This document shows, one piece after another, positions 1 through 64,000 of a stretch of DNA of 64,000 bases. The notes below the pieces were generated by a model, which was not told the origin of the DNA, made no database searches, and saw nothing but the letters and a program-made list of their open reading frames with translations. The DNA is from Nitrospirota bacterium (GTDB lineage Bacteria > JACPQY01). The first letter of the stretch is position 1; each line of letters opens with the position of its first letter. The DNA lies in the NCBI GenBank assembly GCA_016180645.1, contig JACPAV010000003.1:248001-312000 (forward strand), written 5' to 3'. A program made the position numbers and the translations under genes.

Positions 1-113
1 ACCGCCCCCGGAGCCACCACGGAGACGAAACGGGGCCCGAGCTTCTTCCCGAACGCGCCGCAGAGGATGGCTCCCGTCAAAGGGGCAAGAACGATCCAGA
101 TTTCGGGATGCAT
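1..113 (-). CDS. nuoL: NADH-quinone oxidoreductase subunit L, N-terminal fragment (runs off window)
   Basis: ATG at 113, 2 nt after the nuoK stop; translates MHPEIWIVLAPLTGAILCGAFGKKLGPR, a hydrophobic NuoL-like start; nuoJ-K-L synteny. Confidence 0.7.
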   Translation of the reverse strand, partial: MHPEIWIVLAPLTGAILCGAFGKKLGPRFVSVVAPGA

Positions 114-115
114 CC

Positions 116-421
116 CTACCCCTTCAATTCCCGAACTTCATCCGCATTGGCTGTGCGAACCTGGTGGTAGATCGCCAACGTGGCCGCGAGCACGACCACG
201 GCTTCGGCGGCCGCGAGAAGGATGACAAAAATCGCCGCGACCTGACCTTCGAGTGGAACTCCTCGGAGCTTGGCTGCGGCCGCAAAGTTGAGCGCCGCCG
301 AATTCAAGATCAACTCGACCCCCATGAGCACACCGACCGCGTGCTTTCGGCGGATCACGCAGAATCCCCCAAGGAGAAACAGGCCGGCCGCCACCATCAT
401 GAAATGGTGAGGAGGGATCAC
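116..421 (-). CDS. nuoK: NADH-quinone oxidoreductase subunit K
   Basis: LMGVELILNSAALNF and AAAEAVV motifs, 3 TM, 101 aa; GTGA overlap with nuoJ. Confidence 0.93.
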   Translation of the reverse strand: MIPPHHFMMVAAGLFLLGGFCVIRRKHAVGVLMGVELILNSAALNFAAAAKLRGVPLEGQVAAIFVILLAAAEAVVVLAATLAIYHQVRTANADEVRELKG

Positions 422-930
422 TCCGGTTTCCCTTCGGGGCGGAGCTCTTTGCGAACCAGTATGACGGCCCCCAAAAGCGTGATCACCATAACCAACGAGA
501 TCAGTTCGAAGGGAAAGAGATACTGTCCCACGAGGGCGTTTCCGATCTCTGCCGTTCCGGCATCGGTTTCGGGCCGGCTCCCGCCTGGAGGAAGCGCCCG
601 GGTCACGCGCCAGAGAACGAATCCGAGGCCCGCCATCACCAAAACGGCCGGGAACGTGGTCAGCGCACTACGAGAAACCTGGACATCATAGGAATGCCGC
701 GTGAGCATGACACCGAACAGCACCAGAATCTGGATGCCCCCAACGTAAACAAAGACCTGGACCCCCGCGAGGAATTCAGCCGACAACAGGATGTACAGGC
801 CGGCAACACCGGCGAAGGTTCCAAAGAGAGCGAACGCAGCTCGGACGATATTCCGACTGAAGACCACGACAGTCGCCGTTCCCAGTGTAAGTGCGACAAG
901 GGCAGAGAAAATGATCTGTTGCGCACTCAT
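418..930 (-). CDS. nuoJ: NADH-quinone oxidoreductase subunit J
   Basis: AEFLAGVQVFVYVGGI.LVLFGVML and YLFPFELIS motifs. Confidence 0.93.
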   Translation of the reverse strand: MSAQQIIFSALVALTLGTATVVVFSRNIVRAAFALFGTFAGVAGLYILLSAEFLAGVQVFVYVGGIQILVLFGVMLTRHSYDVQVSRSALTTFPAVLVMAGLGFVLWRVTRALPPGGSRPETDAGTAEIGNALVGQYLFPFELISLVMVITLLGAVILVRKELRPEGKPE

Positions 931-962
931 TTCGGGATTGTCCGGGTCTTATGTCCGCGCGG

Positions 963-990
963 ATTATATCGGGGGAACCCCAAACGTCAA
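963..990 (-). promoter_or_regulatory. sigma70-type promoter for nuoJKL
   Basis: TTGACG-16 nt-TATAAT on the minus strand, 32 nt upstream of the nuoJ ATG. Confidence 0.7.
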
Positions 991-1251
991 CCCACGTGGC
1001 TGACGCGCCGCGTCATTCCGGCGTGAATCCCAATCACCACTCCGATCGCCGTCCGTGTAGCGAAGCGAAGGGGACGGAGGATCGATTAAACTCAACGGGC
1101 TGATGGAGCATGCAAGCCGGCCACAACCGGAGCATCCGCGTGCTATGGGAAACATCACCTGTCCATCAGATTGCAAAGTTGCCTATTTATTCGGCACTCA
1201 CGGAAATCCCGTCCAGCCAAAGTGATGCGATCAACGTCCCGGTCTGGTTAT

Positions 1252-2127
1252 TCACAGTCTATCCACTTTTTCTGTGGAGAACTTCTTGGCTCTCCCCCAT
1301 AATTTTTCCCATTCGCTCGCCTTCAATCTTGAAATGTCGAGTCCCAACCGACTTGCTTCCGATTCCATGTATTGAAAACGCTGCACAAACCGATTGACCG
1401 TTCCATGAAGCGCCGATTCGCCGTCTACTCCCCAGAATCGACCCAGATTGATGAGCGTAAAGAAAAGATCTCCCAATTCCTCCTCGACACGACGCTTTTT
1501 CCCATGCTTCAATTCATGCTCAAGCTCGCCGAACTCCTCTTTCACCTTCCTGAGAACACCGCGTGAGTCCTTCCAATCGAAACCCAGCCGGGCCGCTTTC
1601 TCCGAAACTCGTCTTGCCCTCATCAGCGCAGGCAGCGCCCTCGGAACGGAGGCCATCACAGACCGACCGTTTCCCTCCCGCGCCTTGGTGCGAGCCCACT
1701 GCTTGAGAACTTGATTCGCGGTTCGGAGCCCGGTTCGTTTGAACACGTGTGGATGACGGCGAACCAATTTGCTCGACAGCGCATCGGCCACGTCGTCCAC
1801 ATCAAACCATTTCTTTTCCCACGCCATTTGAGACAGGAAAAACACCTGATATAGCAGATCTCCCAACTCCTCCTTGAGGCCTTCTCTCTCTGCTCGCGAC
1901 ACAGCGGTATGCACACTGCGCTTCCGGCCGCCTCTGTGATCCTGTTGTCCGCGGTGACGGGAAAATTGTTCCAAACACTCGACTACCTCATAAGCTTCCT
2001 CAACCACATAGGGGCGTAAAGAGGAAAAAGTCTGTTTTCGGTCCCACGGACATCCTCCCACCGTGCGGAGTCTCCGCGAAACACGCTTCAACTCCATCCA
2101 CGGATCGCGCTTCTTACGCCGCGACAT
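1252..2127 (-). CDS. mazG: Nucleoside triphosphate pyrophosphohydrolase MazG
   Basis: GCPWDRKQT, EEAYEV, EELGDLL, KLVRRHPHVF, GFDW and a second EELGDLFF; start placed at ATG 2127, overlapping the lnt stop. Confidence 0.93.
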   Translation of the reverse strand: MSRRKKRDPWMELKRVSRRLRTVGGCPWDRKQTFSSLRPYVVEEAYEVVECLEQFSRHRGQQDHRGGRKRSVHTAVSRAEREGLKEELGDLLYQVFFLSQMAWEKKWFDVDDVADALSSKLVRRHPHVFKRTGLRTANQVLKQWARTKAREGNGRSVMASVPRALPALMRARRVSEKAARLGFDWKDSRGVLRKVKEEFGELEHELKHGKKRRVEEELGDLFFTLINLGRFWGVDGESALHGTVNRFVQRFQYMESEASRLGLDISRLKASEWEKLWGRAKKFSTEKVDRL

Positions 2128-3640
2128 TCTTCCTCCGCCAGACGAACAGAAGGACAGTCGCCGCGACGCACATGTAGGCGAAGACGTCTCCGAAACGGAC
2201 GTAGAAAGTCCCCACGCCTTTGGTGCGGATTTCATTCAACAGGATTCCCTCTTTCTGGAGCGGCAACGTGCTCACGATCTTGCCGGTTGGCGCAATAAAT
2301 GCCGATATCCCGGTGTTGGCGGCTCTTGCCATATCGGTCCTTGCTTCGACGGCGCGGAATGCAGCCATAGCCAGATGTTGGTAGGGCGCGCTGGTCGGAC
2401 CGAACCACGCATCATTCGTTATGATGACCGCGAGGTTCGCCCCCTTGCGAAAAGCCTCTCGCGTAATCTCAGGGAATATGGATTCGTAGCAGATCAAAGG
2501 CGCCACCTTGAAGGGTTGGGCCTCCAAGAGTCTCATGTCGGTCGCCGATGAAAAGTTTCCCGCCACCGCGGATATTTTTTCGATGGGCAGCCACCGGGTG
2601 AGCGGCACGTACTCTCCGAACGGAACGAGATGCATCTTGTCGTATCGACCACCCACCTCCCCTTCGGCGGACATCACAAAGGCACTGTTGAAGAAAAATT
2701 CCATGCCTCCGGCCTGCCTGGCGCTCAGCGCCCCGAAGATCATCGTTACGCCGTGCGTGATCGCCATCTGCCTCAGGCTCAACTGGGCCTCGCCGCTCAG
2801 GTTGAAATAGTACGGCACCGAGGCTTCCGGCCAGATTACGATTTTCGCGCCGGCCGCCACCGCCTCCCGGATAAGCCGCTCGTAGATCTTGAGCGTTTCC
2901 TGTCGGTACCCGGGAGTCCATTTGACCGCCTGGTCGATGTTTCCTTGCAGAACCGCCGCTTTCACGGTCGGTCGATCGGACGCCAAAGCTTCAACGTGCC
3001 CGATGCGGACCCACCCGTACCCGTAGACCAGCGCCAGAATCACTCCGACACACAAGGCCTCCGCCCAGAGGGACCGTTTCTTCCCCGTGGCCCACCCTTG
3101 GTGTAGCAGGACGTTCACGGAAACCAGGAGAAAGGACACCCCATAGGGCCCGGTAATCTCCGAAATCTGGATCCACCGAACATGTTCGAACTGGCTGTAT
3201 CCAAGGATCATCCACGGGAAGCCGCCGAGGGGCACGTAGTTCTTCACCCATTCCAAGGCCGCCCACACCACCGGGAGTGCGACCAAACGAGCCCAGGCCG
3301 GATCGTCCTTGAGAGCGGACGCGAACCAGGTGAATACACCCACGACGAGCCCCAGCCATCCCGCCAGGAGGATCAGCGCAAGGAGGGCGATTGGAATGGC
3401 CACTCCTCCGTAGAACTCGAGCGTGTAAGGGATCCAGTAGATGATCGTGCACCAGGCGGCCGTCCCGAACAGCCATCCCCATCGAAACGCCTTCGCTCTC
3501 GGCATCCGATGGGCCAGGTCGAGCAGAGGCACCAGGCAAATCCACGCGAACCCCGCGTACCCGAACTTGGGGAAGGTCAGAAAGAACAGGAGCACGAACA
3601 GCATCCCGCTGACCCATTCCCGACCCAGGCGCCCCTTCAT
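2114..3640 (-). CDS. lnt: Apolipoprotein N-acyltransferase
   Basis: N-terminal TMs, GGFPW, QGNI, WPEA, YDKMHLVPFGEYVP, ICYES, TNDAWFG, ANTGISA. Confidence 0.95.
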   Translation of the reverse strand: MKGRLGREWVSGMLFVLLFFLTFPKFGYAGFAWICLVPLLDLAHRMPRAKAFRWGWLFGTAAWCTIIYWIPYTLEFYGGVAIPIALLALILLAGWLGLVVGVFTWFASALKDDPAWARLVALPVVWAALEWVKNYVPLGGFPWMILGYSQFEHVRWIQISEITGPYGVSFLLVSVNVLLHQGWATGKKRSLWAEALCVGVILALVYGYGWVRIGHVEALASDRPTVKAAVLQGNIDQAVKWTPGYRQETLKIYERLIREAVAAGAKIVIWPEASVPYYFNLSGEAQLSLRQMAITHGVTMIFGALSARQAGGMEFFFNSAFVMSAEGEVGGRYDKMHLVPFGEYVPLTRWLPIEKISAVAGNFSSATDMRLLEAQPFKVAPLICYESIFPEITREAFRKGANLAVIITNDAWFGPTSAPYQHLAMAAFRAVEARTDMARAANTGISAFIAPTGKIVSTLPLQKEGILLNEIRTKGVGTFYVRFGDVFAYMCVAATVLLFVWRRKNVAA

Positions 3641-3780
3641 GCGTCAGCCTTCAGTTCAATGCCCAAGGACGAACCAGCCCCGTCGCCGAACAAGAACTTC
3701 CTTTCCCGGGGGTGGGATGAGATTGACGCGGTTGTCGCCGGAGGGGATGCAGCCCATGCGCACGGGGCTTGCGCACGGAG

Positions 3781-4197
3781 TTAGGCCGACTTCTTATCTT
3801 TCTTCTTGTCCTTCTCGGCCTGGTCGGGCTTGGCGGGAGGGGTGCGATCCACCAGTTCGAGGAGAGCCTGCGGGCTGTTGTCGCCCTGCCGGTTATCGAT
3901 CCGGAGGATTCGCGTGTAGCCGCCCGGACGGGAGGAATATCGCTTGGCCAGATCGGAGAATACTTTCGTGGTCGCCTCCTTGCTTCGGAGCGCGGAGAAG
4001 GCCAGCCGCCGGGCATGAAGGTCTCCACGTTTGCCCCACGTGATCGCTTTCTCGGCGAGCCGTCGCACTTCCTTCGCCTTGGCCACGCTGATGTGGAGAC
4101 CCTCGTGGAGGAGCAGCGAGACCGTCAGATTCCGGAGCATGGCAAGACGGTGCGACGTGGGCCGTCTCAGCTTGCGATGTCCTACGCGATGCCGCAT
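3781..4197 (-). CDS. rplQ: 50S ribosomal protein L17
   Basis: MRHRVGHRKL and RPGGYTRI motifs; follows rpoA. Confidence 0.97.
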   Translation of the reverse strand: MRHRVGHRKLRRPTSHRLAMLRNLTVSLLLHEGLHISVAKAKEVRRLAEKAITWGKRGDLHARRLAFSALRSKEATTKVFSDLAKRYSSRPGGYTRILRIDNRQGDNSPQALLELVDRTPPAKPDQAEKDKKKDKKSA

Positions 4198-4211
4198 GTC
4201 CGGTCGACTTT

Positions 4212-5240
4212 CTAGTTCCCCGCCGCCTGCATTTCCATCGGAGAAGCGGACTCCACCATCATCTCGGTTCCGGGAATTTTCATTCCGAGCGAGAGTCCCA
4301 TGCCCGAGAGGATTTCCTTGATCTCATTCAACGATTTCCGGCCGAAGTTCTTGTGCTTCAAGAGCTCCTCTTCCGTCTTCTGGACGAGTTCGCTGATATA
4401 CCGGATGTTGGCCTGCTTGAGGCAGTTCGCCGACCGGACGGTGAGCTCGAGTTCATTGATGCTCTTCGAGAGGCTCATCATATATTGTGAGCTCTGGCTG
4501 TCCGTGTCATTGCCCTTCTTGGACCCAAGGTCCTTTTCTTCAAACGTAATAAAAACAGCCAACTGCTCCTTGAGGATTTTGGCCGCGTAGGCGATAGCTT
4601 CCTCCGGCTTGAGGCTGCCGTCCGTGGTCACCTCCAGGGTCAGGCGGTCATAGTCCGTCCGCTGGCCCACGCGCGCCGGTGTAACCGTAAAATTTACCTT
4701 CTCGATCGGCGTATAGATCGCATCGAGTTGGATCGTCCCGATCGCCTGAGTCTGCTTCTTCATGACCTCGGCCGGCAGGTAGCCGCGTCCCATCTGCATT
4801 TCGAGCTCCATTTCGAGTTTCCCGCCCTTATCGAGCGTGGCGATATGCTGTTCCGGGCTGAGAATTTCCACGGAGGAATCGACCTCGATCTGCTTCGCGG
4901 TGACTTCACCCGGACCCGACGCCTTGAGGCGCCCGATCTTGGTCTCCGACGTGTGCATCTTGAGTTGGATGCCCTTCAGGTTGAGCACCAAATCCGTCAC
5001 GTCCTCCACCACGCCCGGGATGGTGGAAAATTCATGCAGCACGCCTTGAAGACGGATCGCGGTGATGGAAGCCCCTTGAAGGGACGAAAGCAGAACGCGC
5101 CGGAGGGAGTTCCCCAGCGTGATCCCAAACCCTTTCTCCAGGGGTTCCACGACGAATTTGCCGTACCGGTCGGTCAGCGTCTTGTCGTCCGCCACCATGC
5201 CTTTCGGCTTGATGAGTTCTGTCCAGTTCCTCTCGATCAT
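4212..5240 (-). CDS. rpoA: RNA polymerase alpha subunit
   Basis: [26 protein letters not shown] motif VRSANCLK...[10 protein letters not shown]. Confidence 0.98.
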
Positions 5241-5270
5241 GCTGAGCCTCCTTTGTCCGCCTCGGCGGGC

Positions 5271-5897
5271 CTACCGTGAATAAAATTCGACGACATGCTG
5301 CTCTTCGAAGGTTTCCGAAATGTGCTCTCTTCGGGGCAGTTCCTTCACACGTCCCACCCGCTTGTCCTTGTCGCTCTCGAGCCAGTCGGGCACCGTCTTC
5401 CGAGTGGAGAACTCCACCGCTTCCCCCCACAGGGGCATCTCGCGGCTTCCATCCCGGATCCGAATGACATCCCCTTCTCGGACGAGATAGGACGGCGCGC
5501 TGACCTTGCGATCATTGACCAGGATGTGACCGTGCGTCACCACCTGCCGCCCCTGATTTCTCGTCTTGGCGAATCCCAGACGAAAGAGCACATTGTCCAG
5601 CCTCCGCTCCAAAAGCATCAGGAGCGTTTCCCCGGTCACACCTTTCTTCCTCAGTGCGTCCCTGAAAAACTTTCGGAATTGGCGCTCCATCATTCCGTAG
5701 GACCGCTTCATCTTCTGTTTCTCCCGGAGGCGGATGCCGTAGTCCGTCGCCTTGAGCCGGGATTGCCCGTGTTGCCCGGGCGGATAGGGGCGCCTTTCGT
5801 ACGAGCACTTGTCCGTGTAGCAGCGATCCCCCTTGAAGAACAGCTTCACACCCTCGCGGCGGCAGATGCGGCAAACGGATCCCGTTGTGCGTGCCAT
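5271..5897 (-). CDS. rpsD: 30S ribosomal protein S4 (Zn-binding type)
   Basis: CRICRREG...KGDRC..KC, PPGQHG, LERRLDNV. Confidence 0.98.
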   Translation of the reverse strand: MARTTGSVCRICRREGVKLFFKGDRCYTDKCSYERRPYPPGQHGQSRLKATDYGIRLREKQKMKRSYGMMERQFRKFFRDALRKKGVTGETLLMLLERRLDNVLFRLGFAKTRNQGRQVVTHGHILVNDRKVSAPSYLVREGDVIRIRDGSREMPLWGEAVEFSTRKTVPDWLESDKDKRVGRVKELPRREHISETFEEQHVVEFYSR

Positions 5898-5900
5898 GGG

Positions 5901-6449
5901 CTAGACCCTCCTCCGCTTCGGCGCGCGGCAGCCGTTGTGGGGAATGGGGGTCACGTCCTTGATGTAAAGAACGTGGAGACCGGCCATCTGAAGGCCCTGG
6001 ACCGCCGCTTCCCGGCCCGGGCCCGGCCCTTTGACAAGGACGGAGACTCTGCGCAGCCCGTGGTCCATGGCCTTCCGACCCGCCACTTCGGCTGCTTTGG
6101 TGGCTGCGTACGGGGTGCCTTTCTTGGTGCCGGAAAAGCCGGCCGTTCCCCCGCTCGCCCAACTGAGCACATTTCCCTGGGGATCCGTCAGGGTCACCAG
6201 AGTATTGTTGAACGTCACGTTGATGTGGGCCACGCCGGCGGGAACGTTCTTCTTCCCTTTTTTCTTCCGTCGGGGAGCCGGCGCACCCTCGGGGGCTGCC
6301 GCCTTCTCCCCGGCCTCAGCCTGGCCGGGTGCATCCGGTGAGCCGGATTTCCGGCCCGCTCCCGATGCCTTTTTTTCCGCCGCTTCCGGCCTGGACCCTT
6401 TCTCGGCCTTATCGGTCTTCTTCGGTTTTTCAGCCTTTTCTTCAGCCAT
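5901..6449 (-). CDS. rpsK: 30S ribosomal protein S11 with N-terminal extension
   Basis: [33 protein letters not shown]; start at ATG 6449 with a GGAG SD. Confidence 0.96.
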
Positions 6450-6508
6450 GATTTCTCCGGTCGGCCGTCCCTCCCGCCTCTGCGGCAGGATTTCAGCCGA
6501 AATGTTCC

Positions 6509-6898
6509 CTATCCTTTCTTCGAGCCCCTCGGCTTGCCGCGTCCTGCCACGGTCTTTCGGGGACCGCGTCGAGTTCGCGCGTTGGTACGCGTTCTTTGAC
6601 CGCGAACCGGCAGGCTGCGCATGTGCCGCAGGCCCCTCCAGCATCTCAAATCGATGAGCCGCTTGATGTTCATTCCCTCTTCGCGCCGCAGGTCGCCCTC
6701 CACTTTGTAGCCCGTTTCGATCATATGACGGATCCGCGCGATGTCTTCACCGCTCAACTCCCTCATCCGCTTGTTGGGATCCACCTTCGCAGCCGCCAAA
6801 ATATCGGCGGAAAGTTTCGGTCCGATTCCGTAAATGTAACCCAACGCGACTTCCACGCGCTTGGCGTCAGGCAACTCCACTCCAGCGATACGAGCCAT
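6509..6898 (-). CDS. rpsM: 30S ribosomal protein S13
   Basis: [27 protein letters not shown]. Confidence 0.98.
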
Positions 6899-6904
6899 TC
6901 CGAT

Positions 6905-7018
6905 TTACCCCTGTCGTTGTTTATGTTTTGGGTTCGAGCAAATCACCCGGAGGACATTCCGGCGTTTCACGATCTTGCATTTCTGGCAGATCTTTTTCAC
7001 GGAAGCCCGGACCTTCAT
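6905..7018 (-). CDS. rpmJ: 50S ribosomal protein L36
   Basis: Translated by hand: [37 protein letters not shown] (37 aa). Confidence 0.97.
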
Positions 7019-7028
7019 CTTCGGCTCC

Positions 7029-7247
7029 TCAAGACTGCCTTCCAATAATGCGACCCCGCGTCAAGTCATACGGGGACATATCGATGACCACCTGATCGCC
7101 CGGAAGAATCTTGATGTAATGGAGGCGCATTTTTCCGGACATGTAGGCCAGAACCTCCTGGCCGGTTTCCAATTGCACGCGAAACATGGTGTTGGGAAGC
7201 GCCTCTTTGACCGTACCCATAAGTTGAATGCCCTCAACCTTAGCCAT
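7029..7247 (-). CDS. infA: Translation initiation factor IF-1
   Basis: [25 protein letters not shown]. Confidence 0.97.
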
Positions 7248-8002
7248 TACCTCGGAACCTGAGTCAGAATCTCCGGCCCGTTGCTCGTGATCGCCACCGT
7301 ATGTTCAAAATGGGCCGAGAGGCTACCATCTTTGGTCCGAACTGTCCAGCCGTCCGGCTCCACGCGCACCTCGCTGCCTCCCGCATTCACCATCGGTTCG
7401 ATCGCCAGCACGAGACCCTCGGTCAAGGGGACACCCTTCCCGGCCTGCCCGTAGTTCGGCACCTGGGGGTCTTCGTGGAGTTGGCGCCCGATCCCGTGGC
7501 CCACGAACTCCCGCACCACCGAGTACCCTCGCTCCTCCACGTAGGCCTGGATGGTATGCGAGATGTCGAACAGTCGATTGCCCGTGCGCGCCTTCTCAAT
7601 TCCCCTGTAGAGCGATTCACGCGTCGAGTCCACCAGCCGGCGGATCTCGTCCGAGACCTCGCCGATGATGTAGGTAAACGCCATGTCAGCATAGAAGCCG
7701 TTGTGGATCAGCCCACAGTCAACTCCTACGATGTCCCCGGCCGTAACTTTCTTGTTCCGATTGGGAATTCCGTGAACGACTTCGTCGTTGATCGACACGC
7801 AAAGGGAGGCCGGGTATCCCCGGTAGCCCTTGAACGCCGGCTTGGCCTTGTGCTTCACGATCCAGTTCTCCGTCTCGCGGTCCAGATCAAAAGTCGATAC
7901 CCCTTCCTTGACCCACTGTCCCAGCTCTTGGAAAAGCTCGGAAAGGAGCCGGCATCCGTCTCCGATGACTTTCAACTCATCCTTTGATTTCAGATCAATC
8001 AC
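7247..8002 (-). CDS. map: Methionine aminopeptidase type I
   Basis: [29 protein letters not shown]; start placed at GTG 8002 (GAGGT SD). Confidence 0.95.
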
Positions 8003-8110
8003 CGGAATACCTCGAAAACGATCCCGCCTTCCCCGGACCGACCCAACCGGCGCGGACACGCGCTCCCTGCCGGCGATTTCCTGGTTTTCCATGCCGTTCC
8101 GTCAAACCCA

Positions 8111-8785
8111 TCACGACGCGGCGGCTTCGGCCTTCGGCGCTCGCCCCGCCATGATCTCGACCAATTTCGCCTGAACCGAATCGATGGGGCCGTCGCCGTC
8201 CAACCGTCTCAAAATCCCCGAGGCTCCGTAGTATTCGGCCAGAGGCTCGGTGCTCTCCCGGTACACCTTGAGTCGTTCCCGGATCACATCTTCGCGATCG
8301 TCACTCCTCTGAATAATCTCCGCCGCGCACTTCTCGCATTCGGCTCCCTTTGCCGACGGTTTGTAGAGGATGTGGTACTCGGCTCCGCATGCCTTGCAGA
8401 CACGCCGACCCGTCAGGCGCTTCACCAGAGCCTCCTCGTTCACCTCGATCAGCATGACAAAATCCAACGGCCTCCCAATACCCTTCAGCATGGAATCCAA
8501 GGCCTCCGCCTGCGCGGTGTTTCTTGGAAATCCGTCGAGGATAAAACCCTGCGCGCAGTCCGATCGCTTGAGCCGCTCTTCGATGATACCGACGACGATT
8601 CCATCCCGGACGAGTTGGCCGCGATCCATGTACATCTTGGCCTCAACGCCGAGCCTTGAACGCCGTTTGACGGCATCCCGCAACATGTCGCCCGTGGAAA
8701 CCTGGGGCACGGAGTATTTGGCCGACAGCATCTTGCTTTGCGTCCCCTTCCCGGCACCCGGCGGTCCCATCATCACCAGATTCAA
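8111..8785 (-). CDS. adk: Adenylate kinase (Zn-lid type)
   Basis: GPPGAGKGTQ, STGDMLR, LDGFPR, CxxC...CxxC lid. Confidence 0.97.
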   Translation of the reverse strand: MNLVMMGPPGAGKGTQSKMLSAKYSVPQVSTGDMLRDAVKRRSRLGVEAKMYMDRGQLVRDGIVVGIIEERLKRSDCAQGFILDGFPRNTAQAEALDSMLKGIGRPLDFVMLIEVNEEALVKRLTGRRVCKACGAEYHILYKPSAKGAECEKCAAEIIQRSDDREDVIRERLKVYRESTEPLAEYYGASGILRRLDGDGPIDSVQAKLVEIMAGRAPKAEAAAS

Positions 8786-8792
8786 TCCGCAC

Positions 8793-10103
8793 CTATCCCC
8801 GACGGCCTTTCAGTCGGCGCCCTTCCAGAAAACCCTTGTACTGCCGGACCAGGAGGTGGGATTGGACCTGCTGGATGAAATCCAGAGCCACGCCCACAAC
8901 GATCAGGAGGGCGGTTCCTCCGAAGTAGAACGGCACATTGAATTCCCGGGCCATGAAGGTCGGCAGAAGAGAGATCAAGGCCAGATAGGCCGCACCGCCC
9001 AGCGTAATCCGGCTCAGGACCGCGTTGATGTATTCCGCCGTCTTTCTACCCGGCCGGATCCCCGGGATGTAGCCGCCATATTTTCGGAGGTTGTCCGCCA
9101 CGTCCACCGGATTGAAAATGACGCCCGTGTAGAAAAAGCAGAAGAAGACAATCATGAGAATGTAGGCGGGGGTATAGAGGAACTTCCCCGGCGCAAAGGC
9201 GCCGAAAATCATTTGCAGCGCGGGATGCTGGGAGATCTGCGCCGGGTACGCCATGAAGGCGAGCAACGCCGAGGCAAAGATCGGGGGGATCACGCCCGCC
9301 ACATTGATCTTGAGCGGAAGGTGGGTGTCCTGTCCCTGAAAAACCTTTCGTCCAACCATGCGCGTAGGGTACTGCACGGGAAGTCTTCGCTGCCCCATCT
9401 CCACAAAGACAATGAATCCGATGGACCCCACGATGAGCAGGAGGACAAGCAATGCCACCAGGATTTCCATTTCCCCGGTCTGGATGAGACGGAACATGTT
9501 CGACGTGGCCGAGGGAATTCTTCCGACGATGCCGGCAAAAATGATGAGCGACACGCCGTTGCCGATTCCCCGGTGGGTAATCTGCTCGCCCAGCCACATC
9601 ATGAACAATGTGCCGGCGGTCAGGGTGATCAGCGTGAGGATGCGGAAACCCCACCCGGGATGGAGCACAATCGGCTGCCCCCCCGGCGCGCTTCCGCGCT
9701 CCATTTGAAAAATCAGGAAGGTGCCCTGAACAATGCAAACCAGAATCGTGCCGTAGCGCACATACTGGTTGATTTTTCTTCGGCCTTGCTCACCCTCTTT
9801 CTTCAACGCTTCGAGTTGAGGGATGACTTGGGACAAAAGATCGGCCGCAATGGAGGCCGATATGTACGGCCACACGCCCAGGGCGAATACGGACAGACGG
9901 GAAAGGCCACCGCCGGTGAACACGTCCAGGATGCCCATCAGCCCACCGCCCTGGGCTTGGAACCAAGCCGTGAGCGCCGTGGCATCCACCCCCGGCGTCG
10001 GCACGTGGATCCCCAGCCGGTAGACCACAAGCAGACCCAGGGTCACCAAGAGCTTCTTCCCCAGCTCGGGAACCTTGGCGACGTCCAGCAGGGCTTCCTT
10101 CAT
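8793..10103 (-). CDS. secY: Preprotein translocase SecY
   Basis: [61 protein letters not shown]. Confidence 0.98.
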
Positions 10104-10543
10104 CCTGAGATGACCTCCGCCTTCCCTCCGGCCTTTTCAATCGCTTCCTTTGCGGTCCGGCTGAAGGCGTGCGCCTTCACGGTCAATACCCGCTCCAACT
10201 TGCCATCACCCAGAATCTTGATCCCGGACCCGCCGCGTACCAGCCCCCATTCGGCCAGGAGTTCCGGCGTCACTTCCTTCGCCTCTCCAGGCACACGCGC
10301 AAGATCGGACAGATTCACAACCGCCGTCGTTTTGCGAAAAATATTCACGAATCCGCGCTTGGGGAGCCGACGATGGAGCGGGGTTTGACCGCCTTCAAAC
10401 CGGGGATGCACGCCGCCACCGGAGCGGGATTGCTGCCCCTTGTACCCCTTGCACGCCGTGCGCCCGTGGCCGGATCCCAAGCCGCGGCCTACTCGCTTGT
10501 TTTTCGCATGGGAACCGGGGTTCCCCGTCAGGGTGTTAAGCAT
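10100..10543 (-). CDS. rplO: 50S ribosomal protein L15
   Basis: [26 protein letters not shown]. Confidence 0.97.
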
Positions 10544-10721
10544 TTTCTTCCTTCACTTCAATCAGATGTCGGAGCTGCGCCACGATGCCCTGGGTGGACG
10601 GGTTGTCCGGCAACACGACACTCTTGTCGATGCGCGTCAGCCCCAGGCTCTTCAGCGCCCGCTGATGGCGGGGAATCGTGCCGCTGAGGCTCCGCCTAAG
10701 AGTGAGCCGTAGTCGTTTCAA
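10536..10721 (-). CDS. rpmD: 50S ribosomal protein L30
   Basis: 61 aa, LKSLGL motif, between rpsE and rplO; TTG start overlaps the rpsE end. Confidence 0.9.
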
Positions 10722-11202
10722 CTTTTCTCAGCCTTTCACGCAGTTTCGGCCGAAGGGCATACATTTCCTCGGGACTTTTCAGCTGGGTCAGAGCATCCAC
10801 GGTGGCCTTGACCAGATTGTGCGAGTTGCTCGATCCCATGCTTTTGGTGAGAATGTTTTTCACTCCCACCGCCTCGAGGATGGCGCGCACGGCGCCGCCG
10901 GCGATGACGCCTGTGCCCTTCGACGCCGGCTTCAACAAAACCTTGCCCGCGCCGAAGTGGCCCAGAACTTCGTAGGGGATCGTCCCCCCCACGAGCGGGA
11001 TCTTCACCATGTGCTTCTTGGCCTTTTCCAGCCCCTTCGAGATGGCGTCCGGAACTTCGTTGGCCTTGCTGAGGGCGAATCCGACGCGGCCCTGCCCGTC
11101 ACCCACAACCACAATGCAGTTGAAGCTCAAGCGCTTGCCACCCTTGACCACCTTGGCCACTCGGCCGATGTGCACGATTTTTTCTATAAATTCATCCGCC
11201 AC
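10696..11202 (-). CDS. rpsE: 30S ribosomal protein S5
   Basis: [26 protein letters not shown]. Confidence 0.97.
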
Positions 11203-11223
11203 TCGTGTCCCGCTCCTTCAGCG

Positions 11224-11592
11224 CTAGAACTTCAACCCGGCTTCGCGCGCGGCATCCGCCAGCGCCTTCACTCGGCCGTGGTAGAGATACCCATTGCGAT
11301 CAAAGACGACTTGCTTCACGCCTTTTTCCAGGGCCCGCTTCGCCAGCAGGGCGCCCACCTTTTTCGCCGCATCGACATTTCCCCCGTGCTTGGCTTTCCC
11401 CTTGAGTTCCTGCACGAGGCTGGATGCCGCTACAAGAGTTTTCGAGGTCAAATCATCCACGATCTGCCCGTAAATATGTTTGTGGCTGCGATACACGGTG
11501 AGGCGGGGCCGCTCCAAGGTACCGGACACATTCTTCCGGATCCGCCGCTTCCGTCGGGCGCGCTTGTCTTTCTTGAGGGTGTCCTGGCCCAT
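11224..11592 (-). CDS. rplR: 50S ribosomal protein L18
   Basis: [26 protein letters not shown]. Confidence 0.97.
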
Positions 11593-11593
11593 C

Positions 11594-12142
11594 CTACGCC
11601 GCTTTCGCCACGGTGGCCTTGCCCACCTTGCGCCGGATGATCTCCCCGGCGTATTTGATCCCTTTTTCCTTGTACGGGTCCGCGGGGCGCGAATGTCGAA
11701 TCACCGAGGCCAACTGTCCCACGTCGTGGCGGTTGGCTCCCGATACCGTAAGGGCGTTTCCCTTTTCCACTTTCACCTGGATTCCCTCCGGGATCGGAAT
11801 TCGAACCGGGTGGTTGAATCCCAAGGTCAGGATCAATTCCTTCGCCTGGACTTCCGCCTTGAAACCCACGCCGCTGATTTCGAGCCCGCGACTGAAACCC
11901 TGCGAAACGCCGGTGACCATGTTGGCCAGTTGGGCCCGCGTGGTGCCGTACAACGGGGCCAATTCCTTCGACGGTGAATCCGGTCTAACCATGACATTGC
12001 CGTCCGCCACCTGTACCTGGATCCCCGCCGGGATGGTATGGTTGAGCTTTCCCTTCGGCCCCTCGACCGTGCAGACACGGCCCTGGACCGAGAGCTTTAC
12101 GCCTTGGGGAATGGGGATGATTTTCTTGCCGATGCGGGACAT
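11594..12142 (-). CDS. rplF: 50S ribosomal protein L6
   Basis: [22 protein letters not shown]. Confidence 0.97.
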
Positions 12143-12145
12143 GCC

Positions 12146-12541
12146 TCACCATACCTCGCATAAGTATTCGCCGCCAATCTTCTGCCGCCGCGCGTCGTCA
12201 TCTGTTACGAGTCCGCGCGAGGTCGAAAAAATACCGATGCCATAGCCGCGGCGAACGCGGGGAATTTCCGCATGCCCCAGATACACCCGCCGGCCCGGCC
12301 TGCTGATCCGCCGGATCTGCTGGATGACCGATTGCTTGCCGGGCCCGTATCGCAGGAAAACCCTCAACATACCGAAACGACCATCATTGACGGCCATGAA
12401 TTTCTCGATGAATTGCTCTCGCTCCAAGATTTCCGCCAGATGAACCCGCAGTTTCGAGACGGGAATCTCGACGAAGGTCCGGCGCGTGCGGACGCCGTTC
12501 TTGAGCCGCACAATCATGTCCGCTACAGGATCGCTGACCAC
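12146..12541 (-). CDS. rpsH: 30S ribosomal protein S8
   Basis: DPVADMIVR, ISRPGRRVY, STSRG, GGEYLCEVW; GTG start at 12541. Confidence 0.95.
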   Translation of the reverse strand: MVSDPVADMIVRLKNGVRTRRTFVEIPVSKLRVHLAEILEREQFIEKFMAVNDGRFGMLRVFLRYGPGKQSVIQQIRRISRPGRRVYLGHAEIPRVRRGYGIGIFSTSRGLVTDDDARRQKIGGEYLCEVW

Positions 12542-12543
12542 GG

Positions 12544-12729
12544 CTACCAGCTCGCTTTCACCACGCCGGGAAGTTCGCCCTTCGACGCCAGCTTCCGGAA
12601 GCAAAGACGACACATGCTGAACTTCCGAATATAGGCCCGCGGACGCCCACACAAGGGACAACGGTTGTATGCCCGGACCTTGAACTTGGGCTTCATCCGG
12701 GATTTGAGTCTCAGACACTTCTTCGACAT
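12544..12729 (-). CDS. rpsN: 30S ribosomal protein S14, Zn-binding type Z
   Basis: 61 aa, RCPLCGRPR...CRLCFR...LPGVVKASW. Confidence 0.97.
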
Positions 12730-12734
12730 GGCAA

Positions 12735-13286
12735 TCAACTCCTTTGGAACGGAACACCCAGTAGAGCCAGAAGCTCCCGGGTCTCGGCCGAGCTCTTCCC
12801 GGTGGTTACAAACGTCACATTCATTCCCCTGGGCTTGTCGATCCACTCGAACTTGACTTCCGGGAAGATGCCCTGTTCGCGGAGGCCGAGGGTGTAGCTG
12901 CCGCGCCCGTCGAAAGACTTGGTCGAAACGCCCTTGAAGTCCCTCACCCGCGGGAGGACAATGCTTACCAGCCGGTCCAGGAATTCGTACATGATATCCC
13001 CGCGGAGCGTGACCCGGCACCCGATGGATTGGCCTCGGCGGATGCCGAAATTCGAAATCGATTTCTTGGCACGGGTAACCACGGGTTTCTGGCCGGTGAT
13101 CGCGGCCATCACCTGGGTCATGTTCTCCAGGGCTTTTGCGCCCTCAGCCTTCTTGGCCTCACCGATGCCCGAGTTGAGCACGATCTTGCTTAGCCGGGGC
13201 ACGGCAAAGAGATTCTTCGCCGCCAACTGCTTCAAAAGCTTTCCGGCGACCTCCTTCGAGTAGAGCTGTTTCAATCGCGCGGTCAT
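12735..13286 (-). CDS. rplE: 50S ribosomal protein L5
   Basis: [31 protein letters not shown] at 13286. Confidence 0.97.
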
Positions 13287-13612
13287 TTGTCCAGTGTCTC
13301 CCCGCATTTTGCGCAAAGCCTGACTTTGCCCCCATCGTCCAGCAACCGTACCCGCGTGCGGACGCCCTTCCCGCAACGCGTGCAATACAGCAGGACGTTT
13401 GAGATGTGGATGGGGGCCTCCTTCTCCACAATGCCACCCGGCTGCGTCTGACTGGGACGGGTGTGGCGTTTCACGATATTGACCCGCTCCACGACGACTC
13501 GATCCTTTTTCAGCAGCACCCGGAGAACCTTGCCGGTCTTGCCGCGGTCTTTTCCCACCTGAACGGCGACCACGTCGTCCCTTCGGACATGACCCGGCTC
13601 AAATTTGGCCAT
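13283..13612 (-). CDS. rplX: 50S ribosomal protein L24
   Basis: [13 protein letters not shown] motif, EAPIHISNV. Confidence 0.96.
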
Positions 13613-13614
13613 GC

Positions 13615-14019
13615 CTAGAGCACCTCCGGAGCAAGGGAAACGATCTTCATGAATTTGAGTCCTCGGAGCTCGCGCGCCACCGGTCCGAAGATGCGCGTGC
13701 CCAAAGGTTCATTATCCGTCCCCACGAGCACAATAGCGTTGTCGTCGAATCGAATGGTCGTCCCGTCCCTTCGCTTATGTTCTTTTCGGGTCCTCACCAC
13801 CACGGCCCGGACGACTTCGCCCTTTGTAAGTTTCCGTGTGGTCTTATCCTTGTCGGTTCGTCGCGTCATGAGTTGCGGAATGGCTTCCCGCACGGAGATC
13901 GTGATGATATCCCCGATCCGCGCATAGCGCTTCTTGGCGTAGCCGACCATCCCGATGCACTGGGCCTTCCGGACACCCGTGTTGTCGGCCACCTCCAGAA
14001 TGCTCCGGCGCCCGATCAT
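13615..14019 (-). CDS. rplN: 50S ribosomal protein L14 with internal insertion
   Basis: [37 protein letters not shown]. Confidence 0.97.
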
Positions 14020-14336
14020 GCGGCCGCTCCGCCTTCCGGCGCGGGAACTTCCCCGGCCGCGGACCCGGCCGTATCCGCCACGATTTCACCACCCTTCTGG
14101 ATCACTCGCAGCACCGCCCAACGTTTTCGCTTGCTGATCGGGCGGGATTCCCGGATTTCCACGCGATCCCCCACCTTGCACTCGCTCTTTTCGTCGTGCA
14201 CCAGAAAAGATTTCCGGCGGCGGAGGTACTTTCCGAACACCGTATGCATCTGCGTCCGGGTGACTTCGACGGACACGGTTTTCACCATGTTCGCGGAGAC
14301 GACGACCCCTTCCAGGATGCGCCTATTTTTCTGCAT
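14016..14336 (-). CDS. rpsQ: 30S ribosomal protein S17
   Basis: [22 protein letters not shown]. Confidence 0.96.
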
Positions 14337-14535
14337 GGGCCGCTTTCTCCTTTTGTCTCATGATGGTCAGAATTCTGGCTTTGTCCCGCCGCAGGAGGCG
14401 CCCTTTGGCGCTCGCCGGTCCACGGCGGCCTCGGGCTTCCAAACGGGCCTTGAGCATGTCGTTGCTGATGTCCTGGAGCTTCTTTCCCAGCTCATCACCG
14501 GTCATTTCTCTCAGCTCCCTCGATTTCAAACTCAT
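14323..14535 (-). CDS. rpmC: 50S ribosomal protein L29
   Basis: ELREM...RRDKARILTI; between rplP and rpsQ. Confidence 0.9.
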   Translation of the reverse strand: MSLKSRELREMTGDELGKKLQDISNDMLKARLEARGRRGPASAKGRLLRRDKARILTIMRQKEKAAHAEK

Positions 14536-14948
14536 AGCGTATCCGCCCTCGCGATGAATTTCGTCAGGACCGGCAGCTTGCTCGCCGCCAGTCGGAGCGC
14601 CGAAACGGCTTGGGCTTGACCTACGCCTTCGACCTCGAAAAGGACTTTTCCGGGTTTGATGAGGACATACCAACCTTCGATATTCCCTTTGCCTTTTCCC
14701 ATACGCGTTTCGAGCGGTTTCTTGGTGAAAGGCATGTTCGGCTGCACCCGGATCCAAAGTTTGCCGCCCTTCCCCATGGCGCGAATGATAGCCACGCGAC
14801 CCGCCTCGAGCTGACGATCCGTGACGTGACCGGCTTCCACGGCTTTGAGCCCGTAGGCGCCGAAGGCCAGATTCGTCCCCCCTTTGGCCACACCGCCGAC
14901 CTTCTGGGTGTGGTAGAACCGGAACTTCGTCCGGCTAGGCTGCAGCAT
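14532..14948 (-). CDS. rplP: 50S ribosomal protein L16
   Basis: MLQP.RTKFR, RMGKGKG, KLP. Confidence 0.97.
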   Translation of the reverse strand: MLQPSRTKFRFYHTQKVGGVAKGGTNLAFGAYGLKAVEAGHVTDRQLEAGRVAIIRAMGKGGKLWIRVQPNMPFTKKPLETRMGKGKGNIEGWYVLIKPGKVLFEVEGVGQAQAVSALRLAASKLPVLTKFIARADTL

Positions 14949-15609
14949 TCACGGCCTCCTTCTTGGGCGCCTGCAGCACCTCCCGCTCCAACACCTCTCC
15001 CTTGAAGATCCACACTTTCACGCCGATGACGCCATATTTCGTGTGGGCCTCGTGCACGCCGAAATCGATATCGGCCCGGAGCGTGTGGAGCGGAACGCGG
15101 CCTTCCCGATACCACTCCCGGCGGGCGATTTCAGAGCCGCCCAGCCGGCCGGCGCACATGATCTTCACCCCGAGCGCCCCGTATTGGAGCGCCGTCCCAA
15201 TCGCCTTGCGCATCGCCCGGCGGTAGGAGATCCGGCTCTCGAGCTGGCGCGCCACGGATTGGGAAACCAATTGGGCGTCCGTCTCCGGACGGCGCACTTC
15301 CCTCACTTCCACTTCCACCTTAACGCCCTGCTTCTTCTCGATGATGTCCTCAATTTTCTTGCTCTCCACCCCTTTCTTCCCGATGACCATGCCGGGCCGG
15401 GAGGTGTGGACGATGACCTTGGGCGATCGCCCCGAGCGTTCCATCTCCACCTTGGAGATCCCCGCCGTGGACCACTCCCGCTGGATGATGTCGCGGATGA
15501 ACAGATCCTGGTGGAGCCAGGTCGCATAGTCCTTCTCGGCATACCAGCGTGACGTCCAGTCCTTGACGATCTTGAGACGGAAACCGATCGGGTTGACTTT
15601 TTGTCCCAT
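14935..15609 (-). CDS. rpsC: 30S ribosomal protein S3
   Basis: MGQKVNPIGFRL, GRLGGSEIARRE, GRVPLHTLRADID. Confidence 0.98.
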   Translation of the reverse strand: MGQKVNPIGFRLKIVKDWTSRWYAEKDYATWLHQDLFIRDIIQREWSTAGISKVEMERSGRSPKVIVHTSRPGMVIGKKGVESKKIEDIIEKKQGVKVEVEVREVRRPETDAQLVSQSVARQLESRISYRRAMRKAIGTALQYGALGVKIMCAGRLGGSEIARREWYREGRVPLHTLRADIDFGVHEAHTKYGVIGVKVWIFKGEVLEREVLQAPKKEAVNAAA

Positions 15610-15610
15610 G

Positions 15611-15946
15611 CTACCTCGCTTCAGCCAGTTCAATGGAAATATGGCACATGCGCTTCCGGACCTTCCCGGCGCGCCCGAACGGCATGGGCCGAAACCGCTT
15701 CATCATCGGTCCCTCATCCACCACCGCTTTCGCCACGATCAGTTTTTCCAAGTTCATGTCCGTATGCGATTCCGCGCTCGCGACCGCGGCCTTCAGGAGT
15801 TTGAGAATGATACTGCTCGATTTTCTTTCCACGCCTCGGAGAATGGCCTCGGCCTCCTCCACCCGCTTCCCTCGAATGAGCCGGATGACGTCACGCACTT
15901 TCCGGGGCTTCAGCCGCGCGAATCTTAATTTGGCATTGGCCGCCAC
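15611..15946 (-). CDS. rplV: 50S ribosomal protein L22
   Basis: PRKVR.V..LIRG, VDEGP.MKRFRP. Confidence 0.96.
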   Translation of the reverse strand: MAANAKLRFARLKPRKVRDVIRLIRGKRVEEAEAILRGVERKSSSIILKLLKAAVASAESHTDMNLEKLIVAKAVVDEGPMMKRFRPMPFGRAGKVRKRMCHISIELAEAR

Positions 15947-15954
15947 ACGTCACC

Positions 15955-16323
15955 TCAACTCTTGGCCGGGGCCGCGGCAGGGGCGGCCGCTGCCGGCGCG
16001 GCTCCCGCGGCCGGCGCCGAGCCGGAGGCAGGGGCGCCCGCGGCGGCGGCGATGGACGCTTTCGACGGTACGCCATGCGTCGGTGATTTCCGGGTGGGAG
16101 CGAACTCTCCCAGCTTGTGCCCGATCATCGCCTCGGTGATGTAAACCGGATTGAACTTGTTTCCATTGTGGACCAGGAACGTGAACCCGATCATTTCGGG
16201 AACGATCATGCTGCGCCTCGACCACGTCTTGATCGGCTGCCGGGACGAGGCCCGGCCCATTTTCTCAATTTTCTCCAGCAGGTGGCCGTCCACGAAGGGT
16301 CCCTTTTTCAGCGATCTCGGCAT
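15955..16323 (-). CDS. rpsS: 30S ribosomal protein S19 with Ala/Pro-rich tail
   Basis: [28 protein letters not shown]. Confidence 0.97.
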
Positions 16324-17150
16324 TAGAGCCTCCGGTCCTTCACAATGTACTTGTCGGTCGACTTGTTCTTTCGGGTCTTGTACCCCTTGGCCAGCACCCC
16401 GGTCGGCGAAACCGGATGGGGATTGCCCTGGCCCGACTTGCCTTCACCACCGCCGTGCGGATGATCCACGGGGTTCATGGCCGCGCCGCGCACGTGCGGG
16501 CGCCATCCCATCCACCGCATCCGTCCCGCCTTCCCGATGGTCAGGTTCGAATGGTCGATGTTTCCAATTTGACCCACCGTGGCATAACACGCCAGGCGCA
16601 CTCGGCGTATTTCTCCCGAAGGCAGCTTGATCTGCGCATAATCCCCTTCCTTCGCGAGTATCTGGGCGCCCCCCCCCGCGCTCCGCACCATCTGGCCGCC
16701 TCGGCCGGGATTCAATTCGATGTTGTGGACGATTTGACCTTCCGGGATGTTCAGCAACGGGAGCGCATTGCCGGTTTTCACGTCCGATTCGGGCCCGCTC
16801 ACCACCGTGTCTCCGATCTTGAGGCCCAGGGGAGCCAGGATGTAGCGCTTCTCGCCATCCGCGTATTGAACGAGCGCCAGATCGGCGGAACGATTCGGGT
16901 CGTATTCCAACGCCACCACCTGGGCCGGCATTCCCACCTTGTCGCGACGGAAATCGATGATGCGGTAGAGCCGGCGGTGCCCCCCCCCCCGGTGACGCAT
17001 GGTAATCCGGCCCTGGTTGTTGTGTCCCAGCGCCCGATGGCGGAAGTACACCAGCGACGGCTCCGGTTCCTTGTGGGTCAAGCCGGAGACATCCCGCATT
17101 TCACGGAACCGCGAGGCCGGTGAGCGGGGGCGGAGTCGTCGAAGCGGCAT
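16323..17150 (-). CDS. rplB: 50S ribosomal protein L2
   Basis: [28 protein letters not shown]. Confidence 0.98.
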
Positions 17151-17154
17151 CGTA

Positions 17155-17487
17155 TCAGGCCAGCGGCAGCCGCTGGCCCTCCTTCAGGGTTACGACGGCT
17201 TTCTTCCAGTTGGGCCGGCGCGACTCGAAAAACTTCATGCCCTTGGGGGAGCGGGTCCGGCCGGCCACGCCCTTGCCGCGCACGATCAGCGTGGCGACCC
17301 GGGTCACCGTGACCTTGTACAGTTTCTCGACGGCGTGTTTGATGGCCGTCTTGGTTGCATCCTTCGTCACTTCGAAAACCCACTGATTGTCACTCATCTG
17401 AAAACCCTTGGTTTTCTCGGTCACCACCTGACGGACCAGGAGATTCTGCCACCGTACTTCCTCAGGCTGAACGAGGATCTTGCTCAT
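17155..17487 (-). CDS. rplW: 50S ribosomal protein L23
   Basis: [25 protein letters not shown] at 17487. Confidence 0.94.
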
Positions 17488-18131
17488 GACGGTTTCCCCT
17501 CCCCGTCGGCCTTGAACCAAGTCTTCAGGCTTTCCACTCCCTTCCGGGTCAACACGATCTTTTTGTGGAGAAGAATGGTGTACACATCCAGGTTCTGGGG
17601 AACCGTCAGGCGAACCTTCGGCAAGTTTCTCACGGCGCGCCTCAGCAACGGGTCCGGCGAAGCATCGATGACCAGCACGTTTTCTCCCACGCCGAGGGCC
17701 GACAGGATCACGGCCGCTTCCTTGGTCTTCCCCTTTTCCACCTTCAGCTCATCCACCACGGACAGGTTTCCGCTCTTGAATTGATGGGAGAGGGCCGAGA
17801 ACAGAGCAGCGCGGTTCACTTTCTTGGGCAGGTGCCAGCCGTAGTCGCGGGGTAGCGGCCCAAATACGATGGCTCCACCCACCCAAATCGGCGATATGAT
17901 GGATCCGGCCCGCGCGCGCCCCGTATGCTTCTGCTTCCAGGGCTTCTTGCCGCCGCCTTTCATGGCGCTTCGAGTTTTCGTGGAGGCGGTTCCCTGACGG
18001 AGCCGGGCCAGATGGGCGACGACGGCGGAGTGCATCAAATCTTTGCGGACACGAGCTTCGAACAACGCCGGGGGAAGATTCAAATCTCCCACGCGCTCAT
18101 TTCGACTGTTGACAACCGGAACGGAGGCCAT
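17484..18131 (-). CDS. rplD: 50S ribosomal protein L4
   Basis: RQGTASTKTR, KPWKQKHTGRARAGS, FGP.PRDY; start uncertain (18131-18146). Confidence 0.96.
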   Translation of the reverse strand: MASVPVVNSRNERVGDLNLPPALFEARVRKDLMHSAVVAHLARLRQGTASTKTRSAMKGGGKKPWKQKHTGRARAGSIISPIWVGGAIVFGPLPRDYGWHLPKKVNRAALFSALSHQFKSGNLSVVDELKVEKGKTKEAAVILSALGVGENVLVIDASPDPLLRRAVRNLPKVRLTVPQNLDVYTILLHKKIVLTRKGVESLKTWFKADGEGKPS

Positions 18132-18142
18132 ATCCGTCACCC

Positions 18143-18775
18143 TCAAGACGCTTTCATGATGACGAGAACTCCGTTCGGCGGTCCGGGAAGCGCACCTTTG
18201 ATCAGAAGAAGCTGATCGCTTTCCTTCACCTCGACGACTTCGAGTCCCTTGATCGTGGCCTGTTTTGCGCCCATGTGCCCCGGGAATTCGCGTCCCTTGA
18301 GAACCCGACCGGGATCGGTGCCCGACCCCGCGCTCCCCGGCGCGCGGTGGAACATCGAGCCGTGCGAATCCTTGCCGCCCGTATGACCGTGACGCCGGAT
18401 AACGCCCTGGAATCCCCGCCCCTTGGTCACGCCCGACACGCCGACCTTGTCTCCCTTGGCGAAAATGCCCACCGTGATTTCCTGCCCGAGTTGAAAGCCA
18501 TCAATGGCGCCCACTTTGAATTCCTTCACATGACGGAACGCGCGGCCTCCACTCTTCTTGAAATGTCCGAGCATCGGCTTGGTGGCCCGATTCTCCTTCA
18601 CGGCGGCGAACCCTACTTGAATGGCGCCATAACCATCCTTCTCCGGGGTTTTGATTTGCGTCACGAAACAGGGGCCGGCCTTGACCACCGTCACGGGCGT
18701 TACGGTTCCGTCCTTCTCGAAGACTCTGGTCATTCCGACTTTCGTCCCAAGGAGTCCGGAGAGCCCGCCCGCCAT
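18143..18775 (-). CDS. rplC: 50S ribosomal protein L3
   Basis: KVGMT, DGY.AIQ, KGRGFQG, HRAPGS, PGHMG. Confidence 0.97.
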   Translation of the reverse strand: MAGGLSGLLGTKVGMTRVFEKDGTVTPVTVVKAGPCFVTQIKTPEKDGYGAIQVGFAAVKENRATKPMLGHFKKSGGRAFRHVKEFKVGAIDGFQLGQEITVGIFAKGDKVGVSGVTKGRGFQGVIRRHGHTGGKDSHGSMFHRAPGSAGSGTDPGRVLKGREFPGHMGAKQATIKGLEVVEVKESDQLLLIKGALPGPPNGVLVIMKAS

Positions 18776-18782
18776 TTCGCCC

Positions 18783-19094
18783 TCATCCCTTCTTGATGCT
18801 GGCGCTCACGCCCGCCGGAAGCTCGAGCTTCGACAGGGCCTCGCCGGTCATCGATGTTCCGCTGATGATGTAGATCACGCGCTTGTGCGTGCGGATCTCA
18901 AAATGTTCGCGGGATTTCTTATTGACATGGGGCGATCGAAGAACACAAAACCGGTTGATCTTGGTGGGCAGAGGAATGGGGCCGGCCATCTGCGCGCCCG
19001 TCCGGTTCAAGGTATCCACCACGTCCTTCACCGCCTTGTCCAACAGACGGTGGTCGAAGGACTTGAGGATGATCCGGTCTTTGCTGTTCTCCAC
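18783..19094 (-). CDS. rpsJ: 30S ribosomal protein S10
   Basis: [27 protein letters not shown]. Confidence 0.97.
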
Positions 19095-19134
19095 CCCGCA
19101 CCTATGCCTTGAGATCCATCAGAATCGATACTCC

Positions 19135-20325
19135 CTACTCGTTGATCTTGGCGACCACGCCGGCGCCCACGGTTTTGCCGCCCTCGCGGATGGCGAACCG
19201 GAGACCCTCTTCCATGGCAATGGGCGTGATCAATTCGACCTTCATTTTCACGTTGTCACCCGGCAGAACCATTTCCACGCCCGCCGGCAGTTCCACGCTG
19301 CCGGTCACATCGGTGGTGCGGAAGTAGAACTGCGGGCGGTATCCCTTGAAGAAGGGCGTGTGACGACCGCCTTCCTCCTTGCTGAGAATGTAAACCTCCC
19401 CGTCGAATTTCGTGTGGGGCGTGACGCTTCCGGGTTTGGAGACCACCTGACCGCGCTCCACATCTTCTTTCTTGGTGCCTCGAAGAAGGAGACCGACGTT
19501 GTCGCCCGCCCTGCCTTCATCGAGAACCTTGCGGAACATCTCGACACCCGTGATGACGGTTTTGGACGTGGCCCGAAATCCAACGATTTCGACTTCTTCG
19601 CCCACCTTGGCCTTGCCCCGCTCCACGCGGCCCGTAACCACCGTCCCGCGGCCTGAGATGGAGAATACGTCCTCCACCGGCATCAGGAACGGTTTGTCGA
19701 TGTCCCGGACGGGCTCGGGGATGATCGTGTCGATGGTCTCCATCAGTTTCAGGATGGCTGCCTCACCGATATCACTCGTGTCGCCCTCCAACGCCTTAAT
19801 GGCGCTTCCGCGAACAACGGGAATCTTGTCGCCGGGGAATTCATATTTGGTGAGCAACTCCCGAACTTCCAATTCGACAAGATCCAGCAACTCCTTGTCC
19901 TCCATGGCATCGCACTTGTTGAGGAACACCACGATGTGGGGGACGCCCACCTGTCGGGCCAGAAGAATGTGCTCCCGCGTCTGGGGCATCGGGCCGTCCG
20001 GGGCGCTGACAACGAGAATGGCGCCGTCCATCTGAGCGGCGCCGGTGATCATGTTCTTGATGTAGTCCGCGTGCCCGGGGCAGTCGACGTGCGCATAGTG
20101 GCGGGTGGGGGTCTCGTATTCCGCGTGGTGGACGTTGATCGTCACGCCTCGCGCCTTTTCCTCCGGGGCGTTGTCGATTTCCTCATAGGACCTGGCCTGG
20201 GCCAACCCCTTTCGCGCGAGGACGTTCGTGATCGCGCTTGTGAGGGTCGTCTTCCCGTGATCCACGTGACCGATCGTTCCGATATTCACGTGCGGCTTCT
20301 TTCGATCGAATTTCTGTTTCGACAT
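19135..20325 (-). CDS. tuf: Elongation factor Tu
   Basis: [29 protein letters not shown]. Confidence 0.99.
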
Positions 20326-20356
20326 GTGTACCTCCTAGAGCGGACTCGCCGCCTCA

Positions 20357-20420
20357 AGAATGGAAGATCGAGAATCGGCGATACCCGGTTCCCGATTTTC
20401 GACAGTCGATTGTCGATTCT
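20357..20420. repeat. Inverted pair of degenerate 7-bp tandem arrays (consensus ARAATCG / CGATTYT)
   Basis: agaatgg-aagatcg-agaatcg facing cgatttt-cgacagt-cgattgt-cgattct in the fusA-tuf spacer. Confidence 0.6.
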
Positions 20421-20442
20421 TTTGAAACATGTTCCTCATGAT

Positions 20443-22605
20443 TTAGTTCTTTGTTGGGGTAGTCTTCCCCCCGGTGAGTTTTTCGAGGACGCTCGCCGGC
20501 ACTCGGGAATAATGGTCGAACTGCATGGTGTAGGTCCCACGCCCTTGCGTCAGGCTCCGGAGACCCGTGGCATAACCGAACATCTGTTCGAGGGGCACAT
20601 CCGCGCGGATGACGCGGATACCACCCCGGGGTTCGATTTCGCCGATTTTCCCGCGCCGCGTGTTGACGTCCCCGAGCACCTCGCCCAGGAACGATTCGGG
20701 GACCACCACTTCAAGCTTCATGATGGGCTCGAGGAGGATCGGTCCGGCGGATTTCAAGGCGTCCTTGATCGCCATGCTCCCGGCAATCTTGTAGGCTATT
20801 TCCGACGAATCGACCTCGTGATAGGAACCGTCGAGAATCGTCGCCTTTACATCCATTACGGGATATCCGCGGACCGGACCGGAATCCATGGCTTCGCGGA
20901 TTCCCTTCTCGATAGCGGGCATGAACTCCCTTGGAATCGAGCCGCCCTTGATGGCATTTTCGAACTCGAACCCCTTGCCGGTTTCCTGGGGATCGGCGCG
21001 GAGGACGACGTGCCCGTACTGGCCGCGACCGCCGGTCTGACGGATGTAGCGACCTTCGCCTTCGGCTGCCCGGGTAATCGTTTCCTTGTAGGCCACCTGG
21101 GGCTTGCCGACATTGGCGGCCACTTTGAATTCACGGAGCATGCGATCGACGATGATTTCGAGATGGAGCTCTCCCATTCCGGCGATGATGAGCTGGCCGG
21201 TTTCGGGGTCCTGGCGCATCCGGAAGGACGGATCCTCCAGCGCCAGCCGTTGAAGGGAGACATCCATCCGGTCCTGATCCGCCTTGGTCTTGGGTTCGAT
21301 GGCCACCGAGATGACGGGTTCCGGAAAATCCATGGCCTCCAGAACGATCGGGTGATCTTCGTCCGAAAGGGTGTCGCCCGTGATGACGTCCTTGAGACCC
21401 CCAATGGCCACGATCTCGCCGGCCGACGCCTGCTTGATGTCTTCCACTTTATTGGCGTGCACTTTCAGCAGGCGTCCGACCCGCACTCTCCGATCCCTGC
21501 GGGGATTGAAGATATTCTGTCCCGCCTCCACCACACCGGAATAAATGCGCACATAGGTGAGTTGGCCCATGTGGGGGTCGGTCACAATCTTGAAGGCGAG
21601 GGCCGCCATGGGGTCCTTCGCATCGGGCTTGCGCAGCTCTTTTTCCTTGGTATCCGGATTCGTGCCTTCGACCGGGGGCACATCGAACGGCGACGGAAGG
21701 AAATGCACAACCGCATCCAAGAGCGGCTGGATGCCCTTGTTCTTGAAGGCGGAGCCGCAAAGGACGGGCACCGCATGGAGCTTGAGCGTGGCCGCCCGAA
21801 GCGCCTTCCGGATTTCCGCGACCCCGAACGGTTTCTTTTCAAGATAAAGATCCATGAAGACTTCGTCCGACTCGGCCAGCAGTTCGAGCATTCTTGTTCG
21901 CGCCGCACTCACCTGCGACTGGAGCTCGGCCGGCACCTCCTGCAGGGTATACTTGGCCCCGAGGGTTGTGGAATCCCAAGTCCATGCTTTCTCTTCGATA
22001 AGGTCCACCACGCCTAGGAATTCGCCTTCCTTCGTGAAATGCGGAAGCTGCACGGGGATCGGTGTCATGGATAGGCGCTCTTTCATCATCGCCACCACTT
22101 GAGCGTAGTCGGCGCCGACGCGATCAAGCTTGTTGACAAAGGCGATGCGCGGCACTCCGTACTTGTCCGCCTGTCTCCAGACCGTTTCCGTCTGGGGCTC
22201 CACTCCGCCCACGCCGCAGAACACGGCAATGGCGCCGTCCAGAACCCTCAACGAGCGCTCGACCTCGATGGTGAAGTCCACGTGCCCAGGGGTGTCGATC
22301 AGGTTGATCCGATGGTTCTTCCAGTGGCAGGTGGTCGCCGCCGCCGTAATCGTGATGCCCCGTTCCTGCTCCTGCTCCATCCAATCCATCTGGGTGTTGC
22401 CTTCATCCACATTCCCCAGTTTGTACGTTACGCCGGTGTAGTAGAGGACGCGTTCCGTGGTGGTCGTCTTCCCCGCGTCGATGTGCGCCATGATTCCGAT
22501 GTTCCGGGAACGATCAAGCGCGGACGGGGAGGCCTCGGGTTTGGCCGGCACGGAAACCGGAGAGGCATTGACCGTAGAGGATTCCACCGTAGACGCTCCC
22601 AGCAT
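20443..22605 (-). CDS. fusA: Elongation factor G
   Basis: [34 protein letters not shown]. Confidence 0.99.
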
Positions 22606-22608
22606 GAT

Positions 22609-23079
22609 CTACCAGCGGTAGTGCGCGAAAGCGCGGTTGGCCTCGGCCATCTTGTGCATCTCTTCCTTCTTCTTCATGGCCGATCCCTTCCCCTGGCAGG
22701 CTTCCATAATCTCACCCGCAAGTCGCTCCGTCATTGTCCGCTCGGGACGGTCCTGGGCGGTCCCGATCAGCCAGCGGAGCGCGAGCGCGAGGCGCCGCTC
22801 TGAGCGTACTTCCATCGGAACCTGGTAGGTGGCGCCCCCGACGCGCCGCGGCCGGACTTCCAAGATGGGTTTCAGATTCTCGACGGCCTTCTTGAAGGAC
22901 TCCACCGCGTTTTCCTTGGTTTTCTTTTCCATGAGATCGAAACACTGGTAGACGATCCGTTCCGCGAGACGCTTCTTTCCCTGGATCATGATGTAGTTCA
23001 CAAACTTTCCCACCAAGTAGTCACCATGCTTGATGTCCGGTTCCGCTTCACGCCGCAAAGATTTTCCTTTTCGTGCCAT
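22609..23079 (-). CDS. rpsG: 30S ribosomal protein S7
   Basis: RRVGGATYQVP, MAEANRAFAHYRW. Confidence 0.98.
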   Translation of the reverse strand: MARKGKSLRREAEPDIKHGDYLVGKFVNYIMIQGKKRLAERIVYQCFDLMEKKTKENAVESFKKAVENLKPILEVRPRRVGGATYQVPMEVRSERRLALALRWLIGTAQDRPERTMTERLAGEIMEACQGKGSAMKKKEEMHKMAEANRAFAHYRW

Positions 23080-23097
23080 GGCTTGGGTGCTCCGGTC

Positions 23098-23469
23098 CTA
23101 TTTCGGGGCTTTCGCGCCGTACTTCGATCGGCCGCGCTTGCGTTCTTGCACGCCCTGACAGTCCAGCACGCCGCGAACGATGTGATACTTCACACCCGGC
23201 AGATCCTTCACGCGACCGCCACGCACGAGTACCACGGAGTGCTCCTGGAGGTTGTGTCCCTCCCCCGGGATGTAGGCGGTCACGACAATACCGTTCGTCA
23301 GCCGCACGCGGGCCACCTTGCGTTGTGCAGAATTCGGCTTCTTGGGCGTCATGATGTAGACGCGAACGCAAACGCCCCGCTTTTGGGGGCAACCGCCCAA
23401 GGCTGCGGTTCTTCTCTTGCTCCGGACTCGGGTCCGCCCGAAGCGAATAAGTTGCTGGAAGGTCGGCAC
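23098..23469 (-). CDS. rpsL: 30S ribosomal protein S12
   Basis: [27 protein letters not shown]. Confidence 0.98.
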
Positions 23470-23475
23470 GGTGGG

Positions 23476-26400
23476 CTATTCCTCCGCGATCTTTTCCGGA
23501 ACCGTTCCGAACGCCAGCGGGGGCTGAACGCCCGGTACTTCCATTGGAGGCTCTGCCGGCACTTCGGCCGGGGGTTCCATGGGAACATCGATCTCCGTCT
23601 TGCGGTATTTCGGGAATCCCGTGCCCGCCGGAACGAGTCGGCCCACGATCACGTTCTCCTTCAGCCCGCGCAGGTAATCGACCTTTCCGCCGACCGCGGC
23701 ATCGGTCAGAATCTTCGTCGTCTCTTGGAAGGAGGCGGCCGAGATGAAGCTGTCGGTTGAAAGCGACGCCCGGCTGATCCCCTGGAGGATGTACTCCGCC
23801 GTGGCCGGCCGGCCCGCCTGCTTGATGATGCGGGCGTTCTCCTCCTCGAACAGGAACTTGTCCACCTCCTCGCCGACGTAGAACGTCGTGTCGCCGGGAG
23901 AAGTGATCTTAACCTTCCGGAGCATGAGGCGGACGATCAATTCGATATGCTTGTCGTTGATCTTGACACCCTGTGAGTCATACACGAGCTGAATTTCGTC
24001 CACGAGATACTTGGCGAGATCCTTGACCCCTCGAACGACCAGGAGGTCATGCGGGTTGGGTGTGCCGTCCATAAGCTGATCGCCGGCCTGGACGTAGTCG
24101 CCTTCATGCACGCAGATATGTTTGCCCCGCGGGATCTGATAGTTCTTGGCCTCGCCGCGGTCTGGTGTCACGATGACCGTCCGCTTGCCCTTGAGGTCTT
24201 TGCCAAACGAAACCACGCCGTTGATTTCGGTGATGACGGCCACCTCTTTGGGGCGTCGCGCTTCCAGAAGTTCGGAGACTCGCGGCAGACCGCCGGTGAT
24301 GTCCTTGGTCTTCGTGGTTTCGCGCGGGATCTTCGCGATCACGTCGCCCGACTCCACATGAGAACCTGCGTCCACCCCGATGTGGGATCCTACCGGCAGG
24401 AAGTAGCTCGTATCCTTGCTGCCGGCGTCCTGCACGATAATCCTGGGCCGCAGATCGACGTTTTTGGCCGCGACAATGATCTTGTGTGAGAGACCGGTCG
24501 CCTCGTCCACCTGCTCGCGGAGCGAAATGCCGTCATGAATATCCTGATACACGACCTTGCCGGCCATGTCCGTCAGAATGACGCTGGAATAGGGATCCCA
24601 TTCCGCAATTCGCTGCCCTTTCTTTACCTTCTCTCCATCTTTGACGAGCAGGAACGCGCCGTAATTGACCGGGAACTTGTGGACAGCCCCGCCGACGCCG
24701 GTCACCTTCACATCGCCATTCCGGGTCATCGCCAGCCAGCGGTTTTCGCCTTTGAGGACGACGCGCAGCTTGTCGCCATAGGTCACGGCGCCATCCGTCG
24801 GGGATTCGATCGTGCTCTTCTCCACGTGCCGGGTGGCGGTGCCGCCGATGTGGAAGGTTCGCATGGTCAATTGCGTGCCCGGCTCGCCCACCGATTGCGC
24901 GGCCACGACTCCAACGGCCTCGCCCAAATGCACCAGGCGCCCCCGGGCGAGATCCCGCCCGTAGCACAGGGCGCAGATTCCGTGGCGGGTCTGGCAGGTC
25001 TGCGGAGACCTCACCATGACGTGCTCGACGGTTTCGCCCGCCTCGCTCAATTTCTCCACCCGGGCTTCGTCAATTTCTTCATTGGCATGGACGATGACTT
25101 CGCCGGTGACGGAGTTGATGATGTCCGTCAGGGCCACGCGGCCCAAAGAGCGCTCGCTCCGGCGGGTTTTGACCTCCCCGCCTTGAATCAAGTCCGTGAC
25201 CTCGATGCCGTCCAGCGTGCCGCAGTCGTTTTCCGTCACGATGGAATCCTGGGCAACGTCCACCATGCGGCGGGTGAGGTAGCCCGCGGTGGCGGTCTTG
25301 AGGGCCGTGTCGGCCAACCCTTTGCGCGCCCCGTGGGTCGAGATGAAGTACTGGAGCATGCTGAGACCCTCGCGCAGGTTGCTCGTGATGGGCGTCGGGA
25401 TGATCTCGCCCGACGGTTTGGCCATCAGGCCTCGCACTCCGGCGAGTTGCCGCATCTGCTCTTCGCTGCCGCGGGCGCCCGAATCGATCATCATAAAGAG
25501 AGGATTGAAGGCGAGCTGATGCTCCTTCTTTCCGTCTTTATTCGTGGCGTCCTCGTAGCTGATTTCACGCTTCATCTCCTCCGCGATCTGGTTCGTGATC
25601 CCGTTCCAGATGCTGATCAGCTTGTTGTATTTCTCGCCCTCGGTGATGACCCCTTCCCGGTATTGGTCTTCGGTCTCCTGGGCCTGTTCATTTCCAAACT
25701 CGATGAGCTTCTTCTTCTCGCTGGGAACAATCATGTCTTTCACGGCCACGGAAATTCCGGCCATGGTCGCGTGGTGGAACCCGAGGTCCTTCAGACGATC
25801 GCCCATGATCACGGTGGCCTTCAGCCCAACACGGCGATAGACCACATCCACCAGCCGGGCCAGTTCCTTCTTGGTCATCAGCTTGTTGATGTCCTCGAAA
25901 GCCATCTCCTCCGGCACAACATCCGCCATGATGACGCGTCCCGGCGTGGTCTGAATCAACTTTCCCTTCACGCGCACCTTGACGCGGGCGTGGAGGTCCA
26001 CGGCGCCGTTGTCGTACGCCTGCCGCGCTTCGGTGAGGTCCCCAAACGACATCCCTTCGCCCCTTGCGCCGACGCGCTCGCGGGTCAAGTAGTAGAGCCC
26101 CAGCACGATATCCTGCGTGGGGTTGATGATCGGTTTCCCGTGCGCCGGAGAAAGAATGTTGTTCGTGGACATGAGGAGAACGCGGGACTCGGTCTGGGCC
26201 TCTACCGAGAGGGGAAGATGGACGGCCATCTGGTCGCCGTCGAAATCCGCGTTGAAGGCCGTGCACACCAGGGGATGGAGTTGAATGGCCTTTTGCTCCG
26301 TGAGAATGGGCTCGAACCCTTGCATGCTGAGCCTGTGCAGCGTGGGCGCGCGGTTGAGAAGGATCGGATGCTCGCGAACCACCTCATCGAGAATGTCCCA

Positions 26401-27627
26401 GACCACCGATTCTTCGCGCTCGACCATTTTCTTGGCGGCCTTGACGGTCGTGGCCAGGCCCCGGTCGATGAGGCGGCCGATGACGAACGGCTTGAACAGC
26501 TCGAGGGCCATGATCTTCGGGAGGCCGCACTGGTGGAGGCGCAGCTCGGGGCCGACGACGATGACCGTTCGGCCGGAGAAATCGACGCGCTTGCCCAGCA
26601 GGTTCTGACGGAAACGGCCCTGCTTCCCTTTGATGAGATCCGAGAGGGACTTCAGCGGCCGCTTGTTGCGACCGTAGACCACGCGACCCCGGCGCCCGTT
26701 CTCGAACAGCGCATCCACCGCTTCCTGCAGCATGCGTTTCTCGTTGTTCAAGATCAGTTCGGGCGTGGCATCCAAGGCCATCAGCTTCTTGAGCCGGTTG
26801 TGCCGGTTGATGACACGACGATAGAGTTCGTTCAGATCGCTTGCCGCGAAGCGCCCGCCCTCCAGGGGAACGAGGGGCCGGAGATCGGGCGGAATGACGG
26901 GAACAACCCGCAGGATCATCCATTCCGGCTTCACACCGGAACGGAGGAAGGCGTCGACAACTTTAAGCCTCTTGAGAAGCTTTTTCCGCTTGGTTTCCGT
27001 CTGGGTCTCCGACATCTGCTTGCGGAGCGAGTCCGACAGTTTCTTCTGGTCCACATCCTTGAGCAGCCTCTCCACCGCCTCGGCGCCCATCCCGGTCTCG
27101 AATTGTCCTCCGAATTTCTCCTTCGCCTCATAGTATTCGTCCCGTGTCAGAACCTGTCCCTTGTGGAGCGTCGTCTTCCGCGGATCGAGGACGATGTACG
27201 ATTCGAAATAGAGAATCCGGTCGAGTTCCTTCGGGCTGAGATCGAGAATGGCACCGATGCGGGACGGGATGGAGTGCACGAACCAAATGTGGGCCACGGG
27301 AGCGGCCAACTCGATGTGGCCCATGCGCTTCCGGCGGACGTCCGCCGAAATGACTTCCACGCCGCACCGATCGCACGTCAGGCCGCGATGCTTCATCCGC
27401 TTGTACTTGCCGCACAGGCACTCGTAATCGCGCACCGGACCGAAAATCTTTGCGCAGAACAGGCCTTCCTTCTCCGGCTTGAAGGTCCGGTAGTTGATCG
27501 TCTCCGGCTTCTTGACCTCGCCGAAGGACCAGCTTCGGACTTGTTCGGGAGAGGCGAGGGAGACCTTGATGGCCCGGATGGTCTGCGGGTCCGTCGTCGG
27601 TTCAAACAGGTTGATCAGTTCGCGCAT
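23476..27627 (-). CDS. rpoC: RNA polymerase beta' subunit
   Basis: KPETINYRT, Zn ribbon, NADFDGD catalytic motif, [13 protein letters not shown]. Confidence 0.99.
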
Positions 27628-27646
27628 GCGTCACCTCCCGCCCGGT

Positions 27647-30600
27647 CTACGCTTCCTCGGACAAGAGCTCGATGTTGAGCCCGAGTCCTTGAAGTTCCTT
27701 GACGAGCACATTGAACGATTCCGGCATGCCGATATCGAACTCGGTCTGCCCCTTGACGATGGCCTGATAGACGCGGTTCCGCCCCGTGACGTCATCCGAT
27801 TTGACCGTCAAAAATTCCTGGAGGGTGTGGGCCGCGCCGTACGCTTCGAGGGCCCAGACTTCCATTTCACCCAAGCGCTGGCCGCCGAAATGGGCCTTCC
27901 CACCGAGCGGCTGCTGGGTCACCAGTGAGTAACCGCCGACGCTGCGGGCGTGGATCTTGTCGTCCACGAGGTGGTGAAGCTTCATCATGTACATGATGCC
28001 GACGGTCACTTTCTGGGCGAAGGGTTCTCCCGTCCGGCCGTCGAACAGGGTCACCTGCCCTTCCACGGGAAGCCCCGAGCGCTTGAGAAGCGCCTCGATG
28101 TCCGCCTCCCCTGCTCCATCGAAGACCGGAGAGGCCAGGTGGATTCCGTCCTGCTCCCCGAGAGCAAATTCCATGATTTCCTTCTGGGTGGCTCCCTTGA
28201 GCCAATCACACACCTCCCGGTCCTCCTTGTGGATGTCCGCCAGGATGGCCCGGATGTCATCGACGGCCTTTTCCTCTCGCACGGCCGCTTCGATGCGCCT
28301 TCCGAGTTCGTGGGAGGCCCATCCGAGGTGGGTTTCCAGAATCTGTCCCACGTTCATTCGGGAGGGGACGCCGAGCGGGTTGAGCACGATGTCGATGGAG
28401 GTCCCATCCTCCATGATCGGCATGTCTTCCACCGGCGCGATGATCGAGACGACACCCTTGTTCCCATGCCGTCCGGCCATCTTGTCCCCCACCGCCAGCT
28501 TGCGCTTCACGGCCACGTACACCTTGACCAGCTTGACCACGCCGGCCTGGAGTTCGTCGCCACTCCGTATCTTTTCAATTTTCTTGTCGAACGATGAATT
28601 GACGAGATCGAGCAGCTCGTACGAGCGTTCCAGGATCTGTTGAAGCTCCTCCTGTGATTCCTCCGAGCTCAGTTCGATCTTACCCAGCAGCTCAAACGGA
28701 ACTTCGTCCAGGACCTTGTCCGAGATCTTCTCACCCTTGTTCACATAGACTTGGCGCTTCTTGGGGTTCTTCAACGCGTCTTTGGCCACCTTGCCGACCA
28801 GCGACGGACGCACCTGGGACAGGGCGTTCTCCTGAATGATGCGGATTTCGTCCTGACGGTCCTGCTCCAGCTTGTTGATGTCGTCCTGCTCGATGGCCTG
28901 GGCGCGCAGATCCTTGCTCACGCCCTTGCGGGTGAAGACGCGCGCATCGATGACCGTGCCGTAGATGCCGGGCGGGACGGTGAGCGACATGTTTTTCACA
29001 TCGCGCCCTTTTTCACCGAAGATCGCGCGCATGAGGCGTTCGTCGGAGGAAAGCTGGGTCTCGCTTTTCGGGGTGATCTTGCCGACCAGGATATCGCTCG
29101 GCTTCACTTCCGCGCCGATCCGGACGATGCCGCTCTCGTCGAGATTCTTGAGGAGTTCCTCGCCGACGTCCGGAATGTCCCGCGTGATTTCCTCCGGCCC
29201 GAGCTTGGTATCCCGCGCCGCGCACTCGAACTCCTCGATGTGGATGGACGTGAAATGATCTTCGCGAACCATCCGCTCGCTGATCACGATCGAGTCCTCA
29301 AAGTTGAATCCCCGCCACGGCATGAACGCCACGAGCGCGTTCTTGCCGAGCGCCAGATCGCCGCCTTCGGTGGCCATCCCGTCGGCTACCACCTGGCCGG
29401 CCACGACCTTCTGGCCGTTCAGGACGATGGACTTCTGGTTGATGCAGGTGTTCTGGTTGCTCCTCTTGAACTTCGTGAGGTTATAAATGTCCACACCCGA
29501 ATCGTTGATGTCTTTCACCGGTTTCTTCGAGCGGATGACGATGCGGGAGGAATCGACGTATTCCACCACGCCGTCCCGTTTTGACATGATGGTCGAGCCG
29601 GAGTCGCGGGCCACGATGGGTTCCATGCCCGTTCCGACCAACGGCGCTTCGGGCCGGATAAGCGGCACGGCCTGCCTTTGCATGTTGCACCCCATGAGGG
29701 CCCGGTTGGCGTCGTCGTGCTCCAGAAAGGGGATGAGGCCGGCGCCCACGGAGATGAGTTGGTTGGGCGACACGTCCATGAAATGCACTTCCTCCGGTTT
29801 GACGAAGGCAAACTCGCCCTTGCTGCGCGCGGTGATCAGATCGCTCGTAAACCGGCCGTGCTTGTCGAGCGGGTTATTCGCCTGCGAGATGACGTATTGT
29901 TCCTCTTCCAGGGCGGTGAGGTACTTCACCTCCCCGGTCGTGCGGGAATCCTTGACCACCATGTACGGCGTCTCGAGGAAACCGAATTCGTTGGTCCGCG
30001 CGTACGTCGAGAGCGACACGATCAGTCCAATGTTCTGCCCTTCCGGCGTTTCGATCGGGCAGATGCGGCCGTAGTGGCTGGGATGCACGTCGCGCACTTC
30101 GAAACCGGCGCGTTCGCGCGTGAGGCCGCCGGCGCCGAGGGCGCTCAGTCGACGCTTGTGGGTCACCTCGGAGAGAGGGTTCGTCTGATCCATGAACTGC
30201 GAAAGCTGACCGGTGTAGTAGAACTCCCGGAGGCTGGCCATGACCGGCTTGATGTTGATGATGTCCCTCGGCATCAGCGTATCGATCTCCTGGCCGCTGC
30301 CGCTGAGGCGCTCCTTCACCGAGCGCGAGAGCCGCATGAGGCCCGACCGGAATTGGCCTTCGACCAGCTCGCCGACGCTTCGCACGCGGCGGTTTCCCAG
30401 GTGGTCCACATCATCCTCGCGTTCCGCGCCCATCTTGATCCGGATGAGGTGTTCCACCACTCCAAGGACGTCTTCCTTCCGGAGGGTCGTGTGTTCCACG
30501 GGCACATCCTGCCGCAGCCGCATGTTCAGCTTGTGCCGGCCCACGCGGGAGAGGTCGTAGCGCTCGGGGTTGAAAAACATATTGTGGAAGAAATCCATCG

Positions 30601-31732
30601 CGATTTCTTCGCTCGTCACGTCCGTGATCCGAAGTTTGCGATAAATGTCGATAATGGCCTCGCGATGGGTCTGAACCTTGTCGCTCGCGATGGTTTTTTG
30701 CATGGAGGGAATGGCCGCCATGCTGTCGACATAGATCACATGGAATTTCTCGACTCCGGCGGCGACGATCTCCTCGATTTTCTCCGACGTCAGCGCCTCA
30801 TTCGTCTTGGCAAGGGTTTCCTTGGTCTTCGGATTCAGGATCTCACGCGCGGTGATCCGATCCTTCAATTCCGACGCCGTCACCGGAATCTCCATCTCTT
30901 CGAAATCCTTCTGTTTCTGAAGCTGAGGGTCGAAAAGCATCTTGACCTTGCGGCGGGCATTGGCCAGGTTTCGAGAGTCTTTGAGGTCGCCGAACATGCT
31001 CGCCCAGAACTGCTCGCGAATCTTGCGCACCAGCTTTTTTCCGTCCACCACGATCTCCTCGACGGGATAGAAGTGTTCGAGGAGGAATTCCGCCGTAAAT
31101 CCCAGGGCCTTTAGGAGAACCGTGGCGGGAATCTTCCGTCGACCGTCGATGCGGACGTACAGGATGTCGTTGGAATCAAACTCAAAATCCAGCCAGGAGC
31201 CCCGGGAAGGGATCAGCCGGGCGATATACGTATTCTTGTCCCGGTCGAAAAGGCACCCCGGCGACCGGTGGAGCTGGTTGACCACCACCCGTTCCACCCC
31301 ATTGATAATGAAGGTTCCGCGATCGGTGATCAGGGGGATCTCGCCGAAATATATTTCGTCCTCCTTCACCACCCGCGTGCTCTTCTGCTTCGTCTCGGGG
31401 TCGAGATCATACAGCGCAAGGCGGAACGTGACCCGCATGGGCGAGGCGAAACTGGCGCCTTTGATCCGGCATTCGTCGATGTCGTACTTCGGTTCCAGCA
31501 GCTTGTACTTCACAAACTCGATGCTGGCCGTCCGCTCGTAGTTCTCAATCGGGAAGATGCTCTTGAAGGCTTTCTGGAGACCCACGTTGCGCCGCTTCTC
31601 CGGCTCCGTCGCCGCCTGCAGAAAATCCGCATAGGACTTCCGCTGGATCTCGATCAGATCCGGAATGTCGACGAGCGGCTTGATCCGCCCGAACGACCGA
31701 CGATATCTTCTCCCCTTGAGCGCCGACGACAT
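27647..31732 (-). CDS. rpoB: RNA polymerase beta subunit
   Basis: [45 protein letters not shown]. Confidence 0.99.
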
Positions 31733-31749
31733 GCGTCCTCCCCGTGCCC

Positions 31750-32133
31750 TTACTGAAGTTCCACCGTCGCACCGACCTCCGACAGCTTCTTCTTGATCTC
31801 CTCAGATTCCGCCTTGTTCGCGCCCTCCTTGATGGCTTTCGGCGCGCTCTCGACGAACTCCTTCGCCTCCTTGAGTCCCAGCCCCGTGATTTCGCGGACC
31901 ACCTTGATCACCTGGAGCTTGTTGGCGCCCACGTTGGCCAGAACGACCTTGAAGTCGGTCTTCTCCTCCGCCTTGGCCGGGGCACCCGCACCGCCCATCG
32001 GTCCGGCCGCCATCATCGGCATCGCGGCAGTGACGCCCAGTTTTTCCTCGAGCTTCTTGATGAACTTTGAGAGTTCGATCACCGGCATTTTCTCGATGTA
32101 GTTGATTACGTCTTCTTCATTCAACTCGGCCAT
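31750..32133 (-). CDS. rplL: 50S ribosomal protein L7/L12
   Basis: [24 protein letters not shown]. Confidence 0.98.
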
Positions 32134-32142
32134 GGTTCCTCC

Positions 32143-32670
32143 TTAGGACGTCTGAGAATTTCGTTTCTGCTCCAGCGCTTTGAGAACGAGCACCAGTTTC
32201 AGCGGCACACCCTGAAGAACACTCAGAAGGTTCAAAAGGGGCGCCTTTATAACACCGACCATCTGTGAAAGCAATATTTCCCGACTCGGCAGAGCGGCGA
32301 GCACGTTCAGATCCTCCACGCTCGTCAGCCGATCGCCCACGAAAGCCCCCTTGATTTTGAACGGAGGACACTTCTTGCCGAAATCGACGAGCGCCTTGGC
32401 CAATGGGACGGGGTCTCCAATAGCCACCGCCACCGCGGTTGATCCGCTCAGATGGGGCTGAAGCCCCTTGAACGGGGTATCCCCCAGCGCCTTTTCCAAG
32501 AGCGTGTTCTTCGCGACCTGGTATTTTCCATTCACCTTGCGGATGCGGCGACGCAGCTCGACCGCCTCGGCGACCTTCATCCCCTTAAACTCAGCGAGGA
32601 TGACCGCCTGGGCCGACGCGACCACGCCCTTGAAATCCTTGACGAACGTCTCTTTCTCCGTCTTGGTCAC
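32143..32670 (-). CDS. rplJ: 50S ribosomal protein L10
   Basis: VAKNTL, LPSREILL; lies between rplA and rplL. Confidence 0.95.
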   Translation of the reverse strand: MTKTEKETFVKDFKGVVASAQAVILAEFKGMKVAEAVELRRRIRKVNGKYQVAKNTLLEKALGDTPFKGLQPHLSGSTAVAVAIGDPVPLAKALVDFGKKCPPFKIKGAFVGDRLTSVEDLNVLAALPSREILLSQMVGVIKAPLLNLLSVLQGVPLKLVLVLKALEQKRNSQTS

Positions 32671-32688
32671 GCCCCACCACCTTCCGTG

Positions 32689-32722
32689 AATCTCAAATTT
32701 GAAATTTGAGATTTGAGATCTC
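32689..32722. repeat. AT-rich 12-bp perfect inverted repeat built from TTTGARA heptamers
   Basis: aatctcaaattt-g-aaatttgagatt followed by tgagatctc in the rplA-rplJ spacer. Confidence 0.65.
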
Positions 32723-32734
32723 GCGAGAGCGGGG

Positions 32735-33430
32735 TCACGCCGCCACCTCCAGAACCGCCACTTTCACGGCAGGGCCCATCGTGGTCGACACCGCCACGTT
32801 CCGGATGTAAATGCCTTTCACGCCGGACGGCTTTGCGCGCTGCACCGCTTCGAGGAGCGATTTGAAATTCTCCACCAATTTGTCTTTTCCGAAGGACGCC
32901 TTGCCGACCACCGCGTGCAGATTCCCCGCCTTGTCGACTTTGAACTCCACCTTGCCGGCCTTCAAATCCCGCACGGCCTTGCCCACGTCGAACGTCACCG
33001 TGCCCAGCTTGGGGTTCGGCATGAGGCCGCGAGGGCCGAGCACCTTTCCGAGTTTCCCGACTTTGGCCATGACATCGGGCGTGGCCACGACTTTGTCGAA
33101 CTCGAGCCAGCCCCCATTGATCTTTTCCACCAAATCATCGAGACCGATCACATCCGCCCCGGCCTCCTGCGCCTCCTTGGCCTTGTCGCCCGCCGCGAAG
33201 GCCAGAACGCGCACCGATCGACCCGTTCCATTCGGGAGTAGAGCGGTTCCACGCACCATCTGATCCGCGTGCCTCGGGTCCACGCCCAATCGGAAAGCCA
33301 CGTCCACGGTCTCATCGAACTTCACGAATTTCCTCTGGAGAATCATGTCGAAGGCGTCCGTCGCTTCGTAGCGCTTGTTGCGATCGATCCCCTCCCGGGC
33401 CTTCTCGGTCCGCTTCCCGTGGTCAGCCAT
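32735..33430 (-). CDS. rplA: 50S ribosomal protein L1
   Basis: [33 protein letters not shown]. Confidence 0.98.
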
Positions 33431-33861
33431 CAGTTCCCCTCCACGGTAATGCCCATGCTTCTCGCCGTGCCCGCCACGGTGCGCATGGCGGACTCCACGC
33501 TGTCCGTGTTGAGGTCGGGCAGCTTCTTCTGCGCGATTTCCTTCACCTGGGCCATCGTAACCGTTCCCACTTTTTCGCGGCCCGGCTGGGCGGTTCCCTT
33601 AATAATGTTGGCAGCCTTCTTGAGAAGCTCCGAAACCGGCGGGACTTTCACAACGTAGGTGAAGCTGCGGTCCGAGTAGACCGTCACCTCCACCGGAAGA
33701 ATCGTTCCCGACTCTTTCTGGGTCTTCGAGTTGAAGTCCTTCACGAACTCGCCGATGTTGACGCCGTGCTGGCCGAGGGCCGGACCGACCGGTGGGGACG
33801 GGCTCGCCTGGCCGCCCGGGATCATCAGCTTGATTTTGCGCATCTCCTTCTTGGGAGCCAT
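33430..33861 (-). CDS. rplK: 50S ribosomal protein L11
   Basis: [22 protein letters not shown]. Confidence 0.98.
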
Positions 33862-34421
33862 CAGTCTCTCTCCACTTGGTCAATGTCCAGCTCGACCGGC
33901 GTGGGCCGGCCGAAAATGCTGAACGTCACTTTCACCGTCTTGTGGTCCACGTTGAGCTCGTCCACGATTCCCGAGAAACCGACGAACGGTCCGGCCGTGA
34001 CGCGGACGTGATCGCCCTTCTCCAGCGTGGTGCCCGGCTTCATCTTCAGCGTGCCGTCTTCGATCTGTTTCGACAGATCCTCCACCTCGGAGTCCGGGAT
34101 GATGGCCGGCGTCTTGTTCCCACCGACAAATCCCGTGACGCGCGGGGTGTTCCGCACCAGGTGCCAGGTCTTCTCGTTCAGGTCCATCTTCACGAGGATG
34201 TAGCCCGAAAAAACCGGCCGCTTGACCGTCTTGGGCTTGTTCCTCTTGGTTTCCGTGACTTCCTGTGAGGGGATCAGGATATTGTCGAAATACTCCTGGA
34301 GGCCACTCGCCTTCACCCGGTCCTCGAGACAGGACTTGGCCACGTTTTCATAGCCCGAGAGGGTGTGAACGAGATACCACTTCTTGTTCACAACCGCCTT
34401 GGTCACTTCCGCCTCACTCAA
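33861..34421 (-). CDS. nusG: Transcription termination/antitermination factor NusG
   Basis: [38 protein letters not shown]. Confidence 0.97.
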
Positions 34422-34731
34422 GGATCCACCTCATGACTCGGCTGAATACGGCATCGAGCGACGCCAGGATCACCATCACGGCGATGCACGTCGCCACCAC
34501 GACGGTTGTCGAAAGCATCACCTCTTTCCGCCCGGGCCAGGTGACGCTCTTCAGCTCGATGACGACCTCGCGGAAATACTGCGTGGATTTTCGCACCGTC
34601 TCCATGATCCGGGCGGGGGAAAGAGACTGGGCCAGGGAGCCGATCTTGACCTTTTCAGCCAGACGCTCCCCGATGGGGGCCTTCTCTTCAACCTTGTCAC
34701 CGCCTTCGTGAACAATCGTGTCCGCCATCAT
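34414..34731 (-). CDS. secE: Preprotein translocase SecE
   Basis: ELKSVTWP motif plus a C-terminal TM; between tRNA-Trp and nusG; start uncertain. Confidence 0.9.
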   Translation of the reverse strand: MMADTIVHEGGDKVEEKAPIGERLAEKVKIGSLAQSLSPARIMETVRKSTQYFREVVIELKSVTWPGRKEVMLSTTVVVATCIAVMVILASLDAVFSRVMRWILE

Positions 34732-34779
34732 CCTCAATCCTTGTGCTTCCCATCCACATCGACCGGTTCCAAGGTCGAG

Positions 34780-34853
34780 CAGGCCAGGAGGGATTCGAAC
34801 CCCCAACCCGCGGTTTTGGAGACCGCTGCTCTGCCAGTTAGAGCTACTGGCCT
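34780..34853 (-). tRNA. tRNA-Trp(CCA)
   Basis: AGGCCAG/CTGGCCT acceptor stem, GCGGT-CTCCAAA-ACCGC anticodon arm, TTCGAAT T-loop; no encoded CCA. Confidence 0.96.
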
Positions 34854-34904
34854 GTACGCAAGAGAATTCCATCCGCCGGTGCCAGAACCGAGCATGAGCG
34901 CCCC

Positions 34905-35057
34905 TCAGACCTTCGTTTCCTTATGGTTGGTATGCTTCCTGCAAAACCGGCAGTACTTCTTGAACTGCAGTTTGTCCGGCGTGGTCGTCTTGTTCTTGGA
35001 CGACGTATAGTTCCGGCGCTTGCAAACTTCACAGGCCAGCGACAGTAACGCGCGCAT
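34905..35057 (-). CDS. rpmG: 50S ribosomal protein L33 (Zn-binding type)
   Basis: Translated by hand: [50 protein letters not shown]. Confidence 0.96.
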
Positions 35058-35113
35058 TCGATCCCTCGCGATTCAGCGGCCGTCCGCCGGTGGACCTGCC
35101 GGCAGGCCCCAAG

Positions 35114-35186
35114 AGCCCACCAGCGGGATTGAACCGCTGACCTCACCCTTACCAAGGGTGTGCTCTACCAACTGAGCTAGGTGGGC
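35114..35186 (-). tRNA. tRNA-Thr(GGT)
   Basis: GCCCACC/GGTGGGC stem, CACCC-TTGGTAA-GGGTG anticodon arm. Confidence 0.96.
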
Positions 35187-35251
35187 GACGCTAAGAGCCG
35201 ATAGCCTCTCCATTCGTCGTCCCCGGAGCAGAGCGAAGGGGGCGACCCGAA

Positions 35252-35323
35252 AGCGGGCGATGGGAGTCGAACCCACGACCCTCTGCTTGGAAGGCAGATG
35301 TTCTACCCCTGAACTACGCCCGC
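35252..35323 (-). tRNA. tRNA-Gly(TCC)
   Basis: GCGGGCG/CGCCCGC stem, TCTGC-CTTCCAA-GCAGA anticodon arm. Confidence 0.96.
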
Positions 35324-35427
35324 AGGATCCCAAGCGATGAGCTATGAGCAATGAGGACAAAGCGGCCCGCGCTTGAATTCCTTGGTTCGACCTCATCGCT
35401 TTGACCTCATCGCTCATGCCGGATGGG

Positions 35428-35510
35428 TGGAGAGGGAGGGATTTGAACCCCCGAAGGCGTACGCCAACAGATTTACAGTCTGTCCCCGTTGGCCGCTTGG
35501 GTACCTCTCC
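35428..35510 (-). tRNA. tRNA-Tyr(GTA)
   Basis: GGAGAGG/CCTCTCC stem, ACAGA-CTGTAAA-TCTGT anticodon arm, long variable arm. Confidence 0.96.
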
Positions 35511-35639
35511 CTCATGTCGAGCGCAAACTTTTTCGTACATCCGCTTGTATCTTTCGCTTGATTCCTGATTCGAGGCGCAGGCTCGTCTATGACCTTCCGG
35601 CTTCCGCCGAGCCCGCTGTCCGCTTGAAAACGGCAGACG

Positions 35640-35712
35640 GGCTGGCGGAGGGATTTGAACCCCCGACCTGCTGATTACAAGTCAGCCGCTCTACCACCTG
35701 AGCTACACCAGC
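35640..35712 (-). tRNA. tRNA-Thr(TGT)
   Basis: GCTGGTG/CGCCAGC stem, GCTGA-CTTGTAA-TCAGC anticodon arm. Confidence 0.96.
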
Positions 35713-35798
35713 AAAAAAAATCATGAACGTATCCTGTCCCGCTCTAGCTTTCATTTTGCAGAGAAGGCCCTAGCAAAGACCTTGCCGTTTTTTTGGAC

Positions 35799-35826
35799 AT
35801 TCTAGTCAGAACCGCTGTTTTGTCAA
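35799..35826 (-). promoter_or_regulatory. sigma70 promoter of the tRNA / ribosomal supercluster
   Basis: TTGACA-16 nt-TAGAAT, 86 nt upstream of the first tRNA. Confidence 0.75.
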
Positions 35827-35910
35827 CTGACCTTGGCCGGTGGCGGCGAAGGTCATCCGGTGCGAGTCGAAGCCGAGTTGAAAGGACACCCCCCGCCGGG
35901 GGGTGATCCC

Positions 35911-36318
35911 CTACGGAGTCCCCGAATAAGTCGCGAAGGAGTTCTCGGTTTCCCAGAGGCGGACGGTGCTCACGGGGTACTGCTGAGCACTCACGAAATC
36001 GAAAATCAGCTTGGCCAGGTTCTCGGCCGTCGGATTCACGTCCATGGTAAAGTAGGGCTCGCCAAGGGCGGACAGGCTGGACACGAGCGGATCGTCCTTA
36101 CGAAGAATCATCTTGTGGTCAAGTTCTCGATCGATCCATTCCTGAACCACCCGCTTGATGTCGCCGAAATCCACCACCATCCCCCGTTTATCCAGCTTGT
36201 CCGATGTCAGTTCGATTTCCACCCGGCCGTTGTGACCGTGCGGGTGCTTGCACTTCCCTTCATAATTCAAAAGACGGTGCCCGTAGCAGAAGTTGAGAAT
36301 GCGGGTAACTCGAAACAT
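35911..36318 (-). CDS. queD: 6-carboxytetrahydropterin synthase (QueD/PTPS family)
   Basis: F.YGHRL...GKC..HGHN, VVDFG, LDHK, PTAENLA, VRLWET; ATG at 36318. Confidence 0.9.
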   Translation of the reverse strand: MFRVTRILNFCYGHRLLNYEGKCKHPHGHNGRVEIELTSDKLDKRGMVVDFGDIKRVVQEWIDRELDHKMILRKDDPLVSSLSALGEPYFTMDVNPTAENLAKLIFDFVSAQQYPVSTVRLWETENSFATYSGTP

Positions 36319-36319
36319 T

Positions 36320-37108
36320 TCAGGTGCCTCCGTTGCGTTTTCGAAGGTGTAAAACCCGGTAGCCATTTTTGAACCTGTCGGTGTTCCCCAGCTCGACCGA
36401 TCCCCATCGCCCCGACGCCCGAAGGGCGCTCATAAGTCCCGCCAAGTCGGATTCCCTCACGATCCGGAGCCGCTCCCAAGCCCGGACCTGCCGCTTCTCT
36501 CCACCGGATTCGAGCGTCCAGTCATATCGGTAGATCCTGAACCCGTCTCCCGGATGACGCTCCTCCCGAATGCGCAAACCGGCGAGCGTGGAGCCTACGC
36601 GGTATCGCGCGGTCCCGCGCGGTGGAGTGTGGGGATGGGTTGTACCCACGTGCAGGTCAAACACAAAGAATCCTCCAGGGCGCAGGAGCGATCCCACCGC
36701 CGCACAGAGGGGAAGCATGCTTCCGAACAGGAAGTCCAGGAGTGCGCTGAGACCCAACATGTATGCCCCGTCGAATCGCCGCCCATTCGAACGAAGCTCC
36801 AGCACATTCCCCAACTGAAAACGTGCTCGGCGCGCGAGACCGGACTCGCGGGCCTTCCGGGTCGCCAGGTCCACCATTCGCCGCGATGCGTCGATTCCCG
36901 TGACATGGTGTCCTTTCCGGGCCAGCACCAGCGCATGCGAACCCGTTCCGCAGCACAGGTCGAGCAGGGTTGCTCCGCGGGAGGCTTGCGCGGGGCGGGC
37001 CGCTCGTTCGATGAAGCGGCATTCCGCGTCGTAATCGTGCCACGCGCTATCGGCATCATAGAGGGAGGCCAAGACTCCCTGATACTTAGCCGGCAAATCC
37101 ACCGCCAT
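36320..37108 (-). CDS. Class I SAM-dependent methyltransferase
   Basis: LLDLCCGTGSHA motif I, VTGIDAS..M, LRPGGFFVFD; ATG overlaps the SDR stop (TGATG). Confidence 0.85.
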   Translation of the reverse strand: MAVDLPAKYQGVLASLYDADSAWHDYDAECRFIERAARPAQASRGATLLDLCCGTGSHALVLARKGHHVTGIDASRRMVDLATRKARESGLARRARFQLGNVLELRSNGRRFDGAYMLGLSALLDFLFGSMLPLCAAVGSLLRPGGFFVFDLHVGTTHPHTPPRGTARYRVGSTLAGLRIREERHPGDGFRIYRYDWTLESGGEKRQVRAWERLRIVRESDLAGLMSALRASGRWGSVELGNTDRFKNGYRVLHLRKRNGGT

Positions 37109-37842
37109 CAAGCCAGATGCCGGCCGCCATCGACGGGGATGACGGCCCCGGTGATGAAGTCCGACCCTTCTACAAGGAAGACGACCGTTCGCGCGATGTC
37201 TTCCGGCGACCCGATGCGCTTCAATGGCGTTGCGCGGATGATGGAACGTCGGATCTTGATTCCCCATTCATCAGGTAGGAGAACCGCACCCGGGGCCACC
37301 GCATTCACTTGAATCTCAGGCGCCAGCTCCACGGCGAGGGCCCGCGTCAATCCCACCAGCGCCGCCTTCGAGGCGAAATAGGCGGTGTAGTTCCGGTAGG
37401 GCCGTGTCACATCGGAGTCGATAATGTTGATGATCTTGCCGCCGCGCCGTTGTTTCATCCCCTTTGCCGCTTGTTGGGACAGAAAAAAAGCGCCCCGCGC
37501 ATTGACGTTCATGTGCTTCTCCCAATCCGCCTCCGTCGTGTTCTCCCAGGGCCGGGGCTCATAGACCGAAGCGCAATGGATGAGGACAGATAGTCCACCC
37601 AGCTCCCGCTCGGCTTGTTGCACCACCGCGCGCGCGCCGTCGATTCGAGCCAGATCGCCCCGGACGGCCGCGGACCGCGCTCCCATCGCGCGGATCTGCC
37701 GCACGGTGTCCATCGCGTCGTTCCGGGATGAGCGATAGTGCACGGCCACACTTGCGCCACGTTCTCCGAGCACGAGAGCAATCGCCCGGCCCACGCGGCG
37801 CGCCGCGCCCGTAACCAGAACGGAACGACCGCGCAAATCCAT
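37108..37842 (-). CDS. Short-chain dehydrogenase, pteridine reductase (FolM/PTR1-like)
   Basis: TGAARRVG (Arg typical of pteridine reductases), VHYRSS, IINIID, YFASK catalytic motif, VNAVAPG, VDGGR. Confidence 0.85.
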   Translation of the reverse strand: MDLRGRSVLVTGAARRVGRAIALVLGERGASVAVHYRSSRNDAMDTVRQIRAMGARSAAVRGDLARIDGARAVVQQAERELGGLSVLIHCASVYEPRPWENTTEADWEKHMNVNARGAFFLSQQAAKGMKQRRGGKIINIIDSDVTRPYRNYTAYFASKAALVGLTRALAVELAPEIQVNAVAPGAVLLPDEWGIKIRRSIIRATPLKRIGSPEDIARTVVFLVEGSDFITGAVIPVDGGRHLA

Positions 37843-38456
37843 CAATCGCGCTCCAGTGGATCCGTCACACCGGCTCCATGGAACCCCGAATGACGCTCCC
37901 GGCAGGAGGAGCATTCCCGGCAGTGGGCGTCTCCGTCTCGAAGGCAGCTCCAGGTGAGTTCAAAGGGCACGCCCAGGTCGTTTCCCATCCGCACGATCTG
38001 CGGTTTATCCATTGAAACGAAAGGCGTAATAATTCGGCAACGGTGGTTTCCGGAGCGAAGGGAAGCGGCCGCAATCAGGGTATTGAGGGATTCGAAGTAC
38101 TCCGGACGGGCATCCGGGAAGGAATCCGCATCCGATCGGATGTGGCCGCCGTAGATCTCCGGTAAGGACCACTGCTCCGCCATCGACGCGGCGATGCCGT
38201 AGAACATCAGATTCCGGCGCGGGATGTAATTCGAGAAGGCTTCGTTCGGAGTTTCAACGAACGGGAGCGAGACGCGGTGGATCCGCTCAATGCCGGCCGA
38301 TCGCGCAAGGGATTCCGCGGCCCGCCGTTCCGCGTTGAGGCGTGCCGGAAAGTCGAAATCCAGAACAACGGGCGTTCTCCCCTGCGCCTTCACCCAGGCC
38401 AGGAGAACGGCCGAATCCAAACCGCCTGAAAGCAGAACCAGGACTTCCGCGGCCAT
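37842..38456 (-). CDS. queC: QueC-like 7-cyano-7-deazaguanine synthase (short form)
   Basis: PP-loop LLSGGLDS, YIPRRN, FPDARPEY, TWSC and Cx8CxxCxxC Zn site. Confidence 0.8.
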   Translation of the reverse strand: MAAEVLVLLSGGLDSAVLLAWVKAQGRTPVVLDFDFPARLNAERRAAESLARSAGIERIHRVSLPFVETPNEAFSNYIPRRNLMFYGIAASMAEQWSLPEIYGGHIRSDADSFPDARPEYFESLNTLIAAASLRSGNHRCRIITPFVSMDKPQIVRMGNDLGVPFELTWSCLRDGDAHCRECSSCRERHSGFHGAGVTDPLERD

Positions 38457-38465
38457 GATTCGCCG

Positions 38466-38550
38466 AAGGTACCAGACTTGCAGCGCGCGGACAACGCGGC
38501 GCCAAGGTCGGGCCGTCCACCTTGATGATGGGATCACCGCGTGGTACGTT
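38466..38550. promoter_or_regulatory. Divergent pair of extended -10 sigma70 promoters (queC operon / MFS)
   Basis: Minus strand: TTGTCC-17-TACCTT. Plus strand: TTGATG-17-TACGTT. Both have TGG before the -10 and lie 9 nt before the start codon. Confidence 0.55.
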
Positions 38551-38559
38551 TCTCCGCCC

Positions 38560-39741
38560 GTGGAGATCCTCAAGGACCGCTCGTTCCAACTGGTCACCGC
38601 GAGCAATTTTTTCTTTCATCTGACCTTCACGGCCTTTTTTCTCCTGCCTTTGTACGTTCAGTCGCTCGGCGGCGACGAGGCCGAGATCGGCATTATCATG
38701 GGATCTTTCGGGCTGACGTCCATGTTCCTGATTCCGCTCGTGGGCAATCTACTGGATCGATACGGACGGAAGCCTTTCCTGTTGCTCGGCTGCATCTTGA
38801 TGGCCGTTGTTTCCCTGGCCTTCGGACTGATTCGGGACTACGACCCGTTCCTGTTTGGCGCCCTCCGAGCCTTGCAAGGGGCCAGCTTCTCCTGCGCCTT
38901 CATTGCGGCCAACGCGCTCATCGTGGATTTCGCGGAGCCCTCCGAGCGCGCCCGCGCCATTGGATATTTCGGCGTCTTTACGCTCGTCACGCACGCGATC
39001 GGGCCCATAATCGGCGAAGTTCTCCACGGAGTGATCGGCTATCGGTACGGTTTCCTTATTTCGACGGGCTGGAGCCTCGTGGGACTCCTTTTCGTGTTTC
39101 CGCTGCGAGAACCCGACCGGCCGGCCGAGGCCCGGGGCGGCGGCCATCCGCCTCGTGAATCGATCGGAATGCGGCTCCGGACGCCCCTGGCGACCGCCCT
39201 GCTGACAGGAGCCAGCTTCGTGGCCGTCCTCATCTTCGTGCCCGTACTGATGGAGACCCGGGGGTTGCGCCCCGTGAGCACTTTCTTCATTGGATACACG
39301 GCCGCGGCCACGGCGATGAGGCTTTTCTGCGGCGGCCTGTCGGATCGATGGGGGCGGCGTCCGACCATCTCGCTTTTTCTCACCGTGTTCTGTCTGAGCA
39401 CGCTGGTGCTGACGTTTGCGCCGAAAATGGAGCGCGGACTCTGGCCGCTGATCATTTTCGTTTCCCTGGCCTTCGGCGCGAGCCACGGCATGCTCTATCC
39501 CACTCTCAGCGCTCTGGTGGTGGACATGATGCAAGAGAACCAGAAGGGCCGCGCCGTCGCCTACTACAGTGGCGCGTTCAATGTGGGCGCAACGCTGGCG
39601 GCGTTTGCCCTGGGACCCGTGCTGAAGGCCTACGGCTACACCATCATGTTTGTGTGCTCCACGGCCGCCGCCTTGCTGGCTCTTCTGGTCTTTCACATCC
39701 CGACCACCGTCCCGGGGGCGAAACGAGCCGATGGAACTTGA
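38560..39741 (+). CDS. MFS transporter
   Basis: About 12 hydrophobic segments; motif A GNLLDRYGRK, repeated as GGLSDRWGRR; GTG start at 38560 chosen. Confidence 0.9.
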   Translation: MEILKDRSFQLVTASNFFFHLTFTAFFLLPLYVQSLGGDEAEIGIIMGSFGLTSMFLIPLVGNLLDRYGRKPFLLLGCILMAVVSLAFGLIRDYDPFLFGALRALQGASFSCAFIAANALIVDFAEPSERARAIGYFGVFTLVTHAIGPIIGEVLHGVIGYRYGFLISTGWSLVGLLFVFPLREPDRPAEARGGGHPPRESIGMRLRTPLATALLTGASFVAVLIFVPVLMETRGLRPVSTFFIGYTAAATAMRLFCGGLSDRWGRRPTISLFLTVFCLSTLVLTFAPKMERGLWPLIIFVSLAFGASHGMLYPTLSALVVDMMQENQKGRAVAYYSGAFNVGATLAAFALGPVLKAYGYTIMFVCSTAAALLALLVFHIPTTVPGAKRADGT

Positions 39742-40255
39742 CGGCGGAGCGCGGATCGCGCTCGCGGTGCTGGGAGTCCTCTGCGGCATGTTCGGCGAGA
39801 TCGTGTTCACGGCCGTAGCCGATTTCATCTCGCCTTCCTTCATCAAGAGTTGGAACGCCCACGCGAGGGGGTCCATCACCCAGGAAGCGCCGGCTTGGAG
39901 GGAGAAGCGGGATCGCCGGCTGACCGGCTACACCTTTCTTTGGATGATTCCCGTCTACGCGACAGGGACCCTTCTCTATGCTCCGGTGCACAACGCGATG
40001 GACTCATGGCCGACCCTGGTTCGAGTCGTTATCACGGCTTCGTATTTCTATGCTCTCGAATTCGGATTCGGCCTTCTCTTCAAAGGCCTCCTGGGCCGAT
40101 GCCCGTGGGACTATTCCTACTCGCGGTGGTCATTCCTCGGCGTCATACGATGGGACTACGCCCCCTCCTGGCTGGCGCTCGCTTTTGGCATCGACCACTT
40201 CTGGCCCAAGATTCTTCAGGCCGCCCGCGTGCTCTCCCCCATCCTCTGGCCCTGA
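39731..40255 (+). CDS. Membrane protein, TMEM229/ABC_trans_CmpB-like
   Basis: GYTFLWMIPVY and LEF..G......CPWDYS......G.IR.DYAP.W pattern; overlaps the MFS stop. Confidence 0.65.
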   Translation: MELDGGARIALAVLGVLCGMFGEIVFTAVADFISPSFIKSWNAHARGSITQEAPAWREKRDRRLTGYTFLWMIPVYATGTLLYAPVHNAMDSWPTLVRVVITASYFYALEFGFGLLFKGLLGRCPWDYSYSRWSFLGVIRWDYAPSWLALAFGIDHFWPKILQAARVLSPILWP

Positions 40256-40347
40256 ATCGGTCGCCCGATCTCTTCGTTGACCTGACGAGTAGAGCGATAT
40301 GCGTTACCTCGGCCGCCAAGCCTACGAGCCCCCCCCTTCTGATCCGG

Positions 40348-41112
40348 TTACCTAATATGAAGCCAACCCATGTATTTTCTTAAGTGTTGCAACGCCTCCC
40401 CCAACGTTGGTGCGGGCGAATCTCCCCGGGAAAGACTAACCACGGTGGGAACGCCCATCGTGGAGAACGGCTCGTCACGTACTTCCGGAAAGGCTCTCGA
40501 GAGGTGCTTAAAAGTCGCCTTCTCCATCTGAGCCGGATATTGTTTCTTCAGTTCATCTACCATCGCGTTAATGTGGGAATAGACAATGTCGCCGTAGGCC
40601 AGCGCCTCATCACTCGTGGGAATATAGCCTTTGTGGACGACTGCATTTCGAAATTCTCGCCATGTACGCGTCTGAGCCTTCGAGGCCCCCGACAGCTCCG
40701 GCTTCACATCTTCAATCGTCGCAGCAGCCGCTCGATTCTCCATCATGTAGACAAAGAGATAGGCCCCGAATTGCCTTTCCGATTGATTGACAACCCACTT
40801 CCAAGTCTGGTCGTATGTCTCATCCACAATGTTGTTCTTGATGGAGATCACTCGCGTGTAATATTCGTAGAACCTCTCCAGCGCCGAGGCCATGCTTGTT
40901 ACGGCCTCTCGGGGATAGCCGTCCAGGAGAGCCATCGCCCCGATCTCGAATAGGACCTCAAACTTCTGCTGTTGCAGAGCCGTGACACTCCTATGGCCTC
41001 TCCCGCAGACCACAATGAACAACCCATCGTCCCTCATTTCGGCCGCCATAACCTCCGGGTCTGCTTGGAAGTTTTCACGCATGCATTGCATGCACGAGAT
41101 CCGTAGTCTCAT
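40348..41112 (-). CDS. Hypothetical protein: N-terminal Zn ribbon plus putative HEPN RNase domain
   Basis: CMQC...CGRGH; helical EAV..MASALE segment; RNAVVH matches the RxxxxH HEPN motif; GGAGG SD. Confidence 0.6.
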   Translation of the reverse strand: MRLRISCMQCMRENFQADPEVMAAEMRDDGLFIVVCGRGHRSVTALQQQKFEVLFEIGAMALLDGYPREAVTSMASALERFYEYYTRVISIKNNIVDETYDQTWKWVVNQSERQFGAYLFVYMMENRAAAATIEDVKPELSGASKAQTRTWREFRNAVVHKGYIPTSDEALAYGDIVYSHINAMVDELKKQYPAQMEKATFKHLSRAFPEVRDEPFSTMGVPTVVSLSRGDSPAPTLGEALQHLRKYMGWLHIR

Positions 41113-41186
41113 CTGCCCTCCAACTCCCTATCCCCGCGATCCAATGCGAAGTTGCGGTGCCTACGGTGTGCCAAGGACCACCTCCT

Positions 41187-44100
41187 CTACCCGCCGGACA
41201 TGAAGTCAAAGCAGACCAAGCGCAGGCTCTCACGGCTGAGCTGCGTGGGCTTGCGGTTTGAACCTCCGGCCCCCACGCCCCCGGCGGCCCCATACTTCCC
41301 CATGAGATCCTCTATCACTCCAACCAATCCCCTCACGTCCTTTCCCCTTTGGAAGGCCTTGTGGGCGGACCGCAACTCCGCCACCTGGACGCCCAGCAAG
41401 GGCCGACTCAGGAATCGGATCACTTCGATCGTGCGCTTCCGATCCAGGTCTGGGTGGTTCGCATAGCCTTGAAGAATGGTCGCCAGAGTTTGCTGGATGG
41501 GATCCACTGAGCGCGGCGCAGACTGTAGTGCCTTCTGTTCTTCTAGGGACCTGAGAATGCTCTCGATGATCCTCTCCTGGATTTCGAAGACATTCTTGAA
41601 CATGCTCGGCTCGACCACCCGTGGGGTGTCGCGGTCACAGGCGATCAGATTCCCGATAATGTACCTGTTATCCAGAATGTCATCCGTTTTCGAATCGTAG
41701 TACTTCCAGAAATTCATGACACCCGATCCCGGAACGTCCGCCTGGAAAAAGAAGAAGATCCCCTTGGCTCCCGCCTTTACGAGGCCGGAGTGGATACCAT
41801 CCGGGATCGAATCCAGCATTTCCTTCCCGCCGGCCCCGATGACCCCCCTCAACTGTTGGAGCAGGAATTCGCTGCTTGCCAGTTCCGCGAATTGTTCCTC
41901 CTCCTCCATGACGGCGCCATCTTCCTCGCTGATCCGCCGAAGGGTGTTGAAATTCCGGGGATGAACGGTTTCGCCAAGAACGCTGGCATCTAAGAACCCC
42001 GCCCGATCAATGTCGGCGATTTTTCTGCTCAGTCGCTCGACCAATCCGAGCAGGCGATCCAATCCGGCGTCCGGAAACATGTTGTAGATCCAGAGAACGT
42101 CGAAATCGCTCCCAATGCGATCAATCCGACCCGCTCGCTGGACCATCCTGGTCGGGTTCCAATGGAGGTCGTAGTTGATGAGATGCCCACAGTCCTGGAG
42201 ATTCTGCCCCTCGGAGAGCACGTCCGTTGAAACAAGGATATGAATTTCCCGATCCGTGCCGATCCAGTCGGGCCTGTCGTTTGCCTTGGGGGCGAATCCC
42301 TGGACGATTCGGAGCCGCTCCTTGGGGTCGGCTCCGCTGTCCATCCGGCGGATGCTCACGCCTCCGAGTGATTTCCGGAACGCCTCGGCGGCGGGATTCT
42401 CGGGGTGCCCCAAGTGGCGATACAGGTATCGTGCCGTGTCCTTGTAATGGGTGAAGATCAGGACTCTCTTCCCGAGAAAATCCGTGGAGAGCAGATCCTT
42501 GAGCCGTGAAAGCTTGGCATCGGCCTCGGGTTTGATGTCCTTGATGCGGAGCCAGATGTCGTTAAGGATTTCAACGTCGTGTTGAACGGCCCTGTGGAGC
42601 TTTCGGAGGTCGTAGAGATTCGGATCGACCGTCCCAACAGATTCAAGAACCTTGCGCGCCTCCTCATTGGCGTCAATTTCCTCCGCCCGCGATAGCGGCG
42701 TCGCATCGTCCTCCTCTTCCTCGCTCGCCACGTATCTCATCGCCTTCTCGAAGTCTGAGCTTCTGATCAGACGGCCGCCCAGGATGTATTCCTCGAACGT
42801 CTTCAGGAATGAGAGGGCGCGGCGGACGCTGATTCGAAATGCCTCAACGCTCGACTCGAACCTCTTGAGATAACGGCTCTTGAAAATGCCGACGAGCGCC
42901 TCCTCACGGCCTGCTTCCATCTCGTCCACCTGCACCCCCTCCTTCTTGTAGTCCTCCAAGTTGTAGGGGGCGAGTTTCAACTTGTCGATCCCCGAGACAA
43001 TGCCCTCATAGATACCGGCATAGGTGCGTTCCAAGTCGTAGCGGACGGTCTTCAGTTTTCGCTCCGGGAAATGAATCTTTTTCCCGCGGATCGTGGCCTC
43101 CGGGTAGGCTTTCCGAATGTGCGGACGGGTTCGGCGGATGACCGCTTCTTCCAGGAGGTTGTAGAGCGCAAACGTGGCGCTGTTTGCTCGTGATTCCCGC
43201 CTGGCCCGGAGGAAATACTTGTGCAGGTCTCCGATTCCGCAGGCCGCGAAATAGCTGCGATCACCCTTCGTGACGAGGCAGAATTGATTGTACAGGTCCA
43301 GCAGGTCATTGCTGATCGGCGTGGCCGTCAGCAGGATGATCTTCTTGGGCATGCCGTCCCGGCCCCTGCCCCCGTTGGTGCCGATAATCCTCTCGAGGCT
43401 TCCATACCGTTGGGCCGTGCGATTTCGGAAATTGTGGGATTCGTCCACCAGGAGGACGTCGGCATCGCCGAAGGGAGACGGGTCGAACTCCTCCCGTCCC
43501 AACTCTTCCTGGGAGACAACCGTCGCCGAGATGCTGGCTTCCCGCAGCTCACGCTCCCACATGTCGCGCAGGCTTGCCGGGCAGATGACCAGCGCCTTCT
43601 GGCGCATGTGGTAGGCGAAGTCTTCGAGGAGCTTCTTTCCGATCCACGTTTTCCCGAGGCCGACGGAGTCCGCGACCATGACTCCGTGGTAAATCCCAAG
43701 GATCTTGCGGGCTTTCTTGACTGCGTCCTCTTGGAATTCCGCCAACTCTACCGCTGAGCGCATGCCAGTCAGCGGGGCGTCTTCCAGTTCATCCTTGAAA
43801 TATTCGTAGAGCGCCTTGAGGTAGACTTGGTAAGGCGTGTATTCCTTCTGACCGAATTTCGACGCGTCGAGCAGGTCGATGAGATCGTGCTTGAAATCCC
43901 GCGCGTCCTCCCATTGTCGGTCGTACCATTGTTCCAGCTCAATGATGGCGCGGGCACCCACCTCGCTCTTGAGGAGCTGCCTGTTCTCTACGGTGATTCT
44001 CTCGCTCGGCTTCGCGTCGGAGAGCCAGGCGACGGATCGGGCGGCCTCAGTATCCTCAGCCTCTGTCTTTTCCAGAAGAACTTTGTGCGCGAGATTCAGT

Positions 44101-44591
44101 TCCCGGTTTGACGTAAGGCCGGGCACGGTGAAGTTGGAGGACCCGACGATGGCCACGATGGGCCGAAAGCGATCAAACAGCATCTGCTGCCCCGGTCGGT
44201 CCGAGTAGAACAGCCAACATTTGGCGTGGAGAAATCCCTCATCGTGGAGACGCACCAAGACCGATTCACGGCGTAGGTAGGCGATCAGGTCCTCGACAAG
44301 GCTTAGGGTCCTTTCCTCAAAGGGGAGGGCTTCAAGGTCCTTGCGAATCAGGCCCCGAATCGCCGCCGGATCGGGCCGGAGGCCAATCTGTTCCCCTGTG
44401 GTCGGTTCAGAGCCAAGCAGGAGTCGAAGATTGCCAAGCCCGGACAGGCCCTCTTTCACCAGGCCGAAGCCGCCGACCGTGAAATAGGCCGAGGCCACAT
44501 CGAGGGATCGGCCCTTGTGCGCTTCGAGAAGCGCCTTGAGGACACCCTGCAAATGGTGTGTTTGATTGTCGATGACATAGGGTATTTTCAT
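41187..44591 (-). CDS. PLD-nuclease / SNF2-family helicase fusion
   Basis: PLD motif LHAK...GSSNFT.PG...NRELN; ADSVGLGKT, DESHNFRN, TATP; STDVLSEGQNLQ, NYDLHWNP..MVQRAGRIDRIG. Confidence 0.9.
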   Translation of the reverse strand: MKIPYVIDNQTHHLQGVLKALLEAHKGRSLDVASAYFTVGGFGLVKEGLSGLGNLRLLLGSEPTTGEQIGLRPDPAAIRGLIRKDLEALPFEERTLSLVEDLIAYLRRESVLVRLHDEGFLHAKCWLFYSDRPGQQMLFDRFRPIVAIVGSSNFTVPGLTSNRELNLAHKVLLEKTEAEDTEAARSVAWLSDAKPSERITVENRQLLKSEVGARAIIELEQWYDRQWEDARDFKHDLIDLLDASKFGQKEYTPYQVYLKALYEYFKDELEDAPLTGMRSAVELAEFQEDAVKKARKILGIYHGVMVADSVGLGKTWIGKKLLEDFAYHMRQKALVICPASLRDMWERELREASISATVVSQEELGREEFDPSPFGDADVLLVDESHNFRNRTAQRYGSLERIIGTNGGRGRDGMPKKIILLTATPISNDLLDLYNQFCLVTKGDRSYFAACGIGDLHKYFLRARRESRANSATFALYNLLEEAVIRRTRPHIRKAYPEATIRGKKIHFPERKLKTVRYDLERTYAGIYEGIVSGIDKLKLAPYNLEDYKKEGVQVDEMEAGREEALVGIFKSRYLKRFESSVEAFRISVRRALSFLKTFEEYILGGRLIRSSDFEKAMRYVASEEEEDDATPLSRAEEIDANEEARKVLESVGTVDPNLYDLRKLHRAVQHDVEILNDIWLRIKDIKPEADAKLSRLKDLLSTDFLGKRVLIFTHYKDTARYLYRHLGHPENPAAEAFRKSLGGVSIRRMDSGADPKERLRIVQGFAPKANDRPDWIGTDREIHILVSTDVLSEGQNLQDCGHLINYDLHWNPTRMVQRAGRIDRIGSDFDVLWIYNMFPDAGLDRLLGLVERLSRKIADIDRAGFLDASVLGETVHPRNFNTLRRISEEDGAVMEEEEQFAELASSEFLLQQLRGVIGAGGKEMLDSIPDGIHSGLVKAGAKGIFFFFQADVPGSGVMNFWKYYDSKTDDILDNRYIIGNLIACDRDTPRVVEPSMFKNVFEIQERIIESILRSLEEQKALQSAPRSVDPIQQTLATILQGYANHPDLDRKRTIEVIRFLSRPLLGVQVAELRSAHKAFQRGKDVRGLVGVIEDLMGKYGAAGGVGAGGSNRKPTQLSRESLRLVCFDFMSGG

Positions 44592-44599
44592 CACGACCC

Positions 44600-46015
44600 T
44601 CAATGTTTCGTGTCGACAAGATAACCCGATCGGCCCGAGCACCGGTAGCCATTTTTGTCTTTGTGGGGGTTTAGACGTCCGTTATTCTTCGTTCGACTGA
44701 ACTTCTTCCCGCAGTAGGAACATTCAAACACGTAGGTGGGTCTCCCCCGTCCCCGTGCACTCGAAGACCGAATTCGAGCGCCTGAGCCGCTGCCCTCTGT
44801 GGACCGTTGGGCCGTCGGAGGCGTGAGGAAGGGACCGGAAGCGGTCAGCTCAACCGCATACCTGGGCACGAACGGAATTTGCGTCACGGTTGCTCCCTGA
44901 ATCCGATCCACGCGATAGGATCTGGATTCTCCTGTTTGGTGCTTGACAGCGTAGAGAAGGAAACGACCGTCCTTGGTTCGCCGCAACGAATAAGGCTCGA
45001 TGAGCCGTCGGCTGCCTTGGTATCCAAGCTCTACGCAGAGCCGGTTCGCTGCTGCGAAACGAATCGTCTCAAGCGGAACCGGTGAGTGCCAAGCCTGTGC
45101 CATGGCGGGCGGGCGCCATGGCTCGTCAATCTCGGTGACGGTGATCGGGAACGCAGGCAGTTCCTTCTTCTGTGCGCTGCCTTGCATCCATTCGAGAACC
45201 CCGGGCAGTTCCTGCCAAAACTGCTCGAAGGGCGGGAGGGTTGGCAACTGGTGTTTGAGCATGCTTTCCCAATCCGCTTGCAACTCCCGGAGGCCGGGGT
45301 GATTCGTGAGATCCACCATTGTCGGAACGGAGAAACCTTTGAAGGCGCACTTCTTCTCAAGGGCATCCATCAGGAGGTGACGGTCCGGCGCGGCTCCATT
45401 GTACCGATGCAGGTGGATGACATCGTAGAGGTCTCGCGGCCTCAGCCGATCCCTCAGCGCCCGCAACTTCTCCGCGAATACCTCCTCGAATCGATAGCAG
45501 AGTATTTCGATTCCGCCGCCCGGTCCGTCCGAATACGGATGGTGCACGGGACGCTTCGCCGCCTCCAGCACGACCACTTCATCGGCCGTCAAATCGAGCC
45601 TGATCCGCGGCAGATCGCCGCGCATCCCCAAGGGGCCTCTGAATCCGAGCCGCCCTTGTGCCGACTGACCGCCCCTGGGATTCGTGTAGATATCGAAGCG
45701 GTGCGCATCGGCAGGCAGCTCTATGCCGGTCGCCTCATAAGTCCATGTAGCGACTTCGGCAAACGTTTTCGAAAGGAATTCCTCCTTCAGGTGATCCGGA
45801 TCTCTCAAGGTGAAATCCAGGTCTTCCGAGAAACGGTACGTCTCGAAAAAGCATTTCTTGAGACATGTGCCTCCCTTGAAGATCCAGCTTGAGCCAAGTG
45901 CATGGTGGTGCGCGATGCCCGCCAATAACCAACCCAGGACATAGTCCTTCTCAACGATGTTCGGGGCGAGCCCGAATTCTCTCGCGAGGTCCATGATTTC
46001 TTGCTTGTCGATCAC
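44600..46015 (-). CDS. AbiEii-family nucleotidyltransferase toxin fused to a WYL domain and C-terminal Zn finger
   Basis: EKDY, FKGGTCLKK, RFSEDLDF, AEKLRA, PRDLYD; then Y....RLIEPYSL...LLYA...RSYRVDRI (WYL); CSYC-x15-H-x7-C; GTGA overlap with AbiEi. Confidence 0.85.
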   Translation of the reverse strand: MIDKQEIMDLAREFGLAPNIVEKDYVLGWLLAGIAHHHALGSSWIFKGGTCLKKCFFETYRFSEDLDFTLRDPDHLKEEFLSKTFAEVATWTYEATGIELPADAHRFDIYTNPRGGQSAQGRLGFRGPLGMRGDLPRIRLDLTADEVVVLEAAKRPVHHPYSDGPGGGIEILCYRFEEVFAEKLRALRDRLRPRDLYDVIHLHRYNGAAPDRHLLMDALEKKCAFKGFSVPTMVDLTNHPGLRELQADWESMLKHQLPTLPPFEQFWQELPGVLEWMQGSAQKKELPAFPITVTEIDEPWRPPAMAQAWHSPVPLETIRFAAANRLCVELGYQGSRRLIEPYSLRRTKDGRFLLYAVKHQTGESRSYRVDRIQGATVTQIPFVPRYAVELTASGPFLTPPTAQRSTEGSGSGARIRSSSARGRGRPTYVFECSYCGKKFSRTKNNGRLNPHKDKNGYRCSGRSGYLVDTKH

Positions 46016-46851
46016 TCCGGTTTTTCCCTTGGCCAACTTTCAGGCACCCACAGACGCCATCTGGTGATGAGCCGTTTGCCCCGAACCGCCGGGTCAAGTT
46101 GGGCGTTGCCCGTGGGCATCTTCGCCCTGCACATCTTGAGGGATTCCTTTTCGTCGGGCGCGTACCGCTCCAACAGGTAGCCGAGGCGTTTGAACACCGC
46201 ACCGTTACCGAGTCGAATCGCGTAATCAATGATCCGGTTCATGTCCCTGCTCCTTAATCTCAGGTAGCTTGAGAACATGTCCGCCATGGAGCGAATTCCG
46301 CCTCCGACCTTGGGATCATCCAGCATGTCGAGAATCGTCCGCGCTTCATCTGATACGAACACCTTGACTTGCCCCCGCCAAACCGGCTTCAGCCCGAAGA
46401 GGACACCTTCAGGCACAGTCTTCAGCAGAAATGGTGTGCCTTTCAGCACCGGATTTCGTATTCGCGGACGTCGGGTTGTCATGACGACGACCGCCCGGAA
46501 AATCTGTTCCGTCAGCCCCCAATGGGCTGCCGCGCTCCACCCGCCGATGTAGCAAGGAGAATAGAGTTTCTCGGCGATCAGCCAAGGATCTTCGAGGGGA
46601 ACATCGGCCGTCCTGGATTCGAGCGGTACGGGGACATAGAGCCCACGGCGAACCCGCGAGAGCCACCCCTTCTTGGCCCAGCGGGACAGCAGCTTCGCCG
46701 CTGCGGTCGAACTGAATCCAAGCGCTCGGCTGGCCTCTTTTAGAGACACAGCTCCCTTGGAGGTCCGGAGGACCTCGGCTAGTCTTTGCCTATCGAGCCT
46801 CCCGAGTCCACCCACTTCACCCTTGGCCAGTGCAGTATATCCTAAGCGCAT
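46012..46851 (-). CDS. AbiEi-family type IV antitoxin / transcriptional regulator
   Basis: wHTH with KGWL.RVRRGLY; YIGGWSAA.HWGLTEQI; SD..RTILD; KRLGYLLE. Confidence 0.88.
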   Translation of the reverse strand: MRLGYTALAKGEVGGLGRLDRQRLAEVLRTSKGAVSLKEASRALGFSSTAAAKLLSRWAKKGWLSRVRRGLYVPVPLESRTADVPLEDPWLIAEKLYSPCYIGGWSAAAHWGLTEQIFRAVVVMTTRRPRIRNPVLKGTPFLLKTVPEGVLFGLKPVWRGQVKVFVSDEARTILDMLDDPKVGGGIRSMADMFSSYLRLRSRDMNRIIDYAIRLGNGAVFKRLGYLLERYAPDEKESLKMCRAKMPTGNAQLDPAVRGKRLITRWRLWVPESWPREKPE

Positions 46852-46896
46852 TTATTCATACTAGAGGTGAATAGCTGCTCTGTCAATATACTCACT
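46829..46896 (-). promoter_or_regulatory. abiE promoter with candidate operator inverted repeats
   Basis: TTGACA-17-TAGTAT (46886-46858); TATTCA-n9-TGAATA across the -10; outer IR agtgcagtatat / atatact-cact. Confidence 0.65.
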
Positions 46897-47010
46897 TTTT
46901 CCGCCTATCCGTTGGCAGCGAGAATGGGGAGCGACCTCAAACGAGTTTTGGTGGCTGCTGCCTGCCCGGTTCTTCGGAGAGCGTCTGATTGTCGATGACG
47001 TACGGGATAT

Positions 47011-48762
47011 TCATTGGAAAATGAATAGGGCGATCACGCCGCGCGCTATTGAATCACTATCCTCAATTTGGCGATCGAAGCTCAGCATCTCCGAGACGAA
47101 TTTGCTCATCCCCTGAATGTCATAATGCTCGCCACGCGCGGCCAAAGTATTGAATATGTAGCTCACCCCTGCCCGAGTCGAATTGTCGGCCCAGCTCAAT
47201 TCTCTACTCTCAAGAGCAAATCCGCCGAACACGAAAATGTGCTTCATTGTGTAGTCGAGCATTGTGGGGAAGGCTTCGTCTTGAAGAAGCTGCGGCCGTG
47301 AATGCAATAGCTGGTACAAGTCAGTGGCCAGCCAACGCGCGAGTTGGCCAGCTTGCCGGGAGCAGGAAGGAACAGCCTCGCTCGGAAGCCGGTCGATACA
47401 TTCCCGCACGGCTTCGCGCATCAGACCCGTAAGGAAGCTGGTGATTTCAAACGGTTTGAGCACGAGTATGCGCATCCATAACTCAATCAGCGCACCAAGC
47501 GAAACGAGGGCGTAGGCTGGCTGGTCTCTACGCTTTTCGAGGGCGAGGTCCAATAGCCTGTTCCCTGTCCACATTGCGCTTCGAAACGCCTCTGGGTTTC
47601 CGGAACGATGCAACCGACGTCTCAAGCTCGCGAAGCGTTTGGCTACACCATCTGGACTCTCCACCAACATCGCAACTGTCATGATTTGCCCGAAGCTCGT
47701 GACGAATAGATCCGTAATGCCCGCATAAGTGGAAGCGATCCACCGTTCCAAAAAGCTGTCAATGTCGTCGTGGAGGTAGTGGATTGCCGATACCGCCTCC
47801 TTCAGATCATCCTCGTTTTGAGGTCGCACAGGTATCAATTGGCGCAGCCTCTCAGCGAGGTGGATCATGGTTATTCCAACCTGATTCGGTATGCGCTCGT
47901 GCGCAAGGGCACGACCCGCCTCCGCAAGCGCGAAAACACGTTTGGATGCGATGCCGATTTGGTCCGGCCTCTTCATCATCTGAGCCAGCTTCTTCCCGAT
48001 CAATCCAATACATTCCGAGAAACTGATCAGGTAGCGCATTTGGACGAAAAAGAACGCACGTTCTTCCAGCCATGCTGCCGCAGCCATCGGATCTTCATCG
48101 CACTCGAAAAGCTTGGCATTACAACCAAAGCCCAAAAGACCCATTGCCGTGGACCACATCTCGTGTTCTTCGCTTTGAATGTGAATCTGGATGAGTACCT
48201 CGATGTATATGTTGACGGCAACTCGGTCTCGCACTCCTTCCCATGTACGCGTCTCAAGTTCTCTCAGACCCACCGTAAAACACTCGTCTACCAGCGCCTC
48301 CTCCGATTGCCGAATCCAAAATGATAGCTGTTGGTAGAGGGCGTCGGTGTCGGGATGGAGCAACAGTTTTCGACGGTTTTCCGCGGGCGGTAATCGAACC
48401 TCCAAGACCCGCCTCCATGCTCGCCGCATTATTTCGTGTGGTGTAACCATTCGGATCATGGCCCATAAACAGCCCGCGAAACAGCCCGCGTAGACAACAC
48501 CCGCGAGGAGGACTGAGTCGATCATGTCCTGAGGAAACCATCCTAAGAATAGGCCGCTGCTTAGAACGATCGGCGATGCTGAGAACACGGCAAGGGTGAT
48601 CAGCAGCCATTTTCCTTGTCTTGCCCAAAAGTCCCTATCGGCGAGAATCCTGATGCTATCGAGGCGTCCTCCCCATACAAGCTGAAGGATTGCGACGGCA
48701 AGGCCGCCAAATGTTGCAAGTGCCAGGCCGAGATATCGTAGGGCCTCCGCAGGATTATCCAT
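47011..48762 (-). CDS. Hypothetical membrane protein: about 3 N-terminal TMs (DUF2254-like) and a long helical cytosolic domain
   Basis: 583-aa ORF with hydrophobic N-terminus; visibly AT-richer than flanking housekeeping genes. Confidence 0.6.
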   Translation of the reverse strand: MDNPAEALRYLGLALATFGGLAVAILQLVWGGRLDSIRILADRDFWARQGKWLLITLAVFSASPIVLSSGLFLGWFPQDMIDSVLLAGVVYAGCFAGCLWAMIRMVTPHEIMRRAWRRVLEVRLPPAENRRKLLLHPDTDALYQQLSFWIRQSEEALVDECFTVGLRELETRTWEGVRDRVAVNIYIEVLIQIHIQSEEHEMWSTAMGLLGFGCNAKLFECDEDPMAAAAWLEERAFFFVQMRYLISFSECIGLIGKKLAQMMKRPDQIGIASKRVFALAEAGRALAHERIPNQVGITMIHLAERLRQLIPVRPQNEDDLKEAVSAIHYLHDDIDSFLERWIASTYAGITDLFVTSFGQIMTVAMLVESPDGVAKRFASLRRRLHRSGNPEAFRSAMWTGNRLLDLALEKRRDQPAYALVSLGALIELWMRILVLKPFEITSFLTGLMREAVRECIDRLPSEAVPSCSRQAGQLARWLATDLYQLLHSRPQLLQDEAFPTMLDYTMKHIFVFGGFALESRELSWADNSTRAGVSYIFNTLAARGEHYDIQGMSKFVSEMLSFDRQIEDSDSIARGVIALFIFQ

Positions 48763-48822
48763 GACCCCGCATTCTCAAGACCGTATTCGAAATCCTACCA
48801 TGCTCGGTGTGTACACTTGCCT

Positions 48823-51800
48823 TCACTTTGATCCTTCCACGATGGCGATTTCGCCATCGGTGAGGCCGTAGAGGCGACAAACAGTCCGATCAATCTCCCT
48901 CTCGATTTCCTTCGCATCTCGCTTCTTTTCGGATACTTCGGCTACCAGCCCTGCCAACCTTTCGCGGTCCCGCTCTGGGAAGGCAGGAATCGGTATTTCA
49001 CCAACGTATGTGGATCGCAGTTCGTAAGCCCCGCCTTCGAGCTTGGCGGCGACCTTGTCGAGGAACCACCACGCAACTCGCGAATTAAGGACCGCCAGAA
49101 GGGTCAAATCCCCGGAAGGTACGATCCAGGTCTTGTCGTTGGACAGGAAGGGCTTCGACGTGAAAGCGAATTGCTGATAGGTTGCGATGACTTGGTATCG
49201 AATCGTCGGCCTCCCGAATTCGGCGTAGTAGTCGATGCTGTCCTGGATTTCGTACCATTTGTATGAACCCGGCTTTCTGCCGCCCGGCACCCCAGGCGTA
49301 AGGCGTTTCTTGAACGGGAGAAGGTGCTCCTTGACTGCCGGGTAGCTGTTGATGTCAATCCCGCGCCTCGTAAAGATCAAGTACAACCCCGCCCATTCGA
49401 CGCGCCAGCGTTTGATGTCACGGCCCCGCAGGAAAGGCTTGATGATCTGATCGCTCTTGGGATCCGCGGCAATCAACTTCTGACGCTTCGCCCCGTCGAT
49501 CACGAACGCCTCGTTGTAGCCGGTCTTGATGCCATAGTAGAATTTGTCCCCGATCACCTCCCGCAACGGCCTCCCGCCCGCCCGAATCTTCTCCAAGAGT
49601 TTCAGCACTTCCGGCCTCTGGAGGGTCCATCCCTCGTCACGAAGAGTCCGAATGAGGATGGGCACCCCCCGCGTCTCGACCGTTTCCTTCACGTTTTCGG
49701 CCTCTCCCATCGTTTCCACGGAAAGCGTTTTCACTTGATGGCCTTCCACTGGATTTTCTTTCTGGGCGATTAGAACCAATGGGTACGCCGTCGCCTCCGG
49801 GAAGAGCGGCAGATCCCGGAAATCGATGATCTTTTCGACGGACTGCTTCTTCAGATATTTTCGCAAAGCTTCTCCGTAGCCGGCCCTCAAATACTTGTTG
49901 GAGGTGATCATTCCAAACCGCCCTCCCACCCGGCACAGGCCAAGACCCCGAGAGTAGAAATACACATAGACGTCCGCAACTCCGGAGTAAACATCCTTGT
50001 AGCAGACTTCATAAAACGGTTTGTCCTGTCCCAGCCCTTCCTGCCGGACGTACGGTGGATTTCCGACTACGGCGTCGAATCCGGCGCCTTCCAAACGCTC
50101 GATGGTCTGCTGGGTCCCCGGGCGCGGGCCATAGAAGACCTCCGGGAACTCGATCTCCCAATGGAAGAACCGCTTTTCCTCAGAGGCCCGCAACGCAGCC
50201 TCCAGGAGTTTCTTGTTTTCAGGGGACAGCTTCGCCTTGTCGGGCTTCAGGGACCACTCCGGCGCCGTCCGGTCCCGAAGGAACTCCTCGACTCGATTGT
50301 GAACGACCTTCTTCTTTCCCTTTCCTGACGCAACCGGTTCATTCCCGAACCACTGGCTCGCGTACGCGTCGAACAACCTCTTGAAGGGCGCAAGATACTC
50401 TACGGCCAGATTGTATTGCTTACGAGACTCTCGCGTCTGAGCGGATGTGACATCCGGCAGCGCACCCACTTGAATCATGGCCCCGGCAGCGGCCTTGACG
50501 CCTGCGAACTGGGTGCCGCCCAGCAGATTCAACTGGCCCTTCTGGACGTCCTGGAGGTCTTTTTCAGAAACACCGATCAGCGAGTTCCCGCAACGGAGGT
50601 GATGGTCCAGGAACGACAGCGGAGCGCCAAGCGTGAAACAGTCGAGCCAGAGGGAAACCTTGGCCAATTCGACCGCCATGGGGTTGAGGTCCACTCCGTA
50701 AATGCACCGTTTCAGGACGTGCCGTTTCAGCAGATTCACGTCCGTAAGCCGCCCCCGGTCGATCGAGATGCCCCGTTCATCCATCTCGGAAAAGATCGTA
50801 TTGCGCATCCGCTCCAGATAGGCGGCGACGGGATTCCACGGGAAGGCATTCAGAAAATCGAGTGTTTTGTCCGTGATGAAGTCCACGGCCTCCACAAGGA
50901 AATGTCCGGAGCCCATCGCGGGGTCGAGTACCTTGATATTGAAAAGCTCGTCCACCAGTTCTTGCCCAACGAGATCTGCCTTGCTCGCCGGCTCAGGCTT
51001 GATGCCTTGCTTCCCCAGGGCCTCCTGTTTCTTAAAGAAGGCTTGTCGCGCCTGCTGGGCTTCGCGGAGTTTCGGCCGCATGGCCTCGAATTTCTCCTTG
51101 AAAACGGGACCGATGGCGTGTTCGACGATGTATTTCACGATGTAGTCCGGCGTGTAGTAGGACCCCGTAGCCTTCCGTTCCCGTTTGTTATTCTCAAGGT
51201 AGGACTGCCCCTTCCTGACAATGCGTTCCTGTTTCTCGGCCTTCTCCTTCGCGTTGGCATCCAGTTCCTCGAAGGGAACATAGAATTCCCGGTTCTTTTC
51301 TTTGACGATCGCGAGTTTCTCGCCGGCAATCCGAAGCTTGAATTCCAGCAGACCCTCATAAATCGAACCGAGTTGGCGGACGCCGAGCGACTTGTAGTCG
51401 ATGAATACAAGCTCAAGCAGCTTCGGATCGGCATCCCTCGACAGGCGGTCCAGCGCGGGGGCGAGGAACGCATCCGCCACTTTGGCGGTGTTGAGGAATC
51501 GTGCGGACTGGGCTTCCGGCGTTTCGTCGTCCTTGTCGGGCTTCGTCAGGAACAGGCCGCCGTTGTACATCGGGACATTCATTGCGGGTTCGCCCTCGTC
51601 CACGACCCTGAACAATCTCAGCAGACGATCGTACAGACCATAGGAATCCTGCCTGAAGGCTTTTCCCAGGTTCTTCGCGGATTCGTCCTCAATCTTTCCG
51701 CCTGACTCGGCGATCTCCTTCTTGAGCTTCGTCAGGCTGGATTCGAAGTATCCTCTGACTTCTCTGACCGGCAACAAATCTCTCGCCTCCGCATAGAGAA

Positions 51801-53220
51801 GGAAAAGAATCCGGTACAGAGGCGTGAGCGTCCCCTGAAAAATCCGGTCGAGCGTCTCTTCGGTGAACGCGGACTTGGGGTCGACCTGTTCGCGAATGGA
51901 ATGGATGAATCCGGATGCCAAATGCGGAAAGACATCCTCAAATACCCGTGTCTTTAGCCGCTCTCCCAGTTCTTTCGCGTACTCCTCGCTTTCGACCACA
52001 AGACGGTCCAGGAGGGATAGGTGAACCTTCTTCCCCTCGCGTTCCATTTCCTGCTTCTCGAATGCGGATCGACGGAAGACCGCCCAGAAATACCTGAACG
52101 AATCCGCGAAATCGCCGGATCGAGGACCCGACTCGGCCAGCACCTCATCGAGGTCGATCTCGTAGTAGTTGGTCGCCCTTGAATGCGTTTTCTGGGAATA
52201 GAGCCGCCAAAGCTTCCCGTTCGTCACGATGACCCACGGCGACTCCCCCTCTTCAAGCAAGCTCACGACGACGGCGCCTGGATTCTCTTCGGGGGTCTCC
52301 TTGTCGCGCCTGTCATCCTTACCGTCCAGCGATCTCGCCCACGGATAGACGAGGCATCCCGCGAGAAGAGTCTTCGGATCGTCTGGAGAATGGAGGCGAT
52401 AGTCCGCCTCTGAAACCGGGCTTCCGGAGCGCTTTCCCTCGGCGCACTTGAAGCCCAGGGCATCCAAGACCGGCACCACAAGCTCCTTCCGTAGAACCGA
52501 CTCGCTCTTATTGACGAACCGGTCGGCCGCACCCTGGTAGAGAGTTCGCAGGCGCAGATAGACCGGTTTCGGATCCTCTTTCCATGCGGAAGACAAGTCG
52601 GGCAGCCGTTTGAGGAGGTAGTAGTCGGAGAAGATCGCACGGTTGTTGAAATGGTCCTCCGACCAGTCCGCGGTGGCGTAGGCTCCGAGGAGCTTGTCGT
52701 ATTGGGCGAAGGCGTCGCTCTCCGTCCACGTGAAGCGTCGGAGGACTCTGAGATGAACCCTCTCGGGCTTTAGCCGATCAACCGTAAGAATCCTTGGGCG
52801 GATGCCCACCTGTTTCTGGCCGATTCCGGCGGGTTCCTGCGTGTCCGGTGGGAGGTATTTTTCCAGGATAACGAAATCGAGCCGTTCATAGTCGCTCGTC
52901 AAAACCAGCAGGTAGTTCCCGGCCCTGTTGCGGAAGGCGCGGGCCAGCGTACGCGTGTGGGAGATATTGACACTTGACAGTTCGAGCAGATACACCTGAA
53001 ACAGACCACCCTCCTGACTTGCGATCAGTTCGATGTTCTTGATCGGCCGTGTGGCTCCCTCCGCGGTAATTCCCAAATTCGCAGCGGTCTGTTTTGTCCG
53101 ACCCGAGGTATCGTAGCCAAGCCTGGTGAAGAGCGCGGCTACTGCATCCGGGGATGATAGCGGCTGAACGTCGTGGTGGGTCAGTTCAAGGTCAAGAACG
53201 AGTTTCGACGCTTCATTCAC
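48823..53220 (-). CDS. Type IIG/Eco57I-like N6-adenine DNA methyltransferase with TaqI-C-like TRD
   Basis: LGSIYEGLL, RKATGSYYTP, motif I VLDPAMGSGHFL, YGVDLNPMAVELAK, motif IV GNPPY, YYGIKTG; start GTG 53220 (or 53256). Confidence 0.9.
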   Translation of the reverse strand: MNEASKLVLDLELTHHDVQPLSSPDAVAALFTRLGYDTSGRTKQTAANLGITAEGATRPIKNIELIASQEGGLFQVYLLELSSVNISHTRTLARAFRNRAGNYLLVLTSDYERLDFVILEKYLPPDTQEPAGIGQKQVGIRPRILTVDRLKPERVHLRVLRRFTWTESDAFAQYDKLLGAYATADWSEDHFNNRAIFSDYYLLKRLPDLSSAWKEDPKPVYLRLRTLYQGAADRFVNKSESVLRKELVVPVLDALGFKCAEGKRSGSPVSEADYRLHSPDDPKTLLAGCLVYPWARSLDGKDDRRDKETPEENPGAVVVSLLEEGESPWVIVTNGKLWRLYSQKTHSRATNYYEIDLDEVLAESGPRSGDFADSFRYFWAVFRRSAFEKQEMEREGKKVHLSLLDRLVVESEEYAKELGERLKTRVFEDVFPHLASGFIHSIREQVDPKSAFTEETLDRIFQGTLTPLYRILFLLYAEARDLLPVREVRGYFESSLTKLKKEIAESGGKIEDESAKNLGKAFRQDSYGLYDRLLRLFRVVDEGEPAMNVPMYNGGLFLTKPDKDDETPEAQSARFLNTAKVADAFLAPALDRLSRDADPKLLELVFIDYKSLGVRQLGSIYEGLLEFKLRIAGEKLAIVKEKNREFYVPFEELDANAKEKAEKQERIVRKGQSYLENNKRERKATGSYYTPDYIVKYIVEHAIGPVFKEKFEAMRPKLREAQQARQAFFKKQEALGKQGIKPEPASKADLVGQELVDELFNIKVLDPAMGSGHFLVEAVDFITDKTLDFLNAFPWNPVAAYLERMRNTIFSEMDERGISIDRGRLTDVNLLKRHVLKRCIYGVDLNPMAVELAKVSLWLDCFTLGAPLSFLDHHLRCGNSLIGVSEKDLQDVQKGQLNLLGGTQFAGVKAAAGAMIQVGALPDVTSAQTRESRKQYNLAVEYLAPFKRLFDAYASQWFGNEPVASGKGKKKVVHNRVEEFLRDRTAPEWSLKPDKAKLSPENKKLLEAALRASEEKRFFHWEIEFPEVFYGPRPGTQQTIERLEGAGFDAVVGNPPYVRQEGLGQDKPFYEVCYKDVYSGVADVYVYFYSRGLGLCRVGGRFGMITSNKYLRAGYGEALRKYLKKQSVEKIIDFRDLPLFPEATAYPLVLIAQKENPVEGHQVKTLSVETMGEAENVKETVETRGVPILIRTLRDEGWTLQRPEVLKLLEKIRAGGRPLREVIGDKFYYGIKTGYNEAFVIDGAKRQKLIAADPKSDQIIKPFLRGRDIKRWRVEWAGLYLIFTRRGIDINSYPAVKEHLLPFKKRLTPGVPGGRKPGSYKWYEIQDSIDYYAEFGRPTIRYQVIATYQQFAFTSKPFLSNDKTWIVPSGDLTLLAVLNSRVAWWFLDKVAAKLEGGAYELRSTYVGEIPIPAFPERDRERLAGLVAEVSEKKRDAKEIEREIDRTVCRLYGLTDGEIAIVEGSK

Positions 53221-53280
53221 GCCTTGAAATATCGGCCAGTTCGACCGCTGGGTCAACTCGCACGGTCAGGAAAGAGAACC

Positions 53281-53308
53281 CCGGCACTCTTACCCCAAGA
53301 AATGCCGG
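53281..53308 (-). terminator. Possible hairpin/terminator between the pil cluster and the island
   Basis: ccggca...tgccgg stem followed by a pyrimidine-rich tract on the minus strand. Confidence 0.3.
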
Positions 53309-53557
53309 TCCTCCGGGGTCCAGTGGGCTACCTGACGATTTCCAGCAAACGCATCACCTTGGATCGCCCCGCTTGGTGGCATCCGGCCGGTCGCGGGACG
53401 GCCAAGCCCTCCTGGCGCCGCCCTGCAAGGTGGTGACGAGAACTGCCATATGCATCACCATCAGAGCCGGGGTCGCCCCATCGAAGATGTTCGGGGCTAG
53501 GTGCCGGCCATCGCCGGTGGGGGGTTGGCAACCCCTCAGGTGGCGATTGTCGGGCGG

Positions 53558-54097
53558 TCAGCCGGTGAAGGAAGGCGCGGGACGGTCGCGTTCGAGGATG
53601 AAGTAGTTGGTGAAGAGCCAAGCCGGGCCGATGGCGATGCGGGCCTGGCCGAGGTAGAGATCGGCGTTTTTCGGCTCCACTTGGACCACGAAGTCGCGGA
53701 TGAATTTCGTGACGTCCGCCGCCGGATTGCCCCCGCTTCCGTAGTCAAGGAAAAGGGAGTCGGCCTTCGGGGATTTCTCTCCCGCCTCCGATCCATCGCG
53801 CACGAGGTAAAACCCAAACCTCTTGGGATGATCGTCCGAGGGTTTGCAGACCCATGGATCCTCCGGCCGGCTCTGGCGGACCGGAATGTTGTATCCGAAG
53901 GGCGCCTTCTTACCTGCCTGCTCCTTGAGAAAGAACCCTTTCTTGAATTTCTGGAATCCGAGGATCCTGGCGAACATCGGCGGATTGAAGCCGCGGAACT
54001 CAAAACCCACCCATCGATCGAAGGAGGGCTTGCTCCCCGCCTCGAAAACCCGGTCCAACTCTTCGCGGCTCCTCCGCCTCAGTTCGTTCAGGTTCAT
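53558..54097 (-). CDS. Hypothetical protein
   Basis: About 180-aa ORF with strong GGAGGGGG SD right after the response regulator stop; host-like codon usage. Confidence 0.7.
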   Translation of the reverse strand: MNLNELRRRSREELDRVFEAGSKPSFDRWVGFEFRGFNPPMFARILGFQKFKKGFFLKEQAGKKAPFGYNIPVRQSRPEDPWVCKPSDDHPKRFGFYLVRDGSEAGEKSPKADSLFLDYGSGGNPAADVTKFIRDFVVQVEPKNADLYLGQARIAIGPAWLFTNYFILERDRPAPSFTG

Positions 54098-54109
54098 CGC
54101 CACCCCCTC

Positions 54110-55468
54110 CTAGCTCTGGATTCCGTGCTGGCGCATTTTGTACATGAGTGTTCTCACGCTGATCTCCAGGAGCTTCGATGCACGGCTCTTATTCCCGCGG
54201 GTCATCTTGAGCGCCTTGGCGATCAGATCCTTTTCCAATATCTCCGTCGCGATCTTCAGCGACACCGTTTCCCGGATTTCCGTGATGTCCTTGTCCGGAT
54301 TGTAGTCGCGAATGGCCGGTGGAAGGTGCTGCGGCCCCACGATCTTCTGCTCCGACAGCACCAGCGCGCGCTCGATCGAGTTCTCCAGCTCGCGCACGTT
54401 TCCCGGCCAGTGGTACTTCTGGAGAAATTCCATCGCCTGCGAGCTCACCTGTTTCTGCTTGTCGTTCGCCAGATGGGCGTACTTCTCCAAGAAATGATTC
54501 ACGAGCATCGGGATGTCTTCTTTTCTCTCCCGCAGGGGGGGCAGTGTGAGCGGAATAACATTGAGCCGGTAGAACAGATCCTGTCGAAATCGGCCCTTCG
54601 ACACATCCTCCAGCAGGACTCTCGCTGTGGCCGCGATGACACGCACGTCCACGTGAACGGGTTGGGTATCGCCCACGCGGCGGATCTCGCCTTCCTGGAG
54701 CGCCCGGAGCAACTTGACCTGAAGGTATAGAGGGATTTCTCCCACTTCATCGAGAAACAGCGTGCCTCCATGGGCCTCTTCGAACAGACCGTTTTTCGAC
54801 TTCCCCGCCCCGGTGAATGCCCCTTTGACGTAGCCGAACAGTTCGCTCTCAAGCAGCGTTTCCGGGATCGCTCCGCAGTTCACGGCCACGAATGGGCGCC
54901 CCGCTCTTTCGCCCGAGTAATGGATCGCCCGGGCCACCAGTTCCTTGCCCGTGCCGCTTTCGCCGTGGAGGAGAACCGTGCTCTTGTAGTCCGCCACCTT
55001 CTTGATCACGTCGAACACCTTCTGCATTTCCGGGTTCTTCGAGACGATGTTCTGGAATCCCGACTTTGCCTTGGGGTCCGGTTTGGCCCACGGCAGATCG
55101 CGTTTGAGGCGCTCGCGCTCCTCCGCCTTTTTCAAGACGAGCACCAACTCCTCCGGGCGGAACGGCTTGGACAGGTAGTCGTAGGCGCCGTTCCGCATGG
55201 CATCGAGGGCCAGATCGTTGTTCCCGTACGCGGTCGTGATGATCACGGTCGTCTGGTATCCCTTCTCGCGGACGCGTTTGAGGAAGTCCATGCCGTCTTC
55301 CTGCGGCATGCGGAGATCGCAGAGCGTGAAATCGAACGTTTCCTCCTCCAACTGGCCGATGGCTTCCTTGACGGAGCCCGCCACCTTGACCCGATATCCC
55401 TGGGGCGTGAGCGCCTCCTGGATGAGGGTCCGATAGTTGGATTCATCATCTACGACGAGAATCTTCAT
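54110..55468 (-). CDS. Sigma54-dependent response regulator, PilR2-like
   Basis: REC (VVDDE, DLRMP), AAA+ GESGTGKE / GAFTGA / LFLDEVGE, Fis HTH; M. xanthus pilD-pilS2-pilR2 order. Confidence 0.9.
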
Positions 55469-55478
55469 GGTGAAATTC

Positions 55479-56573
55479 CTATGCTTTCATCAATCGCAGG
55501 TGGAACGTGCTTCCCTTCCGGAGCTCGCTCGTCGCCCAGATCGCTCCCTGCATCTGTTCCATCAGCCGCCTGCAGATGGCCAAGCCGAGGCCCGTTCCCT
55601 GAGCACCCGGCTTGGTAGTGTAGAAGGGCTGGAAGATGGCGTCAAGGTTGGATTCGGGGATGCCGGTGCCCGTGTCGGTCACCTTGAGGACGCGACTTTC
55701 CCCTTCCTCGCTCAGCGCGATTCGGAGCGCGCCGCCATGAGGCATGGCATCGGCGGCATTGAAGAAGACGTTCATCAGGACCTGCTTGAGCCGCTGGGAA
55801 TCGGCCAGCACGGACGACCGCGGGCCGGAAAGCGACACATCCCACGTGATGCCTCGGAAAGCCTTCTGCCCTTGCACGAGATCGCGCGTATCGGAGACGA
55901 GTTTGCGCAGGTCCGTCTTCACCATCCGCGGCGCCGCGGGCCGCGCGAAATCGAGAAGCTGGGCAATGAGATCTTTGATGCGGTTGGCCTCGGACAGAAT
56001 TTTCTCCCGGTAGTCGCGCGTTTTCCCCTCGCGCGGCAGCAGTTCGGCGAATCCGATGATGATGCCGATCGGATTGCCCACCTCGTGGGCCAGGCCGGAG
56101 GCCAGCCGCCCCGTGATGGCCAGCCGCTCCGCGCGCGCCAATTCACCGTAGAGCCGCTTCAACTCTTCCGCTGCGCGCTCCGATTCGAGTGCGATGTCTT
56201 TCTCTTCCAGTGCCTCCCTACTGAATCGATCCACCAGGGCCCGGATATTGTTTTCGATCCGGGCGGCGTCCTCGGAAATCAGCCGATCGGAATCTCCCCC
56301 TGCATCGCGCACACCTGCGGTCCCGAATGCCTGAACGGCCCACCGGCGGGCCAGGAGAACACCCGCCACGGCCACGAGGAAGAGATTGAGAAGCCCGTAC
56401 ATGAGAAAGATCCGGGCGACTCTGTACAATTCCGCGGGGGGGGCGAGACCTCGCAGCCGCGCGGCCATGAACACCGCGCCGGACGTCAGAGCGACCCAAA
56501 GCACGAGGCAGAAAACAACGATGAGCCCGAGCAGGAGGTGCAGGCGCGCGGGCTTCACAATCCTCCCCTCCAA
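55479..56573 (-). CDS. Sensor histidine kinase, PilS2-like
   Basis: 2 TMs, AHEVGNP H-box, QVLMN..NA N-box, DTGTGI, PFYTTK, GTGLGL. Confidence 0.9.
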   Translation of the reverse strand: MEGRIVKPARLHLLLGLIVVFCLVLWVALTSGAVFMAARLRGLAPPAELYRVARIFLMYGLLNLFLVAVAGVLLARRWAVQAFGTAGVRDAGGDSDRLISEDAARIENNIRALVDRFSREALEEKDIALESERAAEELKRLYGELARAERLAITGRLASGLAHEVGNPIGIIIGFAELLPREGKTRDYREKILSEANRIKDLIAQLLDFARPAAPRMVKTDLRKLVSDTRDLVQGQKAFRGITWDVSLSGPRSSVLADSQRLKQVLMNVFFNAADAMPHGGALRIALSEEGESRVLKVTDTGTGIPESNLDAIFQPFYTTKPGAQGTGLGLAICRRLMEQMQGAIWATSELRKGSTFHLRLMKA

Positions 56574-57340
56574 GGAAACAGGAATTCATTGAACACGTCC
56601 CCGAAGAATAGGTAGGTCAGCGCCCCCAGGGCGAGAAACGGCCCGAAGGGAATGGCCGTTTTTCGGTCGGCCTTTTTCAGTATCATCAGGGCCACACCGA
56701 CCAGCGATCCCATGAGGGCCCCCACGAACAGGGTCGGGAGCACGCCCTTCCACCCGAAGAAGGCCCCAATCATGGCCAGGAGCTTGACATCCCCTCCCCC
56801 GAGTCCCTCGCGCTTCGCCACTTTCGCGTATCCAAACGCCACCGCGAAGAGGAGACCCGACCCGAAGAGCGCGCCGATCACCGCGCTCTGCCAGCCGACG
56901 TCCGTCTGGACGAAGGACGATGTGAGCAGGAAGACAATCGTTCCCCCCAGGCTGATTCGGTCGGGGATGATCTGGAAGTCGACATCGATAAACGTCACCA
57001 CAATAAGGGAGCAGGCGAAAACGAAATGGAGGAGAGTCGTCGACGACAGGCCGTTTTGCGCAAAGAGGCCGGCCGCGAGAAGGCCCGCCATCGCCTCAAC
57101 GATCGGGTAACGGACGGGGATGTGGCGGCCGCATCGACGGCACTGCCCGCGGAGCCACAACCAGCCCAGCACCGGTACATTGTCGTAGGCGGGGATGGCC
57201 AGATGGCATCCCGGACAAAAGGACCCCGGCCAGACGATGGAAAGCCCCCGCGGAATTCGATAGATGCACACGTTTAGAAAGCTGCCGACGAAGAGGCCGA
57301 AGACGCCGGCGACCGCCTGCATCACGGGCGGTGAGGTCAC
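56555..57340 (-). CDS. pilD: Prepilin peptidase / N-methyltransferase
   Basis: GSFLNVCIYRIP, CPGC..CRRC, IDVD..IIPD, GGGDVKL, IPFGPFL; GTG start at 57340. Confidence 0.95.
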   Translation of the reverse strand: MTSPPVMQAVAGVFGLFVGSFLNVCIYRIPRGLSIVWPGSFCPGCHLAIPAYDNVPVLGWLWLRGQCRRCGRHIPVRYPIVEAMAGLLAAGLFAQNGLSSTTLLHFVFACSLIVVTFIDVDFQIIPDRISLGGTIVFLLTSSFVQTDVGWQSAVIGALFGSGLLFAVAFGYAKVAKREGLGGGDVKLLAMIGAFFGWKGVLPTLFVGALMGSLVGVALMILKKADRKTAIPFGPFLALGALTYLFFGDVFNEFLFPWRGGL

Positions 57341-58119
57341 TTCAGATCCTTCTTCGAGAACACCAGCGAGGCGAGCCAGACGAAAATGGATGCATAAGCC
57401 AGGCTGTACAGAAATGCGAAGGCGGTTTCCCGGGGGCCCATCAGGCCCAGGTGCGAGATGACATCGGAGCGGGCGTTCAGTTTCTCCAAATCCGGAAACA
57501 CACGATACGCCGCATCCACCACGGTCTTCATCCACAGGTCTCTTGAAGGCAGGGACTCGGCGATCTGACGCACCTCGCCGATGGTGTGGCCGATCACATA
57601 CAAGAAAACGGTCAGCAGGCCGCTCAGGATCGGCGTGGACACCATCGTGAAAAACAGGGCCGCCGAGGCGACCAGACCGATCTGGAAACAGATGAAGGGA
57701 ACGGCCTTGAGGACCCCCCAGCGAAAGGTGTTTTCGACAAGGACGTTGACGCCTACGGTGATGATCGCCGTGACACAGGACAACGCCGACGCGGCGAGCA
57801 CGGCGGCCGCATACTTGCCGACGACGAAGGCCCACCGGGGCATCGGCTTGGTCACCGCCACGTAGATGGTTCTTCGTTCCATCTCACGAGACATGCTTCC
57901 AATAATCAGAATCACGGCCAGAAAGACTCCGAGAAGTTCGGCCCCGGCCAGTCCCGCATCCAAGACGATCTTGGATTCCGCGCCAAATGTTGCGGTTCCC
58001 AGCGCCATGCCGAGACCCAGAAGGAGGAGCGCGAATACGAAAAGCCCGTAGAAGAAACGGTCCTTGACGATCTCCCGAAGATTGTAGCGAACGACGGCAG
58101 CGATCTGACGAAGGATCAC
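57337..58119 (-). CDS. ABC-2 type permease, PilI-like
   Basis: REMERRTIY...KP..R..FVVGKY motif, multiple TMs. Confidence 0.85.
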   Translation of the reverse strand: MILRQIAAVVRYNLREIVKDRFFYGLFVFALLLLGLGMALGTATFGAESKIVLDAGLAGAELLGVFLAVILIIGSMSREMERRTIYVAVTKPMPRWAFVVGKYAAAVLAASALSCVTAIITVGVNVLVENTFRWGVLKAVPFICFQIGLVASAALFFTMVSTPILSGLLTVFLYVIGHTIGEVRQIAESLPSRDLWMKTVVDAAYRVFPDLEKLNARSDVISHLGLMGPRETAFAFLYSLAYASIFVWLASLVFSKKDLK

Positions 58120-58859
58120 CCCAATCCTCCCGCCGAGCGGAGTTCCTGAACCAGAATCTTCTCCAGATTCACCTTGCCGCCCTCCCGAAGGTCCACCACT
58201 TTCCTCAGTTCTCCCCCGATGAGGAGCATCGCGCGATCACACAGCACTTCGACATCATGCAGAATGTGCGTTGAAAAGAAGATGGTCCGGCCTTCCTTTC
58301 TCAGATCCATGAGAAGGTCGCGAACAAACACCCGACCCAAGGGGTCCAAACCCGTCATCGGCTCGTCCAGGATGACCACCTCGGCCGACGGCAGAAGGGC
58401 CTGGGCCAGTCCGATGCGCTGGAGCATTCCGCGCGAATACTTGGAGAGAGCCAGGCCCTCCCGCCCTTTCAGGCCGACGCGTTCGATGAGGGCCGGCACT
58501 CGGATTTTCAAGTCCGGCGCCGGGAGGCCGTACAGCCCCCCCATGTAGCGGAGAAACTGTTCGCCCGTCAGCGCCTGATAGAAATACGGTTGTTCGGGAA
58601 GGAAACCCACGCGCCGCAGCACATCGATACTCCCAAAGGGTCGGCCGAGAATCGTCCCCCCCCCGGATGTCGGTCGGACCAGCCCGAGGAGAATCTTGAT
58701 GGCCGTCGTCTTTCCCGCTCCGTTCGGTCCGATGCATCCGATAATTTCTCCTCGGTGGACATCCAAGTTGAAATTCCGGAGTGCGGTGACTTTTCTCTGG
58801 AAGAAGCCGACCTTGTAGGTTTTCGAAACCGATTGGAATTGGATGACGGGTGGGACCAC
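58116..58859 (-). CDS. ABC transporter ATP-binding protein, PilH-like
   Basis: [25 protein letters not shown]; start placed downstream of the heptamer repeat (GTG 58859; ORF open to 58919). Confidence 0.9.
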
Positions 58860-58870
58860 CCCGCCGCCCG

Positions 58871-58905
58871 TTTGGGATTTGAAATCTGAGATCTGAGATT
58901 TCAGA
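58871..58905. repeat. Five degenerate 7-bp tandem repeats (TYTGAGA)
   Basis: tttggga tttgaaa tctgaga tctgaga tttcaga. Confidence 0.7.
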
Positions 58906-58921
58906 GGAGGTGGGGCCACGG

Positions 58922-59776
58922 TCAGTCCTTCAACCGAGTGTTCCGAACGTGGTGTTCGGAATCCAGGAAATACTTCCCTTCCAGCGGGTCCGGAGGGATC
59001 TCGGTCAAGATCCCTGCCTTCACCATTTCATCCAGGTTCTCCGGCCACCGCCTCCGCTCCGACTTGAACCGATTGACCCGTTTCTGAAGTTCTTCCATGT
59101 TCAACCTCGACCCATACTCTTTCATTTTCCGGGAGATTTCCTCTTTTTTCTGGGGATCCCTGGTATCGCTCCACGCCACGGCCAGATAGTCCAGCGCCAT
59201 GCTCATGAATTCCTCGTTCTGGTAGACCTTTTCCGCAAGGCCGACGAAGAATTGAGGGGCATTCGGGAGCAGCGTTCCTCGCAGGAGGGCGTCGGCGGCA
59301 GGTTTGAATTCCTTCAGAAAGAAGAAGTGATTGAAGCTGAGGTAGTACCAGAGCTTCCAATTACCAGGGTGGTGCCGCAGGCCGTCCCACATGAGTTTGA
59401 TCCCCTCACGGGCGTCCTTCTTGTCCCAGCCGAGCACCACACCGCCAAAGTAGTAGGCCTCTACGAGCCAAGGATCGAATCCCGTGGTCGTTCGAAGGTA
59501 CCCATCCATGGGGGCAATGCGCTCCAAGAACTTTTTCTCGTCACGGCGGACAGCCAGCACGTTCCCGTAGAAGTTGATCGTTTTCACCCACCACCAATCG
59601 CCTGCGAGCGACGCGAAACCGCCCGTCAGTACGCGGCTCGTCCGCACCGCCGGGAAATCCTCGGCCGCCAGCCTCGCTTTCTCACGGGCCTGATCCAGCG
59701 CCCCGGACGATTGCCACACGATGGCGCCCGCGCCCACGAGAAAAAGCGCCGAAAAGAGAGCCTTGAAAACACGCAT
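58922..59776 (-). CDS. Membrane-anchored TPR-like pilus accessory protein, PilG/Xap-like
   Basis: N-terminal TM, ADWWWVK-like segment, DP....Y..GG, C-terminal P..L.EMV.AG.L..IP.DP..G.Y; immediately upstream of the pilH-like gene. Confidence 0.7.
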   Translation of the reverse strand: MRVFKALFSALFLVGAGAIVWQSSGALDQAREKARLAAEDFPAVRTSRVLTGGFASLAGDWWWVKTINFYGNVLAVRRDEKKFLERIAPMDGYLRTTTGFDPWLVEAYYFGGVVLGWDKKDAREGIKLMWDGLRHHPGNWKLWYYLSFNHFFFLKEFKPAADALLRGTLLPNAPQFFVGLAEKVYQNEEFMSMALDYLAVAWSDTRDPQKKEEISRKMKEYGSRLNMEELQKRVNRFKSERRRWPENLDEMVKAGILTEIPPDPLEGKYFLDSEHHVRNTRLKD

Positions 59777-59838
59777 GCCCGTAGGGGGCATTATAGGAAC
59801 GGCACAAGGGAAAAGGAAACGAAGATCGCGGGACGCGA

Positions 59839-60801
59839 TCAGGACCGATTCAATTGGCGGAGATCATTCTCCACCATCATCCGAACCATTTCCTCAAAGG
59901 ACACGTTCGGTTTCCAGCCGAGCTTCTCCCGCGCCCGCGAGGCATCGCCGATGAGATGGTCCACATCCGCCGGTCGGAACAGCTTGGGGTCCTGCACCAC
60001 GTGTTTCTTCCAATCCAGGCCCACCGAAGAGAAGGCAATCTCCACGAACTCCTGCACGCTCCGCGACCGGCCCGTAGCCACCACAAAGTCCGAAGGACCA
60101 GGCTGCTGGAGCATCCTCCACATGGCGTCCACATAGTCGCCGGCAAAACCCCAATCGCGCTTCGCCTCCAGATTTCCCAGGGGCAGCTTCTCGGCCAGAC
60201 CGAGCTTGATCTTTGCGACCATGTTCGTAATTTTCCTCGTGACGAACTCGATACCCCGCCGCGGCGACTCATGATTGAACAGAATACCGGACGAGGCAAA
60301 GAGATTGTAGCTCTCCCGGTAGTTGACCGTGATCCAGTGCGCATAGACTTTCGCGATTCCGTACGGACTGCGCGGATAGAAACTGGTGGTTTCCCTTTGG
60401 GGAACTTCCTTCGTGTTGCCGAACATCTCGCTCGAGGACGCCTGATAAAATTTCGTATCGGGCTTCATTCGTCGGATCGCCTCAAGCACGCGAACCGGCC
60501 CCAGCCCCGTGATCTCCGCCGTCAGGACCGGCTGGTTGAAAGAGGTCGGTACAAAGGACTGCGAACCCAGATTGTATACTTCGTCCGGTTTGTGGTTCCG
60601 AACCGCCTCGTCCAGAGAACTCTGGTCGGTCAGATCGCCCTGGACCAGCTCCAGCTTGTCCATAAAGTGCTGGATGCGATCGAATTTCTCCGTACTGGTC
60701 CGCCGGACCATGCCGAAGACCTTGTAGCCTTTCTCGAGGAGCAGTTCCGCGAGATAGGAACCGTCCTGTCCGGTAATGCCGGTGATCAAGGCTCGTTTCA
60801 C
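59839..60801 (-). CDS. gmd: GDP-mannose 4,6-dehydratase
   Basis: [52 protein letters not shown]. Confidence 0.97.
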
Positions 60802-60900
60802 CTCCCATCCTCCCTTCCGGAACGGACGTTCCATACAAGGCAGGCGGCTTGGGCGCTGTATTGATTCTTCACCGGCGATTACTCTTGAAAATGGCGGGGG

Positions 60901-62088
60901 CTACTCGAGCATCTCAACGGTCAGGGCGATTCCCTCACCGCCGCCGATGCAGAGGCTGGCCAATCCTCGCTTGAGCTTCCGGTCCTTCAGCGCGTGCAGC
61001 AGGGTGGACAGGATTCGTGACCCGCTGGCTCCAATCGGATGGCCGAGGGCCACGGCGCCGCCGTTGACATTCACCCGATCCAGCTTCAGACCGAGCTGCT
61101 TCGCGGCGACAATGGTCACCACGGCGAACGCTTCATTGATTTCGAATAGGTCAATGTCATCCAAATTCAGCCCGCTCCGTTTGATCGCGCTCTGGATGGC
61201 GGGAACCGGCGCCGTGGTGAACCACTTGGGCTCCTGCGCGGCGTACCCCCAATTGACGATCCGGGCCGTGGGCTTCAGCCCCAGCTCCTTGACCTTCTCT
61301 TGGGTGGCCAGGATCACAGCCGCGCCCCCATCGTTGATGCTGGAGGCGTTCCCGGCGGTCACGGTCCCGTTTTCCTGGAAGGCCGGACGAAGGGTCCCCA
61401 ATTTCTTGACGTCCCCCCGGAAGGGTTCTTCATCCGTATCCACGACGAGGGTTTCCTTTCGGCTCTTGATCTCGACCGGCACGATCTCGGCCTTGAATTT
61501 TCCGCCTTCCGAGGCCTTCTGGGCCCGCGTGTAGGATTCGGCGGCGAACTTGTCCTGCTCCTCGCGCGATACTTCATACTTGGCGCTGCACGCTTCCGCG
61601 CAGGTGCCCATATGGACGTTGTTGTACGGATCCCACAGTCCATCGGAAATCATCGAATCCAAAACCTGACCGTGGCCCATTCGGAAACCGGAACGCCCCT
61701 CCTTCATCAGATAAGGCGCCTGCGTCATGCTCTCCATGCCGCCGGCCACGGCGAGATCCACCTCGCCCATCATCATGGAACGGGTCGCCAAGATGACCGC
61801 TTCAAGCCCTGAGCCGCAGACTTTGTTGATCGTCAAGGCCGGAACAGAGTCCGGGATTCCGGCCCCCAGCGCGGCCTGCCGGGCCGGGGCTTGACCCTCG
61901 CCCGCCTGGAGCACATTGCCCATGACGCAGAATTTCACGTCCGAGGGTTTCACGCCTCCGCGCTCGAGCGCGGCTTTGATGGCGGTACTCCCCAGCTTTG
62001 GTGCGGAGACCGCCGCCAATTTCCCCTGAAAACTTCCGATCGGTGTTCTTGCAGACGAGACGATATAAACTTCAGTGTTGGTTGCCAT
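60901..62088 (-). CDS. Acetyl-CoA C-acetyltransferase (thiolase)
   Basis: NKVCGSG, GGMESM, NEAFA, GHPIGASG, CIGGGEG. Confidence 0.96.
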   Translation of the reverse strand: MATNTEVYIVSSARTPIGSFQGKLAAVSAPKLGSTAIKAALERGGVKPSDVKFCVMGNVLQAGEGQAPARQAALGAGIPDSVPALTINKVCGSGLEAVILATRSMMMGEVDLAVAGGMESMTQAPYLMKEGRSGFRMGHGQVLDSMISDGLWDPYNNVHMGTCAEACSAKYEVSREEQDKFAAESYTRAQKASEGGKFKAEIVPVEIKSRKETLVVDTDEEPFRGDVKKLGTLRPAFQENGTVTAGNASSINDGGAAVILATQEKVKELGLKPTARIVNWGYAAQEPKWFTTAPVPAIQSAIKRSGLNLDDIDLFEINEAFAVVTIVAAKQLGLKLDRVNVNGGAVALGHPIGASGSRILSTLLHALKDRKLKRGLASLCIGGGEGIALTVEMLE

Positions 62089-62262
62089 GACTTGGGGTTA
62101 ACAAATCACCCTCTCGATGTCAACCGGATGACCGCCCCCCTTCCACTCCGCTCCAGGGACGATGAGCCGAAGGGTCATAGGGTCTTTGCATCGGCGAACC
62201 GGGCCGCGCCGCATTAGGAAAAAACCCTTGAAATAGTTTCTCGGAAGCGTCATGAGGGGCGG

Positions 62263-64000
62263 ATGAACATCTTGAAATCGTTCTTTCTCCGCCGAGTGCG
62301 AGTCTTGCCGGTGCTGGCCGTCTCCCTTCTCGGGAATTCCATCCCGCGGGCTCACGCTTCCGATGCCGCCTGGTTTCAGCTCCAGCCTGATCTCGAAACC
62401 CCCAAGTACGATGGCGTGCAATTCTCCGGATCCCACTATCTCACCATGCGCGATGGTGTGAAGATCGCTTACGATCTCTACCTGCCGAAAGGCATCCAAG
62501 CCGGAGACCGGGTGCCGGCCCTGCTCTGGCAGACCCGATACCTGAGATCCGTTCAACCCCGTTGGCTCACCCGTCTGATTTTCGGCAACCAGCCCTATGA
62601 CCACACCGGCCTCTACGGCAAGATTCGTAATTGGTTCGTCCCCCGAGGCTACGCGTGGATGGACACGGACGTTCGCGGCACCGGGGCTTCCACCGGTCAC
62701 GGGATCTGCCCGTATTCCCCGGATGAGATTAAAGACGGGGCGGAAGTCGTCGACTGGATCGTGGCTCAACCCTGGTCGAACGGCCGCGTGGGATCTCTCG
62801 GGGTTTCCTATCCGGGGTCCGCATCCGAGATGCTCCTCATCAATCGACATCCGGCGGTCAAAGCCATCGCGCCCCTGTATGCGATGTTCGATGCCTACAC
62901 AGACATCGCCTTCCCCGGGGGCATCCACGCCGTGCGTTTCACCGAGGATTGGCACCATGTCAACATCTCGTTGGACCAAAACACCCCGGAAGCCATCGCG
63001 GGTGCCTGGGTCAAGCTCTTCATCACGGGTGTCTCGCCCGCCATGGAAGACCCGGACAAGTCGATGCTCCGACAGGCCCTTCGGGATCACGAGCAAAATT
63101 ACAACATCCATCGCCAGGCTCTTGGAATCACGTTTCGCGACGACGTGTCGCCGGACGACCCGCGTCCCGGAGGAACGGGAACCGAAATTCTGGCCGGCCA
63201 TCCTCTCGATCCTTCCGGCAGCATCGGGTTGTTCAGCCCGCACAACTACAGGCAGGACATCGAGTCCTCCGGCGCCGCGATCTACGGTTACACCGGCTGG
63301 TTCGACGGGGCGTACACGCACTCCGCCATCAAACGCTTCTTGAACGTCCATACTCCGGGCAGCCGGATGATCATCGGTCCGTGGGGACACGGCGGCGGAT
63401 GGCAATTCAACCCCTACACCGGATCACGAAAGACATCCTTCAGCCACAACGCAGAACTGCTCCGATTCTTCGACCGGTATCTGAAGGACACCCCGACCGG
63501 CATCGATGACGAACCTCCGGTGCATTACTTCACCCTGGTGGAAGAGAAGTGGAAGGCGACGGATCGCTGGCCTCCTCCGTCAACTCCTCACGTTCTCTAT
63601 TTCAGGGAGAACCACGCGCTCGTAGAAGAACCGCCCGCAGAGGCCGACGCACACGATGAGTATCGGGTCGATCCCACCCACGGAACCGGGCCGGCGTCCC
63701 GGTTCCGAGTCCAGACCCTTCCGGATGCCCCTGTGGCCTATCCCGATCGCAAGGAGCAAGACCGCAAACTTCTTGTCTACCAGTCCGCGCCGTTGGGTGA
63801 GGACGTGGAAGTGACCGGCCACCCCATTGTTACGCTATACGTTGACTCCACTAAGCCGGACGGTTCTTTCTTTGTGTACTTGGAGGACGTCGATCCAGAG
63901 GGAAATGTAGCCTACGTAACCGAAGGCGAACTTCGTGCCATCCACCGCAAGTTGAGCAGCGGGAAGCCCCCCTATGCGACGGTCGTGCCCTATCGCACAT
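62263..64000 (+). CDS. CocE/NonD-family serine hydrolase with signal peptide (partial, runs off window)
   Basis: Translated by hand: MRDGVKIA.DLYLP, DVRGTGASTG, W..AQPWSNGRVG..GVSYPG nucleophile, GWFD, GPWGH. Confidence 0.88.
   Translation, partial: MNILKSFFLRRVRVLPVLAVSLLGNSIPRAHASDAAWFQLQPDLETPKYDGVQFSGSHYLTMRDGVKIAYDLYLPKGIQAGDRVPALLWQTRYLRSVQPRWLTRLIFGNQPYDHTGLYGKIRNWFVPRGYAWMDTDVRGTGASTGHGICPYSPDEIKDGAEVVDWIVAQPWSNGRVGSLGVSYPGSASEMLLINRHPAVKAIAPLYAMFDAYTDIAFPGGIHAVRFTEDWHHVNISLDQNTPEAIAGAWVKLFITGVSPAMEDPDKSMLRQALRDHEQNYNIHRQALGITFRDDVSPDDPRPGGTGTEILAGHPLDPSGSIGLFSPHNYRQDIESSGAAIYGYTGWFDGAYTHSAIKRFLNVHTPGSRMIIGPWGHGGGWQFNPYTGSRKTSFSHNAELLRFFDRYLKDTPTGIDDEPPVHYFTLVEEKWKATDRWPPPSTPHVLYFRENHALVEEPPAEADAHDEYRVDPTHGTGPASRFRVQTLPDAPVAYPDRKEQDRKLLVYQSAPLGEDVEVTGHPIVTLYVDSTKPDGSFFVYLEDVDPEGNVAYVTEGELRAIHRKLSSGKPPYATVVPYRT

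Follow-up and report, generated by a model that had tools for sequence, protein, structure and literature searches.

AbiEi/AbiEii of Streptococcus agalactiae and Lactococcus lactis and MenA/MenT (DUF1814–COG5340) are the closest described systems to the locus analyzed here. Their toxins belong to the same Pfam family, adopt a MenT-like fold and share the catalytic motifs, among them the serine preceding D-x-D, and abiEi likewise lies directly upstream with an overlap. Characterized AbiEii/MenT toxins are single-domain proteins of about 190–300 aa, whereas the toxin described here has about 180 more residues, consisting of a WYL domain, a linker and a zinc module. According to the available portions of two reports, AbiEi binds AbiEii and induces its auto-phosphorylation (10.64898/2026.01.19.700257; PMC11375011). 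The WYL fold is shared with DriD, PafBC, CapW and BrxR, which operate in defence or DNA-damage contexts; these proteins, however, are HTH–WYL–WCX transcription factors acting at promoters, whereas the WYL domain of the toxin sits on an enzyme. Two of them, DriD and PafBC, are activated by ssDNA, as stated in the accessible parts of their descriptions. TePif1 helicase resembles the toxin in carrying WYL at the C terminus of a nucleic-acid enzyme, but in the available part of its description this domain helps a helicase to bind ssDNA as an accessory module, whereas the enzyme here is a nucleotidyltransferase. The combination of an AbiEii core and WYL is also found in the fusion of Makarova et al. 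2014 (PMC4012209) and in the PADLOC model PDLC02317. As far as the accessible parts of these sources go, both leave out the linker and C2HC module (residues 404–478), on which the supplementary fusion list of PMC4012209 may say more.

The toxin gene (44600..46015, minus strand) lies within the window, the whole 64,000-nucleotide stretch of Nitrospirota bacterium DNA that was analyzed, and was assigned as abiEii with a WYL and zinc tail from its ORF and from Pfam and PADLOC matches. Its stop codon occupies 44602–44600. The longest ORF starts at TTG 46036 and encodes 478 aa; judged from the sequence, GTG 46015 is the likely start, giving 471 aa, the same length as a database copy (P0002). Residue numbering used here begins at TTG 46036, not at GTG 46015. 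The first-pass annotation had described an in-frame fusion of AbiEii, WYL and a zinc module starting at 46015. Pfam, the WYL fold and the conserved zinc ligands bear out this architecture, the start stands as the likely GTG, and every motif quoted, from KGGT through CSYC-x15-H-x7-C, is found in the translation. The fusion is real rather than a chance arrangement, as its motifs are invariant in relatives; conservation was read from an alignment of 27 toxin sequences with 59–70% identity. The AF2 model of the toxin has a pLDDT of 82.3, and the PADLOC AbiEii model PDLC02317 aligns to residues 8–403 (E = 5.6e-184), covering the core and WYL. No RNA run was listed as containing this DNA, whereas four DNA runs from a single study contain it, three of which may be its source.

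The DUF1814/AbiEii nucleotidyltransferase core (45212..45928, minus strand; residues 37–275) was delimited by Pfam, the alignment and Foldseek. Pfam AbiEii (PF08843) matches residues 37–275 with an E value of 2.7e-39 (135.9 bits versus a cut-off of 22.5), and the 260-position PADLOC model PDLC02304 matches the core alone (5e-67). Nucleotidyltransferases of this kind are marked by G-G-[ST], [DE]-x-[DE], E-K and D-x-x-D, all of which are present in the toxin core, with KGGT at residues 54–57, RFSEDLDF at 68–75, EK at 189–190 and RDLYD at 201–205. KGGT, S70-E-D72-L-D74, E189-K190 and R201-D-L-Y-D205 are invariant in 27/27 sequences, and the catalytic motifs align with those of MenT4 and AbiGII chains. 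The core as modelled has a MenT-like fold: Foldseek returned TglT/MenT3 (5.1e-8) and MenT4 (2.3e-7), together with JHP933 and MenT1.

The WYL domain (44885..45073, minus strand; residues 322–384) was identified by both Pfam and Foldseek and is modelled with a pLDDT of 85–95. Pfam WYL (PF13280) matches residues 322–384 with an E value of 7.1e-8 (32.8 bits versus a cut-off of 21.8; 34.8 bits when the C-terminal part was searched alone), and this span, nt 45073–44885, agrees with the earlier placement at about 45075–44890. The stretch ELGYQGSRRLIEPYSL...LLYA...RSYRVDRI corresponds to toxin residues 336–379. In a Foldseek search with the AF2 model, the C-terminal region proved to model as WYL, matching the DriD C-domain (9cu3_A and 7tzv_A) over 72 columns with an rmsd of 1.4 Å, a probability of 1.00 and 25% identity, and also matching PafBC, BrxR and CapW; the matched DriD C-domain is a structure with ssDNA. 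A WYL-only profile searched against PDB sequences retrieved no WYL chain and only chance matches (E = 0.3). The WYL core is invariant in the 27-sequence alignment, and the basic or aromatic residues R344, R353, Y374 and R375 are kept in 27/27. Pfam detected no HTH and no WCX domain in the toxin.

The distribution of this WYL clade was then surveyed among representatives, where 942 matches were obtained and 25 mid-length ones sampled. AbiEii accompanied WYL in 20 of the 25, five consisted of WYL only and none carried another effector. No match of at least 838 aa to the WYL–zinc module was found, which is weak evidence against long fused forms. A further 405 matches were short and resemble pieces of this toxin; two that were aligned are collinear with it and begin at internal Met positions. 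Stand-alone or otherwise fused WYL–zinc modules were rejected, given the resemblance of the short matches to toxin fragments and the absence of another effector among the 25.

Downstream of WYL, a basic Ser/Gly/Arg/Thr linker (44747..44839, minus strand; residues 400–430) is predicted to be disordered, with a pLDDT of about 30, and varies in length and sequence among relatives in the 27-sequence alignment. It leads into the C2HC zinc module (44603..44746, minus strand; residues 431–478), whose ligands C439, C442, H458 and C466, spaced as C-x2-C-x15-H-x7-C, are invariant in 27/27 aligned sequences and 41/41 tails. The C2HC motif is carried by 67 of 80 related loci, and in these 67 relatives the median net charge is +5 for the linker and +6 for the zinc tail, the tail being strongly basic in every case (67/67). 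About 10/80 relatives are without the zinc tail, which makes it dispensable in some lineages.

As modelled, the zinc module comprises three strands and no helix and is zinc-ribbon-like. All Pfam zinc models fell under their cut-offs (best Zn_ribbon_8, 18.1 bits versus 34.4). The module sequence shows a weak likeness to C2H2 DNA-binding fingers (best E = 0.002–0.03), but a classical C2H2/C2HC finger was rejected on these marginal matches and the lack of a beta-beta-alpha fold in the model. Of the C2HC Zn finger proposed at first pass, the four conserved ligands therefore stand and the classical finger family and fold do not. In a fold search with the zinc tail, the zinc module at the MCM N terminus scored best (Z = 4.3; 43 residues aligned at an rmsd of 2.7 Å), followed by ribosomal zinc ribbons (Z = 3–3.9), with all matches below Z = 5; an ESM Atlas search with residues 395–478 gave a best score of 0.83, under the level of a lead. 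A literature search found no description of AbiEii with a C2HC tail, and within the literature searched the conserved zinc tail is so far undescribed.

The fusion as such is neither rare nor new, contrary to the initial impression. Relatives of the toxin are encoded in at least 591 species genomes, a PADLOC HMM exists for them, and the WYL–DUF1814 fusion has been in print since 2014, listed by Makarova et al. under 'AbiGII-like nucleotidyltransferase' (PMC4012209); the available part of that paper also proposes that it senses nucleotides or nucleic-acid fragments. The toxin gene of the window is thus an ordinary member of a catalogued subfamily. Nor is it a 'self-contained' sensor–effector, as had been supposed. 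The abiEi antitoxin gene (46012..46851, minus strand; 279 aa), recognized by its AbiEi_4 domain and by the PADLOC AbiEi model PDLC02271 (1.5e-111), precedes it, and the TGA stop of abiEi overlaps the toxin GTG start within GTGA. Because abiEi is directly upstream of the toxin in 80/80 related loci and overlaps it here, the two genes form one module.

The best explanation, to which we assign an overall probability of roughly 0.45, has several joint parts: the gene encodes the toxin of an AbiEi–AbiEii (MenAT-like) two-gene toxin–antitoxin/abortive-infection module, the WYL–zinc tail would serve as a nucleic-acid ligand gate, and the pair is an autonomous mobile cassette, often lodged inside restriction–modification (R–M) operons, that does not depend on the adjacent helicase. 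By analogy with MenT1, MenT3 and S. agalactiae AbiEii, the core would add nucleotides to tRNA 3′ ends and block translation, and AbiEi would silence it by inducing it to phosphorylate its own active-site serine, S70 in this protein. WYL, linker and zinc module, with a net charge of about +11, would together bind single-stranded nucleic acid and most likely act in cis as the gate, so that WYL would bind ssDNA or ssRNA built up in the course of infection or DNA damage, freeing or stimulating the toxin. We infer the tRNA target, the phosphorylation and the ligand gating alike from these analogous systems. A narrower scheme is doubtful though conceivable, in which ssDNA or ssRNA arising from phage DNA cutting or from a disabled restriction system frees the toxin from AbiEi-induced auto-phosphorylation and shuts down translation through tRNA 3′-end modification.

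Several observations weigh against gating. A shared sensor would be expected on several effectors, yet AbiEii was the only effector found with this WYL clade; about 10/80 relatives manage without the zinc tail, which counts against the role given to it. A second explanation, possible but on balance unlikely, is that WYL, linker and zinc module form an RNA-binding arm that chooses or recruits tRNA or another RNA for the nucleotidyltransferase, increasing affinity or determining specificity without sensing any signal. WYL domains bind nucleic acid in single-stranded form, which is the state of the tRNA 3′ end. The one enzyme-fused WYL that has been studied, that of TePif1, is an accessory substrate-binding module that the enzyme needs for high-affinity ssDNA binding, according to the accessible part of that work. 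Restriction of the clade to AbiEii and the uniformly basic tail would suit such an arm equally, and near-invariant WYL surface residues would be expected if the ligand were a conserved one in the cell, for instance tRNA. On the other hand, close stand-alone AbiEii subfamilies, as well as MenT and AbiEii themselves, operate without an arm of this sort, and structurally the WYL part is closest to ligand-sensing regulators.

A further alternative places the tail on DNA: it would join AbiEi at the operator or elsewhere on DNA and tune operon autoregulation rather than enzyme activity. A sigma-70-like promoter with an imperfect 25-nt inverted repeat (46834..46892, minus strand) is located at the abiEi start, the promoter-like site itself (46886–46858, 10/12 matches) falling inside the repeat. 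It may be the AbiEi operator, although promoter-like sites are not more numerous in the region than expected by chance. Together with the fact that most WYL proteins are transcription factors and with the faint likeness of the zinc module to DNA-binding fingers, this is consistent with a tethering role. We nevertheless consider the role very unlikely, as an HTH domain is missing from the toxin, the helix-free zinc model is not that of a classical finger, and solved WYL domains, as presented in the available portions of the literature, bind single-stranded and not operator DNA.

The surroundings of the pair bear on the remaining parts of the ligand-gate reading. An HKD (PLD)–SNF2 helicase (41187..44591, minus strand), supported by Pfam, PADLOC, NCBIfam and relatives, begins with ATG 44591, 8 nt past the toxin stop on the same strand; its best PADLOC match is the generic 'HKD+Snf2'. 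On the other side lie a Type IIG/DrmMI-like N6-adenine methylase (48823..53256, minus strand; 1477 aa), whose pairing with the helicase is conserved, and, between it and the abiE cassette, a 583-aa ORF without a family match (47011..48762, minus strand) that is absent from all 39 related helicase loci (0/39). Assignment of the flanking genes to DISARM was rejected (NCBIfam DrmD, 142 bits versus a cut-off of 610), and DUF1998 (DrmB) was absent by Pfam from all six island ORFs. Between the 583-aa ORF and abiEi, a relic of the first 11 codons of the helicase (MNIPYVIDNQT; 46982..47014, minus strand) was found, its ATG sharing an ATGA overlap with the stop codon of the 583-aa ORF. Inserted into the methylase–helicase system, the abiE cassette left this relic as its left-hand scar, and the duplicated helicase 5′ end flanking the cassette identifies the insertion as secondary.

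Neighbourhood surveys separate the pair from the helicase, which belongs to the host methylase–helicase system and not to AbiE. Activation of the toxin specifically by nucleic-acid fragments from the adjacent PLD–SNF2 helicase, the single sensor–effector system envisaged in the first-pass annotation, is the least likely reading and was rejected on these counts: the 8-nt spacing, 8/57 loci of related helicases in which an AbiE pair occupies the corresponding upstream position (the two toxin ORFs examined among these eight are short and WYL-less) and one distant locus (L043) where a WYL-form toxin precedes such a helicase are set against a helicase or methylase relative in just 1/80 toxin-family loci, a helicase family that keeps its methylase in 38/39 loci and mostly lacks AbiE, the scar of secondary insertion and the different neighbours of the pair in the other 79 loci. 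Some of those 79 loci carry type I hsd genes, and most have no R–M gene by tblastn. By Pfam, 13/24 loci have R–M genes within three ORFs of the pair to one side or the other; by tblastn they were found in 17/80 loci, and in 15 of the 47 whose flanks each reach 3 kb or more. PrrC and RloC are anticodon nucleases encoded inside type I R–M operons. They are tRNA-directed suicide enzymes placed between R–M genes, a position shared by many relatives of the AbiE pair, but they are nucleases unrelated to the nucleotidyltransferase of the toxin, and the loci analyzed here gave no sign of R–M proteins restraining it.

The accessible portions of the literature surveyed explain the silencing of AbiE/MenT toxins by their antitoxins but name no trigger that activates them in infection. 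A large natural subfamily with a built-in WYL domain offers an experimental handle on this question, and the copy in the window adds a conserved zinc tail and a clear cassette insertion into a restriction-like operon. If the tail does act as a ligand gate, AbiE/MenT-type toxins would have their first known direct molecular trigger and WYL domains their first demonstrated case of enzyme gating in cis. The repeated lodging of the cassette inside restriction–modification operons would then also be explained.

An AbiEii nucleotidyltransferase core continues in frame into a WYL domain in the toxin gene (44600–46036, minus strand, likely start GTG 46015), as the first-pass annotation had proposed. 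On the 478-aa product counted from TTG 46036, Pfam matches above the curated cut-offs were obtained for AbiEii (residues 37–275, E = 2.7e-39) and WYL (residues 322–384, E = 7.1e-8), and every motif quoted in that annotation is present. When the window copy was aligned with 26 relatives (59–70% identity), the nucleotidyltransferase motifs KGGT, S70-E-D72-L-D74, E189-K190 and R201-D-L-Y-D205 and the WYL core residues E347-P-Y-S, R353, Y374-R375 and I379 were invariant, and residues 400–430 varied in length and sequence. An AlphaFold2 model built from this 27-sequence alignment (mean pLDDT 82.3) is confident in the nucleotidyltransferase, WYL and zinc parts, with a disordered linker (pLDDT about 30). 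Foldseek against the PDB matched the core to TglT/MenT3 (5.1e-8), MenT4, JHP933 and MenT1. The WYL part was matched to the ssDNA-bound DriD C-domain (72 columns, r.m.s.d. 1.4 Å, 25% identity), followed by PafBC, BrxR and CapW; because Foldseek places the C-terminal part with WYL domains, the earlier assignment of this region is borne out.

The toxin gene is real, intact and well conserved, and it belongs to a catalogued, widespread subfamily. Residues 8–403, spanning core and WYL, match the 396-position PADLOC AbiEii model PDLC02317 (E = 5.6e-184); core-plus-WYL is therefore an AbiEii subfamily already on record. In a word-indexed protein search, 7775 of 8000 scored candidates passed E 0.001; the best 120 of these 7775 were 403–493 aa long with 97–100% query coverage, bar one partial record, and 110 of the 120 carried both precomputed Pfam domains (AbiEii and WYL). 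A one-genome-per-species scan yielded at least 591 confirmed relatives, 80 of which were taken for neighborhood work; these loci span Pseudomonadota, Nitrospirota, Desulfobacterota-type MAGs, Acidobacteriota, Elusimicrobia, WOR-3, Atribacterota and Latescibacterota. Four further AbiEii-family matches with open frames of 174–307 aa lie on contigs C21, C29, C31 and C2 of the genome searched for additional copies (G000), where the window's copy is the only long WYL–zinc form. Makarova et al. 2014 (PMC4012209) include among WYL fusions one to an 'AbiGII-like nucleotidyltransferase (DUF1814)'. Full-text literature searches, with the supplement on fusions of that paper outside their scope, returned no study of the AbiEii–WYL fusion or the zinc tail. 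A sensing hypothesis for the subfamily is already published; the novel elements are the conserved zinc tail, the restriction of this WYL clade to AbiEii among the representatives sampled, and the insertion scars.

Of the C2HC zinc finger noted earlier, the four ligands stand, but a classical finger fold is not supported. C439, C442, H458 and C466 are invariant in the 27-sequence alignment and in 41 of 41 aligned tails, and the C-x2-C-x15-H-x7-C pattern occurs in 67 of the 80 loci (80 of at least 591 relatives). Among the 13 without it, ten encode shorter proteins (401–431 aa) ending just past WYL, one (L026) diverges inside the zinc module, where a frameshift is probable, and two could not be parsed. 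None of the Pfam zinc families matched the tail at its cut-off, and a C-terminal profile against the PDB returned classical C2H2 fingers only, at marginal E (0.002–0.03). Modeled alone (pLDDT 86.1), the tail forms three strands and no helix. It is predicted to be a zinc-ribbon-like C2HC module; its closest folds, the MCM N-terminal zinc module (Z 4.3) and, at Z 3–3.9, ribosomal zinc ribbons, match too weakly for family assignment. Median net charges in the 67 tails (linker +5, zinc part +6) are compatible with nucleic-acid binding, short of proof. Several database proteins (P0137, P0207 and other short matches) are C-terminal WYL–zinc-only fragments with internal Met starts on long contigs, one having eight member sequences on nine contigs; such fragments could derive from disrupted toxin genes or persist as proteins in their own right.

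Contrary to the earlier suggestion, the toxin is not self-contained. All 80 loci (of at least 591 relatives) have a homolog of the window AbiEi immediately upstream of the toxin, and in the window the stop of abiEi (46012–46851, minus strand) overlaps the toxin GTG start as GTGA. A candidate autoregulatory operator lies at the abiEi start, where an imperfect 25-nt inverted repeat encloses a sigma-70-like site (10/12 matches), but promoter-like sites in this region do not exceed the chance number. Recent work (10.64898/2026.01.19.700257; PMC11375011) shows that AbiEii, when bound by AbiEi, auto-phosphorylates on an active-site Ser/Thr, namely T65 in the S. agalactiae toxin and T39 in MenT1, with MenT3 alike; on this evidence AbiE is reclassified as type VII. 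By its place in the motif, invariant S70 appears to be the counterpart of the phosphorylated residue; MenT4 has a serine aligned with it.

Six co-oriented minus-strand ORFs occupy 40.3–53.3 kb of the window. Besides the abiE pair (abiEi antitoxin and abiEii toxin), family searches identified an Eco57I/type IIG-like (DrmMI-like) N6-adenine methylase (48823–53256, 1477 aa) and an HKD(PLD)–SNF2 helicase (41187–44642, likely ATG 44591, 1151 aa); ORFs of 583 aa (47011–48762) and 254 aa (40348–41112) had no Pfam, PADLOC or NCBIfam family match. G+C is 0.55–0.59 across the island versus about 0.60–0.62 nearby. The neighboring genes appear to be housekeeping ones, with QueC and an MFS transporter at one end of the island and a sigma-54 response regulator plus a histidine kinase at the other. 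Elsewhere in the window, ORFs of 1383 and 1361 aa (23476–31732) adjoin the ribosomal protein L1 gene (32735–33430) and by size and position look like rpoC and rpoB, only L1 having been scanned; if so, a core gene cluster lies about 10 kb from the defense island.

The helicase and methylase travel together. Across 80 metagenome loci encoding helicases 60–77% identical to the window's (L084–L163), the methylase lies upstream in 38 of the 39 that extend 7 kb or more in that direction. The intervening gap ranges from about 0.1 to more than 7 kb and holds varied cargo, including an AbiEi/AbiEii pair in 8 of the 57 loci that extend at least 2.5 kb upstream. Of the two island ORFs lacking a family match, the 583-aa one was found in 0 of 39 loci and the 254-aa one in 0 of 57. 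Methylase and helicase therefore form a conserved system with variable cargo between them; the unit scores below DISARM and BREX cut-offs. Toxins in those eight loci are 29–35% identical to the window toxin over matches of about 800 nt, and the two ORFs read (274 and 291 aa) leave no room for a WYL–zinc tail. In the window, the 583-aa ORF stop overlaps, as ATGA, the ATG of a relic that nearly copies the first 11 helicase codons (47014–46982 versus 44591–44559, minus strand); its 14-nt core occurs only at these two sites in 64 kb (0.02 chance matches expected). With the intact helicase start, the relic therefore brackets the abiE cassette between two helicase 5'-end copies, and the duplication reads as an insertion scar. 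On the simplest reading, the ancestral order was methylase, 583-aa ORF and helicase, with abiEi–abiEii inserted later.

In relatives, locus-specific imperfect direct repeats (19–59 nt, 83–100% identity) bracket the abiE pair at no fewer than 8 of the 76 loci that could be tested, a count that omits three artefactual loci and two or three uninspected weaker matches; they suggest a recurrent insertion mode duplicating part of the target. Repeat-flanked relatives are L003, L007, L014, L015, L029, L030 and L031, with L059 and L062 uninspected; the downstream copy in L007, about 70 nt beyond the toxin stop, sits at the tblastn-placed start of an hsdM-like gene. Pfam scans at 24 loci, taking the three ORFs closest to the pair in either direction, placed restriction–modification (R-M) genes (including type I HsdR/S/M, type ISP, N6_N4 and C5 methylases) near it in 13 (L001, L005, L007, L018, L022, L025, L027, L028, L029, L031, L050, L052 and L053), the remainder having plasmid, transposase, other defense or housekeeping neighbors. 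Queried with 11 R-M proteins, tblastn found R-M genes at 17 of 80 loci, or 15 of the 47 in which 3 kb or more is available to either side; the limited query set makes these figures lower bounds. In about 11 loci, hsdM starts roughly 10–125 nt from the toxin stop. On the opposite strand and just upstream of the pair, L006 (7899–8933) and L010 (6050–7087) encode a separate HTH–WYL–WCX regulator (BrxR/CapW-like), which places two distinct WYL proteins next to each other. LRAT-like and PycTM or patatin genes adjoin this regulator.

Architecture, fold, intact catalytic residues, antitoxin partner and cassette behavior are shown here. By analogy with homologs, the core would nucleotidylate tRNA 3' ends and AbiEi would silence it via phosphorylation; the WYL–zinc tail would most likely act as a ligand gate, and we assign this whole explanation a probability of roughly 45%. 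The gate is favored because the WYL part most resembles ssDNA-sensing WYL regulators in structure, the basic WYL pocket residues are invariant, the literature cited here names no AbiE/MenT trigger, and the cassette often sits in restriction operons, where ssDNA fragments arise. A close but less probable reading makes the tail a substrate handle: among representatives sampled, the WYL clade is found exclusively on AbiEii, its very high conservation is as for a ligand like tRNA, and TePif1, the only studied enzyme-fused WYL in the portion of the literature consulted, uses it as a substrate-binding module. That the tail serves as a DNA tether or co-repressor is improbable. About as improbable is the earlier idea of a trigger specific to the adjacent helicase, as helicase/methylase relatives occur near only 1 of 80 toxin relatives (L043; 26% and 37% identity) and helicase loci mostly lack AbiE. 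The window copy is unexceptional; the AbiEii–WYL–zinc subfamily as a whole offers a good experimental route to the trigger of AbiE/MenT toxins.
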